From a virus: 37,601 nt of DNA. The stretch lies in the IMG/VR virus record IMGVR_UViG_3300044998_000961; one strand, written 5' to 3'. A model generated the notes under the pieces. It was not told the origin of the DNA and did not search any database. It saw only the letters and a list, made by a program, of their open reading frames with translations. The position numbers and the translations under genes are program-made. Shown one piece after another: positions 1 to 37,601 of this stretch (positions within the stretch are counted from its first letter, which is position 1; every line of letters begins with the position of its first letter).

Positions 1-127
1 TAGCAATGCCCAAAAGCCGCTCAGTTGACATGCTAGCTAAACTACGCTGAGGAGATCGACATGGCCAAGAATGTACCGGCAATCAAGGCCGGGCGCCGGA
101 ATAGCGCCCTGGATCAAGAGCGCATCA
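1..127. repeat. Terminal direct repeat, left copy (identical to 37475-37601)
   Basis: Read directly. The string tagcaatgcccaaaagccgc...ggatcaagagcgcatca occurs at both ends. The ATG at 61 recurs at 37535. Confidence 0.95.
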
Positions 128-825
128 ATACGATTGCGGAATTAGCCGATGAGATCGCCAGCCTGGCCGAAGAGCTCGGGGCCGAGTCGTATGATGATTC
201 GATGGATGCCCCAACGGCCGATCCAACAAAGGCGATCGACGATCTCGACGATCTCGATGGGCCGATGACGCCGCCCCTTGAGTACGCCCTCGGCGGCGAA
301 ATCAAGGCGATTGATCCATCCAATCCGTACCGGCTGCGCGGTTTGGGCATTGTATTCGGCGGAGCGGATCTTGTCGGCGACACGTTCGGGCCGGATACGG
401 ACTTCGGACTCGAGCGCACATTGAAGGGGATGCCCGTCATGTACGACCACGCACTGCGCGGGATCAAAAGCAAGATCGGGCAAGTCGTCGACTATGAGAT
501 CGTCGACGAGGGGATCGAGATCGAGATCGAGCTCGACCGGCGACACAAATACATCGAACACATTACAACCCTGCTCAACCACAAAGCGCTACAGCAAAGT
601 AGCGGCGCGGTCGGGCATTTGGTGATCCGTCAAAATGGCCAGATTAAACGCTGGATCCTGGGGGAAATCAGCCTTACCCCAACCCCAGCCGAAATCCGAA
701 CCACCATCGCCCCAACGGCGACGGCATCCCCGAAGGCCCCCAGCATGGGGGCGGGCGATGCGCCTGCAGGGCCTGTCTATATCTTGAAGCGAAGGAACAA
801 TCATGACAACGGTCATCGACTATGA
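61..825 (+). CDS. Prohead (capsid maturation) protease, HK97 gp4/S78-like, with an acidic N-terminal extension
   Basis: The ATG follows a gaggag RBS. The pattern GLGIVFGG.D..GD.F, MYDHA, KIGQVV, SSGAVGH, LGEISLTPTPAE fits Caudovirus prohead proteases. It lies between the portal block and the capsid gene, and its 3' end overlaps the capsid start. Confidence 0.65.
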   Translation: MAKNVPAIKAGRRNSALDQERINTIAELADEIASLAEELGAESYDDSMDAPTADPTKAIDDLDDLDGPMTPPLEYALGGEIKAIDPSNPYRLRGLGIVFGGADLVGDTFGPDTDFGLERTLKGMPVMYDHALRGIKSKIGQVVDYEIVDEGIEIEIELDRRHKYIEHITTLLNHKALQQSSGAVGHLVIRQNGQIKRWILGEISLTPTPAEIRTTIAPTATASPKAPSMGAGDAPAGPVYILKRRNNHDNGHRL

Positions 826-2017
826 TCTCCTGGGCCAGAGCCTGAAATCGGTCGTTTCTGATGAGCTCGAGTCCATGGTCGCAGCGCAGGTGGAAGCGGC
901 TCTCAAGCAATTTGAAGACTCCGCCAAGGTTCGTGGCGCAGGCCTCGTGACTCCGGATGGAGGCACCGCAGACGCTGAAATGAAGAGCATGGCTGACTTC
1001 CTGACGGCCATCGCTCGCGGCGATGCGAAGCGGCTGACGCAGATCTACGGATCGAGCCAGATCGACGATCGCGGCGAAAAGAAGGCGCTCAACGAGCAGA
1101 CCGGCGGCGCTGGGGGGTGGACGGTTCCTCCGGAATTCAATAATCGGCTGTTGGAGCAAGCCGGAGAGACCAGCTTGATCGACCGGCTTCCGGCAGGGCG
1201 CCGCCCCATGGAAATGCCCATGTCGAGCCGAACGCTGGAAATGCCCATGCTGGATCAGTCGATCGCCCCAGCCGAAGGCGCGAGCGCGGCCGATGCTGGC
1301 GTGGTCGCGTACTGGACTGCGGAGGCGGGCAGCATCACGGAAACCGAACCAAAATTCAAGCGCTTGCAACTTGAGGCGCACAAGCTCGCCGGCTATACCG
1401 TGGCGAGTCAGGAGCTCAATAGCGACTCGGCGCAAGCGTTGGAATCGCTCCTCACGCGGCTCTTTGGCCGGGCGATCGGCAATCGCCGAAGCTACGCCTT
1501 TATGCGCGGCGATGGAGTCGGAAAGCCGCTTGGCGTGCGCAACGCCCCGGCGGCGATTGCCGTGACTCGCGCTGGGGGAGGCAATGTCGTTGACAAAGCC
1601 GACATCCTCGGCATGCTCGAAAAGCAAATCAATCCCGACAACGCGGTATGGCTGGCCCATCCGTTTTTGCGGTCAACGCTTGCCGATTTGCAAATCGGCA
1701 CGAACACGGCCATGGCCTGGGGGGACATCCGCAACGGATATCCAGCCACCCTCATGGGGGTGCCGATCCTGTTCGGCCAGCATATGTCGGCCCCTGGCAG
1801 CGCCTTCGATCTGGCATTGATCGACTGGTCGTATTATCTGATCGGCAATCGGGGCGGTACCGCGATTGCCATGTCGCCGCATGCGAAGTTTTTAACGGAT
1901 GAGCTCACCTGGCGCTTTACGCATCGGGTCGACGGGCAGCCCTGGGTGTCCAACAAAATGATGCTTGCTGATGGGGCCGGGTCGAATTACGTGTCGCCAT
2001 TTATCTATCTGAGCTAA
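803..2017 (+). CDS. Major capsid protein, HK97 fold
   Basis: 404 aa. A helical N-terminal delta-like segment is followed by GGWTVPPEF and a family-typical core. It directly follows the protease and has a gaagga RBS. Confidence 0.85.
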   Translation: MTTVIDYDLLGQSLKSVVSDELESMVAAQVEAALKQFEDSAKVRGAGLVTPDGGTADAEMKSMADFLTAIARGDAKRLTQIYGSSQIDDRGEKKALNEQTGGAGGWTVPPEFNNRLLEQAGETSLIDRLPAGRRPMEMPMSSRTLEMPMLDQSIAPAEGASAADAGVVAYWTAEAGSITETEPKFKRLQLEAHKLAGYTVASQELNSDSAQALESLLTRLFGRAIGNRRSYAFMRGDGVGKPLGVRNAPAAIAVTRAGGGNVVDKADILGMLEKQINPDNAVWLAHPFLRSTLADLQIGTNTAMAWGDIRNGYPATLMGVPILFGQHMSAPGSAFDLALIDWSYYLIGNRGGTAIAMSPHAKFLTDELTWRFTHRVDGQPWVSNKMMLADGAGSNYVSPFIYLS

Positions 2018-2078
2018 TGTCAGAGAGGATGGCTGTAGTGTGGGGGGAGCGATCCTCCCCTATCGAGGAAATTATTAT

Positions 2079-2531
2079 ATGCCAGCAGGAATGACCGAGG
2101 AAAGTGCCGTTGTTGGGCAGATCAGCCCGGCGAGCCGCACGCCGTCGACGACGTACTCAACAGTCGTAGATATGTCGCTCATTGGGCGACTTGTGGCTAC
2201 CGTGCTCGTGGGGGCCATGGGGGAGGGAGCCACGCTGGACGCCACATTCTATGGCAATACCGTCAATTCGACCAGCGGTGGCACCGCGATCACTGGCAAG
2301 AGCCTGGCCGCCGACACGTTCAGCGGCTCGGGCGATCAGAACGGAGTCGCGCTGATCGAAGTCACAAGCGAAGAAGTGGCCGCCCAGGGCTTTCGCTATG
2401 TGTTTCTTGACGTGACCACCACCACGGCGGCAATCGTGTATGGGGCCGTGCTCACGGCCTATCATACCCGCTACGCCAACGCCGCAACCGATCTGCCCGA
2501 TCTGGCTGCTGTTCGTGAGATCGTGTACTGA
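2079..2531 (+). CDS. Hypothetical head-associated protein (possible decoration protein)
   Basis: ATG 2079 has a gagga RBS; the ORF opens at GTG 2040. 150 aa, rich in S/T/G, between the capsid and connector genes. No family recognised. Confidence 0.4.
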   Translation: MPAGMTEESAVVGQISPASRTPSTTYSTVVDMSLIGRLVATVLVGAMGEGATLDATFYGNTVNSTSGGTAITGKSLAADTFSGSGDQNGVALIEVTSEEVAAQGFRYVFLDVTTTTAAIVYGAVLTAYHTRYANAATDLPDLAAVREIVY

Positions 2532-2544
2532 GATACGATAGGGG

Positions 2545-3264
2545 ATGGGTGGGGCGGGCCTTCGGCCCGCGCTCATCCTTCCTCGCAGGAAGGGCTCCAC
2601 CTTGAATCTCCTGATTGCAACCCCAAAAATACGAACGATTGGCCGTGTGGCAATTAGCCATTGGGCCGCTCGTGCCAGATGGGGGAAAGCGCACACGGCG
2701 ATCGAAATGCAAGATGCCCCCAGGGCCGGGGGATCCAACCTTGATGTTCTCGCAAAGTATCAGGCCATCCGATCCATATTTCTCGCAGGGCCCTACGATG
2801 CCCTGCTCACCATCGAGGATGATATCATTGTTCCATCAAATGCCATCGCGGCGCTCACCGCGATCAATGCTGATATTGTCTATGGGCTGTATGTATGGCG
2901 ATCCGCCGGGCACCGATGGAACGCTACTACCGAGCTCAACGAACGGGGCGGCGTGTCCATTTCGCAAAGTAATCCCCAGGGCGCACGGGAATTGCTGCAA
3001 TCGGGGGGCGTTGGCTTGGTCGCTGGCATGGGCAATGGATGCACGCTGCTTCAGCGGCGCGTGATCGAGGCGATCCCGTTTCGGGTCGATCATCGCAATC
3101 GTGCAGCTCAGGATTGGTGCATGGCGCGGGACGCTGCAGAACGGGGATTCCGTCAGGTGTGCCATTATGGCGTCGTCTGTGGCCATGTCGAGATCAAGAG
3201 TCAATTCCGAGTCTTCTGGCCGGACGCGGGGCCGGAATTGTATCGCGAAGAGATCGCCGAATGA
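2545..3264 (+). CDS. GT-A fold glycosyltransferase-like protein, paralog 1
   Basis: Shares KYQA.R..FLAGPYDALLT.EDD...PSNAI..L....AD..YGLYVWR, G.G.GCTL.QR.V.E.IPFR and VVCGH with the 4370..5041 ORF. The EDD after a hydrophobic strand resembles a DXD motif. An alternative TTG start at 2602 has an aggaaggg RBS and aligns better with paralog 2. Confidence 0.5.
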   Translation: MGGAGLRPALILPRRKGSTLNLLIATPKIRTIGRVAISHWAARARWGKAHTAIEMQDAPRAGGSNLDVLAKYQAIRSIFLAGPYDALLTIEDDIIVPSNAIAALTAINADIVYGLYVWRSAGHRWNATTELNERGGVSISQSNPQGARELLQSGGVGLVAGMGNGCTLLQRRVIEAIPFRVDHRNRAAQDWCMARDAAERGFRQVCHYGVVCGHVEIKSQFRVFWPDAGPELYREEIAE

Positions 3265-3340
3265 GCAACATCCGCTATGGGCGGCCTCAAGAGATCGAGG
3301 GCGGGGCCAGCGGCCCGGATACTGTAGATGTTGGTGAGCT

Positions 3341-3931
3341 ATGGCGTATGTAACCCTGGCCGAAGTGAAAACTTATTTGAATATCCCATCCGCAACGACG
3401 GATGACGATACGCAATTGAGCGAATTTATCAATGTGGCGCAGGCCACGATCGAAGCGCCGCCGCCGATCGGAACGGGCCGCCGGTTTGAGGCGGCTTTAT
3501 CAACCCAATATTTTGATGCGGTCGAGGACGTTAACGACCGCGAACTCTTGTTCAACGGGCTCGACCTGGCCGCGATCACCAATGTGACAAATGGCGACGG
3601 AACGACGATCAGCGCGGAAGACTATATCCTGCTGCCCCGCAATTCAAACGGGCCCTACTACGGTTTGATATTGCGACGCGGGGCAAACGTCTCATGGACG
3701 TATGACGACAGCCCAGAGCAATCCATCGCCATACAGGGCTATTGGGCCTATTCGCAGACGGCGGGCAGCTTCATCAAACAGATCACGTTGCGCCTTGTGC
3801 AACTGCTCTATCGCCAGCGCAGCGGAACGAATATCGATCAGGCCGTGCAGACAGAGAACGGGCTGATCCTTCCAAGCGCCATGCCGAAGGATATTCGTGA
3901 GGCGCTCGCAGGGCTACGGAGCTTAATATGA
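3341..3931 (+). CDS. Head-tail connector / adaptor protein (gp6-like)
   Basis: The N-terminus MAYVTLAEVKTYLNI...TDDDTQLSEFI..AQATIE is typical of gp6-like head-tail connector proteins. It sits in the structural module. Confidence 0.65.
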   Translation: MAYVTLAEVKTYLNIPSATTDDDTQLSEFINVAQATIEAPPPIGTGRRFEAALSTQYFDAVEDVNDRELLFNGLDLAAITNVTNGDGTTISAEDYILLPRNSNGPYYGLILRRGANVSWTYDDSPEQSIAIQGYWAYSQTAGSFIKQITLRLVQLLYRQRSGTNIDQAVQTENGLILPSAMPKDIREALAGLRSLI

Positions 3932-4365
3932 ATATTGCCCAAATCATCGTTGATCTGCAAGCCTATCATGCGGGGCTCGATTCCGTAAAAAGCGCCCCGG
4001 CCACCCGGCCCGTGTCGGTGCCTTCGGCCAACTGCCCATGTATTTTGCTCCGGCCGGGGAGCACCGAGATCCGGGCGTTTGCGCGGGCGATCAGCGAAAC
4101 AACGATTCGCGTTGAGGGGATCTGTCTGATCGGCGGGCCCCTAGAGGGGATAGCGGTCAGTGGCGTGATCGACCTTGGCGAAACGGTGCGATCGGAGCTC
4201 GTCACGCTTTATGAGGATCTCATCAGCAATGCCGCACTCGGCGAGCTACCAACATCGATGGCCCGTGTCATCAGCTACGCGGACTCGGGCGAGGCTTCAG
4301 CGCTGATCGAATATGAGAATCAGCGGTATCTCGGCTTCACCTTCACCGTGAGTCTGTGGAGTTGA
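3928..4365 (+). CDS. Hypothetical neck / tail-completion protein
   Basis: ATGA start-stop overlap with the connector gene. 145 aa. Called on position only. Confidence 0.35.
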   Translation: MNIAQIIVDLQAYHAGLDSVKSAPATRPVSVPSANCPCILLRPGSTEIRAFARAISETTIRVEGICLIGGPLEGIAVSGVIDLGETVRSELVTLYEDLISNAALGELPTSMARVISYADSGEASALIEYENQRYLGFTFTVSLWS

Positions 4366-4369
4366 CACC

Positions 4370-5041
4370 ATGCGCATCATGATCGGCGTGCTGGCCTGTC
4401 GTCTCAACAACGAAACCATGCGCCGTCTCCTAACGCAACAGTGGGATGATCCGCTTGAGATCATGATCTTCTGGGGGGATGATCAGCGGCCTGGCGAATC
4501 GCGTTTTGCGGCGATTACGCGCAAATATCAGGCGATGCGCGATCGCTTCCTTGCAGGCCCCTATGATGCCCTGCTCACGGTTGAAGACGATATGTACATC
4601 CCCAGCAATGCGATCGCTGATCTCGTGGCATGCCGAGCGGATGTCGCCTATGGGCTCTATGTGTGGCGATACGTCGGGAATCATTGGTGGAACGCGTACG
4701 CCAAGATCGAGCAGGATGCCGAATCGTTCAAATATTGGTCGTTGTCATTCGATCGCGAGCAGGCGCAGCGGCATATCTACGCGGGGAGCGTCATCAAGGT
4801 CGAGGGCCTGGGCTTCGGATGCACGCTGATTCAGCGCCATGTGCTGGAGTCGATTCCGTTTCGGATCGACCCGGCCTATGGCGGGGCATGCAACGACACA
4901 TTTTTCGCATGGGATTGCAAACAAGCCCACTACACGCAAGTGTGCGATCTCAGCGTGGTATGCGGCCATCGGATCGACGATCGCCGCGTTATCTGGCCGG
5001 ACGGGAGCGCACCGGAATTGTACCGAATCGAAGGAGTCTAA
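4370..5041 (+). CDS. GT-A fold glycosyltransferase-like protein, paralog 2
   Basis: 223 aa. An N-terminal IMIGVLACR strand is followed by LLTVEDDMYIPSNAI (DXD-like) and GLGFGCTLIQRHVLESIPFR. Clear paralog of the 2545..3264 ORF. Confidence 0.5.
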   Translation: MRIMIGVLACRLNNETMRRLLTQQWDDPLEIMIFWGDDQRPGESRFAAITRKYQAMRDRFLAGPYDALLTVEDDMYIPSNAIADLVACRADVAYGLYVWRYVGNHWWNAYAKIEQDAESFKYWSLSFDREQAQRHIYAGSVIKVEGLGFGCTLIQRHVLESIPFRIDPAYGGACNDTFFAWDCKQAHYTQVCDLSVVCGHRIDDRRVIWPDGSAPELYRIEGV

Positions 5042-5044
5042 CCG

Positions 5045-5476
5045 ATGGCAAGCGTCAAATACCATGGAAAGAACACAATTGTTCTGTATGCCGTATCGCC
5101 CAACACGGCGCCGACGATCAACCTGAGCGGGTCGAGCCGTACCGTCAGCGTGAATCAGCAGGGGCAGGAGCAGGACGTGAGCACCCGCGATGATTTCATC
5201 GAGGATGCGACTCAGTATCTGACCAATCCCCCCCAGCGAACAATACAGCTGCAGGGGTTGGACACCACCCCGGCCAATAGCCGGACATGGAACGATGTCG
5301 ACGTTGGCGATCAGGGCCGCGTCGCCGTCTATCCCTTTGGCAGTGGGGCAAATAGCCCCTACGAAATCGGCAACGTTGTCTGTACCCAGAGCAACTATAG
5401 CTCACCGCATGACAATGCCGCTACCTGGGATATTCAGTGGCGCATTTCTGGCCCATGGACAAAGGGTACGACCTAA
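5045..5476 (+). CDS. Major tail (tube) protein, by position
   Basis: 143 aa. It lies immediately upstream of the G/GT chaperone pair and the tape measure. Confidence 0.5.
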   Translation: MASVKYHGKNTIVLYAVSPNTAPTINLSGSSRTVSVNQQGQEQDVSTRDDFIEDATQYLTNPPQRTIQLQGLDTTPANSRTWNDVDVGDQGRVAVYPFGSGANSPYEIGNVVCTQSNYSSPHDNAATWDIQWRISGPWTKGTT

Positions 5477-5488
5477 AAGGAATCCGCC

Positions 5489-5980
5489 ATGTCCTCCAAA
5501 ACAACCCAGCGCAAAGGCGAACAAGCGATTCCGTTCGGGGCCGTCTATGAGACGATCGAAACGCCGCCCGAGCTCGGCTATGATCCGCCCATCCGCGTGA
5601 TCATTCGAGCGAATCCCACAGCGGGCGATTGGGAGCGCTGGAATGAGGCCAATGCAATGGCCCCAACCAAGCCCGACAAGCCGATCGCCGAAGCGGTCGA
5701 CCAGGCCGAAGCGGATCGGCTTGAACGGGAATGGGCGCGCTACCATCGCGACACTGCCACGCGGCGACTCTTGATCTGCAAAGCGCTTTGCACGCTGTAT
5801 CATCGGACGCCGGAAGTATGCCCCGAGCTTGATTTTTCAACCGAGCGTTCGACCGAAATCCTCTGGGATAATAAAGATATTCCTGATGAGCTCTGGCTCT
5901 GGCTGCTCAGCTTGCCATGGGATGTCGTGGCCCGGAGGCGCGAAATCATCATGGGAAAAACGAATCGGGCGAGCAGCTAG
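5489..5980 (+). CDS. Tail assembly chaperone (G-like, zero-frame product)
   Basis: 163 aa, between the tube and tape measure genes. It contains the slippery heptamer G GGA AAA near its 3' end. Confidence 0.7.
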   Translation: MSSKTTQRKGEQAIPFGAVYETIETPPELGYDPPIRVIIRANPTAGDWERWNEANAMAPTKPDKPIAEAVDQAEADRLEREWARYHRDTATRRLLICKALCTLYHRTPEVCPELDFSTERSTEILWDNKDIPDELWLWLLSLPWDVVARRREIIMGKTNRASS

Positions 5981-6219
5981 ATTATGTTGGCGATGTGATC
6001 GCCAACGGGCAACTCATCCGGTTGCTGCCCGATGACAACCCCTACAAACAGGCCCGCATGCCCGCTCTGGCCCTGCTTGAGCGACTCCAAGTATGCGCAG
6101 CTTTGAATAAAGCGCTGGGAACATCCCACGGGCCCTATGATTGGGATGATTATCCGCTCGAATTGATCGAGGTCGCGATAGCATGGATCGCCGCTCAACA
6201 GGACAACCATGACCACTGA
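5489..6219 (+). CDS. Tail assembly chaperone -1 frameshift fusion (GT-like product)
   Basis: ORF 5917..6219 is in the -1 frame relative to 5489..5980 and overlaps it. A slip at 5953-5959 would join ...REIIMGK to NESGEQLDY... The fusion ends 11 nt into the tape measure gene. Confidence 0.65.
5953..5959 (+). promoter_or_regulatory. Programmed -1 ribosomal frameshift slippery heptamer G GGA AAA
   Basis: Zero-frame codons are ATG GGA AAA ACG (5951-5962), so GGGAAAA sits in X XXY YYZ register. It is 19 nt before the zero-frame stop. Confidence 0.7.
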
Positions 6220-8380
6220 TCGCATCGAGCTTCTCATCACGGCGAAGAATGCTGCAAGCGCCTCGCTTCGGGCCGCTGCGCAGGATGTGGCCGGGCTCGG
6301 CGCGAACGTTGATCGCGCCAATACGGCGATGGGCGGCGCGAAAGAACAAGCCGAGCGACTCGGGCAGGCGCTCGGAAGCAGCAAAGAGAAGGCCAGCGGA
6401 CTCGCGCAGGGGATCAAGGGCCTGGGCGCTGCCTTCGCAGCCCTCGGCGTTGCGGCCATGGTTCAGCAGCTCTTGAGCTTCGGGACGGCCCTCGGACAAG
6501 CGGCGCTCGGGCTTGAGAAAGCACGATCAACGGCGCAATTGTTGGCGGGGGACTCGGCCCGCTACAATGAAGTGATCGCCATTGCCCGACAGAATCAGAT
6601 CCTGTTTGGCGGATCGCTGCAAGAAAACGTGCAAGGCCTGGCATCCCTCGCCGGGCAGGCCCGCAAAAGCGGGATCGAGCTGTCAACACTTAACGATCTC
6701 AGTCAGCGCCTGAATCTGCTTTCGCCCGAGCAGGGGCTCGAAGGCGCGGCGATCGCGCTTCGCGAGGCCCTCGCCGGCGATACCACCAGTCTTGTCGAGC
6801 GATTTGAGCTCCCCCGACTCGAGCTCGCCAAGCTGCGCGACGCCAGCCTGACGGCCGCGCAGCGGGTCGAGATTCTGAATAAGGTATTAGAGGATCAAGG
6901 GGTCAAGGCCGGGGCCGTGGCGGGCACCGTGAGCCGGACTCAGCAAATTTATAACTTTCTCGGCCGCACGCTGGAGGATCTGTCAATTGTCGCCGGCGAT
7001 CGGCTCGCGAAAGCGTTTGAACATGTTGCGCTCGGCCTGGCTACCGTGATTGAGGGGGCCACGCGGGGCGCGATCGTCGTATCGGCGTTTTTCGATGCGC
7101 TCGGGCGTGGCGTGCCCATCCAAGAAGCATGGGCCGATGCCAACGGGGCCGGGGCGCAGCGGCTCGCCGAGCAGCTCGGCCTCTTGCCCGCACAAACCGC
7201 AGCCACAAACGCGCAAACCGCAGCCACAAACGCGCAAACCGCAGCCATCCAGGGCCAAACGGCGGCCATGGGGCAAAGCATCGCCCAACAGGAGATCGCC
7301 CGCGTTCAATCGCAGCTGCTCGCACAACAGCAGGATGCGCTACGGATCGCCGCGATGGATGCGGCGATGGGCAGCGGATCGCTGGAGGCAGCCGCCGCTC
7401 GCTTGGCGGGGCAATTTCCGATCACGGCGGATGAAGCCCGGGCGCTGGTTGGGGCGCTGCGTGAGCTGAACCCGGCAGCGGTCGCCGGAGCGCAGCGCCT
7501 CGAGGCGCAAGCGGCGCAAACCCGTCATATGGTGGATCGGATTGGGCCGGGCAGCCCTGGCAAGGGCGGCGCAACGGATGCCGATATCGATCGAGTCGTC
7601 GAGCGCCAAAAAGCGGCGAAAGCCGAAGCCGAAGCGCTCGCAGCGGCCAATGCTCGCTATATCATTAGCACCGAAACGAGCGCCGAGCGAGTCGGGCGCT
7701 TGCGGCGCGAACTGCAAACCCTCACCCAGGGCACTGCAGCCTATCGCAACAAACAGATCGACATCCTCGAAGCGGAGAAACAACTCGCCGCTGAGCGGGG
7801 CCGGGGCGCAGCGCGGGCAAGTCGCACCGTGGCCACGGAAGCGCAGCGGCTGAGCGCCATTGAGGATCGTACGGCGGAGCACTACCGGCGACTCCAGCAG
7901 GCGCAGGCCGATTACGAATTGTCGAGCAGTCGCAATCGTGAAGATTTCGAGCGCCAGCGGCTACGGCTGCTCGCCGAAGGCCGCATCAAGGAAGCGCAGC
8001 TGCTCGCCGAAGAATTTGCGATCAAAGAGCGGCGCAGCAGAGAGGATTTTGACCGGCAGCAGGCCCGATCACAACAGGAATTCGGCGGCCTGCTCGGCGG
8101 CGTTGCTGGTCGCACGGTTGCCCGCACCCAACCCGGCGGGGCCGTAGGCTCGGCCGCTGGGGCCGCCCAGGGAGTTGGGGCGGGGCCGGGCGGCGGCCCC
8201 GCGCCCACAACCATCACCGTGCATGTGATCGGATCCGTGCTGCTCGACGGGCAAAAAGTGGGCGATCTGATCCTGCCACGAGTCGAGCAGGCCATCGATC
8301 AGAGTCTGACTCTGGCCATCGAAACGGCAGCAATCAATGTCAATCAAGGGCAGAGCGCCATACGTGGAGGGAGGCCATAA
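6209..8380 (+). CDS. Tape measure protein
   Basis: 723 aa, a coiled-coil protein rich in A/Q/E/R/L with a G-rich C-terminal part. It directly follows the G/GT pair. Confidence 0.9.
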   Translation: MTTDRIELLITAKNAASASLRAAAQDVAGLGANVDRANTAMGGAKEQAERLGQALGSSKEKASGLAQGIKGLGAAFAALGVAAMVQQLLSFGTALGQAALGLEKARSTAQLLAGDSARYNEVIAIARQNQILFGGSLQENVQGLASLAGQARKSGIELSTLNDLSQRLNLLSPEQGLEGAAIALREALAGDTTSLVERFELPRLELAKLRDASLTAAQRVEILNKVLEDQGVKAGAVAGTVSRTQQIYNFLGRTLEDLSIVAGDRLAKAFEHVALGLATVIEGATRGAIVVSAFFDALGRGVPIQEAWADANGAGAQRLAEQLGLLPAQTAATNAQTAATNAQTAAIQGQTAAMGQSIAQQEIARVQSQLLAQQQDALRIAAMDAAMGSGSLEAAAARLAGQFPITADEARALVGALRELNPAAVAGAQRLEAQAAQTRHMVDRIGPGSPGKGGATDADIDRVVERQKAAKAEAEALAAANARYIISTETSAERVGRLRRELQTLTQGTAAYRNKQIDILEAEKQLAAERGRGAARASRTVATEAQRLSAIEDRTAEHYRRLQQAQADYELSSSRNREDFERQRLRLLAEGRIKEAQLLAEEFAIKERRSREDFDRQQARSQQEFGGLLGGVAGRTVARTQPGGAVGSAAGAAQGVGAGPGGGPAPTTITVHVIGSVLLDGQKVGDLILPRVEQAIDQSLTLAIETAAINVNQGQSAIRGGRP
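7190..7273 (+). repeat. In-frame 21-bp tandem repeat (4 units, the last two degenerate) inside the tape measure gene
   Basis: gcacaaaccgcagccacaaac, gcgcaaaccgcagccacaaac, gcgcaaaccgcagccatccag, ggccaaacggcggccatgggg. These encode AQTAATN AQTAATN AQTAAIQ GQTAAMG. Confidence 0.85.
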
Positions 8381-8382
8381 TA

Positions 8383-8732
8383 TGCCATGGTCGTTTGGCG
8401 GATCGAGCTTTGCCGTTGCGGCGGATGGGCCGATCTTTGATGAATGGTTTCCGGTTCGCGTCGAACATACCCAGGATGCGATCCTGGGCAGCTCGGCGGC
8501 CTATGTCGATATTGGAGCAACCGTGCGCGAGCCCATGGCGCTGGTCGCGCAATTTACGACCACGGCGGCCCGCGATGCAATCGAGGCCAAACTCGGCACC
8601 GTCGACACGCTCGCCGATGACGACGGACGCGAATGTCAGGCGCTGCTCAGCAGCGCGTTGCCCATCCGGGTGAAATCGCCCGGATCTGGATTCTATCGCC
8701 TGGCAATCACCTTTGTCTATGTCGAGGCGTGA
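8383..8732 (+). CDS. Minor tail protein (lambda gpM-like position)
   Basis: ATG 8383 has a ggagggagg RBS; the ORF opens at 8337. 116 aa, first gene after the tape measure. Confidence 0.4.
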
Positions 8733-11700
8733 TCGTGAGTCTTGCCGACCGCATTGCTGCCAAAAGCCGAAAGCCGAGCGCGACTCTCTTCATCGGGGGC
8801 CGTCGCTGGTTTGGGGTGCTGGCCATCTCCAAGCGTGAGGAGTTCGGGCAGTCGGTAGAGACGGTCACGGTCACGGGCCGCAACCCGCCGATCGTCCCTA
8901 CGGCGGGGCAAGCACTCACATTCAAATGGGGCTATGATGGCTATGAGGCGCAGGCCTTCAACGGCGAAGTATCGCGCATTCTGCGCCGAAGCTATCCCAA
9001 TATTTATACCATCGAGGGCCGGGGCATCCTGCACCGAGCGCAGCGAGTCCAGCAGGATATTAGCGGCGGCGTTGCACCATACAACAATATTCCGGCCAGC
9101 GATGCCATTCGATACATTCTCGAAACGTACGCCGGGATCACCAGGCATGCGATCCCCGCGCTGCCCGCGTCCGGTTCGGCATGGGTCGGATCTGAATGGA
9201 TGCTCGGGACTCTGACGCCGGTCAGATGGGAGCGTACGACGGCGCTCGCCGCAATTCAAGAGATCGGATCGGTGCTGGGCTATTGGATCTATGCGGATGT
9301 TGCTGGCATCGTGCGAGCGCTCAATATTGAGCGGCGGCCGGTTGACGTTGCCTTCCGCACATTTCAGCGGGGCGTCGATCTGCTGATGAGCGGGCCGCCG
9401 GAGCGCGAGATCAACCCCGACACGATTCGGAATCGGGTCGAGGTCAACGGGGCGAATACGGGCATTGCAGGGGCACAGATCCGCGATGCCCGCCAAACAA
9501 GCCACCCGTTGCTCCCTTCGGGTGTGTACCAGACTCTGACGTTTTCATCTTCGCTGATCGAGTATGTCAATGAGTCCGAGGCCGGAGCCGCCTCGGCTGA
9601 GCGAGTCGCCGCTCGCATCCTCAATGTATGGAGTCGCGATCCAAACGTGCTTCGGGCCACCATCAAGGCCGATCCCCGAATCGGCGTGGGCACAACGATC
9701 GGTATCGTCGACTCGGCCGTCGGCTACAGTTCGGCCCGTCATTTTTTCGTCTATGCCAGCGAAACAACCCTCGATCTGCAATCGGGCAAATTTGATCAGA
9801 TTCTCACGCTCGACGGGGGCACCGGATCGCAAGGCTATAGCACCATCCCCAACCCGATCGCGGCGTTTACCTGGCGGATTGTGACCGAAACGCTCAACGG
9901 CAACTCGGTCGTCGAGGTCTTCCTCGACGGCAGCGGGTCGACCAGCCCGGCGGGCGGAGCGATCATCTCTTGGGCATGGTCGACCGCTACCACCACCTAC
10001 GGCGGCACCCCAAATACGGCTAGCGGCCAAACGGCACTCTTTCTCTATGCGGCCAGCAGCGGCCCGGCTGAAATCACGTTGACCGTGACCGATACCACTT
10101 CCAAGCAGGGCAGCATGGTGCAATCGGTCGAGTTCGTCGGGGATGCGTTGATCGTCCCCGAGTCGCGGGTGATCTCGATCGCCTTCGGGGCGGCCTGGCA
10201 GATCACGCCAAATGGCGGTGCAACGTGGATCAGTGAGATCGGCAGCGGCGATGCCGTTGCGGTACCGCCCTTTGGGCCGGGGGTCGATCCGGAATCGACG
10301 CCAACCAATTACGGATTATTGGCCACGCGGGCCAGCGGGGCAACCGGGATCCGCGAGTCGCGGGATCTGCTCTCAACAGCCAGCCAAGCACGCGCCGCCA
10401 TTGGCAGCGCCATTACCATGATCTGGCAGAATGAGCGCAACGCGGCCCGGGTTTGGATTGCCGTCGGTTCGACCGTGCGCCGATCGCTTGATGGGGGAGC
10501 AACCTTTACGCTTTGGGGCACGTTGCCCGATCCAGTGGCATGGATCATTGAGGATCCCAGCGTCAACAACTCCGTATTCGTGCTATCGGGCAATACGCTG
10601 TATCATTCGACCAGTTCGACCGCCCCGGGAACCGACTGGGCCGCATTGTTCGTTGGACAACCTGGCAAGACCGGGCGCCATATGGTGCGATCCCGTGATG
10701 GAGCCATCACATGGATCTGCTACAGCGACTCAAACATCGTTGAACGCGTCGAGGGGGGCAGCTTTACGATCGCCGGCGCTGGGGGCGTTCGGGCGCTGGC
10801 CCTGGCCCCTTCGGGCAATCGGATCTATGCGTTCGACGATCAGCGGCGCATCATCTGGGCCGATGCCGATACCGGGGCGAACCAATCGACCAGTGCGCAA
10901 ATCTTCCCTGCAGGATCGACCGTGCAACACGCCTTGCACGATCCCGACTATCCCATCATCTATGTTGCTGATTTCGATAGTGTGGCCAGCGGCACCGGGG
11001 CCGCTCGAAAATATTTCCCGGATGCCGATCAATTGCTGCTTTTTCGGGCCGGGGCAACCGGACAGCAGGCCCATATGATCGGCCTGGGCCAGCGGGGCCG
11101 GGGCGGCGCGAATATCATCCAGATCCCCAGCGGCGAGTCGGGGGCCGCTGATAAGCTGTTCGTCTACTCCAAACAAAACGGCACATGGGCCGCTATCGCG
11201 CCGCCCCGGCCCGGTTGGTATTGGACGAGCATCCGGGTCGATCCATTTAATACGGATCGCTGGCTGCTGATGGGCAATAGTAGCGGCTCATTTGGATACC
11301 GAGTCGTGTCGGGGAATGTGCGCGATCTGGGGAGTGGTAGCTACTCGCCGCTGTGGATGACTGAGGATGCGGGGACATCCTGGGCTGAGGTCGAGCTATC
11401 GCATCCATGGGCGACCAACGATAACACCGGCAATGCATGCCTCCTCTACCCGTTCACGCTCGGCTGGCAGCAGAGCCAGGCCGGATGGTATTTGTACGGA
11501 TCAAGCAATAGCAGCGCCTCGGCGGGCCGAACACATTGGATCTGGCGATCCAACTCCACGGCGGCCAGCGCCCCGGCCTACGAGTCCGGCGGCGAGGGAT
11601 CGGCGTGCTGTGGCCGCGAAAACGATGTGATCGTCACGCGCATCGACGGATCATTCGTGCGCTATTGGCCGGGGGCCGGGGGGGCATCCGTCGCGATCGG

Positions 11701-12127
11701 ATCGGTGGCCGCCTCCCCATCCAACTTGGCGATCGATGTCGAGCCGGGCGGATCGCGCCTGGCCACCGGCTATGCGTTCGGGACTCTGTTTGTCAGCGAC
11801 AATTATCGATCGGGCAGCATCAGCCAACGCGGGGATCTGAACGTTGGCGGTTGTTTCCAATGGGCCACACACGGACTCTATTCAGCCCGGCCGAATGATC
11901 CCGTACGGGTCGATCCAGCCACGGGCGCTACGACGGGACTCGGCTATAGCAACCGGGGATCAACGTCGATCGCGGTCGATCGGCAATCGCGGTCGGTCGT
12001 GGCATGGCGACTCAACGATGGAGTGTATTTGATCTATGATGGGGAAACATATCAAGAGATTGGGCCGCCGCCGGACATGGGCACAATCAACGATGCCATG
12101 ATCGAAACGTTCACGGACATCCTATGA
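8729..12127 (+). CDS. Tail tip / host-recognition protein with a C-terminal Asp-box (BNR) beta-propeller-like region
   Basis: GTGA start-stop overlap at 8729. About 1130 aa, the largest tail gene after the tape measure. There are four S/T-x-D/N-x-G-x-T/S-W/F boxes: TPNGGATW, SLDGGATF, SRDGAITW and TEDAGTSW. Confidence 0.6.
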   Translation: MIVSLADRIAAKSRKPSATLFIGGRRWFGVLAISKREEFGQSVETVTVTGRNPPIVPTAGQALTFKWGYDGYEAQAFNGEVSRILRRSYPNIYTIEGRGILHRAQRVQQDISGGVAPYNNIPASDAIRYILETYAGITRHAIPALPASGSAWVGSEWMLGTLTPVRWERTTALAAIQEIGSVLGYWIYADVAGIVRALNIERRPVDVAFRTFQRGVDLLMSGPPEREINPDTIRNRVEVNGANTGIAGAQIRDARQTSHPLLPSGVYQTLTFSSSLIEYVNESEAGAASAERVAARILNVWSRDPNVLRATIKADPRIGVGTTIGIVDSAVGYSSARHFFVYASETTLDLQSGKFDQILTLDGGTGSQGYSTIPNPIAAFTWRIVTETLNGNSVVEVFLDGSGSTSPAGGAIISWAWSTATTTYGGTPNTASGQTALFLYAASSGPAEITLTVTDTTSKQGSMVQSVEFVGDALIVPESRVISIAFGAAWQITPNGGATWISEIGSGDAVAVPPFGPGVDPESTPTNYGLLATRASGATGIRESRDLLSTASQARAAIGSAITMIWQNERNAARVWIAVGSTVRRSLDGGATFTLWGTLPDPVAWIIEDPSVNNSVFVLSGNTLYHSTSSTAPGTDWAALFVGQPGKTGRHMVRSRDGAITWICYSDSNIVERVEGGSFTIAGAGGVRALALAPSGNRIYAFDDQRRIIWADADTGANQSTSAQIFPAGSTVQHALHDPDYPIIYVADFDSVASGTGAARKYFPDADQLLLFRAGATGQQAHMIGLGQRGRGGANIIQIPSGESGAADKLFVYSKQNGTWAAIAPPRPGWYWTSIRVDPFNTDRWLLMGNSSGSFGYRVVSGNVRDLGSGSYSPLWMTEDAGTSWAEVELSHPWATNDNTGNACLLYPFTLGWQQSQAGWYLYGSSNSSASAGRTHWIWRSNSTAASAPAYESGGEGSACCGRENDVIVTRIDGSFVRYWPGAGGASVAIGSVAASPSNLAIDVEPGGSRLATGYAFGTLFVSDNYRSGSISQRGDLNVGGCFQWATHGLYSARPNDPVRVDPATGATTGLGYSNRGSTSIAVDRQSRSVVAWRLNDGVYLIYDGETYQEIGPPPDMGTINDAMIETFTDIL

Positions 12128-13152
12128 ACCAAACATCACAGAGCATCACCAAACTGATCGAGCGGGCGCTGCAGGCGTATCGCCCGGATGCCCGCCAACT
12201 GATCAATCAGATCAGCGGCGAGCAGATCGCCCCGGCCACGGCGAGCAGGGCGGGCGCACTCTCAGCCGACGACAAGGCCAAGATCGACGCCTATCCGGAT
12301 ATATCCGGGCTTACGGCCGGGCATGTGCTCACGGCGATCGATGCGGATACCGTCGCGTTTAGTGCGCTGCCCGGCGGCGGAGTGTCAAGCGTTGGTCTGG
12401 TCATGCCCTCGGAGATCTTTGAGGTGTCGGGCAGCCCGATTACCACTTCGGGCGATATCACAGTCACACTTGACAACCAGATCGCGAATCGCGTATTTGC
12501 TGGGCCTCCGACCGGAGCGGCGGCCGCGCCAACGTTTCGGGCGTTGGTCGCAGCGGATCTGCCCGCCGAGGCTGTTCGGCGAGCCAGCGCGGCTACCGCA
12601 AATCGAGTCGCCGTGTGGAGTGCTGCCAACGAAATCACGCACTACGCGACGATGACCTTTAATGGCAACGTCCTCACGCTGCCGTCGATGGGAGCAACGT
12701 CGAATCAATTGGAGGGCATCCGCTTCGGCGATGGATCGACCAACTATGGCAATATTCAAGTGTGGAATAACGACACCACAAGCATATTGTTGCTGAATGT
12801 CAATCGACGATTCAACCCAAGCACCAACGCGTGGGAATCGCTCAATAATCGCGCCGGATATACCGTGCAAATCGGAGATAATAGCGTACGGTTCTATAAT
12901 TTTGCCGCCGGATCGAATGCGTTTAACTTGCGAGTCGATATTGACGCCTCGGGCAATATCAATGCCCGAACCGGTGTCTATCAGATCGCCGGAACACAGG
13001 TGGTTGCAGCCCGCCGTACCGGATGGGCGGCGCCAACGGGCACGGCAACCCGTACCACGTTTGCGACGGGGACGGTAACCCTTGTGCAACTGGCGGAGCG
13101 GGTCAAAGCGCTGATTGACGATCTCACAGCCCATGGATTGATTGGAGCGTAG
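12124..13152 (+). CDS. Tail fibre protein
   Basis: ATGA overlap with the tail tip gene. The C-terminus GWAAPTGTATRTTFATGTVTLVQLAERVKALIDDLTAHGLIGA is a motif I recognise from phage tail-fibre C-termini. Confidence 0.6.
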   Translation: MNQTSQSITKLIERALQAYRPDARQLINQISGEQIAPATASRAGALSADDKAKIDAYPDISGLTAGHVLTAIDADTVAFSALPGGGVSSVGLVMPSEIFEVSGSPITTSGDITVTLDNQIANRVFAGPPTGAAAAPTFRALVAADLPAEAVRRASAATANRVAVWSAANEITHYATMTFNGNVLTLPSMGATSNQLEGIRFGDGSTNYGNIQVWNNDTTSILLLNVNRRFNPSTNAWESLNNRAGYTVQIGDNSVRFYNFAAGSNAFNLRVDIDASGNINARTGVYQIAGTQVVAARRTGWAAPTGTATRTTFATGTVTLVQLAERVKALIDDLTAHGLIGA

Positions 13153-13195
13153 CCCGTAAACGATGCGGGCTTCCGCGCCGAAAGGAAGGCTTTCG

Positions 13196-13459
13196 ATGAA
13201 TCATCTCCCAGAGATTCTCGCACGACTCCAGCAGCGCCGGGACGCGCTGGTCGCTACCCATAGCAATGCCGCAAAGGCGCTGCAAGCGACCGATGAATAT
13301 CGGCAATTCCTCGCTGTTGAGGCGGCTCTCGGCGAGCTCGATTATGCCATCGCCCATATTCGCGAAATTATCGCTCCGGTCGATCCGGCTGAAGAGGGCC
13401 GCCATGATGCGCCCATCGCTACCACTGATTCTGATCCCGCTGCTCCTCCTCGCGCTTGA
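13196..13459 (+). CDS. Hypothetical protein (last gene of the rightward structural operon)
   Basis: ATG 13196 has an aaggaagg RBS. 87 aa, helical. No family recognised. Confidence 0.4.
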   Translation: MNHLPEILARLQQRRDALVATHSNAAKALQATDEYRQFLAVEAALGELDYAIAHIREIIAPVDPAEEGRHDAPIATTDSDPAAPPRA

Positions 13460-13501
13460 TGCGTTGCCCCTTGCGGCGCGATGATTGGCGCACCAAACAA
13501 A

Positions 13502-13537
13502 GCCCCCCGGCGATCTCGATGCAGATCGCCAGGGGGC
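13502..13537 (-). terminator. GC-rich stem-loop between the convergent operons; likely terminator of the leftward operon
   Basis: gccccccggcgatct-cgatgc-agatcgccagggggc. On the minus strand it is followed by tttgtttgg. Confidence 0.6.
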
Positions 13538-13556
13538 GGACACCAACCAATTCGGC

Positions 13557-14129
13557 CTACGGCGTCGGCGAAGAATTGCGAACCATGCGATTCGGGCTAA
13601 TCTTTGTCCAACTGTTGGGATCTTCGGCCGGATGCAGCGCCTTCGGGGCGGGGCCGCCCAATCCGGCGATCTCCGCTTCGGCCTTCGCCGCGTCATCGCC
13701 GATCGCGGCATTATCCCCCTTGACCACTTGCCGGATAACCCCCACGGGCCAACCGGCATACGCGAGAAACAAGATAACGCTATAGCGCGTTCTGTTAAGT
13801 TGCGTTGTTTTGAAGATATCCTGAAGAACAGACGGGGCCGATTCTGCCGTGTCTGTCTGTTTGTCTGCTGGTCTGTCTGCCGTCTGTGCGGCCTGGGCCT
13901 GCGCAAGCTGGCTGCGCAGCTGCGCGATCTCGGCCGCTTGGCGGCGGATGACCTCCTGCAATGTTGCCGTAGGCTCGGCAGCTGGGGCGGGGGGGCGGAT
14001 GCCCCGCCCAACCCTGGTCAACCATCGGGCGATTTCTGGCCAATGATGCCATGCTTGCGATGCCGTCAGGCAAAACGCTGCCAAGCCGAGGATCCAAAAC
14101 AAATCTTGTACCGTTAGTTGCTGGGCCAT
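13557..14129 (-). CDS. Hypothetical membrane protein
   Basis: ATG 14129 has a ggagg RBS. Hydrophobic segments LFWILGLAAFCLTASQAW and YSVILFLAYAGWPVGVI flank a Q/A-rich helix. Confidence 0.5.
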   Translation of the reverse strand: MAQQLTVQDLFWILGLAAFCLTASQAWHHWPEIARWLTRVGRGIRPPAPAAEPTATLQEVIRRQAAEIAQLRSQLAQAQAAQTADRPADKQTDTAESAPSVLQDIFKTTQLNRTRYSVILFLAYAGWPVGVIRQVVKGDNAAIGDDAAKAEAEIAGLGGPAPKALHPAEDPNSWTKISPNRMVRNSSPTP

Positions 14130-14899
14130 CCTGCTACCTCCATCATTCCTCCCCTCAGCAATCGCCAACCGAAAATGATCGAAAGCTCGGGGAGATACGT
14201 GAGCGCTATGGTAGCGCATCCTCGGGCGATTTGCGCCTGCGCAAACCATTGCGCAATCGGCGATGCATCCGGCTCGACGGCACCCAAGGCGATCCATGTG
14301 CTTCCCAGATCGGTTCCATGGGTCGCAAGGAGGATCACCACGACGATACCGATCGTGCTCAGATCCGCTCCTCGGGGGAGTCGGCCCGCCACCTCAGCGC
14401 AGCTATAGAAGAGCCCCAGCGTCACAATGGCGAGCAATCGCGATGTATCGCCCATGCTGATCGGCGGCGGCTCGATACGCACCGCATCGAAGAGCATGCG
14501 CAAGCCCTCGCCCCATCCATCGAGGCTGTAAGCGGCGCCAAGAAACCAGAAGAGAATTCCGAAGAACAGCCCCAACGCCCCAATGGCAATCCGCCCCGCA
14601 ACGGGGATCGGCTGCATCGCGAGCGCCAAGACTCGCACAATGCGCGTTTGCACGGGCAATCGGGGCCGCTGTGGCCGACCAGGCGCTTCTGTGGCCGACC
14701 AGGCGCTGGGGGCCGCTGGTTGGGTTGGCGCTGGCCGCTGGGGCGCTGGCCGCTGGGGCGCTGGGGTCTGATCATCCTCGCGCAGCGAGCGGCGATCGGG
14801 AGGCGTACCGGTTTGGATTGATTGGGCGGCCTGCTCGATCAGTTGGTCGAGCAGGGGATCGCGGCGCTGGGGGGGCTGGATTCGGTAGAGCGTTGGCAT
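14114..14899 (-). CDS. Multi-pass membrane protein with a proline-rich N-terminal region
   Basis: 261 aa. A PAPQRPAPQRPAPTQPAAP tract is followed by several hydrophobic helices (IAIGALGLFFGILFWFLGAAY, LLAIVTLGLFY, IGIVVVILLA). Its 3' end overlaps the next start. Confidence 0.55.
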   Translation of the reverse strand: MPTLYRIQPPQRRDPLLDQLIEQAAQSIQTGTPPDRRSLREDDQTPAPQRPAPQRPAPTQPAAPSAWSATEAPGRPQRPRLPVQTRIVRVLALAMQPIPVAGRIAIGALGLFFGILFWFLGAAYSLDGWGEGLRMLFDAVRIEPPPISMGDTSRLLAIVTLGLFYSCAEVAGRLPRGADLSTIGIVVVILLATHGTDLGSTWIALGAVEPDASPIAQWFAQAQIARGCATIALTYLPELSIIFGWRLLRGGMMEVAGWPSN

Positions 14900-14914
14900 G
14901 GTGGAGTCCTTTTT

Positions 14915-15844
14915 TTATTCTTTCAGCCAATGACGGATGGTCGACTCGGGTTTGTTGAGCGCTCGCGCAATGGCTCGATTGCTCAGCCCTTCGGTCTGCA
15001 GCGCTTTCGCGATGCTGCGCACATTGAGATCGCCCGTCGGGGGAATCTCGTCGAGGGCTGCGCGGGCCGCTCGCACTTCGGCCTGCATCTGCGCAAGCTG
15101 CGCGGCATGGGCCTGCTCGACCTGCGCAAATTGGGATCGCAAATGCTCGACCTGCATCTGAGCTTGCTCAGCTCTTTGGGCCTGCTGCGCAGCGCTCGCC
15201 GCTCCCTGCGCGATTTGGGCCTCAGCCTGCGCAATCGCGGCCCGGGCTTCGGCCTGCATCTGCGCAAGCTGCGCATGGGCCTGCGCAGCCGCTTGGCGTT
15301 CGCGGTCGAGCATCGATTGGAGTTGCGCAGCCCGCTGCGCATCCCTGCGCAGCTTCTCGACATCCTCAGCCTGGCGCCCTGCCCCGAATCGGGCCGTTTC
15401 AAGCTCGCCCCGAACGATCGCGCTCAGGGCGATAAATCCAGGGATGAGGACGGCAAAGGTCGAAACCATCAGCACTGACACCCATCCGGGGATGACATCC
15501 GCCGGGGGGCGCTTCGCCCAGAGATCGCCGCCGTTGAGTACAACGGCGGCAATAAGAGTCATGCCGAACAATCGCCCGGCCCATGGCGTTGGTTGGTATT
15601 GTTGGACGCGGGCAAAATAGAGATATTCGGCCAGCGCCCAAATGATGAGATCGATCAGCAGCGTGTTCGCTGCTGCCACGATCAGCGCCCACGGCGAACG
15701 ATCACTATACAGCGCGATCGTGCCAACCATGTGCGAGAACGATACGAGGATTCCCAGCCGCCCGATCCATGTGAATCGGGCGCCGTGCTGGGCGAACAGG
15801 TCGACCGCCCCAACGGGGCGCGTCATGGTGGAGTCCTGTTGCAT
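14915..15844 (-). CDS. Membrane protein (DUF2637-like N-terminus) with a long A/Q coiled coil and a C-terminal HTH
   Basis: The N-terminal half has 3-4 hydrophobic helices. The middle has AQLAQMQAE.RAA repeats. The C-terminus IAKALQTEGLSNRAIARALNKPESTIRHWLKE is a resolvase/HTH_23-like helix-turn-helix. Confidence 0.5.
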   Translation of the reverse strand: MQQDSTMTRPVGAVDLFAQHGARFTWIGRLGILVSFSHMVGTIALYSDRSPWALIVAAANTLLIDLIIWALAEYLYFARVQQYQPTPWAGRLFGMTLIAAVVLNGGDLWAKRPPADVIPGWVSVLMVSTFAVLIPGFIALSAIVRGELETARFGAGRQAEDVEKLRRDAQRAAQLQSMLDRERQAAAQAHAQLAQMQAEARAAIAQAEAQIAQGAASAAQQAQRAEQAQMQVEHLRSQFAQVEQAHAAQLAQMQAEVRAARAALDEIPPTGDLNVRSIAKALQTEGLSNRAIARALNKPESTIRHWLKE

Positions 15845-15952
15845 GGGGGGGTGCTCCTATAAGAATAATTGCTGCTGGGGGTGCTGGCGGCCGCCAGGCA
15901 GATCGCGCCGGCGCAATTCGTGATATCCGGATCGCCTGCTGGCAAGCTTTGA

Positions 15953-16345
15953 TCAGCGTACTTCGATCCGATATTCAATATGCGGATATCGCTCGACAAA
16001 TAATCGAGCCTTGATGCGCCATGCTTCGGTTTGGGTTGCGTTGCCGCCCTTCACATCCTCAGCGATCAACCTGCCCGCTTCCCAATATTGGAAATCGGCT
16101 TCATAGCTGATCGCTGGCCATCCGGGTCGCGCTGACAACAACTCATATTTTGGATGGAACATGAGCTCTGTTATCCGCCCGGCCCGCTCCAACAGGATGA
16201 GCTCGCCGAGTCGTGTGGCCTCGGCGATCGAGTCGGCCCTCCCCCAGCCGGGAATGTCTGTAGCCCTGGCATTGTATTTGTTCTTCCGCTTCGCCTGCCG
16301 TTTCAGCAGCTGGCGGTATTCGTCAAGACTTATTTCTTCGGGCAT
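15953..16345 (-). CDS. DUF1064-like phage protein (putative nuclease fold)
   Basis: NKYNARAT....G....S..EA.R..EL.LLERAGRI.EL.FHPKYEL matches the DUF1064 pattern (KYxxKK..xDG..FDS..E..xY.eL.lLe.aG.I..L). I chose ATG 16345; the ORF opens at TTG 16378. Confidence 0.55.
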   Translation of the reverse strand: MPEEISLDEYRQLLKRQAKRKNKYNARATDIPGWGRADSIAEATRLGELILLERAGRITELMFHPKYELLSARPGWPAISYEADFQYWEAGRLIAEDVKGGNATQTEAWRIKARLFVERYPHIEYRIEVR

Positions 16346-16583
16346 TGCTCCATCCCTTCCCCTGGGGGCACGTGGCAAAATGGTTTATGCCCCATTGCTC
16401 GTTCTTGATGATTCGGATGGTGCTGGCGTCGATCGGCATTGCGGCCCCTTTGGCGGTCGATATCCACACCACCGAAGCACCGCACGATCGGCATGTGCCC
16501 CTTCGGGCTCCCACGGGGATCCGCTGCTCGCCCATTTTGGGCATGTCTGCATCCCCAGCGAACAAATCCAGTTGTTCAGTCAT
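16323..16583 (-). CDS. Small hypothetical protein with CxxC...C motif
   Basis: 86 aa. Its start overlaps the stop of the loader gene. It contains CRSCGASVVW and HFATC. No family recognised. Confidence 0.4.
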   Translation of the reverse strand: MTEQLDLFAGDADMPKMGEQRIPVGARRGTCRSCGASVVWISTAKGAAMPIDASTIRIIKNEQWGINHFATCPQGKGWSNARRNKS

Positions 16584-17419
16584 TGGCGGATCCTTCGATA
16601 GCTACTGATCGGCATCCAAACGTTGACGGCCTGGGCCAACCTATCGGCAATGCGCGGCCCGAGCAATTCATCGAGCTGATCAATATCGTGATTGCTGGTA
16701 ACCACGGTCGGGCGCTTGAGCCGCTCGTTCGTGACGCGGAACAACCGATCAGCGGCCCATGGGCTGAGCTTTTCGGCCCCAATATCGTCGAGAATGACCA
16801 GATCCGCATCAAGCACGGCGGCCATGGCCGCGTCCGGATCTGCCCCGCCTGGGCGGAGATCGTCGAGCAGGCCCGGCACGCTGCGATAGACCACTCGACG
16901 GCCGAAGCCGGCCGCGTGCAACGCGATCGCCGCTGCTAGATGCGATTTGCCCGCCCCGGGCGAGCCGTGCAAAAACACCCAGCCGATCGGATCCTGGGCG
17001 TACGTCCATGCCGTTCGGTAGGCCCTGGCGAGTTGCTGCTTCTGTGCCGCAACGGAGACTCGGCCCATCTCCCCGAGATCGAGCTCGACCAACGGGCGAT
17101 CTTGCTGGAACGTGGCAAATGTGCAATGGCTTAACCCGGCGAGCTCGTCGCGCAATGCGGCGACTCGCTGCTCGCGCTGAGCCTGGCCAGCGCGACCACA
17201 CGCGCATGCCTGCAATTTGCCGAAATCAGGATGGCCCGAAGGCACATTCCACAAAAACCACCCAGAGCCATCGCATCCACACGGCTCCGGGCCGGGACGC
17301 GCTGGGGTCAAACTAGGAAACGTTCGCGGCAAAGCGCTCCGCCTCTTCGTTGAGTTGCCGAATTCGCTCGGCGACTCGGGGATCGGCCCGAGTCCCGGCA
17401 TGCTGCTGAGATCGATCAT
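16580..17419 (-). CDS. DnaC/DnaI-like helicase loader (AAA+ ATPase) with an N-terminal Cys cluster
   Basis: Walker A is GSPGAGKSHLAAAI and Walker B is LVILDDIGAEK, followed by RLKRPTVVTSN. The N-terminal CGCDGSGW...LQACACG is a DnaI-like zinc cluster. ATG 17419 has a ggag RBS. An alternative TTG at 17311 would remove the 107-nt overlap with the upstream gene. Confidence 0.8.
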   Translation of the reverse strand: MIDLSSMPGLGPIPESPSEFGNSTKRRSALPRTFPSLTPARPGPEPCGCDGSGWFLWNVPSGHPDFGKLQACACGRAGQAQREQRVAALRDELAGLSHCTFATFQQDRPLVELDLGEMGRVSVAAQKQQLARAYRTAWTYAQDPIGWVFLHGSPGAGKSHLAAAIALHAAGFGRRVVYRSVPGLLDDLRPGGADPDAAMAAVLDADLVILDDIGAEKLSPWAADRLFRVTNERLKRPTVVTSNHDIDQLDELLGPRIADRLAQAVNVWMPISSYRRIRQ

Positions 17420-18203
17420 GGCGTATCTCCTTCGGTTGCATGCGGGACGGCTCGTGATACCAGTCCAGCATGCCGTCAACATTCAGGCTATTCGCATATT
17501 TGCGCCGCCAGGCGGCGATCGTGGCCTGCCAGCGATCGAGATCGTTGACCGGCGGCCGCTTGATGCCATTGGGCAGCGTGTAGCCCTGGGCAATGGCCGC
17601 TGCCTGCACTCGATTGGGGCGAATGCCGATCACGGCTTTATAGGCCATACACGCCGGGTGGAACTGGTTTGGATCTTTGATGATCTTTTCCGCGATGATC
17701 TTTTCCGCTGGGGGAGATGGGGCGGGGATGGGCGGATGCCCATCGCCCAAAAAAGCAATGCCCACATGATCATGATCATACGTATGATCATGATCATATA
17801 AGGGATAGTGCAGATCACTGATCTGGTGATCACTGTTTCGCTCCAGATCACTGATCTGGAGATCACTGTTTTGATGCAGATCACTGATCTGGAGATCACT
17901 GTTTTGATGCAGATCACTGATCTGGAGATCACTGATTCGCTGCTTGACCTCTTCGGGTGAGAGCCCGGTGATGATGGCATACCGGGTTGGGCGGCCGCGC
18001 CCGCCGCCGGGGGCCCACACCAGATCGCCATTCGCCCGAAGCGCTGCCACTGCTTGCCGGGCATTTCGCAGTTGGCAACGGGCCAGATGGGCGATCTGCT
18101 CGCCGCTGATCGCCACAATGCCGCGATCATCGGCTTCCATTGCCAGCACGAGCAGGATCGTACGGGCGAGTCCGGTTGCCGATGATTGATATATTCGTTT
18201 CAT
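17313..18203 (-). CDS. Replication initiator / replisome organiser (winged-helix N-terminus) carrying the iteron array inside its own coding sequence
   Basis: The wHTH-like N-terminus is ARTILLVLAMEADDRGIVAISGEQIAHLARCQLRNARQAVAALRANGDL. The middle SDLQISDLHQN repeats are encoded by the 33-bp iterons. It lies directly upstream of the loader gene and has an ATGA overlap with the methyltransferase gene. Confidence 0.6.
   Translation of the reverse strand: MKRIYQSSATGLARTILLVLAMEADDRGIVAISGEQIAHLARCQLRNARQAVAALRANGDLVWAPGGGRGRPTRYAIITGLSPEEVKQRISDLQISDLHQNSDLQISDLHQNSDLQISDLERNSDHQISDLHYPLYDHDHTYDHDHVGIAFLGDGHPPIPAPSPPAEKIIAEKIIKDPNQFHPACMAYKAVIGIRPNRVQAAAIAQGYTLPNGIKRPPVNDLDRWQATIAAWRRKYANSLNVDGMLDWYHEPSRMQPKEIRHDRSQQHAGTRADPRVAERIRQLNEEAERFAANVS
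17766..17797. repeat. Perfect 32-bp palindrome ATGATCATGATCATACGTATGATCATGATCAT (4 GATC sites) next to the iterons
   Basis: Read directly; the sequence is its own reverse complement. It encodes YDHDHTYDHDH in the initiator protein. Confidence 0.95.
17811..17942. repeat. Four contiguous 33-bp iterons (candidate replication origin)
   Basis: Units lie at 17811, 17844, 17877 and 17910: CAGATCACTGATCTGGAGATCACTGTTTTGATG. Each holds the 13-bp dyad AGATCAcTGATCT, two GATCACTG direct repeats and three GATC sites. Confidence 0.8.
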
Positions 18204-18925
18204 ACGACCACCTCAAACATGGCATGCTGCTCGACCGGCGGCGCTGGAGGCGCTGGAGGCGTTTCGACCTGGGCCAGCCGATCGAGGGCGTCGAAAATAT
18301 CGAGGCCGTCGATCTCATTCCCGACGCACACCCATCCGGGGCGTACTCGTCGGGCGAAGAGCTCAAGATATGGCCCGTCGAGCAGTTGCTCGATTCGGCT
18401 TTGAATGAGCTCAGGCTTTTGGCTGTGCCGGGTCATGGGGGCCAGCAGCGCCGCCGGATTGTCAGGGTCGAGCTCGATCGTTGCCACAACCTGGCTCACA
18501 TCCCTGCGTACGCGCCGAATTTTTTTGCGAGGGACTATTCCGATCGGCTTGCCGGGTATCTTTGGAATCCCGGTATTCACGCAGAGCCAAACATCTTCAG
18601 TATTGGCCCGCGTCCAGTAGCCAAGCCCTTGAAAAAAATCGCCCGAATCGTAGAGTTTTACCCAGGTGAAAGCTTTTGTCACGTAGCTAAACCCCCAGCG
18701 CCGCATCATGCGGTAGGTCTCGGGGAGCAACGGCGCACATACCCACAGGAACAGCACCGTACCACGGTAGCTCACCTGTTGGATGCTCGATCCAAGATCC
18801 GCAAGGCGCTCCCAGGACATGATGTCATAGTGGCCCTCGGCGCTCTTGTCGTCAATGCCGCTCGGTCGCTTCCCCCACGCCTTGAAGGGCACCGGGGGAT
18901 CGGCAATGATTACAGGGAATCGCAT
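18200..18925 (-). CDS. MT-A70 family N6-adenine DNA methyltransferase
   Basis: Motifs are VIIADPPVPFKAW (DPPW-type catalytic motif) and GYWTRANTEDVWLC. I chose ATG 18925; the ORF opens at 19072, inside the sigma gene. Confidence 0.7.
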   Translation of the reverse strand: MRFPVIIADPPVPFKAWGKRPSGIDDKSAEGHYDIMSWERLADLGSSIQQVSYRGTVLFLWVCAPLLPETYRMMRRWGFSYVTKAFTWVKLYDSGDFFQGLGYWTRANTEDVWLCVNTGIPKIPGKPIGIVPRKKIRRVRRDVSQVVATIELDPDNPAALLAPMTRHSQKPELIQSRIEQLLDGPYLELFARRVRPGWVCVGNEIDGLDIFDALDRLAQVETPPAPPAPPVEQHAMFEVVV

Positions 18926-19692
18926 GTGTAGCCCCTGACTGCTAATAGTTCGCGAATGCGAACGAAGGCGAGTTGCTCGATCTGCCGCACCCGCTGACGG
19001 GTGAGATTGAGCTCCTGCCCGATCTGATTGAGCGTGTGCGGGCCTTCCGTCCCGATGCCGAATCGCATACAAATCACCCGCTGCGAGCGCTCATCAAGGC
19101 AGCTGATCACATGGTGGATGTCGAGCGATTGCATATGCTCGACCGCCTCCTCTTCGACTGAGGCGGGGCCGGCGATAAACTCGCCGAGCGTTCGCGTATC
19201 TTCGGGCCGGGCCGGGGCATCCATCGAGAGGATCGCCCGTTCGTGCATCCGCACGGCCCGACCTACATTTTTATTTTTGAATTGTCCTTCCGGGTCAACC
19301 GGCCCACCGCTGCGCCGCTTGGCGCGACGCATCGTTTCATGCACATGTGCGGGCAAAGCGATCAGCCGATCGTTTTCCACAAACCGTTGCATCTTGTGGC
19401 GGATCCACGAATCCGCATAGGTCAAAAAATGGTGCCCGGAATTGATATCGAACTTTTCGATGGCTCTCACCAGACCGATCCATCCCTCATTGGTGAGATC
19501 TTCGATGTTGATCCCGGGGACGAGATACTTCCGCGCAACTGCGAATACATAGCGCATATGTGCCCGGGTGAGGGCGTCAAGCGCCTCGGCCTTCGCCTCG
19601 GCTGAGGCGCTCGGGTCTTGGTAGGTGGCAATATGCGCCATAATTTGCTGCTTCGGCAGCATTTCGCTAAGTTCTTGGTGTGGTATTGGCAT
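18910..19692 (-). CDS. Sigma-70 family RNA polymerase sigma factor
   Basis: Region 2 is DLTNEGWIGLVRAIEKFDINSGHHFLTYADSWIRHKMQRFV. Region 4 is LDERSQRVICMRFGI...HTLNQIGQELNLTRQRVRQIEQLAFVRIRELL. I chose ATG 19692. Confidence 0.85.
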   Translation of the reverse strand: MPIPHQELSEMLPKQQIMAHIATYQDPSASAEAKAEALDALTRAHMRYVFAVARKYLVPGINIEDLTNEGWIGLVRAIEKFDINSGHHFLTYADSWIRHKMQRFVENDRLIALPAHVHETMRRAKRRSGGPVDPEGQFKNKNVGRAVRMHERAILSMDAPARPEDTRTLGEFIAGPASVEEEAVEHMQSLDIHHVISCLDERSQRVICMRFGIGTEGPHTLNQIGQELNLTRQRVRQIEQLAFVRIRELLAVRGYTCDSL

Positions 19693-19703
19693 GGTTGGTT
19701 CCC

Positions 19704-19937
19704 TTACGGCGCTGTGCGCCGACTCGAGCGCACAGCGCCGAATGCTAGGCGATCTTCCTGCGGTCGGATTGTTGTCCGACTCTCGATAAACTCTCGCCAA
19801 GCCGACTCCGGGATCCGGCGCCCGCCGGGGAGTTGCACGAATTTCAATCCGTGATTAGCCATCCAGTTGTAGACAGCCTCTCTTGATACGTTTGCCATTT
19901 GGCAAATGTCCTGAATGGTATAAAGCTTTTCGGTCAT
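19704..19937 (-). CDS. Excisionase-family (MerR-like) HTH DNA-binding protein, probable early regulator
   Basis: LYTIQDICQMANVSREAVYNWMANHGLKFVQLPGGRRIPESAWREFIE fits the Xis/HTH_17 pattern. It is the first gene of the leftward operon, next to the divergent promoters. Confidence 0.65.
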   Translation of the reverse strand: MTEKLYTIQDICQMANVSREAVYNWMANHGLKFVQLPGGRRIPESAWREFIESRTTIRPQEDRLAFGAVRSSRRTAP

Positions 19938-19968
19938 GTTTCCCTCCGTTCTATCCTGTGTCGCGCCT

Positions 19969-19997
19969 ATCATACTATCATTGTGATATTGTGTCAA
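19969..19997 (-). promoter_or_regulatory. Sigma-70-type promoter for the leftward early operon
   Basis: Minus strand reads TTGACA (19997-19992), 17 nt, TATGAT (19974-19969). Confidence 0.7.
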
Positions 19998-20008
19998 GAT
20001 ATGCTGTG

Positions 20009-20037
20009 TTGACTATTTTGTATCGGCGTGTTATAAT
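20009..20037 (+). promoter_or_regulatory. Sigma-70-type promoter for the rightward small-gene operon
   Basis: TTGACT (20009-20014), 17 nt, TATAAT (20032-20037). It is 37 nt upstream of ATG 20075, which has an aagggg RBS. Confidence 0.75.
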
Positions 20038-20074
20038 GCACATAGATACACGACAAAAACATAAGGGGCACGAT

Positions 20075-20347
20075 ATGCACACCGCCAAAGCCGACCACAT
20101 CCTGCAAATTATCGGGCACGCAGAGTTGACCGCCCGTGTGCATGCCGCTGAGATGCAGCTGCATGCCCGATTTGCGGAGTTGTCGCGTGCCGAGGCGGCG
20201 GCGTTTTGGCGCGGGCTCGACGATCGCCACAAACGGCTGATCGTGTCGGGCCGCCTGGCGACTCGTGAGATTTATGCTGAGTCGGCGATCGTCGAGATGA
20301 TCGCCGAGCTCGACCGGCGGTATGCGCCAGCAGCAACAGAAGAATGA
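20075..20347 (+). CDS. Hypothetical protein
   Basis: ATG with an RBS just downstream of the promoter. 90 aa, helical. Confidence 0.45.
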   Translation: MHTAKADHILQIIGHAELTARVHAAEMQLHARFAELSRAEAAAFWRGLDDRHKRLIVSGRLATREIYAESAIVEMIAELDRRYAPAATEE

Positions 20348-20386
20348 CGATGAGATCGAGGATGTCGCGGCCGTCGGCTGCGGCCG

Positions 20387-20824
20387 ATGATTAGAAAGGA
20401 TGATCCACTCATGACCGAAATCAACGCCCCGGCGGCCATCACCACGGCCCAGCGCCGCCAAATTGTGATGGCTGAGCTCGCCTATCGTGGCGTGCTCATC
20501 GAGCTCGACTTGTTTGATCTCGATGAGTCGACCTTAAGGGGAATTGAGCGGCGGATTGATAAGCTGCTCACCCGCGAAGGCTGGGCCGCTCCTCAGCCGC
20601 CCCAGCCGGCCGCCCCGGCGGCCCCAGCCCAGAGTCGGCTACCCCGACCTAGGCCAAAGATCATGCCGCATTTCGATGAAAGCGGGCAGGCATGTTGCCC
20701 GGTGCATGGGAATCCCCTGCTCAATGGCAAGGGCGGCCCCTACTGCCCGTCGAGGGCTGAGGGCGAGCATGCCAACGCCAAAGGCTATTGCAGTCTACGA
20801 TTTTTGTCGGAGTCGGATTGGTGA
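20387..20824 (+). CDS. Hypothetical protein with a proline-rich linker and a C-terminal Cys/His cluster
   Basis: The C-terminus is CCPVHGNPLLNGKGGPYCPS...KGYCSLRF, which looks like a zinc ribbon. An alternative ATG lies at 20411. Confidence 0.4.
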   Translation: MIRKDDPLMTEINAPAAITTAQRRQIVMAELAYRGVLIELDLFDLDESTLRGIERRIDKLLTREGWAAPQPPQPAAPAAPAQSRLPRPRPKIMPHFDESGQACCPVHGNPLLNGKGGPYCPSRAEGEHANAKGYCSLRFLSESDW

Positions 20825-20915
20825 AAGTGCGGGGATGTAGGCGGGGGATCGAGTCGGTCGACTCGATCCCCCGGGCCGCCCAGCAACAGGAGCAACCACA
20901 TAGACGAGGGAAGCT

Positions 20916-21353
20916 ATGAATCAACGCTTTCAGGCCATGATTGAGTCGGCGATCGAGCGGGTCGCGATGCCCGAACCATTTGAGGGGCCGCCCGCTCAAT
21001 CGTCATTCGAAATGATGGAGCGCCGCCGGATTCAATCCGACTCGGCGTATCGTGAGGCGTTCCATCATGTGTTTGGGCCTGGCACATTGCAGGCCCTCAT
21101 CAAGCTCGGGAATGCTCGGCTTGCCTTCGCTCCGATGTGCGATCGGGGAATGTCATTTTTGATCATCCCTGATCCGGCGTGCCACATCACGCACGGGGAT
21201 ACCGGATGGCATGTCATCCCCGTCGTGAAAAATCTCGGGATCGCGCCGTTGCGCACGGCGATCGTCGTGCGCACGCGCCCGGGGGATCTCGGGGGCAATA
21301 GCAATAATCTTTTGGCCGCGTTGGCGCAGGCGCGGCGCGGGGAAGAAGCATGA
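20916..21353 (+). CDS. Hypothetical protein
   Basis: 145-aa ORF in the same direction as its neighbours. No family recognised. Confidence 0.4.
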   Translation: MNQRFQAMIESAIERVAMPEPFEGPPAQSSFEMMERRRIQSDSAYREAFHHVFGPGTLQALIKLGNARLAFAPMCDRGMSFLIIPDPACHITHGDTGWHVIPVVKNLGIAPLRTAIVVRTRPGDLGGNSNNLLAALAQARRGEEA

Positions 21354-21525
21354 TGATGATGTATGTGCACGACAGAATCATGTCTATCTTGTCGCAGCCC
21401 GCCCGCTGACCGATGAGGAGTGGGCGGCCGTTGACGCCTCATCGTGCATGATGTCGAGGATTCCCATCTCGTTTGAGATGGATGAAAAAGGGGTTGGTTC
21501 TTATTGAACCAACCCCTTTTTCCAG

Positions 21526-21714
21526 CTATGCGTCCGGCTCCTGCTTTTGATCGTTCGATCGTTTGATAAAAGCATCCAGCGCCTCCTGGGGGATGCGCCG
21601 GCGACAGCCGACGACAATGTAGGCAAGCTTTCCACCATTCATCCATTGATAGATGGTGGCGCGAGTCACCCCGAACATGCTTGCGATTTCATTAATCGTG
21701 TAGAAGCGGCTCAT
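21526..21714 (-). CDS. Excisionase-family (MerR-like) HTH DNA-binding protein, paralog of 19704..19937
   Basis: FYTINEIASMFGVTRATIYQWMNGGKLAYIVVGCRRRIPQEALDAFIK. It is transcribed divergently from a consensus promoter. Confidence 0.7.
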   Translation of the reverse strand: MSRFYTINEIASMFGVTRATIYQWMNGGKLAYIVVGCRRRIPQEALDAFIKRSNDQKQEPDA

Positions 21715-21741
21715 CTATGTTCCTTTCTATTTGTTTCTGAG

Positions 21742-21770
21742 AGTATACACCAAATTACACAATTTGCCAA
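21742..21770 (-). promoter_or_regulatory. Sigma-70-type promoter for the 21526..21714 HTH gene
   Basis: Minus strand reads TTGGCA (21770-21765), 17 nt, TATACT (21747-21742). Confidence 0.6.
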
Positions 21771-21788
21771 GAGATTACAAATTCGCTA

Positions 21789-21817
21789 TTGACAAAATAT
21801 GTAAGCTATTGTATAAT
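21789..21817 (+). promoter_or_regulatory. Perfect-consensus sigma-70 promoter
   Basis: TTGACA (21789-21794), 17 nt, TATAAT (21812-21817). It sits in an AT-rich island, with a gaggagg RBS before ATG 21861. Confidence 0.8.
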
Positions 21818-21860
21818 GATGTCAATGATAATAATGTTAATGATATAGAGGAGGCTAGAT

Positions 21861-22334
21861 ATGAACATTCAATCCATTATTGATACCGTCGCTGTGGTCG
21901 CCAACGACAGCAACACGTACGCTGTTGTGGGCGGCACATTCAGCGAGATGTTGGCCTTTGTCAAAGGGATCGAAGGGCGGCGGTGGAACGCCGCAAACAA
22001 GTCCTGGGAGATCGCCATTTCCCCTGCCGATCTGGCAACCCTTGCCGATGAAGCGGAATTTCGATTGGTCTCTTCCAGCAATCTGCTGGAAGAGGAAATG
22101 CGCCAGGTGGTCGCTGCGCAGCAGCGCATCTTGGCTGCAAAGGAATCAATCGAAGCCAAGATTGCTTCGCTCAATAAGGAAATTGGGAAGTATTCCCGAG
22201 GGAGTGTCAGCTCCGTGAAGCGGAGCTTATCGTTGGAAAGTTTCCGCCTGACTCGGGCGCTGGAATATGCCAGCGTTCCGGCAGAACAATTGACAGAGCA
22301 GCAGATGCGGGCGCTGCTGGCAGTCGAATTTTAG
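21861..22334 (+). CDS. Hypothetical protein (lower-GC moron-like gene)
   Basis: 157 aa, with a strong promoter and RBS and a stem-loop after it. No family recognised. Confidence 0.5.
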   Translation: MNIQSIIDTVAVVANDSNTYAVVGGTFSEMLAFVKGIEGRRWNAANKSWEIAISPADLATLADEAEFRLVSSSNLLEEEMRQVVAAQQRILAAKESIEAKIASLNKEIGKYSRGSVSSVKRSLSLESFRLTRALEYASVPAEQLTEQQMRALLAVEF

Positions 22335-22350
22335 GAAAATAGGAAAAGTT

Positions 22351-22388
22351 GTGACGGCTCAGAAGCCCAAGGGCTTCTGAGCCGTCAC
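22351..22388 (+). terminator. Perfect 18-bp stem-loop (terminator or attenuator)
   Basis: gtgacggctcagaagccc-aa-gggcttctgagccgtcac. There is no clear T-tract on the plus strand. Confidence 0.5.
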
Positions 22389-22403
22389 TTGAGGAGCATA
22401 AAC

Positions 22404-22838
22404 ATGTATCAGCCCCATTCGGAAGATTATATTGCTGCATTTCAGAGAAAAAAGATCGTCTTTTATGCGGTTGGCCTGAAAATCTATGGCCAACTGCCAC
22501 ACAAAATTAATCGTTTGGTGGGCGGAGCATTCCGCTCAAACCAGACGGCGACAATGCGCTTCCCCACGGGGGAGCGCAATTATACGATGGTGCGCTTTGA
22601 TCTGTCTGCCGAAGCGGCAGAAGCGCTGTGGGCTTGGCTTCATGCCGACGCCGGCTTTCAATGGGCTGTTGCCCAAGAAGCATTTTATGCCAGTGCGCAT
22701 TATTTGTATGGAAATAATGCGTATAAGCATCCGCCGGCTTTTTGTTGGAAACATGCGTCTCGCATCCAGCGCAGCTCGTTCATCAAGATTATGCAGGGCA
22801 ATCAGAAGGAATTGTTTGCTCTGAAAGGAGAGATATGA
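22404..22838 (+). CDS. Hypothetical protein
   Basis: ATG 22404 has a gaggag RBS. 144 aa. Confidence 0.5.
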   Translation: MYQPHSEDYIAAFQRKKIVFYAVGLKIYGQLPHKINRLVGGAFRSNQTATMRFPTGERNYTMVRFDLSAEAAEALWAWLHADAGFQWAVAQEAFYASAHYLYGNNAYKHPPAFCWKHASRIQRSSFIKIMQGNQKELFALKGEI

Positions 22839-22839
22839 G

Positions 22840-23232
22840 ATGAGCAAAGCAAAATGGAACCAGGCTCGCGGGGTCTGGGATCGAAAGATCAATCCCCTGC
22901 GCAAGCAGGGATTCGTCGATATCCCGCCAGGCCACCCCGACCTGACCGCCCAGGCGGCGGCGGAGGCCGCCGAGATCGACGAGAAGGCCCGCCTGAAGGC
23001 GGAGACGGACGGGTTTGTCCGCGAACTCCTCCGTCTCCTTCCATCAGAGTGGAAGGTGACGGGCCAGCAATGGCCCGATTCTTCGTACACACGGCTGTTT
23101 CTCCGCGCGCCGGACGGGCGTGATGCGATAGCCGTGATCCGCCCGTCGGGATACGCGCTGAGCACGCCCGGCGCCGTCGCGGAGCGCCTGCTGGCGGCGT
23201 ATGCCTCGGCGGCATCAATCCTGTTCGCATAG
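22840..23232 (+). CDS. Hypothetical protein
   Basis: 130 aa, starting 2 nt after the upstream stop. Confidence 0.5.
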   Translation: MSKAKWNQARGVWDRKINPLRKQGFVDIPPGHPDLTAQAAAEAAEIDEKARLKAETDGFVRELLRLLPSEWKVTGQQWPDSSYTRLFLRAPDGRDAIAVIRPSGYALSTPGAVAERLLAAYASAASILFA

Positions 23233-23279
23233 CATAAAGGAGCCGCCTCGGCCGTCGGCCGAGGCGGCTCCTTTATGCT
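23231..23279 (+). terminator. Perfect 23-bp stem-loop ending the rightward small-gene operon
   Basis: agcataaaggagccgcctcggcc-gtc-ggccgaggcggctcctttatgct. Confidence 0.65.
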
Positions 23280-23513
23280 CCCTCAGGAAGTGGCGCTTGC
23301 GTTTCGGCGGTGGTCGGGCGACCATAGATCGCCCAACACCACCGCCGACGAAGAGCATCAGGAGATCGCGCGGATCGGGCAATCGCTGCCTGCGCGATCC
23401 GCGCCGGAAGCGTCGTTCTCATCGCCCACATCCCTGGGAGGATGTGGGCGATTGCTTTCATCGCTGACGCGCTGCGGCCATTCCAGGCCGAGCGCGGCGT
23501 ACCGCACCGCTGC
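23238..23513. repeat. RHH-gene / bidirectional-terminator module, copy 1 (degenerate)
   Basis: About 275 bp aligns with 26299-26573 at an offset of about 3059-3061 bp. The RHH reading frame here has no proper start or stop. Confidence 0.85.
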
Positions 23514-23663
23514 CCGCGCCGCGCTGCTGCGGGATGCGATGATTGCTCGATTGTGCGGATCGTTTCCAACCCACGCCAAGGCTTCGGCGAGGGCTGCGAA
23601 CCGATGAACGAGGTTGGGGCAAACGCCCCGATTGATTGCGTAAAAATGTCTGCTGTTTCTCAT
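23358..23663 (-). CDS. Hypothetical protein
   Basis: ATG 23663 has an aaggaag RBS, downstream of the paralog at 23754..24602. Its 3' half lies in repeat copy 1 and reads through the hairpin at 23423-23450. Confidence 0.35.
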   Translation of the reverse strand: MRNSRHFYAINRGVCPNLVHRFAALAEALAWVGNDPHNRAIIASRSSAARAAVRYAALGLEWPQRVSDESNRPHPPRDVGDENDASGADRAGSDCPIRAIS

Positions 23664-23753
23664 GTTTGGCCGCTTCCTTATAAAGATCCACCAGGTGGTG
23701 GTCTTTTCATGGCCGCGCGTCGGTCTCGGCCGACGCGCGGGCGAATGCCCCCC

Positions 23754-24602
23754 TCATTCGCCTACCAGACAACTGACCGTACTGCCCAGCAACGGGCGGT
23801 AGATCGTGATCGTCTCGCCGGGTTGCGGCGCGGTCGCAGGCACCGCGCCGGCGAACTGATCTGGATGCATCAAATATTCGCATGGCATCCAGCCATGCTC
23901 CTCTCCCCACTCGTCGGCCCGAATGATAAATTGCTGCAAGGCCTCGTAGAGGCCCTCTTCGGTTTGGCGACGCAGCCAGATGACGTCGCCGTTCATCATC
24001 TGGTAGGCTTTTCCTACGCGCACGGCAGCAGCCGAGCGTTCCTTTGGCGTCAGCGGGCGCTCGACCAGGCACGTTTGTGCCCGGTGCATGAGGCGCAGCG
24101 CGGTTCGGAGATTGTCACGAACCGCCGTGCACGTTTGTTCACGGTACATTCGTTCCAGCGCGGTGCGATGCACCACGCGAGCGCCGAGATAATTGAGATC
24201 TTCGACAAAATAATCTTCGAAAGCACAGAACACTTTTACCACTTTGCCATTACTGGCATCGTGGTACAAGTCTGCCAGCGCGGACGCGCCCATTGTCCGC
24301 GCTTCGGCCTCCGCTTCCCCGATGTTGCCCGGATTGATGTTCCGGGCATACCACCAGTGACGGTCGCCCTCTGGTTGCTGCAAAAAGATGCCTGCCGCCT
24401 CGCCGGCGATCCGGCAGGCTATCTCCTGGCGCCATTCGAATGGCGCCAGGAGATCTAGCAGCCATGCGAGATCTAAGCAATCCGGGTGGTGATCCGCGAT
24501 TTCCTCGAGCGAGCGGGGCTCGTCCCCCGCCCACTCGAGAAACTCCTCAATCTCCTCTGGGCAGGCATTGTGGTTTTCTAGCCATGTTTGATCAATTTTC
24601 AT
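23754..24602 (-). CDS. MKID-family paralog P1 (long form, 282 aa), unknown function
   Basis: aaggagga RBS. It shares the N-terminal and C-terminal modules with the other family members. Confidence 0.8.
   Translation of the reverse strand: MKIDQTWLENHNACPEEIEEFLEWAGDEPRSLEEIADHHPDCLDLAWLLDLLAPFEWRQEIACRIAGEAAGIFLQQPEGDRHWWYARNINPGNIGEAEAEARTMGASALADLYHDASNGKVVKVFCAFEDYFVEDLNYLGARVVHRTALERMYREQTCTAVRDNLRTALRLMHRAQTCLVERPLTPKERSAAAVRVGKAYQMMNGDVIWLRRQTEEGLYEALQQFIIRADEWGEEHGWMPCEYLMHPDQFAGAVPATAPQPGETITIYRPLLGSTVSCLVGE
24421..24454. repeat. Perfect 34-bp palindrome inside P1
   Basis: ATCTCCTGGCGCCATTC|GAATGGCGCCAGGAGAT. It encodes LLAPFEWRQEI. Confidence 0.95.
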
Positions 24603-24668
24603 TGGTTTCCTCCTTGCCGCTTCGTGGGCGGCTGTGGCCGCCCACAGAAATGTTGAGGGCTAAATTCT

Positions 24669-25520
24669 TCATTCGCCTACCAGACAACTGACCGTACTGC
24701 CCAGCAACGGGCGGTAGATCGTGATCTCCTCGCCCGGTTGCGGCGCGGTCTCTTCGACCGCGCCGGCGAACTGATCTGGATGCATCAAATATTCGCATGG
24801 CATCCATGCATATTCGACATCCCACTCGTCGGCCCGAATGATAAATTTCTGCAAGGCCTCGTAGAGGCCCTCTTCGTTTTGGTGCCGCACCCAGAAAACG
24901 TCGTCGCCTATTAGATAGGCTTTCCCCACCCGCTCGGCTGCTGCCGAGCGCTCTTCCGGGGACAGCGGGCGCTCGACCGGGCACGTCTGCGCGTGCTCGA
25001 TGACGCGCAGCGTGGTTCGGAGATTGTCACGAATATCCGTGCGCAAACTGGCACGGTACGTTCGTCTCATCCAGATTCGGATGTTGTTATTATCCCGAAT
25101 CTCGCTATCGTCTTTTGTCTCGAGATCCTCGATAATCTCGAGCAAACCGTAGAGAACATCCTCCACGTCGCCATTACTGGCATCGTGGTACAAGTCCGCC
25201 AGCGTCAACGCGCCTATTTTCCGCGCTTCTGCCTCCGCTTCTGCGATGTTGCCCGGATTGATGTTCCAGGCAAACCGCTCGTATCCCACGGATTGCCGAA
25301 AAAAGATGCCTGCCGCATCGCCGGCGAGGCGGCAGGCTATGTCCATTCGAATATCGAATGGAGCGACCTTGTCTATGATCCATGCGATATCGAAGGAATC
25401 CGGGTGGTGCTCCGCAATCTCCTCCAGTGAGCGGGGTTCGTTCCCCGCCCAATCGAGAAACCGCACAATTCCTTCTAGGTACGCATTGTGTTGTTTGAGC
25501 CAGGTTCGATCGATTTTCAT
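24669..25520 (-). CDS. MKID-family paralog P2 (long form, 283 aa), unknown function
   Basis: First gene behind the promoter-leader cassette at 25521-25630. It has the family N- and C-modules. Confidence 0.8.
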   Translation of the reverse strand: MKIDRTWLKQHNAYLEGIVRFLDWAGNEPRSLEEIAEHHPDSFDIAWIIDKVAPFDIRMDIACRLAGDAAGIFFRQSVGYERFAWNINPGNIAEAEAEARKIGALTLADLYHDASNGDVEDVLYGLLEIIEDLETKDDSEIRDNNNIRIWMRRTYRASLRTDIRDNLRTTLRVIEHAQTCPVERPLSPEERSAAAERVGKAYLIGDDVFWVRHQNEEGLYEALQKFIIRADEWDVEYAWMPCEYLMHPDQFAGAVEETAPQPGEEITIYRPLLGSTVSCLVGE

Positions 25521-25590
25521 TGGTTTCCTCCTTGCCGCGCGATAGCGCGCGTGTGGCCCCCACGAGGGGGTGTTTGAATATCATGACGCA

Positions 25591-25619
25591 ATTATAGCAC
25601 AATCATAATGCAATGTCAA
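25591..25619 (-). promoter_or_regulatory. Perfect-consensus sigma-70 promoter (cassette copy a) driving P2 and P1
   Basis: Minus strand reads TTGACA (25619-25614), 17 nt, TATAAT (25596-25591). Confidence 0.8.
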
Positions 25620-25677
25620 CGGGTATTTTTATGACAAAACTGTCATCAAATAGTTCGATCAATTATCAAATTGCCTA

Positions 25678-25705
25678 TTGATCATAGCGAAAGTTGTGGT
25701 ATGAT
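25678..25705 (+). promoter_or_regulatory. Sigma-70 promoter with extended -10, driving the small acidic-protein / RHH operon
   Basis: TTGATC (25678-25683), 16 nt ending in TGG, TATGAT (25700-25705). Confidence 0.7.
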
Positions 25706-25709
25706 GTTA

Positions 25710-25731
25710 TTATCAATAATCCGATTGATAA
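25710..25731. promoter_or_regulatory. Operator-like inverted repeat overlapping the predicted transcription start
   Basis: TTATCAAT-aatccg-ATTGATAA begins 5 nt after the -10. A related pair, TTATCAA-8 nt-TTGATCA (25663-25684), overlaps the -35. Confidence 0.5.
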
Positions 25732-25746
25732 TGAAAGGAACCCACA

Positions 25747-25989
25747 ATGACCACCGTAACCATCCGCATCACCCGCGAACGCTTGGCGGCCATGGACGAC
25801 CACGAGATGGTCGTCTATGGAACCCCGAACACGTGGGAGCCCTATTGGGCCTCACGGCCAAGCTTTATGTATGACAAGTGCCTCGCAACGCCACGCGATT
25901 TCTATGAGTTTTACGATCTCGATCGTGAAGCCTGTGACGATGACGAGGATGAGATTCTCGAGTTGACGGTTGTCGTTGATGAGGAATAA
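25747..25989 (+). CDS. Small, strongly acidic hypothetical protein (80 aa)
   Basis: About 21 D/E against 7 K/R by my count. The C-terminus is REACDDDEDEILELTVVVDEE. First gene after the 25678 promoter. Confidence 0.55.
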   Translation: MTTVTIRITRERLAAMDDHEMVVYGTPNTWEPYWASRPSFMYDKCLATPRDFYEFYDLDREACDDDEDEILELTVVVDEE

Positions 25990-26049
25990 CGTCGATATGT
26001 CATGGAAGCGAGGGGGGGATACCCCCTCGCTTCCGCTAGGAGCAAAACC

Positions 26050-26271
26050 ATGAAATTGAACGTGAATCGCTATTACGATCTTACCTGGAATGCGGAGGAT
26101 CAAGAGGGGAAATGGACAAGCGATGATGAAGGCTGTCTCGTGCTCCTCTGCCAGGAGCACGGTGACTTGCTGGAAGACGCCGGCGAAACCCAGTGGGCCG
26201 GCAACGGCGACTATGGCCACCTGTGTCGCTGTGAGTATCCCGGCTGCCTCATCAATAATGGTGTCAAATGA
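26050..26271 (+). CDS. Small acidic Cys-rich hypothetical protein (73 aa)
   Basis: ATG 26050 has an aggag RBS. It has six Cys (CLVLLC, CRCEYPGC) and a net negative charge. ATGA overlap with the RHH gene. Confidence 0.55.
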   Translation: MKLNVNRYYDLTWNAEDQEGKWTSDDEGCLVLLCQEHGDLLEDAGETQWAGNGDYGHLCRCEYPGCLINNGVK

Positions 26272-26474
26272 CCGGGAATAAGCGCAGTGGCAATCGAGGG
26301 AGCCGCCGTGGCCGCCGGCTGCGGCGCTCCTTCACGCTCCCTCAGGAAGTGGCGCTTGCTTTTCGCTTGTGGTGTTGGGCGATCTATGGTCGCCCAACGA
26401 CACCCGAAGAAGAGCAGCAGGAGATCGCGCGGATCGTACAGGCAGCGATTGCCCAATCCGCGCCGGAAGCATAG
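26268..26474 (+). CDS. Ribbon-helix-helix (CopG/Arc-like) DNA-binding protein
   Basis: A basic N-terminus is followed by RSFTLPQEVALAFRLW (strand plus helix A) and PEEEQQEIARIVQAAIAQ (helix B). A terminator follows immediately. Confidence 0.55.
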   Translation: MTGNKRSGNRGSRRGRRLRRSFTLPQEVALAFRLWCWAIYGRPTTPEEEQQEIARIVQAAIAQSAPEA

Positions 26475-26573
26475 TCATCATCGCCCACATCCTCTCAGGG
26501 ATGTGGGCGATTTCTTTCATCGCTGACGCGCTGCGGCCATTCCAGGTCGAGCGCGGCGTACCGTACCGCTGCT
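26299..26573. repeat. RHH-gene / bidirectional-terminator module, copy 2 (the only copy with an intact RHH ORF)
   Basis: Aligns with 23238-23513. Its 3' part also recurs at 30551-30641 and 31899-32010. Confidence 0.85.
26482..26518 (+). terminator. Intrinsic terminator after the RHH gene
   Basis: cgcccacatcc-tctcag-ggatgtgggcg followed by atttctttc. Confidence 0.75.
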
Positions 26574-26640
26574 TCGCATTGCGGCGCTTCATCCCACCGC
26601 GAAAGCGTGTGGGCTTTCGCGCCAAGGTTTCTGTAAAAGA

Positions 26641-26670
26641 ATGCCACCGGCTCGCTTGAGCCGGTGGCAT
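26641..26670. terminator. Bidirectional stem-loop terminator downstream of the tRNA
   Basis: atgccaccggctc-gctt-gagccggtggcat. It has T-rich tails on both strands (ttgatttg on plus, tcttttac on minus). Confidence 0.7.
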
Positions 26671-26679
26671 TTGATTTGA

Positions 26680-26752
26680 AACGAGAGACGGGGTTCGAAC
26701 CCGCGACATGCACCTTGGTAAGGTGGTGCTCTACCAACTGAGCTACTCCCGC
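26680..26752 (-). tRNA. tRNA-Gly-like gene with the atypical anticodon ACC
   Basis: The minus strand reads GCGGGAG TA GCTC AGTTGGTA GAGC A CCACC TTACCAA GGTGC ATGTC GCGGG TTCGAAC CCCGT CTCTCGT T. The cloverleaf has U8, A14, G18G19, U33 and a T-loop TTCGAAC. The body is close to the E. coli tRNA-Gly(GCC) I recall. Deviations are A34, a C27-C43 mismatch, G1-U72 and G4-U69 pairs, and no encoded CCA. Confidence 0.7.
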
Positions 26753-26761
26753 AATGCCATT

Positions 26762-26790
26762 AGTATAGCATAGCTCGGTTGGGAAAGCAA
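26762..26790 (-). promoter_or_regulatory. Dedicated sigma-70-type promoter for the tRNA
   Basis: Minus strand reads TTGCTT (26790-26785), 17 nt, TATACT (26767-26762). The -10 ends 9 nt before the tRNA 5' end. Confidence 0.6.
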
Positions 26791-26891
26791 ATCGTTAGCT
26801 CGAAAACCCTTTCGGCAGGTGGATCTGCCGATCGGGGCAGGCTATCATGGTGCGGCGCACCTGAACAAATGCCAGGTGCGCCGCACTATCC

Positions 26892-27344
26892 CTATGCTTC
26901 GGGCACGCTTCGCAACGCCTCGCGGAACATTGTGTCGATTTGCTCCGGCACGCGGCCGTCTCTTGTGAAATAATTTACGTATGTGAACATACAGTTTCTT
27001 ATTCTGCCAGCGCTGGCAGAATCACCAAGCATTTTGAGGCCTTCCGTCAGGCATTTCCACTTGACGCCGGCTCTGGCGAGCCGCATATAATCTTTTTCGC
27101 CTACCGGCGGCCAATCGTACCGATTGAATTCGCCGGTCGCCGCGTTGACCATATCGCAGGCCAACGCCATTCGAATGTCGAATGGACAAAGGAGATCTAT
27201 CAGCCATGCGAGATCTTTCGCATCCGGGTAGTGATCCGCGATTTCCTCGAGTGAGCGGGGCTGCTCCCCCGCCCACTCGACAAACCGCGCAATCCTCTCT
27301 GGGCAGGCATTGTGGCTTTTTAGCCACGCTACATCGATTTTCAT
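26892..27344 (-). CDS. MKID-family paralog P3 (short form, 150 aa), unknown function
   Basis: ATG 27344 lies behind cassette copy b. It has the family N-module up to the palindrome, then unrelated sequence ending IDTMFREALRSVPEA. Confidence 0.75.
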   Translation of the reverse strand: MKIDVAWLKSHNACPERIARFVEWAGEQPRSLEEIADHYPDAKDLAWLIDLLCPFDIRMALACDMVNAATGEFNRYDWPPVGEKDYMRLARAGVKWKCLTEGLKMLGDSASAGRIRNCMFTYVNYFTRDGRVPEQIDTMFREALRSVPEA

Positions 27345-27413
27345 GTCATTCCTCCTTGCCGCGCGATAGCGCGCGTGTGGCCCCCACGAGGGGGTGTCTG
27401 ATATCATGACGCA

Positions 27414-27442
27414 ATTATAGCACAATCATAATTCAATGTCAA
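27414..27442 (-). promoter_or_regulatory. Perfect-consensus sigma-70 promoter (cassette copy b) driving P3
   Basis: Minus strand reads TTGACA (27442-27437), 17 nt, TATAAT (27419-27414). Confidence 0.8.
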
Positions 27443-27520
27443 TGGGTATTTTTTTACGTCGATATGTAATGGAAGCGAGGGGGGATACCCCCTCGCTTCG
27501 TTGTCCAGATGCGCCGCACC

Positions 27521-28000
27521 CTATGCTTTGGGCAGAGCAACGCTCCGCAACGCCTCGCGGAACATTGTGTCGATATGCTCCGGCACGTCTTTGTCAAATT
27601 TGCTGACGAATGTCAACAATGTCTCGAGGACGCGTCCTCGGGACGCTTCCTCGTAGACATAGATGAGATCCTCCGACGATGCTCGCCAATTGAGCGCAAA
27701 TTCCAGGGCTTCCCCGATGTTGCCCGGATTGATGTTCCGGGCAAACCACCAGTGGCGGTAGCCGTAGCCTGGTCGCCGCGAAAAGATGCCTGCCGCCTCG
27801 CCGGCGATCTGGCAGGTTACGGCCATTCGATATTCGAATGGAGCGACCTTTTCTATGAGCCATGCGAGATCGAAGGAATTCGCGTGGTGCTCCGCGATTT
27901 CCTCGAGCGAGCGGGGCTCGTCCCCCGCCCACTCAACAAACCGCGCAATCACCTCTGGGCACGCATCGTGGCTTTTTAGCCACGCTACATCGATTTTCAT
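27521..28000 (-). CDS. MKID-family paralog P4 (short form, 159 aa), unknown function
   Basis: ATG 28000 has an aaggagga RBS after the intercistronic hairpin at 28022-28043. It ends IDTMFREALRSVALPKA. Confidence 0.75.
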   Translation of the reverse strand: MKIDVAWLKSHDACPEVIARFVEWAGDEPRSLEEIAEHHANSFDLAWLIEKVAPFEYRMAVTCQIAGEAAGIFSRRPGYGYRHWWFARNINPGNIGEALEFALNWRASSEDLIYVYEEASRGRVLETLLTFVSKFDKDVPEHIDTMFREALRSVALPKA

Positions 28001-28057
28001 TCTTTTCCTCCTTGCCGCTTCGTGGGCGGCCACAGCCGCCCACAGAAATGTTGAGGG

Positions 28058-28870
28058 CTAAATTCCTCCTTCGCCTACCAAACAATTGAACGTCCTGCCC
28101 AGCAACGGGCGGTAGATCGTGACCATCTCGCCGGGTTGCGGCGCGGTCGAAGAGACCGCGCCGGCGAACTGATCTGGATGCATCAAATATTCGCATGGTT
28201 CCCATGCATATTCGACACCCCACTCGTCGGCAATCATAATAAATCGCCGCAAGGCCTCGTAGAGGCCCTCTTCGGTTTGGCGACGCAGCCAGATGACGTC
28301 GCCGTTCATCATCTGGTAGGCTTTTCCTACGCGCTCGGCTGCTGCCGCGCGTTCCTTTGGCGTCAGCGCCCGCTCGACCGGGCACGTTTGTGCCCGGTGC
28401 ATGAGTCGCAGTGCGCGTCGCAGCGCGGTTCGGAGATTGTCACGCACCTCGCGAGCGTCGATTGAATCGAGATCCACAAAATCTTCGAAAGCACAGAGCA
28501 CTTTCACCACGTTGCCATTACTGGCATCGTGGTACAAGTCCGCCAGCGCGGACGCTTTCATCTGCCGCGCTTCTGCCTCCGCTTCTGCGATGTTGCCCGG
28601 ATTGATGTTGAAGGCAAACCGCGCGTGGCGGTCGCCCTCTGGTTGCTGCAAAAAGATGCCTGCCGCCTCGCCGGCGACCTGGCAACCTAAGTCCATTCGA
28701 ATGTCGAATGGACAAAGGAGATCTAGCAGCCATGCGAGATCTTTCGCATTCGGATGGTACATAGCAATCTCCTCCAGCGAGCGGGGCTGCTCCCCCGCCC
28801 ACTCGGAAAATCGCGCAACCCCCTCTGGGCAGGCATCGTGTTGTTTGAGCCAGGTTTGATCGATCTTCAT
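28058..28870 (-). CDS. MKID-family paralog P5 (long form, 270 aa), unknown function
   Basis: It has the family N- and C-modules and follows the 28885..29193 gene in the same operon. Confidence 0.8.
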   Translation of the reverse strand: MKIDQTWLKQHDACPEGVARFSEWAGEQPRSLEEIAMYHPNAKDLAWLLDLLCPFDIRMDLGCQVAGEAAGIFLQQPEGDRHARFAFNINPGNIAEAEAEARQMKASALADLYHDASNGNVVKVLCAFEDFVDLDSIDAREVRDNLRTALRRALRLMHRAQTCPVERALTPKERAAAAERVGKAYQMMNGDVIWLRRQTEEGLYEALRRFIMIADEWGVEYAWEPCEYLMHPDQFAGAVSSTAPQPGEMVTIYRPLLGRTFNCLVGEGGI

Positions 28871-28884
28871 TCTTTTCCCCTTCC

Positions 28885-29193
28885 CTAAATTGAGCGCTCA
28901 ATAATTTCGCGCTCAATGATGTCTATAGCCAAGCTTTGACGCGGATCTTTTCTGTAATGAATGAGCAATTTTGCTAATTCACTGATTGATGCTTGTTCTA
29001 CAATAGAAACAAGCGAACCGTCTTTTGTTGGGTTTTTCCCCCGCTCCACGAGCGGAGAAGACTCCGCCGGAATTTCGATTTCCTGAAGAGCTCTATCAAC
29101 AATTTCGCATTCAATTGCCCGCAATCTTGCGAGACGATCTGGGTGCGAGCTATTCCACCAGTAGTCAAGTTGTTTGCCAAGCTCCTTGATCAT
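28885..29193 (-). CDS. Hypothetical protein (102 aa) in a visibly lower-GC segment
   Basis: ATG 29193 has an aaggagga RBS directly behind cassette copy c. Unrelated to the MKID family. AT-rich compared with its neighbours. Confidence 0.55.
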   Translation of the reverse strand: MIKELGKQLDYWWNSSHPDRLARLRAIECEIVDRALQEIEIPAESSPLVERGKNPTKDGSLVSIVEQASISELAKLLIHYRKDPRQSLAIDIIEREIIERSI

Positions 29194-29261
29194 TGGTTCC
29201 TCCTTGCCGCGCGATAGTGCGCGGGTGGCCCCCACGAGGGGGTGTCTGATATCATGACGCA

Positions 29262-29290
29262 ATTATAGCACAATCATGATGCAATGTCAA
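29262..29290 (-). promoter_or_regulatory. Perfect-consensus sigma-70 promoter (cassette copy c) driving 28885..29193, P5 and P4
   Basis: Minus strand reads TTGACA (29290-29285), 17 nt, TATAAT (29267-29262). Confidence 0.8.
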
Positions 29291-29440
29291 TGGGTATTTT
29301 TTTACGTCGATATGTAATGGAAGCGAGGGGGGTATCCCCCCTCGCTTCGTTGTCCAGGCGCCGCACCCTATGCTTTGGGCAGAGCAACGCTCCGCTCATG
29401 CCCGCGCGGCGGCCGCCGGCCGCCGCGCGGCAGATGCCCT

Positions 29441-30229
29441 TCATTCGCCTACAATGCAACTGACCGTACCGCCCAGCAACGGGCGGTAGATCGTGATCTC
29501 CTCGCCCGGTTGCGGCGCGGTCGAAGAGACCGCGCCGACGAACTGATCTGGATGCATCAAATATTCGCATGGCTCCCATGCATATTCGACCCCCCACTCG
29601 TCGGCGATATACGCCGACTTCCAAAGAACCTCGTAGAGGCCCTCTTCGGTTTGGCGACGTACCCAGAAAACGTCGCCGTCTAGCTCATAGGCTTTTCCCA
29701 CCCGCGCGGCAGCAGCCGCGCGTTCCGCTGGCGTCAGCGCCCGCTCGACCGGGCACGTCTGCGCGTGCTCGATGAGGCGCAGCGCGGTTCGGAGATTGTC
29801 ACGAACCACGCGAGCGCCGATTGACTCGAGATCCACAAAATCTTCAAAAGCACAGAACACTTTTACCACTTTGCCCTTAGCTGCATCGTGGTACAAGTCT
29901 GCCAGCGCGGACGCTCCCATTGTCCGCGCGTCGGACTCCGCTTCCCCGATGTTGCCCGGATTGATGTTGAAGACATACCGCGCGTGGCGGTCGCCCTCTG
30001 GTTGCCGCGAAAAGATCGCGGCCGCCTCGCCGGCGATCCGGCAGGCTATCTCCTGGCGCCATTCGAATGGCGCCAGGAGATCTAGCAGCCATGCGAGATC
30101 TTTCGCATCCGGGTGGTACATAGCAATCTTCTCGAGCGAGCGGGGAGTCTCCCCCGCCCACTCGACAAACCGCGCAATCCCCTCTGGGCAGGCGTTTTGG
30201 TTTTGTAGCCAGGTTCGATCGATCTTCAT
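29441..30229 (-). CDS. MKID-family paralog P6 (long form, 262 aa), unknown function
   Basis: ATG 30229 lies behind cassette copy d. It has the family N- and C-modules and contains the 34-bp palindrome at 30048-30081. Confidence 0.8.
   Translation of the reverse strand: MKIDRTWLQNQNACPEGIARFVEWAGETPRSLEKIAMYHPDAKDLAWLLDLLAPFEWRQEIACRIAGEAAAIFSRQPEGDRHARYVFNINPGNIGEAESDARTMGASALADLYHDAAKGKVVKVFCAFEDFVDLESIGARVVRDNLRTALRLIEHAQTCPVERALTPAERAAAAARVGKAYELDGDVFWVRRQTEEGLYEVLWKSAYIADEWGVEYAWEPCEYLMHPDQFVGAVSSTAPQPGEEITIYRPLLGGTVSCIVGE
30048..30081. repeat. Perfect 34-bp palindrome inside P6 (same sequence as 24421-24454)
   Basis: ATCTCCTGGCGCCATTC|GAATGGCGCCAGGAGAT. Confidence 0.95.
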
Positions 30230-30299
30230 GTCATTCCTCCTTGCCGCGCGATAGTGCGCGGGTGGCCCCCACGAGGGGGTGTCTGAATATCATGACGCA

Positions 30300-30328
30300 A
30301 TTATAGCACAATCATAATGCAATGTCAA
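30300..30328 (-). promoter_or_regulatory. Perfect-consensus sigma-70 promoter (cassette copy d) driving P6
   Basis: Minus strand reads TTGACA (30328-30323), 17 nt, TATAAT (30305-30300). Confidence 0.8.
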
Positions 30329-30386
30329 CGGGTATTTTTTTTACGTCGATATGTAATGGAAGCGAGGGGGTATCCCCCCTCGCTTC

Positions 30387-30536
30387 GTTGTCCAGATGCG
30401 CCGCACCCTATGCTTTGGGCAGAGCAACGCTCCGCTCATGCCCGCGCGGCGGCCGAGACCGACGCGCGGCAGATGCCCTTCATTCGCCTACCAAACAACT
30501 GACCGTACCGCCCAGCAACGGGCGGTAGATCGTGAA
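30387..30536 (-). pseudogene. Truncated seventh MKID-family cassette (3' end only)
   Basis: 30480-30535 encodes ...TIYRPLLGGTVSCLVGE plus a stop, with no upstream body. 30387-30436 matches the last codons and stop of short form P4. The same 3' flank follows the intact P6. Confidence 0.7.
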
Positions 30537-30550
30537 ATAATAATAGATGT

Positions 30551-30641
30551 AGGAGATCGCGCGGATCGCGCAATTGCCTCCTGCCCAATCCGCGCCGGAA
30601 GCGGAGTCATCATCGCCCACATCCTCTCAGGGATGTGGGCG
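30551..30641. repeat. RHH 3'-end / terminator module, copy 3 (remnant) just upstream of the Dam-like gene
   Basis: ggagatcgcgcggatcg...ccgcgccggaagc...cgcccacatcctctcagggatgtgggcg. It has no start or stop for the RHH frame. Confidence 0.85.
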
Positions 30642-30655
30642 TGAGATAAAAATGT

Positions 30656-31852
30656 ATGCTGATGGAGATAATTATGAGTCTATCAACCTATCAAAAATCG
30701 ATGTTTCCGTATTTCGGTGGCAAATCCTTGGCAGCGCCGCTTGTCTGGTCATTGCTTGGCGATCCTGCGCACTATGTTGAGCCTTTTTTTGGCAGCGGCG
30801 CGGTGCTGCTGTTTCGCCCGCATCCAGCAAATAGATCGAATTTTTCTGAAACGGTCAATGATTTCGACGGATTTATCGCCAATTTTTGGCGAGCTATGCA
30901 ATATGATGCGCAAGCTACCGTCGAATTTGCTTCGTGGCCGGTCGTCGAGGCTGAGCTGCACGCGCGGCATATTGCTATTATCCAATGGATGCGCGACGGC
31001 AATGCGGAACGGTTGGCTGGCGATGTGCAATATTATGATGCGCGGATTGCAGGGTATTGGTTGTACGGAATTTGCGCCTGGATCGGCTCTGGTTGGGGCC
31101 ACGAGCAGAGCGGCCCCTGGTGGCCTGATGCTGACGGTCGTCTGGTCAAGCGTTCGGGCAATTCAGGCGTGACTCGAAAACTACCACATGTGAGCGCCGA
31201 TGGTCAGGGCGTGCATCACTGCAAGGCACGTGAGCCAGGAGTGACTCGACAACTACCACGTGTGGGCGCCGATGGTCAGGGCGTCCATCACTGCAAGGCA
31301 CGTGAGCCAGGCGTGACGCGAAAACTACCACATCAGGATGAGGATTTAGCTGATATCATCGAGGCTGATTACGCGGCCTCAGACGAATACCATCCTATGA
31401 CGATGCCCGAAATTCGCCGGTGGGCCCATTGGCTCCAAGCGCGTATGCGTCATGTGCGCGTGGCGAACGGTGATTGGCAGCGGATTTGTAGCTCCAGCGT
31501 ATTGCGCCCAATGCCTAGGGGAGGCAAGCCCCATGTGTCGGGCATCTTCCTTGATCCGCCGTATAAACACAGCGAGAGATCAGCGCAATTGTATCGAGAG
31601 GATCAAGACATTGCATCTGACGTACGCGAATGGTGCCTACAAAATGGCAACAATTCTCAATATCGGATAGTGCTGGCGGGGTTCGCCGGCGAGGGACACG
31701 AAATATTAGAAAAAAATGGCTGGAGCGTGTATGAATGGTACGAACACCAATTGTTCAGGAGCGGCTATGGGCACCAGCAGCATCGAGAACGTCTGTGGGC
31801 GTCGCCGCATTGCTTGCTTCCAATGTTGCCGCTGGATGCGCTCTGGGAATAA
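30656..31852 (+). CDS. Dam-like (D12 class) N6-adenine DNA methyltransferase with an internal tandem repeat
   Basis: Motifs are FPYFGGK, YVEPFFGSGAV (AdoMet motif) and IFLDPPYKHS (DPPY catalytic motif). The likely start is ATG 30674, with GGAG 6 nt upstream. Lower GC than its surroundings. Confidence 0.8.
   Translation: MLMEIIMSLSTYQKSMFPYFGGKSLAAPLVWSLLGDPAHYVEPFFGSGAVLLFRPHPANRSNFSETVNDFDGFIANFWRAMQYDAQATVEFASWPVVEAELHARHIAIIQWMRDGNAERLAGDVQYYDARIAGYWLYGICAWIGSGWGHEQSGPWWPDADGRLVKRSGNSGVTRKLPHVSADGQGVHHCKAREPGVTRQLPRVGADGQGVHHCKAREPGVTRKLPHQDEDLADIIEADYAASDEYHPMTMPEIRRWAHWLQARMRHVRVANGDWQRICSSSVLRPMPRGGKPHVSGIFLDPPYKHSERSAQLYREDQDIASDVREWCLQNGNNSQYRIVLAGFAGEGHEILEKNGWSVYEWYEHQLFRSGYGHQQHRERLWASPHCLLPMLPLDALWE
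31166..31333 (+). repeat. In-frame 72-bp tandem repeat, 2.3 copies, inside the Dam-like gene
   Basis: Units start at 31166, 31238 and 31310 (partial). They encode GVTRKLPHVSADGQGVHHCKAREP, then GVTRQLPRVGADGQGVHHCKAREP, then GVTRKLPH. Confidence 0.9.
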
Positions 31853-31898
31853 TGCAATGCCCGCTGCATTATTCTCGTGGTGGCCGACGAGGGCACCA

Positions 31899-32010
31899 CG
31901 AGATCGCGCGGATCGTGCAGGAGGCAATTGCGCGATCCGCGCCGGAAGCGTCGTCATCATCGCCCACATCCTCTCAGGGATGTGGGCGCGTTTTTTCATC
32001 GCTGACGCGC
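31899..32010. repeat. RHH 3'-end / terminator module, copy 4 (remnant) just downstream of the Dam-like gene
   Basis: cgagatcgcgcggatcg...ccgcgccggaagcgtcgtcatcatcgcccacatcctctcagggatgtgggcg...catcgctgacgcgc. Confidence 0.85.
31961..31997 (+). terminator. Intrinsic terminator after the Dam-like gene
   Basis: cgcccacatcc-tctcag-ggatgtgggcg followed by cgttttttc. Confidence 0.8.
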
Positions 32011-32121
32011 AAAGGATCATCCCTGATCGCCGGACTCCACCCCAGAGCGATCAGGGATACCCTACTATAGTGCGAATGTCAAACGCCATCCAGATCAGCG
32101 TTTGACTCGTATGCCATACTG

Positions 32122-32163
32122 AACAAACAGACTCCACCCTGTTATGGGAGGAGTCTGTTTGTT
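32122..32163 (+). promoter_or_regulatory. 14-bp stem-loop whose 3' arm contains the RBS of the 32164 ORF
   Basis: aacaaacagactcc-(14 nt)-ggagtctgtttgtt ends at the base before ATG 32164. Confidence 0.5.
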
Positions 32164-32517
32164 ATGGGAGCAATCGACCCTATCCCCGTTGTCGATCCAT
32201 CAATGGCCTACCGCGAGGCGCTCACCGCCTACGGGGCCATGGTCGATGAGTTGCGCGGTGCGCTGGGGGCTATCGATTTGCCCGACGATCAGCACCTTCG
32301 CCTAACGTCTGCGCTCTCGGCGGTTTTTTCCGCTCGGGCCATGCTCGACCGGGAGCAATACAAGCGCATGGAAGCGCTTATCGTCAATGAGCAGCTCGAA
32401 ATGGCCCGGATGGTTGATTCCGTCATCGCCCGTATCGGCGAGATCGAGCATGAGCAAGCGACTCATGTGAAAAAGCTCGATCAGATCATTGATCTGTTGG
32501 TTGGCAGGAGAAAATGA
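32164..32517 (+). CDS. Hypothetical helical protein
   Basis: 117 aa. ATGA overlap with the next ORF. Confidence 0.5.
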   Translation: MGAIDPIPVVDPSMAYREALTAYGAMVDELRGALGAIDLPDDQHLRLTSALSAVFSARAMLDREQYKRMEALIVNEQLEMARMVDSVIARIGEIEHEQATHVKKLDQIIDLLVGRRK

Positions 32518-32888
32518 CGGAAACATCTATCGAGCAGAATAGCGGGCCGGTGGTCTCGGGCACCGTGAGCGGCGCTGCCAGCATCGGCGGAACGGTCGTT
32601 ATCAACATGCCCCCACCATGCCCGCCGCCGCCGCCCGAGACCGCATCGAATGGCGAGCGAATTCGATTCATTACGGCGGCCGTCTTGGCCATACAAGCCG
32701 ATTTTGTCAATCTTCGGGCATTGGTCGATGCCGATCGCAAAGATCGCCAAACGCGCCAAGCACAGGCCGATCGCTACCGCGCAATCCAAAACATGATGAT
32801 TGTGGCGTTGATGGTGCTGCTGTCGATTTTGCTGATCGTGGTTTTGTGGTGGATCTCTTATTTCAACGATCGGTTTGGATGGTTGTAG
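32514..32888 (+). CDS. Hypothetical protein with a C-terminal transmembrane anchor
   Basis: 124 aa. It has a PPPCPPPPP tract, and MMIVALMVLLSILLIVVLWWISYF near the C-terminus. Confidence 0.5.
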   Translation: MTETSIEQNSGPVVSGTVSGAASIGGTVVINMPPPCPPPPPETASNGERIRFITAAVLAIQADFVNLRALVDADRKDRQTRQAQADRYRAIQNMMIVALMVLLSILLIVVLWWISYFNDRFGWL

Positions 32889-32945
32889 CGGGTGGCTGCG
32901 CGGCTGCGCAGCGCCCATGAACCCTGAAAGTTGGAGAAAGTTTGC

Positions 32946-33440
32946 ATGGCGCGGCCAAAGCTCAATGCCGACCAACGCATCCAGGTGATTGAGTGGCTCG
33001 CCGCTGGCTATGCGGGCGATCTTATTCGGCATTGGAGCAAGGAGCGGGGATGGCCAGAAATCAGCGATCAGGCGCTCAACTATTATCGCAAACGTCTGAG
33101 CAAGCCCATCGAAGCAGCCCGCAAGGCTCGCTTTGCGGCCGCGCTGAACACGGGACTCGCGCTGCGGGCCGAACGGGTGGCTCGCCTGGCCGCCCATGCC
33201 GATCGGCTTGAGATCATCAAATGGGAAGCGGACGAGAACGGGCGATTATGGAATGAGAAAGCATGGCGCGAAACGCTCGACGATATCGCCCGCGAGACCG
33301 GCGGCCGCCGTGCGGGAGTCTCCGTGAGCCTAGAGTCAGAGCTGGAGTCTTTTCTTGACCGAGTCCGCGAACAATTCGACCCGGATACCTACGCCCGGAT
33401 CGTTGCTCTCGCAGCTGGCAGCGCGACGGATTCAGCGTGA
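32946..33440 (+). CDS. terS: Terminase small subunit
   Basis: ATG 32946 has a ggagaaag RBS. The N-terminus looks like an HTH (ADQRIQVIEWLAAGYAGDLIRHW). It lies immediately upstream of the large terminase. Confidence 0.6.
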   Translation: MARPKLNADQRIQVIEWLAAGYAGDLIRHWSKERGWPEISDQALNYYRKRLSKPIEAARKARFAAALNTGLALRAERVARLAAHADRLEIIKWEADENGRLWNEKAWRETLDDIARETGGRRAGVSVSLESELESFLDRVREQFDPDTYARIVALAAGSATDSA

Positions 33441-33468
33441 TCCCGAGCTTGCGTCGCGCATCCGAGCA

Positions 33469-34896
33469 ATGAGCCCCAGCGCCCCAGCCGGGGCCGCGAT
33501 CCGTTGGTCGCCATTTGTTGGGCCGCAAACCATGGCCTTGCATAGCGAGGCCGATATTATCGGCTACGGCGGGGCCGCTGGAGGCGGCAAAACGGATCTG
33601 CTGATCGGGGCGGCACTGCTCATGCATTATCGGTCGATCATCTTTCGCCGCCAAGCCGAGCAGCTGCGCGATATTATCGAGCGTTCCAAAGAGATCATCG
33701 GATCGTCCGGGCGATTGAATGAGAATTATAAAATCTGGCGCGATCTGCCTGGCGGCCGCCGACTTGAATTTGGCGGGATGAAAAATGAGCACGACGTGAA
33801 TCGCTATCGCGGGCGAGCGCACGATCTCAAGGCGTTTGATGAGCTCACCGAATTTAGCGAAATGCAATTCAGAACGATTATTGCATGGAATCGTTCCGCT
33901 GAGGGGCATCGATGCCGCACGATCGCGGCGTTCAACCCGCCGACTTCGCAGTATGGCATGTGGGTGATCAAGTTTTTCGGCCCGTGGATCGACCCAGCCT
34001 ATAAAGGCGTCCGGGCGAAGCCCGGCGAACTGCGCTATTTCGCCATGGTCGACGGCAAAGAGATTGAGCGGCCCGGCCCGGACGCGTTTGAACACGGCGG
34101 GCGAATTATCCAACCAAAAAGCCGTACGTTCATCCCCGCGCGACTCGAGGATAATCCGGCCCTGCTGGCGAGCGGCTATGCGGCGACTCTTGATGCGCTG
34201 CCCGAGCCGCTCGCCACGGCGCTGCGTACGGGATCGTTTATCATGGCGCACGGGGCCGATCCCTGGGCCGTCATCCCCAGGGCCTGGGCTGAAGCGGCCC
34301 GGCGGCGAGGGATCGAGCGGGGCAATCCCACGGGGCCGATCTCCATGCTGGGAGTCGACGTTGCTCGGGGCGGCGACGACGAAACGGTGATTGCCCGGCG
34401 TCGCGGGACGGCCTTCGATCCGCTGCTGGTATGGCCTGGCAAAGAAACGCCGGATGGGCCGAGCGTGGCAACGCTGGTCATCCAGCAAATGGAGTCTCCC
34501 GAAGATCCGATCACGGTCGACGGGATCGGCGTAGGGGGGAGCGTGGTCGATCAGCTGGCCGCGATCGACGGCATCCGGATAACGGCGGCGATCGCGAGCA
34601 TGCGCAGCGATCCTACGGCCCGCGATCGGCGCGGCATGCTCAGCTTCAAAAATGATCGGGCGATGTGGTGGTGGCGTTTCCGTGAGGCGCTTGATCCGAA
34701 TCACGGCGATGAGATTGCCTTGCCCGATGACGACGCCTTGATCGAAGAGCTCTGCGCACCGCGATTCATGGTGCGATCGGGGACGATCCAGATCGAGGAA
34801 AAAGACGACATCAAAATGCGCTTGGGGCGCTCGCCGAATCGTGCAGATGCGCTGCTCTTAGCGCATCAAGAGAGCGCATCATTGATGCTATGGTGA
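33469..34896 (+). CDS. terL: Terminase large subunit
   Basis: Walker A is GYGGAAGGGKTD, Walker B is LKAFDELTEF, and the nuclease-domain motif is GVDVARGGDDETVIA. The start is uncertain because the ORF opens at 33355. Confidence 0.9.
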   Translation: MSPSAPAGAAIRWSPFVGPQTMALHSEADIIGYGGAAGGGKTDLLIGAALLMHYRSIIFRRQAEQLRDIIERSKEIIGSSGRLNENYKIWRDLPGGRRLEFGGMKNEHDVNRYRGRAHDLKAFDELTEFSEMQFRTIIAWNRSAEGHRCRTIAAFNPPTSQYGMWVIKFFGPWIDPAYKGVRAKPGELRYFAMVDGKEIERPGPDAFEHGGRIIQPKSRTFIPARLEDNPALLASGYAATLDALPEPLATALRTGSFIMAHGADPWAVIPRAWAEAARRRGIERGNPTGPISMLGVDVARGGDDETVIARRRGTAFDPLLVWPGKETPDGPSVATLVIQQMESPEDPITVDGIGVGGSVVDQLAAIDGIRITAAIASMRSDPTARDRRGMLSFKNDRAMWWWRFREALDPNHGDEIALPDDDALIEELCAPRFMVRSGTIQIEEKDDIKMRLGRSPNRADALLLAHQESASLMLW

Positions 34897-34901
34897 GGGA
34901 T

Positions 34902-37004
34902 ATGCTGAATAGCCCTGGCCCGATGAAAGCCATCCCCGTCGACCAATATCCCGAGGAATCATGGTGGGTTTTGGGGGGCCAAACGGGCATGCCCGATGGG
35001 GCGCTTTCGCCGCATTTGGCCTATAGCAAGGTCGGATTGTTGTATCGCGCCGTCGACATTCGGGCGAAAGCCGTATCGGCCTTTCCCTTGACGATCGAAC
35101 GCAATGGGCGCGATGTGACGAAGGACGACGAGACGCTGGCCTTCCGGCATGATCTTCGCCGGGCGCTTTGGCTCACCGAGGCGTCATTGTGTTTGTACGG
35201 CGCTTCCTACGCCTTGGCCCTCCACAACGGCCTGAAATGGCTGCAGCCGCAGACCATCACCCCCAACTATGATCCGAACGCTGCCGACGGGATCGCCGGA
35301 TGGACTCGCCGAGTCAACGGCAAAGAGATCCGCATCAAGCCGAAAGACATTACCTATACATGGCTGCCCAATTTGGCCGAAGAGATCGGCCCGGGCATTG
35401 CTCCTGCCGTCCCAGCGCTGGCCGCTGCAGGGGTGCTCCACAATCTTGATCGCTATTTGGCTGGCTATTTCGAGCGGGGCGCGATTCGGGCAACGCTGTT
35501 GATCGTCGAGGGCCAGCCGAGCAAAGACGAAAAGGAAAAACTTGAAAAATGGTGGAAGCGGATGCTGTCGGGAGTCAAAAAGGCCTACGAAACCGTGGCG
35601 CTACGATCGAACGTGAAGCCAGTGGTGATCGGCGATGGGCTGCAAGAAACGACGAATAAGGAACTGACCGATCAGCAACGCGAGGGTATTCTCATCCCCA
35701 TGGGGGTGCCGATTTCGATCGTGCTCTCGAATGCGTCGACGTTCGCGACCGCACAACAGGATTCGCTCAATTTCTACGATCTGACCGTATGCCCTCAGAT
35801 CGAGTTAATCGCCGAGTCGTTTGAACCATGGTTTCAAAAAACGGGGTATCGGGTGATTTTCCATCCGGAGCGGCTTGATGTGTACGTGGATCGACTGCTC
35901 CGCAAAGCCGATGCGCTGAGCAAAATCAGCGGCCCTCAGCCATTGCTTGATCGCGACGAGTCGCGGCGCATGCTGAATCTGCCGCCGTGGGCCGACGTCG
36001 CACCGCCCGAGCCACCGGCCCGGGCAGCATTGCCCGATCCGCCACGGAATTCGAACGCCCCCCAGGGCGAGGCGATCGACCAAACCAATACGCCAAGCAA
36101 CCCCCAGCCAACCAATACAAGCCCATCCGCCAAGCAACCCCCAGCCCCCAGCAAGGCGTACGATCTCGACCTGGCCCGATGGGAGAAAAAGGCCGCCAAG
36201 CGGATCGCCGCCGGGCGCTCGCCGGGGCCGTTTCAGAGCGATTCGATCCCCGTGGGCTTGCAGGCCGAAATCCGCTCCCTCCTCGATCAGGCCGAAGGGG
36301 CCGCCGATGTGGGCGCGATCTTCCGGGCAATCCATCGCGGCCCGGGGCAGGATCTGAGCGCAACGGAGCAATGGTTGTATGACGCGCTGGTCGCATTGTT
36401 TGCCCGATTCGAATCGGCGATCGTCGATCAGATTATCAGCGGGGGAGCGGTCGACCTCGCGCAGCTAGACTCGGCCATGCGGGACAAAATGACTGAGGCG
36501 ATGATCAACGTCATCATTGACAAGTTGATCGCGCTCCCCGCGACTCTCGATCTGCCAGCGGTCGACCCGGTGCAATTGCGGTTCGAGCCGATGGCCCTAT
36601 GGGCCGATCAATATATCGACCCCGTCATCGGAGGCATCCAACAAACCAATCGGCAATTGGTCGAGTCCGCCGTGCAGCTCTATCGCGCCACACCGGGCAT
36701 GACGCGAGCTCATGTCGAGGCGATGATCGCCGCACGATTTGGCGCGGCTCGGGCCGATATGATCGCGGTAACAGAGATCACGCGGGCGCAAAGCCTGGCA
36801 ACCCGCTACTATCAGGAGTATCTCCGCCGGGCCGGGATCACCATGGTACGTGTTTGGCGAACAAACCGCGATGATCTCGTGTGCGCCGTTTGTGGCCCGC
36901 TCAATGGCAAGCCCGAGTCCGCATGGGCCGATCGCTATCCGAACGGCGCCCCGGCCCATGCCGGGTGCCGCTGTTCGCAAACGCTTCAGCTGGAGTCCGA
37001 ATAA
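34902..37004 (+). CDS. Portal protein fused to a MuF / SPP1 gp7-like head morphogenesis domain
   Basis: It follows terL. The N-terminal 370 aa or so are portal-like. A P/N/Q-rich linker leads to a C-terminal domain with ITRAQSLATRYY...VWRTNRDDLVCAVCGPLNGK...HAGCRCS, the MuF signature. An alternative ATG lies at 34890. Confidence 0.75.
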   Translation: MLNSPGPMKAIPVDQYPEESWWVLGGQTGMPDGALSPHLAYSKVGLLYRAVDIRAKAVSAFPLTIERNGRDVTKDDETLAFRHDLRRALWLTEASLCLYGASYALALHNGLKWLQPQTITPNYDPNAADGIAGWTRRVNGKEIRIKPKDITYTWLPNLAEEIGPGIAPAVPALAAAGVLHNLDRYLAGYFERGAIRATLLIVEGQPSKDEKEKLEKWWKRMLSGVKKAYETVALRSNVKPVVIGDGLQETTNKELTDQQREGILIPMGVPISIVLSNASTFATAQQDSLNFYDLTVCPQIELIAESFEPWFQKTGYRVIFHPERLDVYVDRLLRKADALSKISGPQPLLDRDESRRMLNLPPWADVAPPEPPARAALPDPPRNSNAPQGEAIDQTNTPSNPQPTNTSPSAKQPPAPSKAYDLDLARWEKKAAKRIAAGRSPGPFQSDSIPVGLQAEIRSLLDQAEGAADVGAIFRAIHRGPGQDLSATEQWLYDALVALFARFESAIVDQIISGGAVDLAQLDSAMRDKMTEAMINVIIDKLIALPATLDLPAVDPVQLRFEPMALWADQYIDPVIGGIQQTNRQLVESAVQLYRATPGMTRAHVEAMIAARFGAARADMIAVTEITRAQSLATRYYQEYLRRAGITMVRVWRTNRDDLVCAVCGPLNGKPESAWADRYPNGAPAHAGCRCSQTLQLESE

Positions 37005-37477
37005 TGGATCACAATTGCCGAGAGATTGCCGACAAGCTCGCCCGCGATATCGATCCCACGCTCAGCGCGGCCATGATGGGCTTCGTTGAGCTCATCCGCG
37101 ATAAGCTTGCCCGCTATCCGGCGGCCAGCGAGGCCAATGCCCCCCGAGCGGTTCGGGGCCGAGTGGTGTGGTACGAGCGAGGCTATGGGCCGCGTTGGAT
37201 TCGCAAGCGTGATGGGAGTATCGGCGGGGCAAAAACCAGTGAGACTCTTGGGCGCAGTTGGTCGACGACGCCGCAACCGCTCGGGGCCATCCTGGCCAGT
37301 TCGGCTAGCTATTGCGGAGCGGTGCATCGCGATCCAACATCGCCCCGAAGGCCAAAGCAGGCACGATTCCACGCAGCGCGAGGATGGATTACCGATCGCG
37401 AGGCCGTCAGTCGGGTGCTCAAGGGGCAATATCTCCAAAAGATCCTCGGGCAAGTGGTAGCGCGGATTGTGGGATAG
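37004..37477 (+). CDS. Hypothetical head-module protein
   Basis: TAATG overlap with the portal stop. 157 aa. It ends where the terminal repeat begins, and the protease gene follows across the circular junction. Confidence 0.45.
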   Translation: MDHNCREIADKLARDIDPTLSAAMMGFVELIRDKLARYPAASEANAPRAVRGRVVWYERGYGPRWIRKRDGSIGGAKTSETLGRSWSTTPQPLGAILASSASYCGAVHRDPTSPRRPKQARFHAARGWITDREAVSRVLKGQYLQKILGQVVARIVG

Positions 37478-37601
37478 CAATGCCCAAAAGCCGCTCAGTT
37501 GACATGCTAGCTAAACTACGCTGAGGAGATCGACATGGCCAAGAATGTACCGGCAATCAAGGCCGGGCGCCGGAATAGCGCCCTGGATCAAGAGCGCATC
37601 A
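37475..37601. repeat. Terminal direct repeat, right copy (identical to 1-127)
   Basis: Same as the left copy. It starts at the TAG stop of the 37004..37477 ORF. Confidence 0.95.

Follow-up and report, generated by a model that had tools for sequence, protein, structure and literature searches.

The earliest description of quasi-palindrome mutation comes from phage T4 rII (Ripley 1982, cited in PMC5941160), and mutation associated with quasi-palindromes is also known in E. coli (PMC7202029). Template switching maintains perfect inverted repeats (PMC5941160). In yeast genes, spacer inversion and arm homogenization are recurrent and reversible (PMC8604942), and "loop inversion only" is one of the patterns that template switching leaves (PMC8794818). 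The hairpin-associated inversions of chloroplasts are homoplastic and vary within species (PMC2903610).

We examined inversions of this kind in a single phage genome. The window (the whole stretch of 37,601 nucleotides that we analyzed) is a phage genome, circular and complete at about 37.5 kb; the ends of the contig overlap by 127 nt. In its accessory region, at about 23.2-32.1 kb, orphan paralogous genes form an array that has strong promoters and was amplified recently, and a small-ORF/hairpin module is present in four copies. (A family search with the modules' small ORF gave no match.) The DNA of this region is dense in short inverted repeats. At the loci with flipped spacers, the arms are 5-13 bp and the spacers are 3-14 bp, and the arms are unrelated across at least ten loci. 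Altogether, there are at least 13 inversions in about 9 kb (Table 1). The genome also encodes a DUF1064 protein.

Table 1. Genes, hairpins, and palindromes of the accessory region (a dot marks features without a strand).
Feature	Coordinates	Strand	Description
P-gene array	23754-30229	-	orphan paralogous genes P1-P6
P1	23754-24602	-	
P2	24669-25520	-	
P3s	26892-27344	-	
P4s	27521-28000	-	
P5	28058-28870	-	
P6	29441-30229	-	
Consensus promoters	25591-25619, 27414-27442, 29262-29290, 30300-30328		each ahead of one of four P-gene cassettes
Case 1	23316-23334	+	GGGCGA-ccataga-TCGCCC; flipped (derived), in decayed module copy S1; outgroup L007 has the orientation of 26377
Case 1	26377-26395	+	GGGCGA-tctatgg-TCGCCC; ancestral, within intact small ORF 26268-26474
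Case 2	23423-23450	+	loop ctggga, the reverse complement of tctcag (other three copies) save one base
Case 2	26482-26509	+	loop tctcag, terminator-like; identical at 30614-30641 and 31961-31988
Case 3	23713-23740	.	downstream of P1; reverse complement of 30442-30469 save one base
Case 3, third copy	29402-29430	.	now a perfect 29-nt palindrome, CCGCGCGGCGGCCG-C-CGGCCGCCGCGCGG
Case 3	30442-30469	.	downstream of a truncated P-like 3' end
Case 4	24624-24645	.	GTGGGCGGC-tgtg-GCCGCCCAC, between P2 and P1
Case 4	28022-28043	.	inverted spacer caca, between P5 and P4s
Case 5	26005-26033	.	G7-ATA-C5
Case 5	27472-27499	.	G6-ATA-C5
Case 5	29320-29348	.	G6-TAT-C6
Case 5	30359-30386	.	G5-TAT-C6
Case 6	25343-25361	-	in-gene palindrome in P2, + strand spacer ata; FDIRM
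Case 6	27823-27841	-	in-gene palindrome in P4s, spacer tat; FEYRM
Case 7	23369-23403	+	flipped (derived); core matches that of 26428-26462 exactly in reverse complement
Case 7	26428-26462	+	ancestral; encodes ...EIARIVQAAIAQ, same in related phage
Case 7	30560-30594	+	second independent flip; core matches that of 31907-31941 exactly in reverse complement
Case 7	31907-31941	+	ancestral, module copy S4
Locus A	24742-24764	-	in P2, GGCGCGGTC-tcttc-GACCGCGCC; EE
Locus A, inverted	28140-28162 (P5), 29514-29536 (P6)		spacer gaaga; SS
Locus B	25308-25336	-	in P2, 12-mer ATCGCCGGCGAG to CTCGCCGGCGAT; RIAGEA to RLAGDA
Locus C	24021-24036	-	in-gene, CGGC-agca/tgct-GCCG
34-nt palindrome	24421-24454	-	perfect, inside P1; identical in P6 at 30048-30081
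P6-specific palindrome	29600-29618	-	GTCGGCGATATACGCCGAC
49-nt palindrome	23231-23279	.	perfect, 24-nt arms

A sequence-only reading had listed eight cases in which spacers are reverse-complemented between repeat copies. At the level of individual bases, the observation holds and all of its coordinates are correct. On careful alignment, cases 1, 4, 5, and 7 are exact reverse complements. The pairs in case 1, case 4, and case 5 (27472 versus 30359) have five, four, and two mismatches when compared directly, and none against the reverse complement. In case 7, 23380-23392 and 26439-26451 are exact reverse complements of each other, as are 30571-30583 and 31918-31930. Cases 2 and 3 are inverted, but not exactly: the case 2 hairpin at 23423 has six mismatches to the other three copies directly and one against the reverse complement, and 23713 and 30442 (case 3) have five and one. 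In case 6, the arms CCATTCGA and TCGAATGG enclose ATA in P2 and TAT in P4s. The eighth case was the effect on the encoded peptides, which is as claimed for case 6 (Table 1) and for case 7 (IVQAAIAQ versus IGQSLPAR). Beyond these, we found three more in-gene flip loci (A, B, and C) in the paralogous genes, further copies of cases 3 and 5, and events that created palindromes.

These inversions are more frequent than expected by chance. In-place reverse-complement mismatch clusters with at least five mismatches account for 14 pair-events at 6 loci, while the same scan with reverse-only and complement-only controls gave 0 each. When the mismatch positions were kept and the bases were randomized (200 runs), the mean was 0.54 and the maximum was 3. 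For hairpins with the same arms in both copies, exact inversions make up 10 of the 21 distinct multi-base spacer differences (0.62 expected). A template-switch scan of 1456 unique mismatch clusters attributed 36 to reverse-complement copying of 12 nt or more of local sequence, and both controls gave 0. So about 2.5% of the between-copy mismatch clusters look template-switched, which makes template switching a visible but minor part of the divergence. A caveat is that clusters of 3-4 mismatches are not above the null across alignments (26 versus 33, and 4 versus 3.35). Thus, cases 4 and 6 and the two-base versions of case 5 count only within the overall pattern, and any flip of only 2-4 changed bases is, by itself, compatible with chance.

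The flips are also recurrent. In case 7, the two flipped copies match different unflipped partners, each exactly in reverse complement, so there were two independent flips. For case 5, the paralogs and the corresponding loci together require at least three events. A related phage (L007/L008) is oriented as at 26377, 26428, and 31907, which makes 23316, 23369, and 30560 the sites of derived flips. These three lie in one decayed module copy and one fragment, and those in the decayed copy destroy its ORF. (Two of the four case 2 hairpins, at 26480 and 31961, match a terminator consensus.) No inverted donor copy was found in the genome: all of the long inverted matches are in place, with direct flanks.

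Comparison with related genomes, which the sequence-only reading had proposed, revealed opposite orientations at corresponding loci in contigs from sibling metagenomes. In contig L003, the whole 29-nt hairpin at 26005 is present as its exact reverse complement (G5-TAT-C7), including the G7/C5 asymmetry. Over 21 nt that include the flanking bases, case 6 in P4s and its L003a version are exact reverse complements of each other. So it is not only loops that are inverted: G7/C5 becomes G5/C7, and a flanking T...C becomes G...A. At 30359-30386, contig L005 has ATA and both the window and contig L009 have TAT; L005 and L009 are from the same sample and are nearly identical in the flanks of this locus. 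Locus A has the orientation of P2, opposite to that of P5, in contig L006, whose identity to P5 is about 90%. These are differences between strains, and each orientation may be fixed in its strain. They lend indirect support to the earlier suggestion that the flipping might still be active.

Flips within genes preserve the frame and the length, and some of them change one to five amino acids. At locus B, every other paralog has ATCGCCGGCGAG on the coding strand (the copy in P1 is at 24390-24418). The spacer of locus C varies in orientation among the paralogs (24021 and 29705 versus 24933 and 28334). This flip is synonymous (Ala-Ala), and the arms have a compensated double change (S/E to A/A).

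Other sites have gained palindromes. At the site of the 34-nt palindrome, the other paralogs have only a quasi-palindrome, with 4-9 of 17 pairs; the perfect version is the result of arm homogenization, which changed FDIRMD to FEWRQE. In the P6-specific palindrome, one arm is common to the paralogs and the other is its reverse complement, which displaced unrelated sequence (QFIIR to KSAYI). The 49-nt palindrome forms a hairpin directly after the stop codon of the ORF at 22840-23232. The right arm shares homology with the 5' portion of module copy S2's small ORF, and the left arm is the reverse complement of the right arm: this palindrome was created by copying. More broadly, perfect hairpins are about 8-10 times as common in the P-gene family as in codon shuffles. 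The P genes have 7-12 hairpins per kb, as compared to 1-4.5 for other genes in the same genome and 0.8 for the neighboring methyltransferase.

The likely explanation, in our view, is template switching during replication at quasi-palindromes, leading to both spacer inversion and arm homogenization. Occasionally, on reaching one arm of an inverted repeat, the nascent strand would leave its template, copy the complementary strand across the spacer, and switch back at the other arm. A single event would replace the spacer with its own reverse complement. With other switch points, the same reaction would perfect imperfect arms or build new long palindromes. Since the region is repeated, comparing its copies exposes the events as flipped spacers. 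Template switching had been proposed from the outset, and the inversions bear this out: they are exact and length-preserving, lie between inverted arms at ten or more loci with unrelated arm sequences, and have recurred at one locus (case 7). The companion outcomes are present too, namely the palindromes at 23231 (49 nt), 24421/30048 (34 nt), 29402 (29 nt), and 29600 (P6-specific) and the compensated arms of locus C. The other original proposal, recombination between the arms, fares worse, as its simple form cannot yield arm homogenization or new palindromes. We infer that a polymerase switched templates during replication, but sequence alone cannot separate this from other hairpin-dependent copying or repair. 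Also, a uniform genome-wide mutational process alone would not predict a surplus of hairpins that falls mainly in the P genes. Some further influence is required, for example relaxed constraint, strong transcription, or selection that favors hairpins.

Pure inversion of a spacer gives the same product if, instead of being copied, a hairpin or cruciform is extruded, cleaved, and re-joined, or if the arms recombine through their short homology, so the exact inversions fit both ideas. As single-stranded DNA, the hairpins fold stably (-8 to -21 kcal/mol, z of -3 to -9), and the DUF1064 protein might be invoked as well. However, new palindromes and homogenized arms require that one arm be copied from the other, which cutting and re-joining does not do, and the mechanics of DNA suggest that arms of 5-13 bp that are 3-14 bp apart could not synapse as duplexes. 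Overall, non-replicative inversion is improbable. A programmed, site-specific system (an inverton or phase variation) that toggles regulatory hairpins or protein segments would account for finding both orientations at corresponding loci in natural variants and for in-frame changes to proteins. But such a system would have to recognize at least ten different arm sequences, its spacers would be far smaller than the substrates of invertases, some of its derived flips have destroyed the ORF of a decayed copy, and Pfam and PHROG scans of the complete genome detected no recombinase or invertase. We find this idea scarcely credible. We give equally little credence to chance, in the form of independent substitutions in the loops that mimic reverse complements while selection maintains only the pairing of the stems. 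The smallest clusters fit this idea, but the asymmetries outside the loops invert too, and for long spacers chance is refuted by the cluster, null, spacer, and template-switch-scan counts.

Could the flips be artefacts of sequencing or assembly? These are metagenome assemblies of a repetitive region in which sibling-sample contigs are broken at the repeats, so chimeric fold-back reads, or a de Bruijn graph that crosses a palindrome either way, come to mind. But the arms are much shorter than the assembly k-mers (127-nt terminal overlap), so the orientation is determined by reads. Furthermore, four independent contigs from another JGI sample (L001, L002, and L009) and from a Logan assembly of an SRA run (L010) are 99.85-100% identical to the window over 8.1 kb of this region, with the same orientations, and the flips inside genes preserve the reading frame. 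An artefact is very unlikely. The case 3 hairpin at 30442 is missing from L005, as if small palindromic mobile elements had inserted at the same sites in either orientation. However, the difference is a deletion of 35 nt flanked by direct repeats (ATGCCC), as is usual for slippage. The in-gene flips also hold frame and length, the arms differ at every locus, and Pfam and PHROG scans of the genome found no transposase. Mobile elements are thus an extremely improbable source, and template switching is still the explanation we favor.

As in our phage, invertons show both orientations of a segment between inverted repeats, but they depend on a dedicated recombinase and on specific repeats that are longer, and the segments they invert span tens to hundreds of bp; the phage genome showed none of these features. 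The flip/flop hairpins of parvoviruses and poxviruses are terminal structures of linear genomes, produced by hairpin transfer when the termini are resolved. They too have two forms that are reverse complements of each other, but the hairpins described here are internal to a circularly assembled genome. The minute inversions of chloroplasts, such as in the trnH-psbA spacer (PMC2903610), are similarly small with palindromic arms, but they are in an organelle and only in non-coding spacers, without a paralog array or consequences for proteins.

Template switching in rRNA and microRNA hairpins (PMC8794818; PMC5453318) resembles our findings in the inversion of loops in perfectly paired hairpins, the creation of long perfect stems, and compensated changes in one step. 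In the rRNA work, the loops are mostly 4 nt (up to 7-8), with 69 cases in a very large rRNA data set. Unlike in those genes, many of our events are in phage protein-coding DNA and in terminator-like hairpins. Template switching in T4, E. coli, and yeast shares other features with this region: exact replacement of spacers by their reverse complements between short inverted arms with the length preserved, multi-base changes in one step that recur and reverse at the same site, and in-frame changes of amino acids alongside arm homogenization. Here, some arms are only 5-8 bp, spacers reach 13-14 nt, and the events are seen between paralogs in one phage genome as well as between strains. The mechanism is already known; what is unusual, relative to those cases, is the density of events, which sometimes change the encoded proteins.

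The sequence-only reading had described seven loci in the accessory region (loci 1-7 in the table) at which copies of a repeated element match in their stems while the spacer between them is reverse-complemented, and it added that two of the flips change the encoded peptide. When checked at the base level, all of its coordinates and sequences were correct. In our alignments, the spacers at loci 1, 4, 5, and 7 are exact reverse complements. The reverse-complement relation also holds at loci 2 and 3, but these are not exact (each is one base off). We found a third copy of locus 3, and locus 5 has four copies in all. At locus 6, the paralogous genes P2 and P4s carry CCATTCGA-ATA/TAT-TCGAATGG. The peptide changes are real: FDIRM versus FEYRM at locus 6, and IVQAAIAQ versus IGQSLPAR at locus 7.

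A scan for inverted matches with direct flanks, together with a codon alignment of the paralogs, added three flip loci within genes. At locus A (GGCGCGGTC-tcttc/gaaga-GACCGCGCC), one orientation encodes EE and the other encodes SS. At locus B, the 12-mer ATCGCCGGCGAG is inverted in P2, which changes RIAGEA to RLAGDA. At locus C (CGGC-agca/tgct-GCCG), the flip is synonymous. At these three loci and at locus 6, the changed segment is the in-place reverse complement of the homologous segment, and its length is kept. Identical complementary arms of 5-13 bp border 10 exact inversions in both forms. There are at least 10 unrelated arm sequences, and the spacers are 3-14 bp. Two observations favour the view that the unit was inverted as a whole: the hairpin at 26005 has asymmetric G7/C5 runs, which appear mirrored, as G5/C7, in another contig (L003), and at locus 6 the unpaired bases beside the arms are also swapped, giving a 21-nt exact reverse complement. 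Overall, at least 13 spacer inversions and several new palindromes lie in a single 9-kb region.

Positions of the flip loci, the P genes and their promoters, the small-ORF modules, and other annotated genes
Feature	Position	Strand	Basis
Locus 1	23316, 26377
Locus 2	23423, 26482, 30614, 31961
Locus 3	23713, 29402, 30442
Locus 4	24624, 28022
Locus 5	26005, 27472, 29320, 30359
Locus 6	25343 (P2), 27823 (P4s)
Locus 7	23369, 26428, 30560, 31907
Locus A	24742-24764	-
Locus B	25308-25336	-
Locus C	24021-24036	-
P1	23754-24602	-
P2	24669-25520	-
P3s	26892-27344	-
P4s	27521-28000	-
P5	28058-28870	-
P6	29441-30229	-
P-cassette promoters (4, identical)	25591-25619, 27414-27442, 29262-29290, 30300-30328	-	consensus scan
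S1 module copy	23231-23450
S2 module copy	26268-26509
S3 module copy	30553-30641
S4 module copy	31876-31988
Major head protein	803-2017		annotation
DUF1064	15953-16378		annotation
DnaC-like helicase loader	16580-17482		annotation
MT-A70 methyltransferase	18200-19072		annotation
Sigma-70 factor (phage-encoded)	18910-19800		annotation
D12 adenine methyltransferase	30656-31852		annotation
Large terminase	33355-34896		annotation
Portal	34890-37004		annotation

We compared the inversions to chance by aligning all homologous copies pairwise and testing each cluster of mismatches as an in-place reverse complement. Among clusters with at least 5 mismatches, there were 14 pair-events at 6 loci, and none if the segment was only reversed or only complemented. 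If the mismatch positions are kept and the substituted base is randomised (200 runs), the mean is 0.54 and the maximum is 3. Similarly, hairpins with the same arms in both copies show 21 distinct multi-base differences in their spacers, of which 10 are exact inversions (0.62 expected). Clusters with 3-4 mismatches were not enriched over the null across the alignments, so the short flips carry weight only within the overall pattern. In a scan in the style of template-switch analyses, 36 of 1456 unique mismatch clusters can be explained by 12 nt or more of local sequence copied as its reverse complement (both controls gave 0); that is, template-switch-like events are only about 2.5% of the mismatch clusters between copies.

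The six paralogous P genes are on the minus strand (23754-30229) and are arranged in four cassettes. Every cassette is headed by the same sigma-70 promoter, with a 12/12 match to the consensus (TTGACA-17-TATAAT) and a TG extended -10. The paralogs are mosaics of each other. The family is a true orphan: it has no match in Pfam, PHROG, or PADLOC, and its AlphaFold model is mediocre (pLDDT 65), with no fold match at E < 0.01 in PDB or BFVD. A search of 5.8 billion proteins gave 10 homologs, and a profile search of 1.84 billion representatives gave 4 matches; all are confined to a few sibling JGI metagenomes. A related 41-kb phage, represented by contigs L007 and L008, contains a single gene, 177 aa long, whose N-terminus is P-like (MQIDWRWLTMHNACQEGIDRF..; L007 2372-2905 or L008 10274-10807). 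This gene is directly downstream of a small ORF and on the same strand, whereas the P genes of the window phage are amplified and on the opposite strand. The small ORF and its hairpin form a module with four full or partial copies in the accessory region (S1-S4). In a consensus scan for terminators (a G+C-rich stem and a T-run), the hairpins at 26480 and 31961 pass, those of locus 5 pass weakly, and those of loci 3 and 4 fail.

The region is rich in hairpins. Counting perfect hairpins across the genome (stem of at least 8 bp and loop of at most 16 nt), we found 56 at 23200-32100 (3.1 expected) and 41 at 1-23200 (9.1 expected). The enrichment in the related phage is only 2.5-3.4-fold. Within genes (stem of at least 7 bp), hairpins number 7-12 per kb in the P paralogs, except for the short P3s (4.4 per kb), as compared to about 1.1 per kb in codon shuffles, 1-4.5 in other genes of the same genome, and 0.8 in the adjacent D12 methyltransferase. 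The excess in the P genes is 8-10-fold. As a test for selection on structure, we compared the palindrome arms in the P genes to other columns, and the arms were no more conserved. Also, many perfect stems are restricted to one paralog. These patterns suggest that the stems turn over by mutation, more than that they are conserved functional structures. Relaxed constraint, very strong transcription, or selection are all possible reasons for the hairpin richness of the P cassettes.

The related phage also indicates the direction of some flips. It encodes the small ORF at 88% identity, in the orientation seen at 26377, 26428, and 31907, so the flips at 23316, 23369, and 30560 are derived. S1 is a decayed duplicate that carries three inversions, and its 5' part was overwritten to give a 49-nt perfect palindrome, now after the stop codon of the upstream gene. 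Undoing the three inversions reduces the mismatches between S1 and S2 from 36 to 23 (over 247 nt), or about one inversion per eight point substitutions. At locus 7, the two flipped copies match different unflipped partners, each as an exact reverse complement, so two independent flips are required. Locus 5 needs at least three events.

It had been proposed that the flipping might still be active. Support for this consists of orientation differences between natural strains. Contigs from sibling samples have the opposite orientation at the loci corresponding to 26005 (L003), 30359 (L005), and locus A (L006, with about 90% identity to P5). L005 and another contig from the same sample, L009, differ in orientation at 30359-30386. 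The 11 gene copies and 4 module copies showed no intermediate spacer states, with few genomes to compare (10 homologs in 5.8 billion proteins). L005 differs from the window in other ways as well: the 35-nt hairpin of locus 3 (30437-30471) is gone, by a deletion between ATGCCC direct repeats, and its P6 ortholog has a 5-nt tandem duplication (ACCGC) near 29466 that causes a frameshift at the C-terminus. Both changes are of the slippage type and lie within the same hairpin-rich DNA.

The two ends of the contig overlap directly by 127 nt (1-127 and 37475-37601), so the contig is circularly closed and is a complete genome of about 37.5 kb (about 37,474 bp). The phage is tailed. No DNA polymerase, recombinase, or transposase was detected in this complete genome, whose ORFs were scanned with Pfam and PHROG. 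Within ORF 17313-18203 (-), which adjoins the DnaC-like loader, there is a perfect palindrome of 32 nt (ATGATCATGATCATACGTATGATCATGATCAT) and, after it, 3-4 iterons of about 33 nt each (GCAGATCACTGATCTGGAGATCACTGTTTTGAT). This site (17766-17935) is probably the replication origin. The D12 methyltransferase gene contains a 72-nt tandem duplication (31164-31307; 93% identical) that doubles a 24-aa segment (..GVTRKLPHVSADGQGVHHCKAREP..). The sole Rfam match in the window is a tRNA-Gly inside the P array, at 26680-26752 (-), with strong hairpins on either side (26640-26671 and 26850-26886). Its anticodon is ACC, with A at position 34, which is unusual; bacterial-type tRNA-Gly normally has a GCC anticodon. 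We found no relatives by megablast of 1-25000 and 23200-32100 against INPHARED phages. There were also no matches to the P1 protein in IMG/VR, to the hairpin pattern of locus 2 in IMG/VR or metagenome_contigs, or to the major head protein in GTDB genomes.

What could have caused the inversions? An assembly artefact is rejected because four other contigs (L001, L002, L009 from JGI 3300045902, and L010 from Logan, SRR30649438) are 99.85-100% identical over 8.1 kb and have the same orientations. Also, the arms are just 5-13 bp, which is far below the assembly k-mer length. Gene conversion from an inverted copy would need a donor, and no inverted copy is present anywhere in the genome. Since the genome is complete and all long inverted matches lie in place, with directly repeated flanks on both sides, this explanation is excluded. 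An invertase switch (inverton) is rejected too; it would rely on a dedicated serine or tyrosine recombinase, which the Pfam and PHROG scans of the complete genome did not find. Furthermore, invertons have one conserved recombination site around a segment of tens to hundreds of bp, whereas here we see at least 10 unrelated arms and spacers of 3-14 bp. The flip/flop hairpins of parvoviruses and poxviruses are at the ends of linear genomes, while these loci are all internal and the contig closes on itself. Mobile palindromic elements were also considered and rejected.

The sequence-only reading had offered two mechanisms, template switching and recombination between the arms, and what separates them is a set of events that accompany the inversions. 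In P1 and P6, a stretch that pairs at only 4-9 of 17 positions in the other paralogs is a perfect palindrome of 34 nt, which changes FDIRMD to FEWRQE. The hairpin at 29402 was turned into a perfect 29-nt palindrome. P6 carries GTCGGCGATATACGCCGAC, where the paralogs have just one arm in common with it. At locus C, two substitutions in the arms compensate each other, and both are non-synonymous. Arm homogenisation or palindrome extension co-occurs with spacer inversion, as seen in the 49-, 34-, and 29-nt perfect palindromes and in stems that are perfect in one paralog but imperfect in the others. In these events, one arm must have served as the template for the other, so recombination between arms cannot yield them. 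The exact inversions and the arm-copying events both support template switching. A polymerase that switches templates at inverted repeats would invert the spacer, and the companion palindromes would arise from the same process.

Template-switch mutations usually turn up singly across whole genomes. The novelty here is an unusually dense phage instance of a known mechanism, with in-frame consequences for proteins. (A literature search for spacer inversion combined with phage found no paper, which is weak evidence of absence.) Some flips alter proteins in frame, and some vary between co-occurring natural strains. The region might be a compact natural model for the rates and causes of template switching in phage, such as hairpin stability, transcription, and replication direction. 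More broadly, when phage paralogs or strains differ by a cluster of several bases, the cluster may be one mutational event and not several selected substitutions. This matters for estimates of divergence, for dN/dS tests, and for aligning phage accessory genes. A far more speculative idea, which we consider very improbable, is that the phage exploits the P array as a template-switch hot spot, with in-frame quasi-palindromes as diversification sites, maintained in the strongly transcribed cassettes at a density about 10 times that expected. If so, one switch by the polymerase would exchange 1-5 amino acids as a block (EE/SS, DI/EY, RIAGE/RLAGD, DIRMD/EWRQE), and diversity would be generated without a recombinase or a reverse transcriptase.

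Our analysis confirms and extends the original observation and supports its reading as template switching, a mechanism that is already known. PMC5941160 places the first description of template switching in phage T4 and reports that it maintains perfect inverted repeats. Hairpin-associated inversions occur in chloroplast spacers (PMC2903610). In yeast genes, spacer inversion and arm homogenisation are recurrent and reversible (PMC8604942), and in RNA genes, "loop inversion only," stem creation, and one-step compensation have been described (PMC8794818). The loci in this phage resemble these published cases in having the same set of outcomes: spacer inversion, arm homogenisation, stem creation, and compensation.

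Follow-up and report, generated by a model that had tools for sequence, protein, structure and literature searches.

T4-type phages have hyperplastic regions in which ORFans are accompanied by repeated intergenic cassettes that pair a promoter with a stem-loop, termed PeSLs (promoter-early stem-loops) (Arbiol, Comeau et al. 2010, PMC2839356; 2014, PMC4122927). A second phenomenon of relevance is the amplification of anti-defence genes under selection in T4 and T6 (PMC9391042; PMC13096335), typified by the "genomic accordion" of T4, in which tifA is amplified against ToxIN (PMC9391042), and by SegB-driven amplification that includes tRNA (PMC13096335). The locus described here resembles both and lies in the IMG/VR record IMGVR_UViG_3300044998_000961, a stretch of 37,601 nucleotides (the window) that corresponds to a circular phage genome of approximately 37,474 bp with a 127-nt terminal overlap. 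Its terminase (TerL) matches best, at 42-45% identity, those of BPP-1-like, Limnohabitans and Acidovorax phages, and since TerL lies nearest to the BPP-1-like and Limnohabitans phages and the genome is only about 37.5 kb, the phage is not a T4-type myovirus.

The array is found on the strand opposite the structural block and comprises six intact paralogs, four of a long form (262-283 aa) and two of a short form (150 and 159 aa), each beginning with ATG and together accounting for 4,236 nt of coding sequence, or about 11% of the phage genome (Table 1). A sequence-only reading had proposed six minus-strand genes of a single family, amounting to about 4.2 kb in a 37.5-kb phage, and all six do align as one family at the proposed positions; the N-terminal motif and C-terminal module that it described are seen in the alignment, as is the ending IDTMFREALRSV in the short copies C and D. 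The truncated extra copy that it noted is genuine, though tiny, being a 17-codon relic with 82-94% identity to the long copies of the window, and 67-94% to all family queries, by tblastn. This relic lies at the edge of a duplicated block 300 nt long (29197-29496 versus 30234-30535, 95%). The assembly of the array is no artefact: another sample yielded contigs that match it at 100% identity over 26161-28788 and 24437-25915. Anatomy, repeats, recombination signal, selection pattern and variation between co-occurring phages can all be read from the DNA itself, and the best explanation, in which we place moderate confidence, is that the array may represent an amplified immediate-early block of host-interaction proteins, namely binders that act in anti-defence or takeover.

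Table 1. Features of the array and its surroundings, in window coordinates; promoters and the genes they drive are predictions
Feature	Position	Strand	Context	Description
Degenerate second p68 copy	23239..23513	+		With its terminator hairpins
Paralog A	23754..24602	-	Second gene, P4 operon	Long form, 282 aa
B/A spacer	24603..24668	-	Homologous to E/D spacer (28001-28057)	Stable 9-bp hairpin and AAGGAGG
Paralog B	24669..25520	-	First gene, P4 operon	Long form, 283 aa
Cassette P4	25521..25632	-	Would drive B and A; divergent from plus-strand p80 operon	Promoter 25619-25591; no upstream GC hairpin
p80-p73-p68 operon	25747..26474	+
p80	25747-25989	+		Very acidic
p73	26050-26271	+
p68	26268-26474	+		Arg-rich N-terminus
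tRNA-Gly	26680..26752	-	Downstream of C, same strand; in the cassette absent from contig L003	Anticodon ACC
Paralog C	26892..27344	-	Behind P3	Short form, 150 aa; most divergent of the six
Cassette P3	27345..27499	-	Would drive C and probably tRNA-Gly	Hairpin 27472-27499; promoter 27442-27414
Paralog D	27521..28000	-	Third gene, P2 operon	Short form, 159 aa; N domain only
Paralog E	28058..28870	-	Second gene, P2 operon	Long form, 270 aa
orf103	28885..29196	-	Between P2 and E	Unrelated ORF; GC 0.449 versus 0.592 for the genome
Cassette P2	29197..29348	-	Would drive orf103, E and D	Hairpin 29320-29348; promoter 29290-29262
Paralog F	29441..30229	-	Sole gene behind P1	Long form, 262 aa; helical N and beta C domains
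Cassette P1	30230..30386	-	Would drive F	12-bp GC hairpin 30359-30386; A-tract; TTGACA-17-TG.TATAAT 30328-30300; conserved 5' UTR with two small hairpins; AAGGAGG
Relic of seventh copy	30459..30535	-		Last 17 codons, stop codon and 3' flank; tblastn 30483-30533

The paralogs had been thought to be individually promoted, which proved incorrect, as four promoters serve the six family genes and one unrelated ORF. Each of the four matches TTGACA-17-TATAAT at 12 of 12 positions and carries the TG extension of a perfect extended -10 sigma-70 promoter. Near-perfect sites of this kind number seven across the genome, against an expectation of 0.04; five of them are perfect, and four of these are placed to drive the array. 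The approximately 130 nt that extend from the A-tract to the Shine-Dalgarno sequence are invariant over the four cassettes, all of which bear an A7-8 tract 6 nt upstream of the -35 element and AAGGAGG 5-7 nt before the ATG. A GC hairpin of the form GAAGCGAGGGGG(G)-ATA/TAT-CCCCCCTCGCTTC, with a 12-bp stem and a predicted stability of -31 kcal/mol for an 81-nt stretch (z = -4.3), is present in three of the four cassettes, with a fourth copy located between p80 and p73; these hairpins have no U-run on the transcribed strand, and their role as terminators is putative. Because the array holds all but one of the genome's five perfect sigma-70 promoters and the phage encodes its own sigma factor, the promoter consensus matches point to immediate-early expression of the array by the host RNA polymerase.

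These cassettes closely resemble PeSLs in their predicted working, as promoters and terminators, while falling outside the described T4-type set. Both are repeated intergenic elements that combine a strong promoter of the sigma-70 type with an AT-rich tract ahead of the -35 element, an adjacent stable stem-loop built on a polyG...polyC run and a 3'-terminal Shine-Dalgarno sequence; both flank non-essential ORFans within a variable region, and in both, insertions or deletions the size of a cassette distinguish close relatives. Unlike PeSLs, however, the present cassettes reside in a small phage of approximately 37.5 kb rather than a T4-type myovirus, the repeats that include them exceed those of PeSLs in length and uniformity (200-300 nt at 95-96%), and their cargo is one amplified family where PeSLs carry unrelated ORFans. 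For PeSLs, close relatives gain or lose the flanked ORFs by recombination between cassettes; the single deletion breakpoint seen here, in short contigs only, lies outside the cassette. If the likeness is true, PeSL-type cassettes, so far known from T4-type myoviruses only, would organize the variable early regions of unrelated small phages as well.

That breakpoint comes from the comparison of the window with a handful of short contigs, all from a single metagenome project. Variant contig L003 is without C, cassette P3 and tRNA-Gly, with the deletion breakpoint where the 3' ends of C and D are homologous. Family copy number thus differs among co-occurring phage variants, and the alleles at the B position in L003 and L009 share just 56-63% protein identity beside flanks that are 86-90% identical. 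The array recalls the T4 and T6 accordions, in which an accessory early gene is likewise multiplied in tandem by recombination within a packaging-limited phage genome, with a tRNA gene inside the amplified region. The accordions are recent, identical laboratory repeats of a gene whose target is known, whereas the present copies are old, diverged (45-78% protein identity to the first copy) and fixed in nature. If the preferred reading holds, the array would be a natural, long-lived and diverged counterpart of laboratory amplification for escaping defences, and one maintained in a genome so small that giving up 11% of the coding space comes at a real cost.

The four long copies share 66-78% protein identity and the short copies C and D 45-55% with the first long copy. 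The central segments, which had been described as unrelated between copies, are variable and contain indels, yet among E, F and A their DNA identity is 81-92%; it is the central segment of B that is divergent, and A and B hold an insertion of 22-27 aa. The proposed mosaic or gene-conversion pattern is well supported, since a run of 29 consecutive polymorphic sites (aa 43-68) is common to A and F and one of 24 (aa 209-237) to A and E, and in each case 0 of 2000 permutations produced so long a run. Differences between copies hit all four bases approximately in proportion to composition and no reverse transcriptase was found among the ORFs scanned, and the array was accordingly rejected as a diversity-generating retroelement target.

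On the preferred reading, the region would be a hyperplastic immediate-early block holding a lineage-restricted, two-module family whose six copies arose by unequal homologous recombination, with the conserved ends of the genes and the near-identical cassettes as probable substrates, and which may be continually reshuffled by gene conversion and allele exchange. Host RNA polymerase would strongly transcribe all copies just after infection, before the phage sigma factor takes over, and we infer that the products would bind variable host targets stoichiometrically, be they defence proteins or takeover targets, with the 40 conserved N-terminal residues supplying a common function and the fast-evolving helices specificity. 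The sequence-only reading had offered a host-interaction role (anti-defence, superinfection exclusion or takeover) as speculation. Indirect but independent results fit such a role, namely the promoters, the fast evolution, the copy-number variation, the narrow distribution and the lack of a catalytic motif, and the hypervariable B alleles together with a narrow but scattered distribution would fit an arms-race signature. A bolder form of this reading, which we consider unlikely, holds that the N domain, as a new fold, could be the scaffold for a multi-allelic anti-defence repertoire in which every paralog or allele neutralizes a different host immune-protein variant, and that the PeSL-like cassettes could permit co-infecting phages an integron-like exchange of alleles and of a decoy tRNA. 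Were this repertoire real, cassette-mediated shuffling would extend well beyond the T4-type phages.

Promoters of a strong, constitutive type, hypervariable alleles and a variable copy number are signatures that competition between phages would share with anti-defence, and the insulation by hairpins is moron-like, so that each copy could instead block a different competitor through superinfection exclusion or phage-encoded defence. Such a function appears improbable, however, as the paralogs match no PADLOC defence model and show no visible membrane segments or signal peptides, being hydrophilic (GRAVY -0.2 to -0.4) and acidic (pI 4.7-5.0 for the long forms), and as no integrase or repressor occurs among the ORFs scanned, which leaves a prophage stage that would reward exclusion without evident trace.

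Structural prediction divides the long forms into an all-helical N module of approximately 160 aa and a small, optional beta domain of approximately 90 aa at the C-terminus. The two modules also occur separately, the former alone in C, D, P0009, P0012 and P0014, and the latter alone in P0013 (hhalign probability 96%). The AF2 model of D has a pLDDT of 92.2 and a pTM of 0.87, compared with a pLDDT of 75.6 for that of E. The N domain, modelled at a pLDDT of 92, has no Foldseek match in the PDB (best E 1.6, TM <=0.25), making this confidently modelled fold a clean target for structure determination and partner discovery. Profile searches liken its residues ~83-135 to one armadillo repeat unit (designed armadillo, E 0.004; FliG, E 0.8), but the former value is the sum of four matches of ~8 bits each to a single repeat; CNOT1_HEAT is a stray match of one family member (E 0.2), and Foldseek on the same model retrieved no armadillo or HEAT protein by fold. 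Invariant residues belong mostly to the hydrophobic core and the family alignment contains no conserved motif of catalytic type, in line with the sequence-only reading, which saw none. The paralogs are acidic and, to judge from their sequences, most likely soluble and non-enzymatic. Ocr, ArdA and similar anti-restriction proteins are likewise early, soluble, acidic and without an enzymatic motif, and the phage here carries two DNA methyltransferases. Nothing points to DNA mimicry, however; the charge is only moderately negative, and no sequence or fold likeness to these proteins was found.

The C domain bears a faint Sm-like or small-barrel resemblance (best PDB match SmAP1, E 0.68, probability 0.33, non-significant in Foldseek on a domain of pLDDT just 50-85). 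This, along with the switch of sigma factors and the persistent linkage of p80, p68 and N-domain genes, whose homologues sit together in the otherwise unrelated phage contig L005, those of p80 and p68 directly before its lone, single-copy family member, leaves a small chance that the paralogs serve the phage's own programme in transcription or anti-sigma, RNA-binding or replication-accessory functions, possibly with p68 and p80. Core regulators are normally conserved and single-copy, whereas here even near-identical phages carry different copy numbers and alleles are ~40% different; nor does any DNA- or RNA-binding family match.

The paralogs are real proteins under selection, as judged from their coding sequence. 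Full open reading frames are found in all copies and in the variant-contig homologues, with P0001 and P0003 called from an internal Met, and the third codon position varies most. The overall dN/dS of 0.55-0.68 conceals a range of 0.35-0.37 at aa 1-40 and 201-240 to 0.9-1.1 at aa 41-80 and 121-150; dS is just 0.09 in the last 26 codons, which are part of the duplicated block. The high values could reflect relaxed constraint on redundant copies instead of an arms race. The array could also be mostly a by-product of recombination-prone cassettes, its copies redundant or decaying passengers with little function of their own. A relic, a degenerate p68 copy, long near-identical repeats, gene conversion and the fairly high overall dN/dS are in keeping with such an origin, which we nonetheless regard as quite improbable, because the six copies and those of the variant contigs are free of internal stops and frameshifts, purifying selection is clear at aa 1-40 and 201-240 although dS is high (0.48), and 4.2 kb of junk would be unexpected in a packaging-limited 37.5-kb genome. 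Packaging in the virion and ejection with the DNA, as for the T4 internal proteins, would suit small, acidic, diversified and multi-copy products but is very improbable, as virion proteins are normally late genes, whereas these lie opposite the structural block behind sigma-70 consensus promoters and match no PHROG structural family save for a single stray match of one member (E 0.62).

The family was called unrecognized, and it remains so in Pfam, PHROGs, NCBIfam, PADLOC and PDB sequences, where nothing passes a curated cut-off (best PHROG values E 0.005-0.02, for one member only). The suggested profile and Foldseek searches likewise returned no housekeeping family, its homologues being neither structural nor replication genes, and no sequence or fold likeness was found to known anti-defence, takeover or exclusion proteins. 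Of 5.8 billion proteins only ~15 are relatives, a single JGI metagenome set supplying nearly all of these, and the family is absent from the reference phages, IMG/VR and GTDB genomes searched, a very narrow distribution that limits generality and makes experiments hard. Within the window, the array is bracketed by p68 sequences, with the degenerate copy on one side and partial copies (30551-30641 and 31883-32010) on the other.

Alignment bears out the sequence-only reading in placing six minus-strand ORFs, paralogs A to F, in a single family at the positions it proposed and with the motifs it quoted. The long forms (A, B, E and F) are 66-78% identical in protein, and the short forms C and D have only their first ~150 residues in common with them. 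The truncated copy described in the same reading is present as a relic at the edge of a 300-nt duplicated block (29197-29496 vs 30234-30535, 95% identity). Its account of the central segments as unrelated does not hold: in this part the DNA of E, F and A is 81-92% identical, B is the divergent copy, and an insertion of 22-27 residues is present in both A and B. The 127-nt terminal overlap of the contig indicates a complete circular genome of ~37,474 bp, of which the six genes make up 4,236 nt, or 11%. An assembly artefact can be rejected, since contigs assembled from a different sample match 26161-28788 and 24437-25915 at 100% identity. Among the phage ORFs scanned, neither an integrase nor a reverse transcriptase was seen, and TerL is 42-45% identical to its counterparts in BPP-1-like, Limnohabitans and Acidovorax phages, relatives that hint at a betaproteobacterial host.

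Positions of the paralogs, their neighbours, flipped hairpins and PHROG-assigned phage genes
Feature	Position	Strand	Remark
Paralog A	23754-24602	minus	long form
Paralog B	24669-25520	minus	long form
Paralog C	26892-27344	minus	short form
Paralog D	27521-28000	minus	short form
Paralog E	28058-28870	minus	long form
Paralog F	29441-30229	minus	long form
Relic	30459-30535		17 codons and 3' flank
p80	25747-25989	plus	very acidic (pI 4.1)
p68	26268-26474	plus	Arg-rich N-terminus GNKRSGNRGSRRGRRLRR
p68 degenerate copy	23239-23513		without N-terminus or stop codon
p68 partial copies	30551-30641; 31883-32010
tRNA-Gly	26680-26752	minus	anticodon ACC
orf103	28885-29196	minus	between P2 and E
Flipped hairpin pair	23316-23334 vs 26377-26395
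Flipped hairpin pair	23368-23404 vs 26427-26463
Flipped hairpin pair	23423-23450 vs 26482-26509
Flipped hairpin pair	30559-30595 vs 31906-31942
Flipped hairpin pair	24624-24645 vs 28022-28043
Flipped hairpin pair	27472-27499 vs 30359-30386
Major head protein	803-2017	plus	PHROG match
Head-tail adaptor		plus	PHROG match
Major tail protein		plus	weak PHROG match
Tail-needle-like protein		plus	PHROG match
RuvC-like resolvase, DnaC-like loader, DNA methyltransferase, sigma factor	15.9-19.8 kb	minus	PHROG matches
Second methyltransferase, Dam-like	30656-31852		after array; PHROG and Pfam PF02086
TerL	33355-34896	plus	PHROG match
Portal	34890-37004	plus	PHROG match

The family had gone unrecognised from the sequence, and it has no match in Pfam, PHROGs, NCBIfam, PADLOC or PDB sequences. 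The array matched none of 50,697 phage records (megablast, tblastn), and a short-form query in tblastn, with E allowed up to 10, produced only chance-level matches to P1 DarB (E 5). These matches and the weak ones to phrog_21007 and phrog_1685, large methyltransferase proteins, are not collinear and were treated as noise. No relatives turned up in scans of IMG/VR, GTDB genomes or JGI metagenome contigs, and searching 5.8 billion proteins with a word index yielded 11. Run exhaustively on 1.84 billion representatives, HMMER with the family profile recovered four proteins only, a second profile search added the relative P0014, and P0013 as query recovered itself alone. The family's range is limited to one environment. 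All relatives except P0013 come from one JGI sample series (Ga0484959-61); P0014 occurs both there and in a Logan run, and P0013 is known only from a Logan run.

The AlphaFold model of E (pLDDT 75.6) comprises a helical domain (aa 1-162) joined by a linker to a small beta domain (aa 184-241), and that of D (pLDDT 92.2, pTM 0.87) is a compact ten-helix domain. Foldseek with the full-length model gave nothing significant in the PDB or BFVD, the latter yielding a handful of phage proteins, unnamed and 150-180 aa long (probability 0.96, TM 0.45-0.53), and the high-confidence N-domain model gave nothing significant in the PDB (best E 1.6, TM at most 0.25). Two weak leads are an armadillo-like repeat unit at aa 83-135, whose profile E of 0.004 sums four 8-bit matches, and a resemblance of the C domain to an Sm-like barrel (E 0.68). 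The N-terminal and C-terminal modules are also found separately: C, D, P0009, P0012 and P0014 are N-only proteins, and P0013 (118 aa) consists of the C module alone (hhalign probability 96%). P0014 looks like a truncated long form because it retains the linker "HGAQTC...RVG". On its contig, L004, P0013 (2018-2374) lies two genes downstream of a 320-aa ORF (850-1812) bearing actin/ParM-like motifs (DIGN..., HDMGGGT), read by eye only, and L004 may thus be a plasmid or phage-plasmid. The earlier remark that no catalytic motif is visible is upheld, as most invariant residues occupy core positions (W, L, A, F, P and G) and form no cluster of catalytic type. All six paralogs are hydrophilic (GRAVY -0.2 to -0.4), the long forms being also acidic, with a pI of 4.7-5.0 and a net charge of -12 to -23.

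Variation among the copies is in excess at the third codon position, supporting the reading frame of the paralogs, and pairwise dN/dS for the long copies is 0.55-0.68. By segment, this ratio falls to 0.35-0.37 at aa 1-40 and 201-240, where high dS shows that constraint acts on the protein, and rises to 0.9-1.1 at aa 41-80 and 121-150. The last 26 codons, which lie within the duplicated cassette block, have a dS of only 0.09 and are homogenised at the DNA level. A permutation test of runs of shared polymorphic sites substantiates the mosaic, gene-conversion pattern proposed from the sequence, with runs of 29 sites for A-F, 24 for A-E and 15 for E-F (p = 0.002 or lower). A diversity-generating retroelement was rejected as the origin of the differences between copies, as these are not adenine-specific.

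The array is further distinguished by its promoters. Sites with at most one mismatch to TTGACA-N17-TATAAT number seven in the genome against 0.04 expected by chance, all within 19.9-30.4 kb, and four of the five perfect sites are positioned to drive the array, each of these four with a TG extension. Alignment of the four upstream regions, P1 to P4, reveals ~130 invariant nt presenting, in transcription order, a 12-bp GC hairpin (GAAGCGAGGGGG-loop-CCCCCTCGCTTC, z = -4.3; missing from P4 alone), an A7-8 tract, the -35 and extended -10 elements, a 5' UTR of ~70 nt enclosing two small hairpins, and AAGGAGG. From the promoter positions and this alignment, four transcription units are predicted: P1 with F; P2 with orf103, E and D; P3 with C and probably the tRNA-Gly; and P4 with B and A. 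The supposition that the genes are individually promoted does not hold, there being four predicted promoters for six family genes. The B-A spacer is homologous to the E-D spacer, having a 9-bp hairpin and a Shine-Dalgarno sequence as in the cassettes. Since the phage encodes a sigma factor of its own, the host-type consensus promoters most likely mark immediate-early genes. The unrelated orf103 has no family match, and its GC content of 44.9%, against 59.2% for the genome, gives it the look of a recently acquired foreign ORF using cassette P2.

Scans of JGI metagenome contigs and IMG/VR gave no relatives of the cassette. Its organization agrees point by point with the published description of T4-type PeSLs, which combine a strong sigma-70-like promoter with a polyG/polyC stem-loop and an AT-rich tract ahead of the -35, and are repeated between ORFans of a hyperplastic region (PMC2839356).

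Copy number and alleles vary between phages. In the related contig L003, whose flanks are ~90% identical to the window, a D-like gene is joined directly to the C 3' flank and then to position 26558, so that cassette P3, gene C and the tRNA-Gly are missing; the two arrangements differ by a deletion or duplication that would have passed through homologous gene ends. At the B position, the alleles of the window, L003 and L009 are only 56-63% identical in protein beside a p80 flank with 86-90% DNA identity; allele identity is 93% at F and 85% at E. In the otherwise unrelated 41-kb phage of L005 and L006, the family is single-copy, on the same strand behind one predicted sigma-70-like promoter and directly after homologues of p80 (59% aa; L005 1819-2118) and of p68, which is highly conserved there (75% nt; L005 2096-2314). 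That p80, p68 and the N-domain gene recur together as a conserved neighbourhood suggests a functional link. Neither p68 nor p80 has a match in Pfam or PDB sequence searches, and the impression of p68 as a ribbon-helix-helix or arginine-rich-motif protein has no support. The 3' end of p68 with its terminator hairpin occurs four times, bracketing the array.

The architecture is well supported by these findings: an early cassette region, prone to recombination, in which an ORFan family has been amplified and is diversifying. For the paralogs themselves, we infer a role as stoichiometric binders of variable host targets, in anti-defence or takeover, which fits better than its rivals. It accords with predicted strong early expression and no enzymatic signature, a constrained N-terminus beside fast-evolving helices, variation in copy number together with hypervariable alleles, sporadic horizontal spread, and the expense of giving 11% of a small genome to the array. 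Action in inter-phage exclusion is improbable, and self-regulation together with p68 and p80, for all their shared neighbourhood, is no less so. A mostly neutral amplification is still harder to credit beside the constraint on the protein, and packaged proteins would be very surprising. Amplification of exactly this sort, with a tRNA included, affects anti-defence genes in laboratory T4 and T6 (PMC9391042, PMC13096335). Accessory early regions built on promoter/stem-loop cassettes and accessory gene amplification are already known; the protein family with its N-domain fold, the PeSL-like cassettes in a small, non-T4-type phage, and the natural, diverged six-copy array are new. The case is well defined and unusual.

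The tRNA-Gly lies downstream of C behind the predicted early promoter P3, in the segment missing from L003. Its sequence is close to that of bacterial tRNA-Gly(GCC), but the anticodon is ACC, with an A in position 34 that is unusual among bacteria, and it might serve as a replacement or decoy against anticodon nucleases. The middle of the Dam-like methyltransferase ORF holds 72-nt tandem repeats (31164-31333; two full and 26 nt of a third) encoding 24-aa units, GVTRKLPH..GQGVHHCKAREP, and its D12 methyltransferase family match is restricted to the first ~85 residues.

At least five hairpin families have copies that share stems and flanks but carry the loop or interior in exact reverse complement, as in CCATAGA/TCTATGG, TGTG/CACA, ATA/TAT and 21-nt interiors. 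This looks like flip-flop inversion at palindromes, perhaps by template switching or intra-hairpin recombination. One PeSL-like hairpin appears inverted between the window and the 96%-identical variant L008 (L008 216-243), and the flipping may therefore be recent.

Follow-up and report, generated by a model that had tools for sequence, protein, structure and literature searches.

The inverted repeats (IRs) that recur in a six-copy gene family of this phage are probably both products and substrates of DNA-polymerase template switching, that is, of quasi-palindrome mutagenesis, and they are better accounted for by mutation that repeatedly generates and regenerates palindromes than by conservation of one site. 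The family lies in a 37,601-nt stretch of viral DNA, hereafter called the window. A dyad at codon 54 of each copy had been described before; it is one of about 11 IR sites in these genes, a point absent from the preliminary description. The paralogs, assigned from ORFs and alignment, are:

23754..24602, minus strand: P1, 282 aa, long type
24669..25520, minus strand: P2, 283 aa, long type
26892..27344, minus strand: P3, 150 aa, short type
27521..28000, minus strand: P4, 159 aa, short type
28058..28870, minus strand: P5, 270 aa, long type
29441..30229, minus strand: P6, 262 aa, long type

These are fast-evolving, heavily mosaic and strongly promoted orphan genes of a tailed phage. P2–P1 are driven by a sigma-70 promoter on the minus strand (25591..25619) with a 12/12 consensus and a TG extension, and promoters identical to it lie at 27414-27442 (P3), 29262-29290 (orf102-P5-P4) and 30300-30328 (P6). 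No relatives of the family were found beyond a few metagenome contigs, and the close relatives all come from a few related metagenome samples, thus representing few independent lineages. Pfam returned nothing for the family protein at E <= 1 except a spurious DUF2149 match. The one fold match in BFVD, an 'Imm-5-like' phage protein (E 0.37, probability 0.94, TM 0.40/0.51), is a lead only, and no sequence or fold match was significant enough to assign an Imm5-like immunity-protein fold.

The codon-54 dyad (site 1) is perfect in all six paralogs, spanning codons 54–59, and on the coding (minus) strand its core begins with CCA (Pro54) and TTC (Phe55). Two types can be distinguished, type B being CCATTCGA-N3-TCGAATGG (P2–P5) and type A a 34-bp perfect palindrome (P1 and P6):

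24421..24454: type A, P1, perfect 34-bp palindrome, codons 50-61, DLLAPFEWRQEI
25342..25362: type B, P2, 9-bp arms and 3-nt loop, coding strand TCCATTCGA-TAT-TCGAATGGA
27167..27185: type B, P3, 8-bp arms, coding-strand loop CAT
27823..27841: type B, P4, 8-bp arms, coding-strand loop ATA
28691..28713: type B, P5, 10-bp arms, loop CAT
30048..30081: type A, P6, the same 34-bp palindrome as P1, within an 81-nt tract identical to P1

These positions agree with those first reported, as do the perfection and mutual identity of the two 34-bp palindromes, except that the P5 dyad, previously given as 28692-28712, has 10-bp arms and extends one base further on each side. The site-1 dyads are beyond chance because the window has 14 occurrences of CCATTCGA where 3.0 are expected, 12 of the 14 being site-1 arms, and because the loci fold more stably than expected as ssDNA (z = -3.7 to -8.3; the P1 34-bp hairpin alone reaches -19.1 kcal/mol, z = -7.4) and as 100-nt RNA (z = -5 to -6 for P1, P2, P5 and P6, -2.2 for P4 and -1.5 for P3). 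As noted earlier, the encoded peptides differ between copies (PFEWRQE, PFDIRMD/A and PFEYRMA), with P54, F55 and R58 invariant across the close family. All type-B arms use the same CCA, TTC and CGA codons, while loop and flanks vary; the 8-bp core is without any variation and the outer pair at columns 158/180 alone covaries (C:G in the family member L004b, G:C in P5 and L006). Compared with a P4/L004b-like sequence, the type-A arm carries five substitutions within 8 nt, each of which perfects the palindrome.

Given the invariant residues, the dyad could be imagined to follow by chance from the codons used for a conserved peptide, P-F-[DE]-x-R-M, that every copy inherited, and the type-B arms could be common by descent or gene conversion alone. 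Such a coincidence leaves unexplained, however, the 34-bp perfect palindrome (17/17 pairs), the exact loop inversions and compensatory arms described below, and an 11-fold IR excess. With a perfect hairpin defined as a stem of 8 or more and a loop of 9 or less, the six CDSs hold 23 against 2.0 expected from synonymous-codon shuffles that keep each protein; single paralogs have 2-6 against 0.1-0.5 (P1, 4 vs 0.49; P2, 5 vs 0.48; P6, 6 vs 0.46). Mirror repeats, counted as a control in the same six CDSs, show no enrichment (2 vs 0.7 expected), hairpin numbers in most other window genes match the shuffle expectation, and the excess is found again in family homologues on other contigs. It is therefore specific to reverse-complement symmetry and goes beyond protein sequence and codon usage; the synonymous-shuffle tests rule out codon-choice coincidence, which we rate the least probable of all the readings considered.

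The folding energies tell a similar story, with some room for a different one. Whole-CDS RNA folding compared with synonymous shuffles gives z = -4.7 to -10.7 in the family and -3.3 to -3.7 in control genes. About 70% of this excess in energy is strand-symmetric, and its presence mostly on both strands points to Watson–Crick symmetry of the DNA, although five of the six genes show a slightly greater excess on the sense strand. The larger sense-strand excess and the extreme CDS folding, which is two to three times that of the control genes, leave room for selection at the RNA level, and codons 44-70 form three consecutive hairpins (z = -5 to -6). The hairpins may be selected structures, either mRNA stem-loops that stabilise these very strongly transcribed messages, allow their RNase III-type processing or slow their translation, or hairpins or cruciforms that have a separate function in the DNA, with template switching at most supplying the variants that selection keeps. 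This explanation partly overlaps the one we prefer; we regard it as possible but on balance unlikely. The other IR sites are:

24390..24419: imperfect 30-bp palindrome beside site 1 in P1 (encoding ACRIAGEAAG), GCCTGCCG..TCGCC|GGCGA..CGGCAGGC; copies at 25308-25337 (P2), 27789-27816 (P4) and 28661-28684 (P5)
24741..24765: C-terminal in-CDS hairpin of P2, CGGCGCGGTC-N5-GACCGCGCCG, plus-strand loop TCTTC (coding GAAGA, Glu-Glu)
28139..28163: C-terminal hairpin of P5, loop inverted, plus-strand GAAGA (coding TCTTC, Ser-Ser)
29513-29537: C-terminal hairpin of P6, like that of P5
23826-23850: C-terminal hairpin of P1, 9-bp stem and 7-nt loop
24931..24950 (P2) and 29703-29722 (P6): 'RSAAAER' in-CDS hairpin, loop alleles AGCA/TGCT
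24624..24645: intercistronic hairpin upstream of P1, GTGGGCGGC-TGTG-GCCGCCCAC
28022..28043: intercistronic hairpin upstream of P4, loop CACA, the exact inversion of the P1-upstream loop
27472..27499: repeated terminator-like hairpin, GAAGCGAGGGGG-GATA-CCCCCTCGCTTC; copies at 30359-30386 (loop TATC, inverted), 26004-26034 and 29320-29348
23421..23452: 13-bp-stem hairpin, loop CTGGGA; copies with loop TCTCAG at 26480-26511, 30614-30641 and 31961-31988

The imperfect palindrome adjoining site 1 had been missed in the preliminary description. At several of these sites the spacers of two copies are exact reverse complements of each other, with identical arms and with flanks in the same orientation. 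At site 1 the coding-strand loop of P4 inverts that of P2 exactly, and 21-nt segments of P4 and the L004a allele are exact reverse complements that differ at five positions. The C-terminal loop of P2 is likewise inverted in P5 and P6, and the two intercistronic loops account for the sole four differences in a 62-nt stretch. The loops of the 13-bp-stem hairpin are reverse complements plus one substitution (5/6 positions), and the RSAAAER and terminator-like loops provide weaker, two-base cases. Among the repeated hairpins, no multi-base loop differences of equal length were found other than those related by reverse complementation.

The arms change in a coordinated manner as well. The alleles GCGCGGAC/GTCCGCGC and GCGTCAAC/GTTGACGC differ by three compensatory pairs, the RSAAAER hairpin shows a compensatory T:A <-> G:C pair across the family, and the MHR and IEH alleles each build a different perfect hairpin with conserved flanks. 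Perfect IRs coincide with a multinucleotide difference in one arm or spacer in types A versus B of site 1 and at columns 315-350, 556-590, 616-635 and 804-828. Because nucleotide diversity (pi) inside and outside the IR sites is equal (0.191 vs 0.193), template switching is not the main source of variation in the family.

Compensatory arm alleles would also be expected of selected structures, and other observations lean the same way: a perfect site-1 stem is kept in 10 of 11 close family members although pi is ~0.19, which could also reflect selection for pairing, and a hairpin with an 8-bp stem and an 8-nt loop, with two covarying pairs, occupies the same L-R-x4-A-Q position in P2 and in the distant homologue L002. 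Selection on stems does not, however, predict exact loop inversions; the mismatches in imperfect copies are T.T, G.A, G.G and A.G, with no G.U wobbles, whereas selection on RNA would be expected to leave such wobbles; most of the excess energy is strand-symmetric; and Rfam matched no family. The alleles, moreover, differ in register and centre, which amounts to turnover. In the close homologue L001 (PFKSRREI), P-F-x-x-R is retained but the dyad is not significant (z = 0.05), and in the more distant L002 and L014, D-I-R-Q is retained and the site has no dyad (z = -1.2 and -1.5). Homologues that keep the peptide without the symmetry thus exist beside the 10 close members that have both, and the absence of the dyad from these three sequences means that site 1 turns over and is not conserved. 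The earlier proposal of a constraint on DNA or RNA rather than protein therefore stands for the symmetry, which lies at the nucleic-acid level given the ~11-fold fewer IRs in synonymous shuffles and the common arm codons of the type-B copies, and is doubtful for the constraint.

Turnover also weighs against the dyad being an operator, or a site recognised by a dimeric DNA-binding protein, a restriction/modification system or a homing nuclease. In line with such a role, six distinct type-B sequences all have the same core CCATTCGA..TCGAATGG, TTCGAA, TCGA, GGCGCC and AGATCT sites all lie inside the dyad, and the six paralogs contain 8 of the 12 TTCGAA and 9 of the 12 AGATCT sites of the window. 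Yet the motif lies nowhere near promoters and outside the paralogs is represented by two single half-sites only, types A and B differ in centre and spacing and L001 has no dyad, which is incompatible with one fixed binding geometry, and the other ten or so IR sites are unrelated in sequence. We consider a recognition site highly improbable.

The preliminary description had seen in the palindrome a recombination signal, or a junction where paralogs would swap their N-terminal and downstream modules. The family is clearly mosaic, and the P3/P5 near-identity abutting the palindrome is real: it covers 57 nt with one base different, and its boundary coincides precisely with the right arm's 3' end, with divergence beyond. 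Several pairwise identity tracts also begin at column 146 or stop at columns 153-155 or 178. Tract ends cluster equally, however, at a dozen other places, and the junction of P4 to its short-type C-terminus lies elsewhere, ~130 nt beyond the palindrome. In the nine long family members, the four-gamete test yields Rm = 57, a minimum of 57 recombination intervals along ~890 columns or about one every 15 nt, and the breakpoints are spread evenly along the gene. The 34-column palindrome contains 3 intervals, the mean for any 34-column window being 2.96 (63% of windows equal or exceed 3), and the type-B core contains 1 against a mean of 1.97; site 1 is thus no richer in breakpoints than an average window. 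In addition, a Pfam scan of 40 ORFs of the window revealed no recombinase domain. The breakpoint map largely refutes the junction reading, which is very unlikely, if a shade less so than a recognition site.

Under template switching, the nascent strand would fold back or jump to the complementary arm, copy a few bases and return. A spacer between perfect arms would thereby be exactly inverted, imperfect arms would be homogenised or extended to perfection, or several 'compensatory' changes would arise at one step, each event rewriting 2-5 adjacent residues with length and frame unchanged. At site 1, we infer a start from an ancestral CCATTCGA-N3-TCGAATGG repeat common to the close family. A loop flip, TAT -> ATA, would have changed Asp-Ile to Glu-Tyr and created a new TTCGAA centre 3.5 nt upstream, about which one arm-homogenising switch, TAT-CGA-ATG -> TGG-CGC-CAG (YRM -> WRQ), could have produced the 34-bp perfect palindrome, later spread between P1 and P6 by short-tract gene conversion. 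Since mosaicism (Rm = 57, nine sequences) destroys the tree and the outgroups, L002 and L014, have diverged too far at the IR sites to polarise changes, the direction and the single-event nature of these changes are assumed. The ratio of switches to point substitutions implied here lies orders of magnitude above the approximate yeast and human figures, which calls either for a factor that increases it or for selection that keeps the hairpins; the switching rate may be raised by repair synthesis during frequent gene conversion, by the very high transcription of these genes, or by both.

Inversion or templated rewriting of a short repeat-bounded segment that alters a phage protein recalls Hin/Gin/Cin, shufflons and diversity-generating retroelements. 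The segments here, 3-7 nt between 8-13-bp arms, are nevertheless far too short for recombinase synapsis, and no invertase, integrase or reverse transcriptase was found in the window ORFs scanned. A site-specific invertase switch or shufflon was accordingly rejected, as was a retroelement, since the differences are reverse-complement blocks and not A-to-N (adenine-specific) changes. Another parallel is offered by the minute hairpin-associated inversions reportedly described in chloroplast non-coding DNA by Kelchner and Wendel in 1996, in which short loops enclosed by perfect stems, a few nucleotides long, switch between two orientations, repeatedly and regardless of the flanks. Loops flip in the same way here, but half of the cases lie in protein-coding sequence and alter the protein, unlike those in organelle non-coding spacers.

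The closest match is template switching at quasi-palindromes, known as the Ripley model. As in such systems, perfect IRs here accompany multinucleotide differences, arms become homogenised or lengthened, spacers undergo exact inversion, multi-base 'compensatory' changes arise and several neighbouring amino acids are replaced together. Short-IR template switching in yeast genes homogenises arms and inverts spacers, replacing up to five neighbouring amino acids (PMC8604942), and in work on RNA hairpins template switching gives rise to perfect hairpins and preserves them, with loop inversions and multiple compensatory changes among its effects (PMC8794818). Hotspots of quasi-palindrome mutation are documented in E. 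coli and yeast (PMC7202029) and short template switches in human (PMC5453318). Quasi-palindrome mutations also belong to the characteristic errors of gene-conversion repair synthesis, which is ~1000x more mutagenic than normal replication (bioRxiv 10.1101/2023.08.09.552703). Like such mutagenic synthesis and mosaic multigene families that short-tract conversion maintains, our case combines paralogous donors in one genome, very short exchanged tracts and palindrome-perfecting changes; unlike in those systems, neither a break-inducing nuclease nor recombination genes could be identified in the window, and the link between conversion and switching is one that we infer. Whereas 39 genes were affected in the whole set of strains of the yeast study (PMC8604942), about 11 IR sites and at least four clear inversions are concentrated here in a 0.85-kb family with its leaders and terminators. 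Unlike the known cases, this is a natural phage multigene family with short-tract mosaicism, and it carries a 34-bp zero-spacer palindrome within an intact ORF.

Within a tailed-phage genome that carries HK97-type capsid, portal, large terminase and head-tail connector genes, and that also codes for a D12-class adenine methyltransferase, an IstB/DnaC-like loader and its own sigma factor, six paralogous minus-strand genes (P1-P6) occupy the 23.7-30.3 kb region. They form four transcription units, each with a 12/12 consensus sigma-70 promoter bearing a TG extension, and repeated terminator-like hairpins stand between the units.

Paralogs and promoters of the array
23754-24602, minus strand: P1, long type
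24669-25520, minus strand: P2, long type
26892-27344, minus strand: P3, short type
27521-28000, minus strand: P4, short type
28058-28870, minus strand: P5, long type
29441-30229, minus strand: P6, long type
25591-25619, 27414-27442, 29262-29290 and 30300-30328, minus strand: identical sigma-70 promoters of the paralog units (n = 4), 12/12 consensus with TG extension

The phage sigma factor gene (18910-19692, minus strand) is present alongside these four consensus promoters. A tRNA-Gly gene with the anticodon ACC (A at position 34, unusual in bacteria) sits in the middle of the array (26680-26752, minus strand). Only the last ~19 codons of a seventh paralog (...YRPLLGGTVS.LVGE) survive as a truncated remnant (about 30481-30537, minus strand) just upstream of the methyltransferase gene, adjoining a repeat block also found at 29390-29460.

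The paralogs matched nothing in Pfam or PHROGs, Megablast of the 6.6-kb region against GenBank phages gave no match, and protein-pattern scans of IMG/VR and JGI metagenome contigs found no relatives. A word-indexed search of 5.8 billion proteins returned only 13 family members, and an exhaustive HMMER search of 1.84 billion cluster representatives only 3 family clusters; a second search seeded with a distant homologue pair added no further members, and all those found derive from a few related JGI metagenome samples. The AlphaFold model of a paralog has an all-alpha N-terminal domain (residues 1-134, pLDDT ~83), with the C-terminal half below 50. Foldseek searches with this model yielded nothing in the PDB and only sub-threshold matches in BFVD, the best fold lead being an 'Imm-5-like' phage protein (E = 0.37, not significant). 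The mean pairwise pN/pS of 0.69 indicates that the paralogs are coding yet fast-evolving.

All six palindromes reported by the preliminary description at codons 54-59 (site 1) were found where it had placed them. P1 and P6 (type A) carry the perfect 34-mer ATCTCCTGGCGCCATTC|GAATGGCGCCAGGAGAT, spanning codons 50-61 (DLLAPFEWRQEI), and P2-P5 (type B) carry CCATTCGA-N3-TCGAATGG, which in P2 and P5 is lengthened to 9 or 10 pairs. Of the 14 copies of the arm octamer in the window (3 expected), 12 are dyad arms of the paralogs. The folding proposed there as a check bears the dyads out, both as ssDNA (z = -3.7 to -8.3) and, over 100 nt around the dyad, as mRNA (z = -5 to -6 in P1, P2, P5 and P6). An imperfect 30-bp palindrome (ACRIAGEAAG) follows immediately past the dyad in P1, P2, P4 and P5, and an AGATCT...AGATCT stem precedes it in the folds of P1 and P5. 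The palindrome of P1 and P6 sits within an 81-nt tract identical in both; because the same 34-mer occurs in L005, a homologue locus from a separate sample, it is no assembly artefact and appears to have spread via short-tract conversion. Scanning IMG/VR for CCATTCGA-N3-TCGAATGG gave 6 matches, all in unrelated contexts and hence attributable to chance.

The dyad is not kept in homologous genes elsewhere, being missing from the loci L001, L002 and L014 on other metagenome contigs. The close homologue L001 (A-P-F-K-S-R-R-E-I) has only a 7/8 stem with a 7-nt loop (z = 0.05); another homologue, P0010, known from protein only, encodes PFKSRMEI. The distant homologues P0013 (from L002/L003, a phage contig encoding a terminase and an endolysin) and P0014 (from L014) retain D-I-R-Q with no dyad at these codons. 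Its absence from L001, P0013 and P0014 implies that the dyad is confined to one shallow clade and turns over. At a different position, L-R-x4-A-Q, P2 (24987-25010) and the P0013 gene (L002 2816-2839, CDS nt 445-468) share a hairpin with an 8-bp stem and an 8-nt loop, in which two inner pairs covary (AC:GT versus GT:AC); this is the only hairpin position common to both sides of the family's deep split.

The codon-54 dyad is, moreover, not special, the whole family being saturated with inverted repeats (IRs). Perfect hairpins (stem of at least 8, loop of at most 9) number 2-6 per paralog in the coding orientation, against 0.1-0.5 per gene after within-gene shuffling of synonymous codons, which keeps the protein and the codon usage (P <= 0.006 for each of the six genes). 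Summed over these genes, 23 IRs were observed versus 2.0 expected, and the mirror-repeat control gave 2 versus 0.7. Homologues on other contigs contain 4-6 hairpins (0.4-0.6 expected), and most other genes of the window are at the shuffle expectation. When 11 distinct family members are aligned by codon, some 11 IR sites make up 40% of the ungapped columns. Looking by k-mers for reverse-complement copies close to minority alleles, with plain-reverse and complement sequences as controls, was uninformative, since low-complexity self-overlapping repeats inflate the 'reverse' control; the shuffle test with its mirror-repeat control was used in its place. The proposal of a constraint at the nucleic-acid level was right in spirit, given the IR excess over synonymous shuffles, though a constraint is doubtful for a dyad that turns over in homologues. 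A restriction-site idea was rejected, the 6-bp palindromes concentrated in the family being the IR excess seen another way.

Further repeats occur across the window. GATC, for which a rough estimate from base composition predicts about 135 sites in the 37.6 kb, is found 498 times, and TCGA 345 times; the D12-class (Dam-like) adenine methyltransferase of this GATC-rich phage is encoded at 30656-31852. An ORF with a C-terminal HTH (14915-15844, minus strand) contains 6 perfect hairpins versus 0.57 expected, especially at 15268-15353, including repeated GCTGCGCA/TGCGCAGC units; the IstB/DnaC-like loader gene is nearby (16580-17482), and the ORF may be an initiator gene that harbours an origin with iterons. 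More long perfect palindromes lie outside the family (17766-17797, 20842-20873, 21484-21522, 22351-22388 and 23231-23279); among those outside the family are a GATC-rich 32-bp ATGATCATGATCAT... palindrome, one at the end of the 22840-23232 gene whose 24-bp arms stand 1 nt apart, and several terminator-like stems of 15-18 bp. A ~90-nt module that includes the hairpin ATCGCCCACATCC-N6-GGATGTGGGCGAT ends small plus-strand ORFs in four places (23395-23480, 26454-26540, 30590-30645 and 31940-32030). The divergent control region between P2 (minus strand) and small plus-strand genes (25650-25750) has nested AT-rich IRs, ATTATCAAT-N6-ATTGATAAT among them, and looks operator-like.

The decisive pattern is found between copies, where alternative alleles are reverse complements of each other or of the neighbouring arm. 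The site-1 loop reads TAT (Asp-Ile) in P2 and in the homologue loci L004a and L004b, and ATA (Glu-Tyr) in P4; here, a 21-nt segment of L004a is the exact reverse complement of that of P4, with five differences. The C-terminal hairpin CGGCGCGGTC-N5-GACCGCGCCG has TCTTC (Ser-Ser) in P5, P6 and L005 and GAAGA (Glu-Glu) in P2 and the homologue locus L006, and the 'RSAAAER' hairpin has the loop alleles AGCA and TGCT between identical arms. In the intercistronic hairpin GTGGGCGGC-N4-GCCGCCCAC, the loop is TGTG before P1 and CACA before P4, which are the sole four differences across 62 nt. The repeated terminator loop alternates between GATA and TATC, and of the copies of a hairpin with a 13-bp stem, one has CTGGGA and three have TCTCAG, the reverse complement plus one substitution. 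All multi-base differences found between equal-length loops of the window's repeated hairpins are related by reverse complementation. Arms change as well: a block GCGCGGAC/GTCCGCGC alternates with GCGTCAAC/GTTGACGC through three compensatory pairs, a T:A pair alternates with G:C with both single-mismatch intermediates in existence, and the ...MHRAQTCPV and ...IEHAQTCPV alleles pair with conserved codons on their flanks, which gives each its own perfect hairpin. The direction of these allele changes is unpolarised, since recombination has erased the tree.

These patterns are probably best explained by template-switch (quasi-palindrome) mutagenesis acting on an IR-rich, mosaic, orphan phage gene family. 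Such switching yields multinucleotide changes: in yeast coding genes it has replaced up to five neighbouring amino acids (PMC8604942), clustered mutations in general can stem from it (PMC5453318), and it makes and maintains perfect RNA hairpins, with loop inversions and multiple compensatory changes (PMC8794818). The inverted segments (3-7 nt, between arms of 8-13 bp) are too short for any recombinase, and a Pfam search of 40 window ORFs found no invertase, integrase or reverse transcriptase.

The 34-bp palindrome may have arisen in the same way, to judge from the alleles. The flipped loop state of P4 (GAA TAT) produces a new centre, TTCGAA, lying 3.5 nt upstream of that of type B, and some alleles already have ATCTC upstream and GAGAT downstream of this centre (P5-type N-terminus; L004b-type 'GAG ATA'). 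Type A differs from such a quasi-palindrome by five substitutions in eight nucleotides, TATCGAATG to TGGCGCCAG (Tyr-Arg-Met to Trp-Arg-Gln), all five of which improve the pairing, to perfection. A single arm-homogenising switch could account for all of them, and short-tract conversion would then have spread the product.

Recombination is pervasive in the family, the four-gamete test on nine long members giving at least 57 recombination intervals over about 890 columns, and pairwise identical tracts of at least 30 nt begin and end throughout the gene. Breakpoint mapping does not single out the palindrome as the junction between modules that the preliminary description took it for: it overlaps 3 intervals against a mean of 2.96 per 34-column window (63% of windows have at least 3), and for the type-B core the figures are one interval and a mean of 1.97. 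The identity tract of P3 and P5 does end exactly at the right arm, but this is one junction among dozens; P4 joins its short-type C-terminus some 130 nt downstream of the palindrome. Repair synthesis during gene conversion is ~1000-fold more mutagenic than normal replication, with quasi-palindrome template switches as a characteristic error (bioRxiv 10.1101/2023.08.09.552703). Since conversion synthesis is error-prone, frequent conversion among the six paralogs could be the joint cause of the mosaicism and the template-switch footprints.

Nucleotide diversity does not differ between the repeat sites (0.191) and the remaining sequence (0.193), so most variation must come from sources other than template switching. 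For stems to stay perfect at such divergence, switching must restore them often or pairing must be under selection. The latter, in which the pairing of the stems is itself selected, is compatible with template switching rather than exclusive of it, and we consider it the less likely of the two, though a real possibility. It draws on a very strong whole-mRNA folding signal: the folding energy of the paralog CDSs lies 4.7-10.7 SD under that of synonymous shuffles (3.3-3.7 SD for four control genes). The excess, somewhat larger on the sense strand, is mostly seen on the antisense strand too, as expected from Watson-Crick symmetry in DNA.

With template switching as the preferred reading, the paralog family is an unusually dense natural record of a process that is itself known. 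In one small phage gene family, loops have been flipped, arms perfected, a 34-bp palindrome built inside an ORF and blocks of amino acids changed in single steps. This serves as a warning that perfect stems, compensatory pairs and 'conserved' coding dyads may be mutational and need not imply a functional RNA, operator or recombination site. Should the switching rate prove as high as the clean flips imply, this phage would offer a tractable system for measuring natural quasi-palindrome mutagenesis and for asking whether phages diversify accessory proteins by it.

A further proposal, which we hold to be improbable, is that the in-frame IRs form an intrinsic device, working without an enzyme, that diversifies a host-interaction protein, the repeats being kept by second-order selection. 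Every repeat would serve either as a toggle with two states (spacer inversion) or as a converter that copies an arm, replacing 2-5 residues and introducing neither a frameshift nor a stop; combined with short-tract conversion between the six strongly expressed copies, such changes would generate ongoing combinatorial variants in the phage population. Such a device would be analogous to shufflons and DGRs but, unlike them, would operate free of both recombinase and reverse transcriptase.
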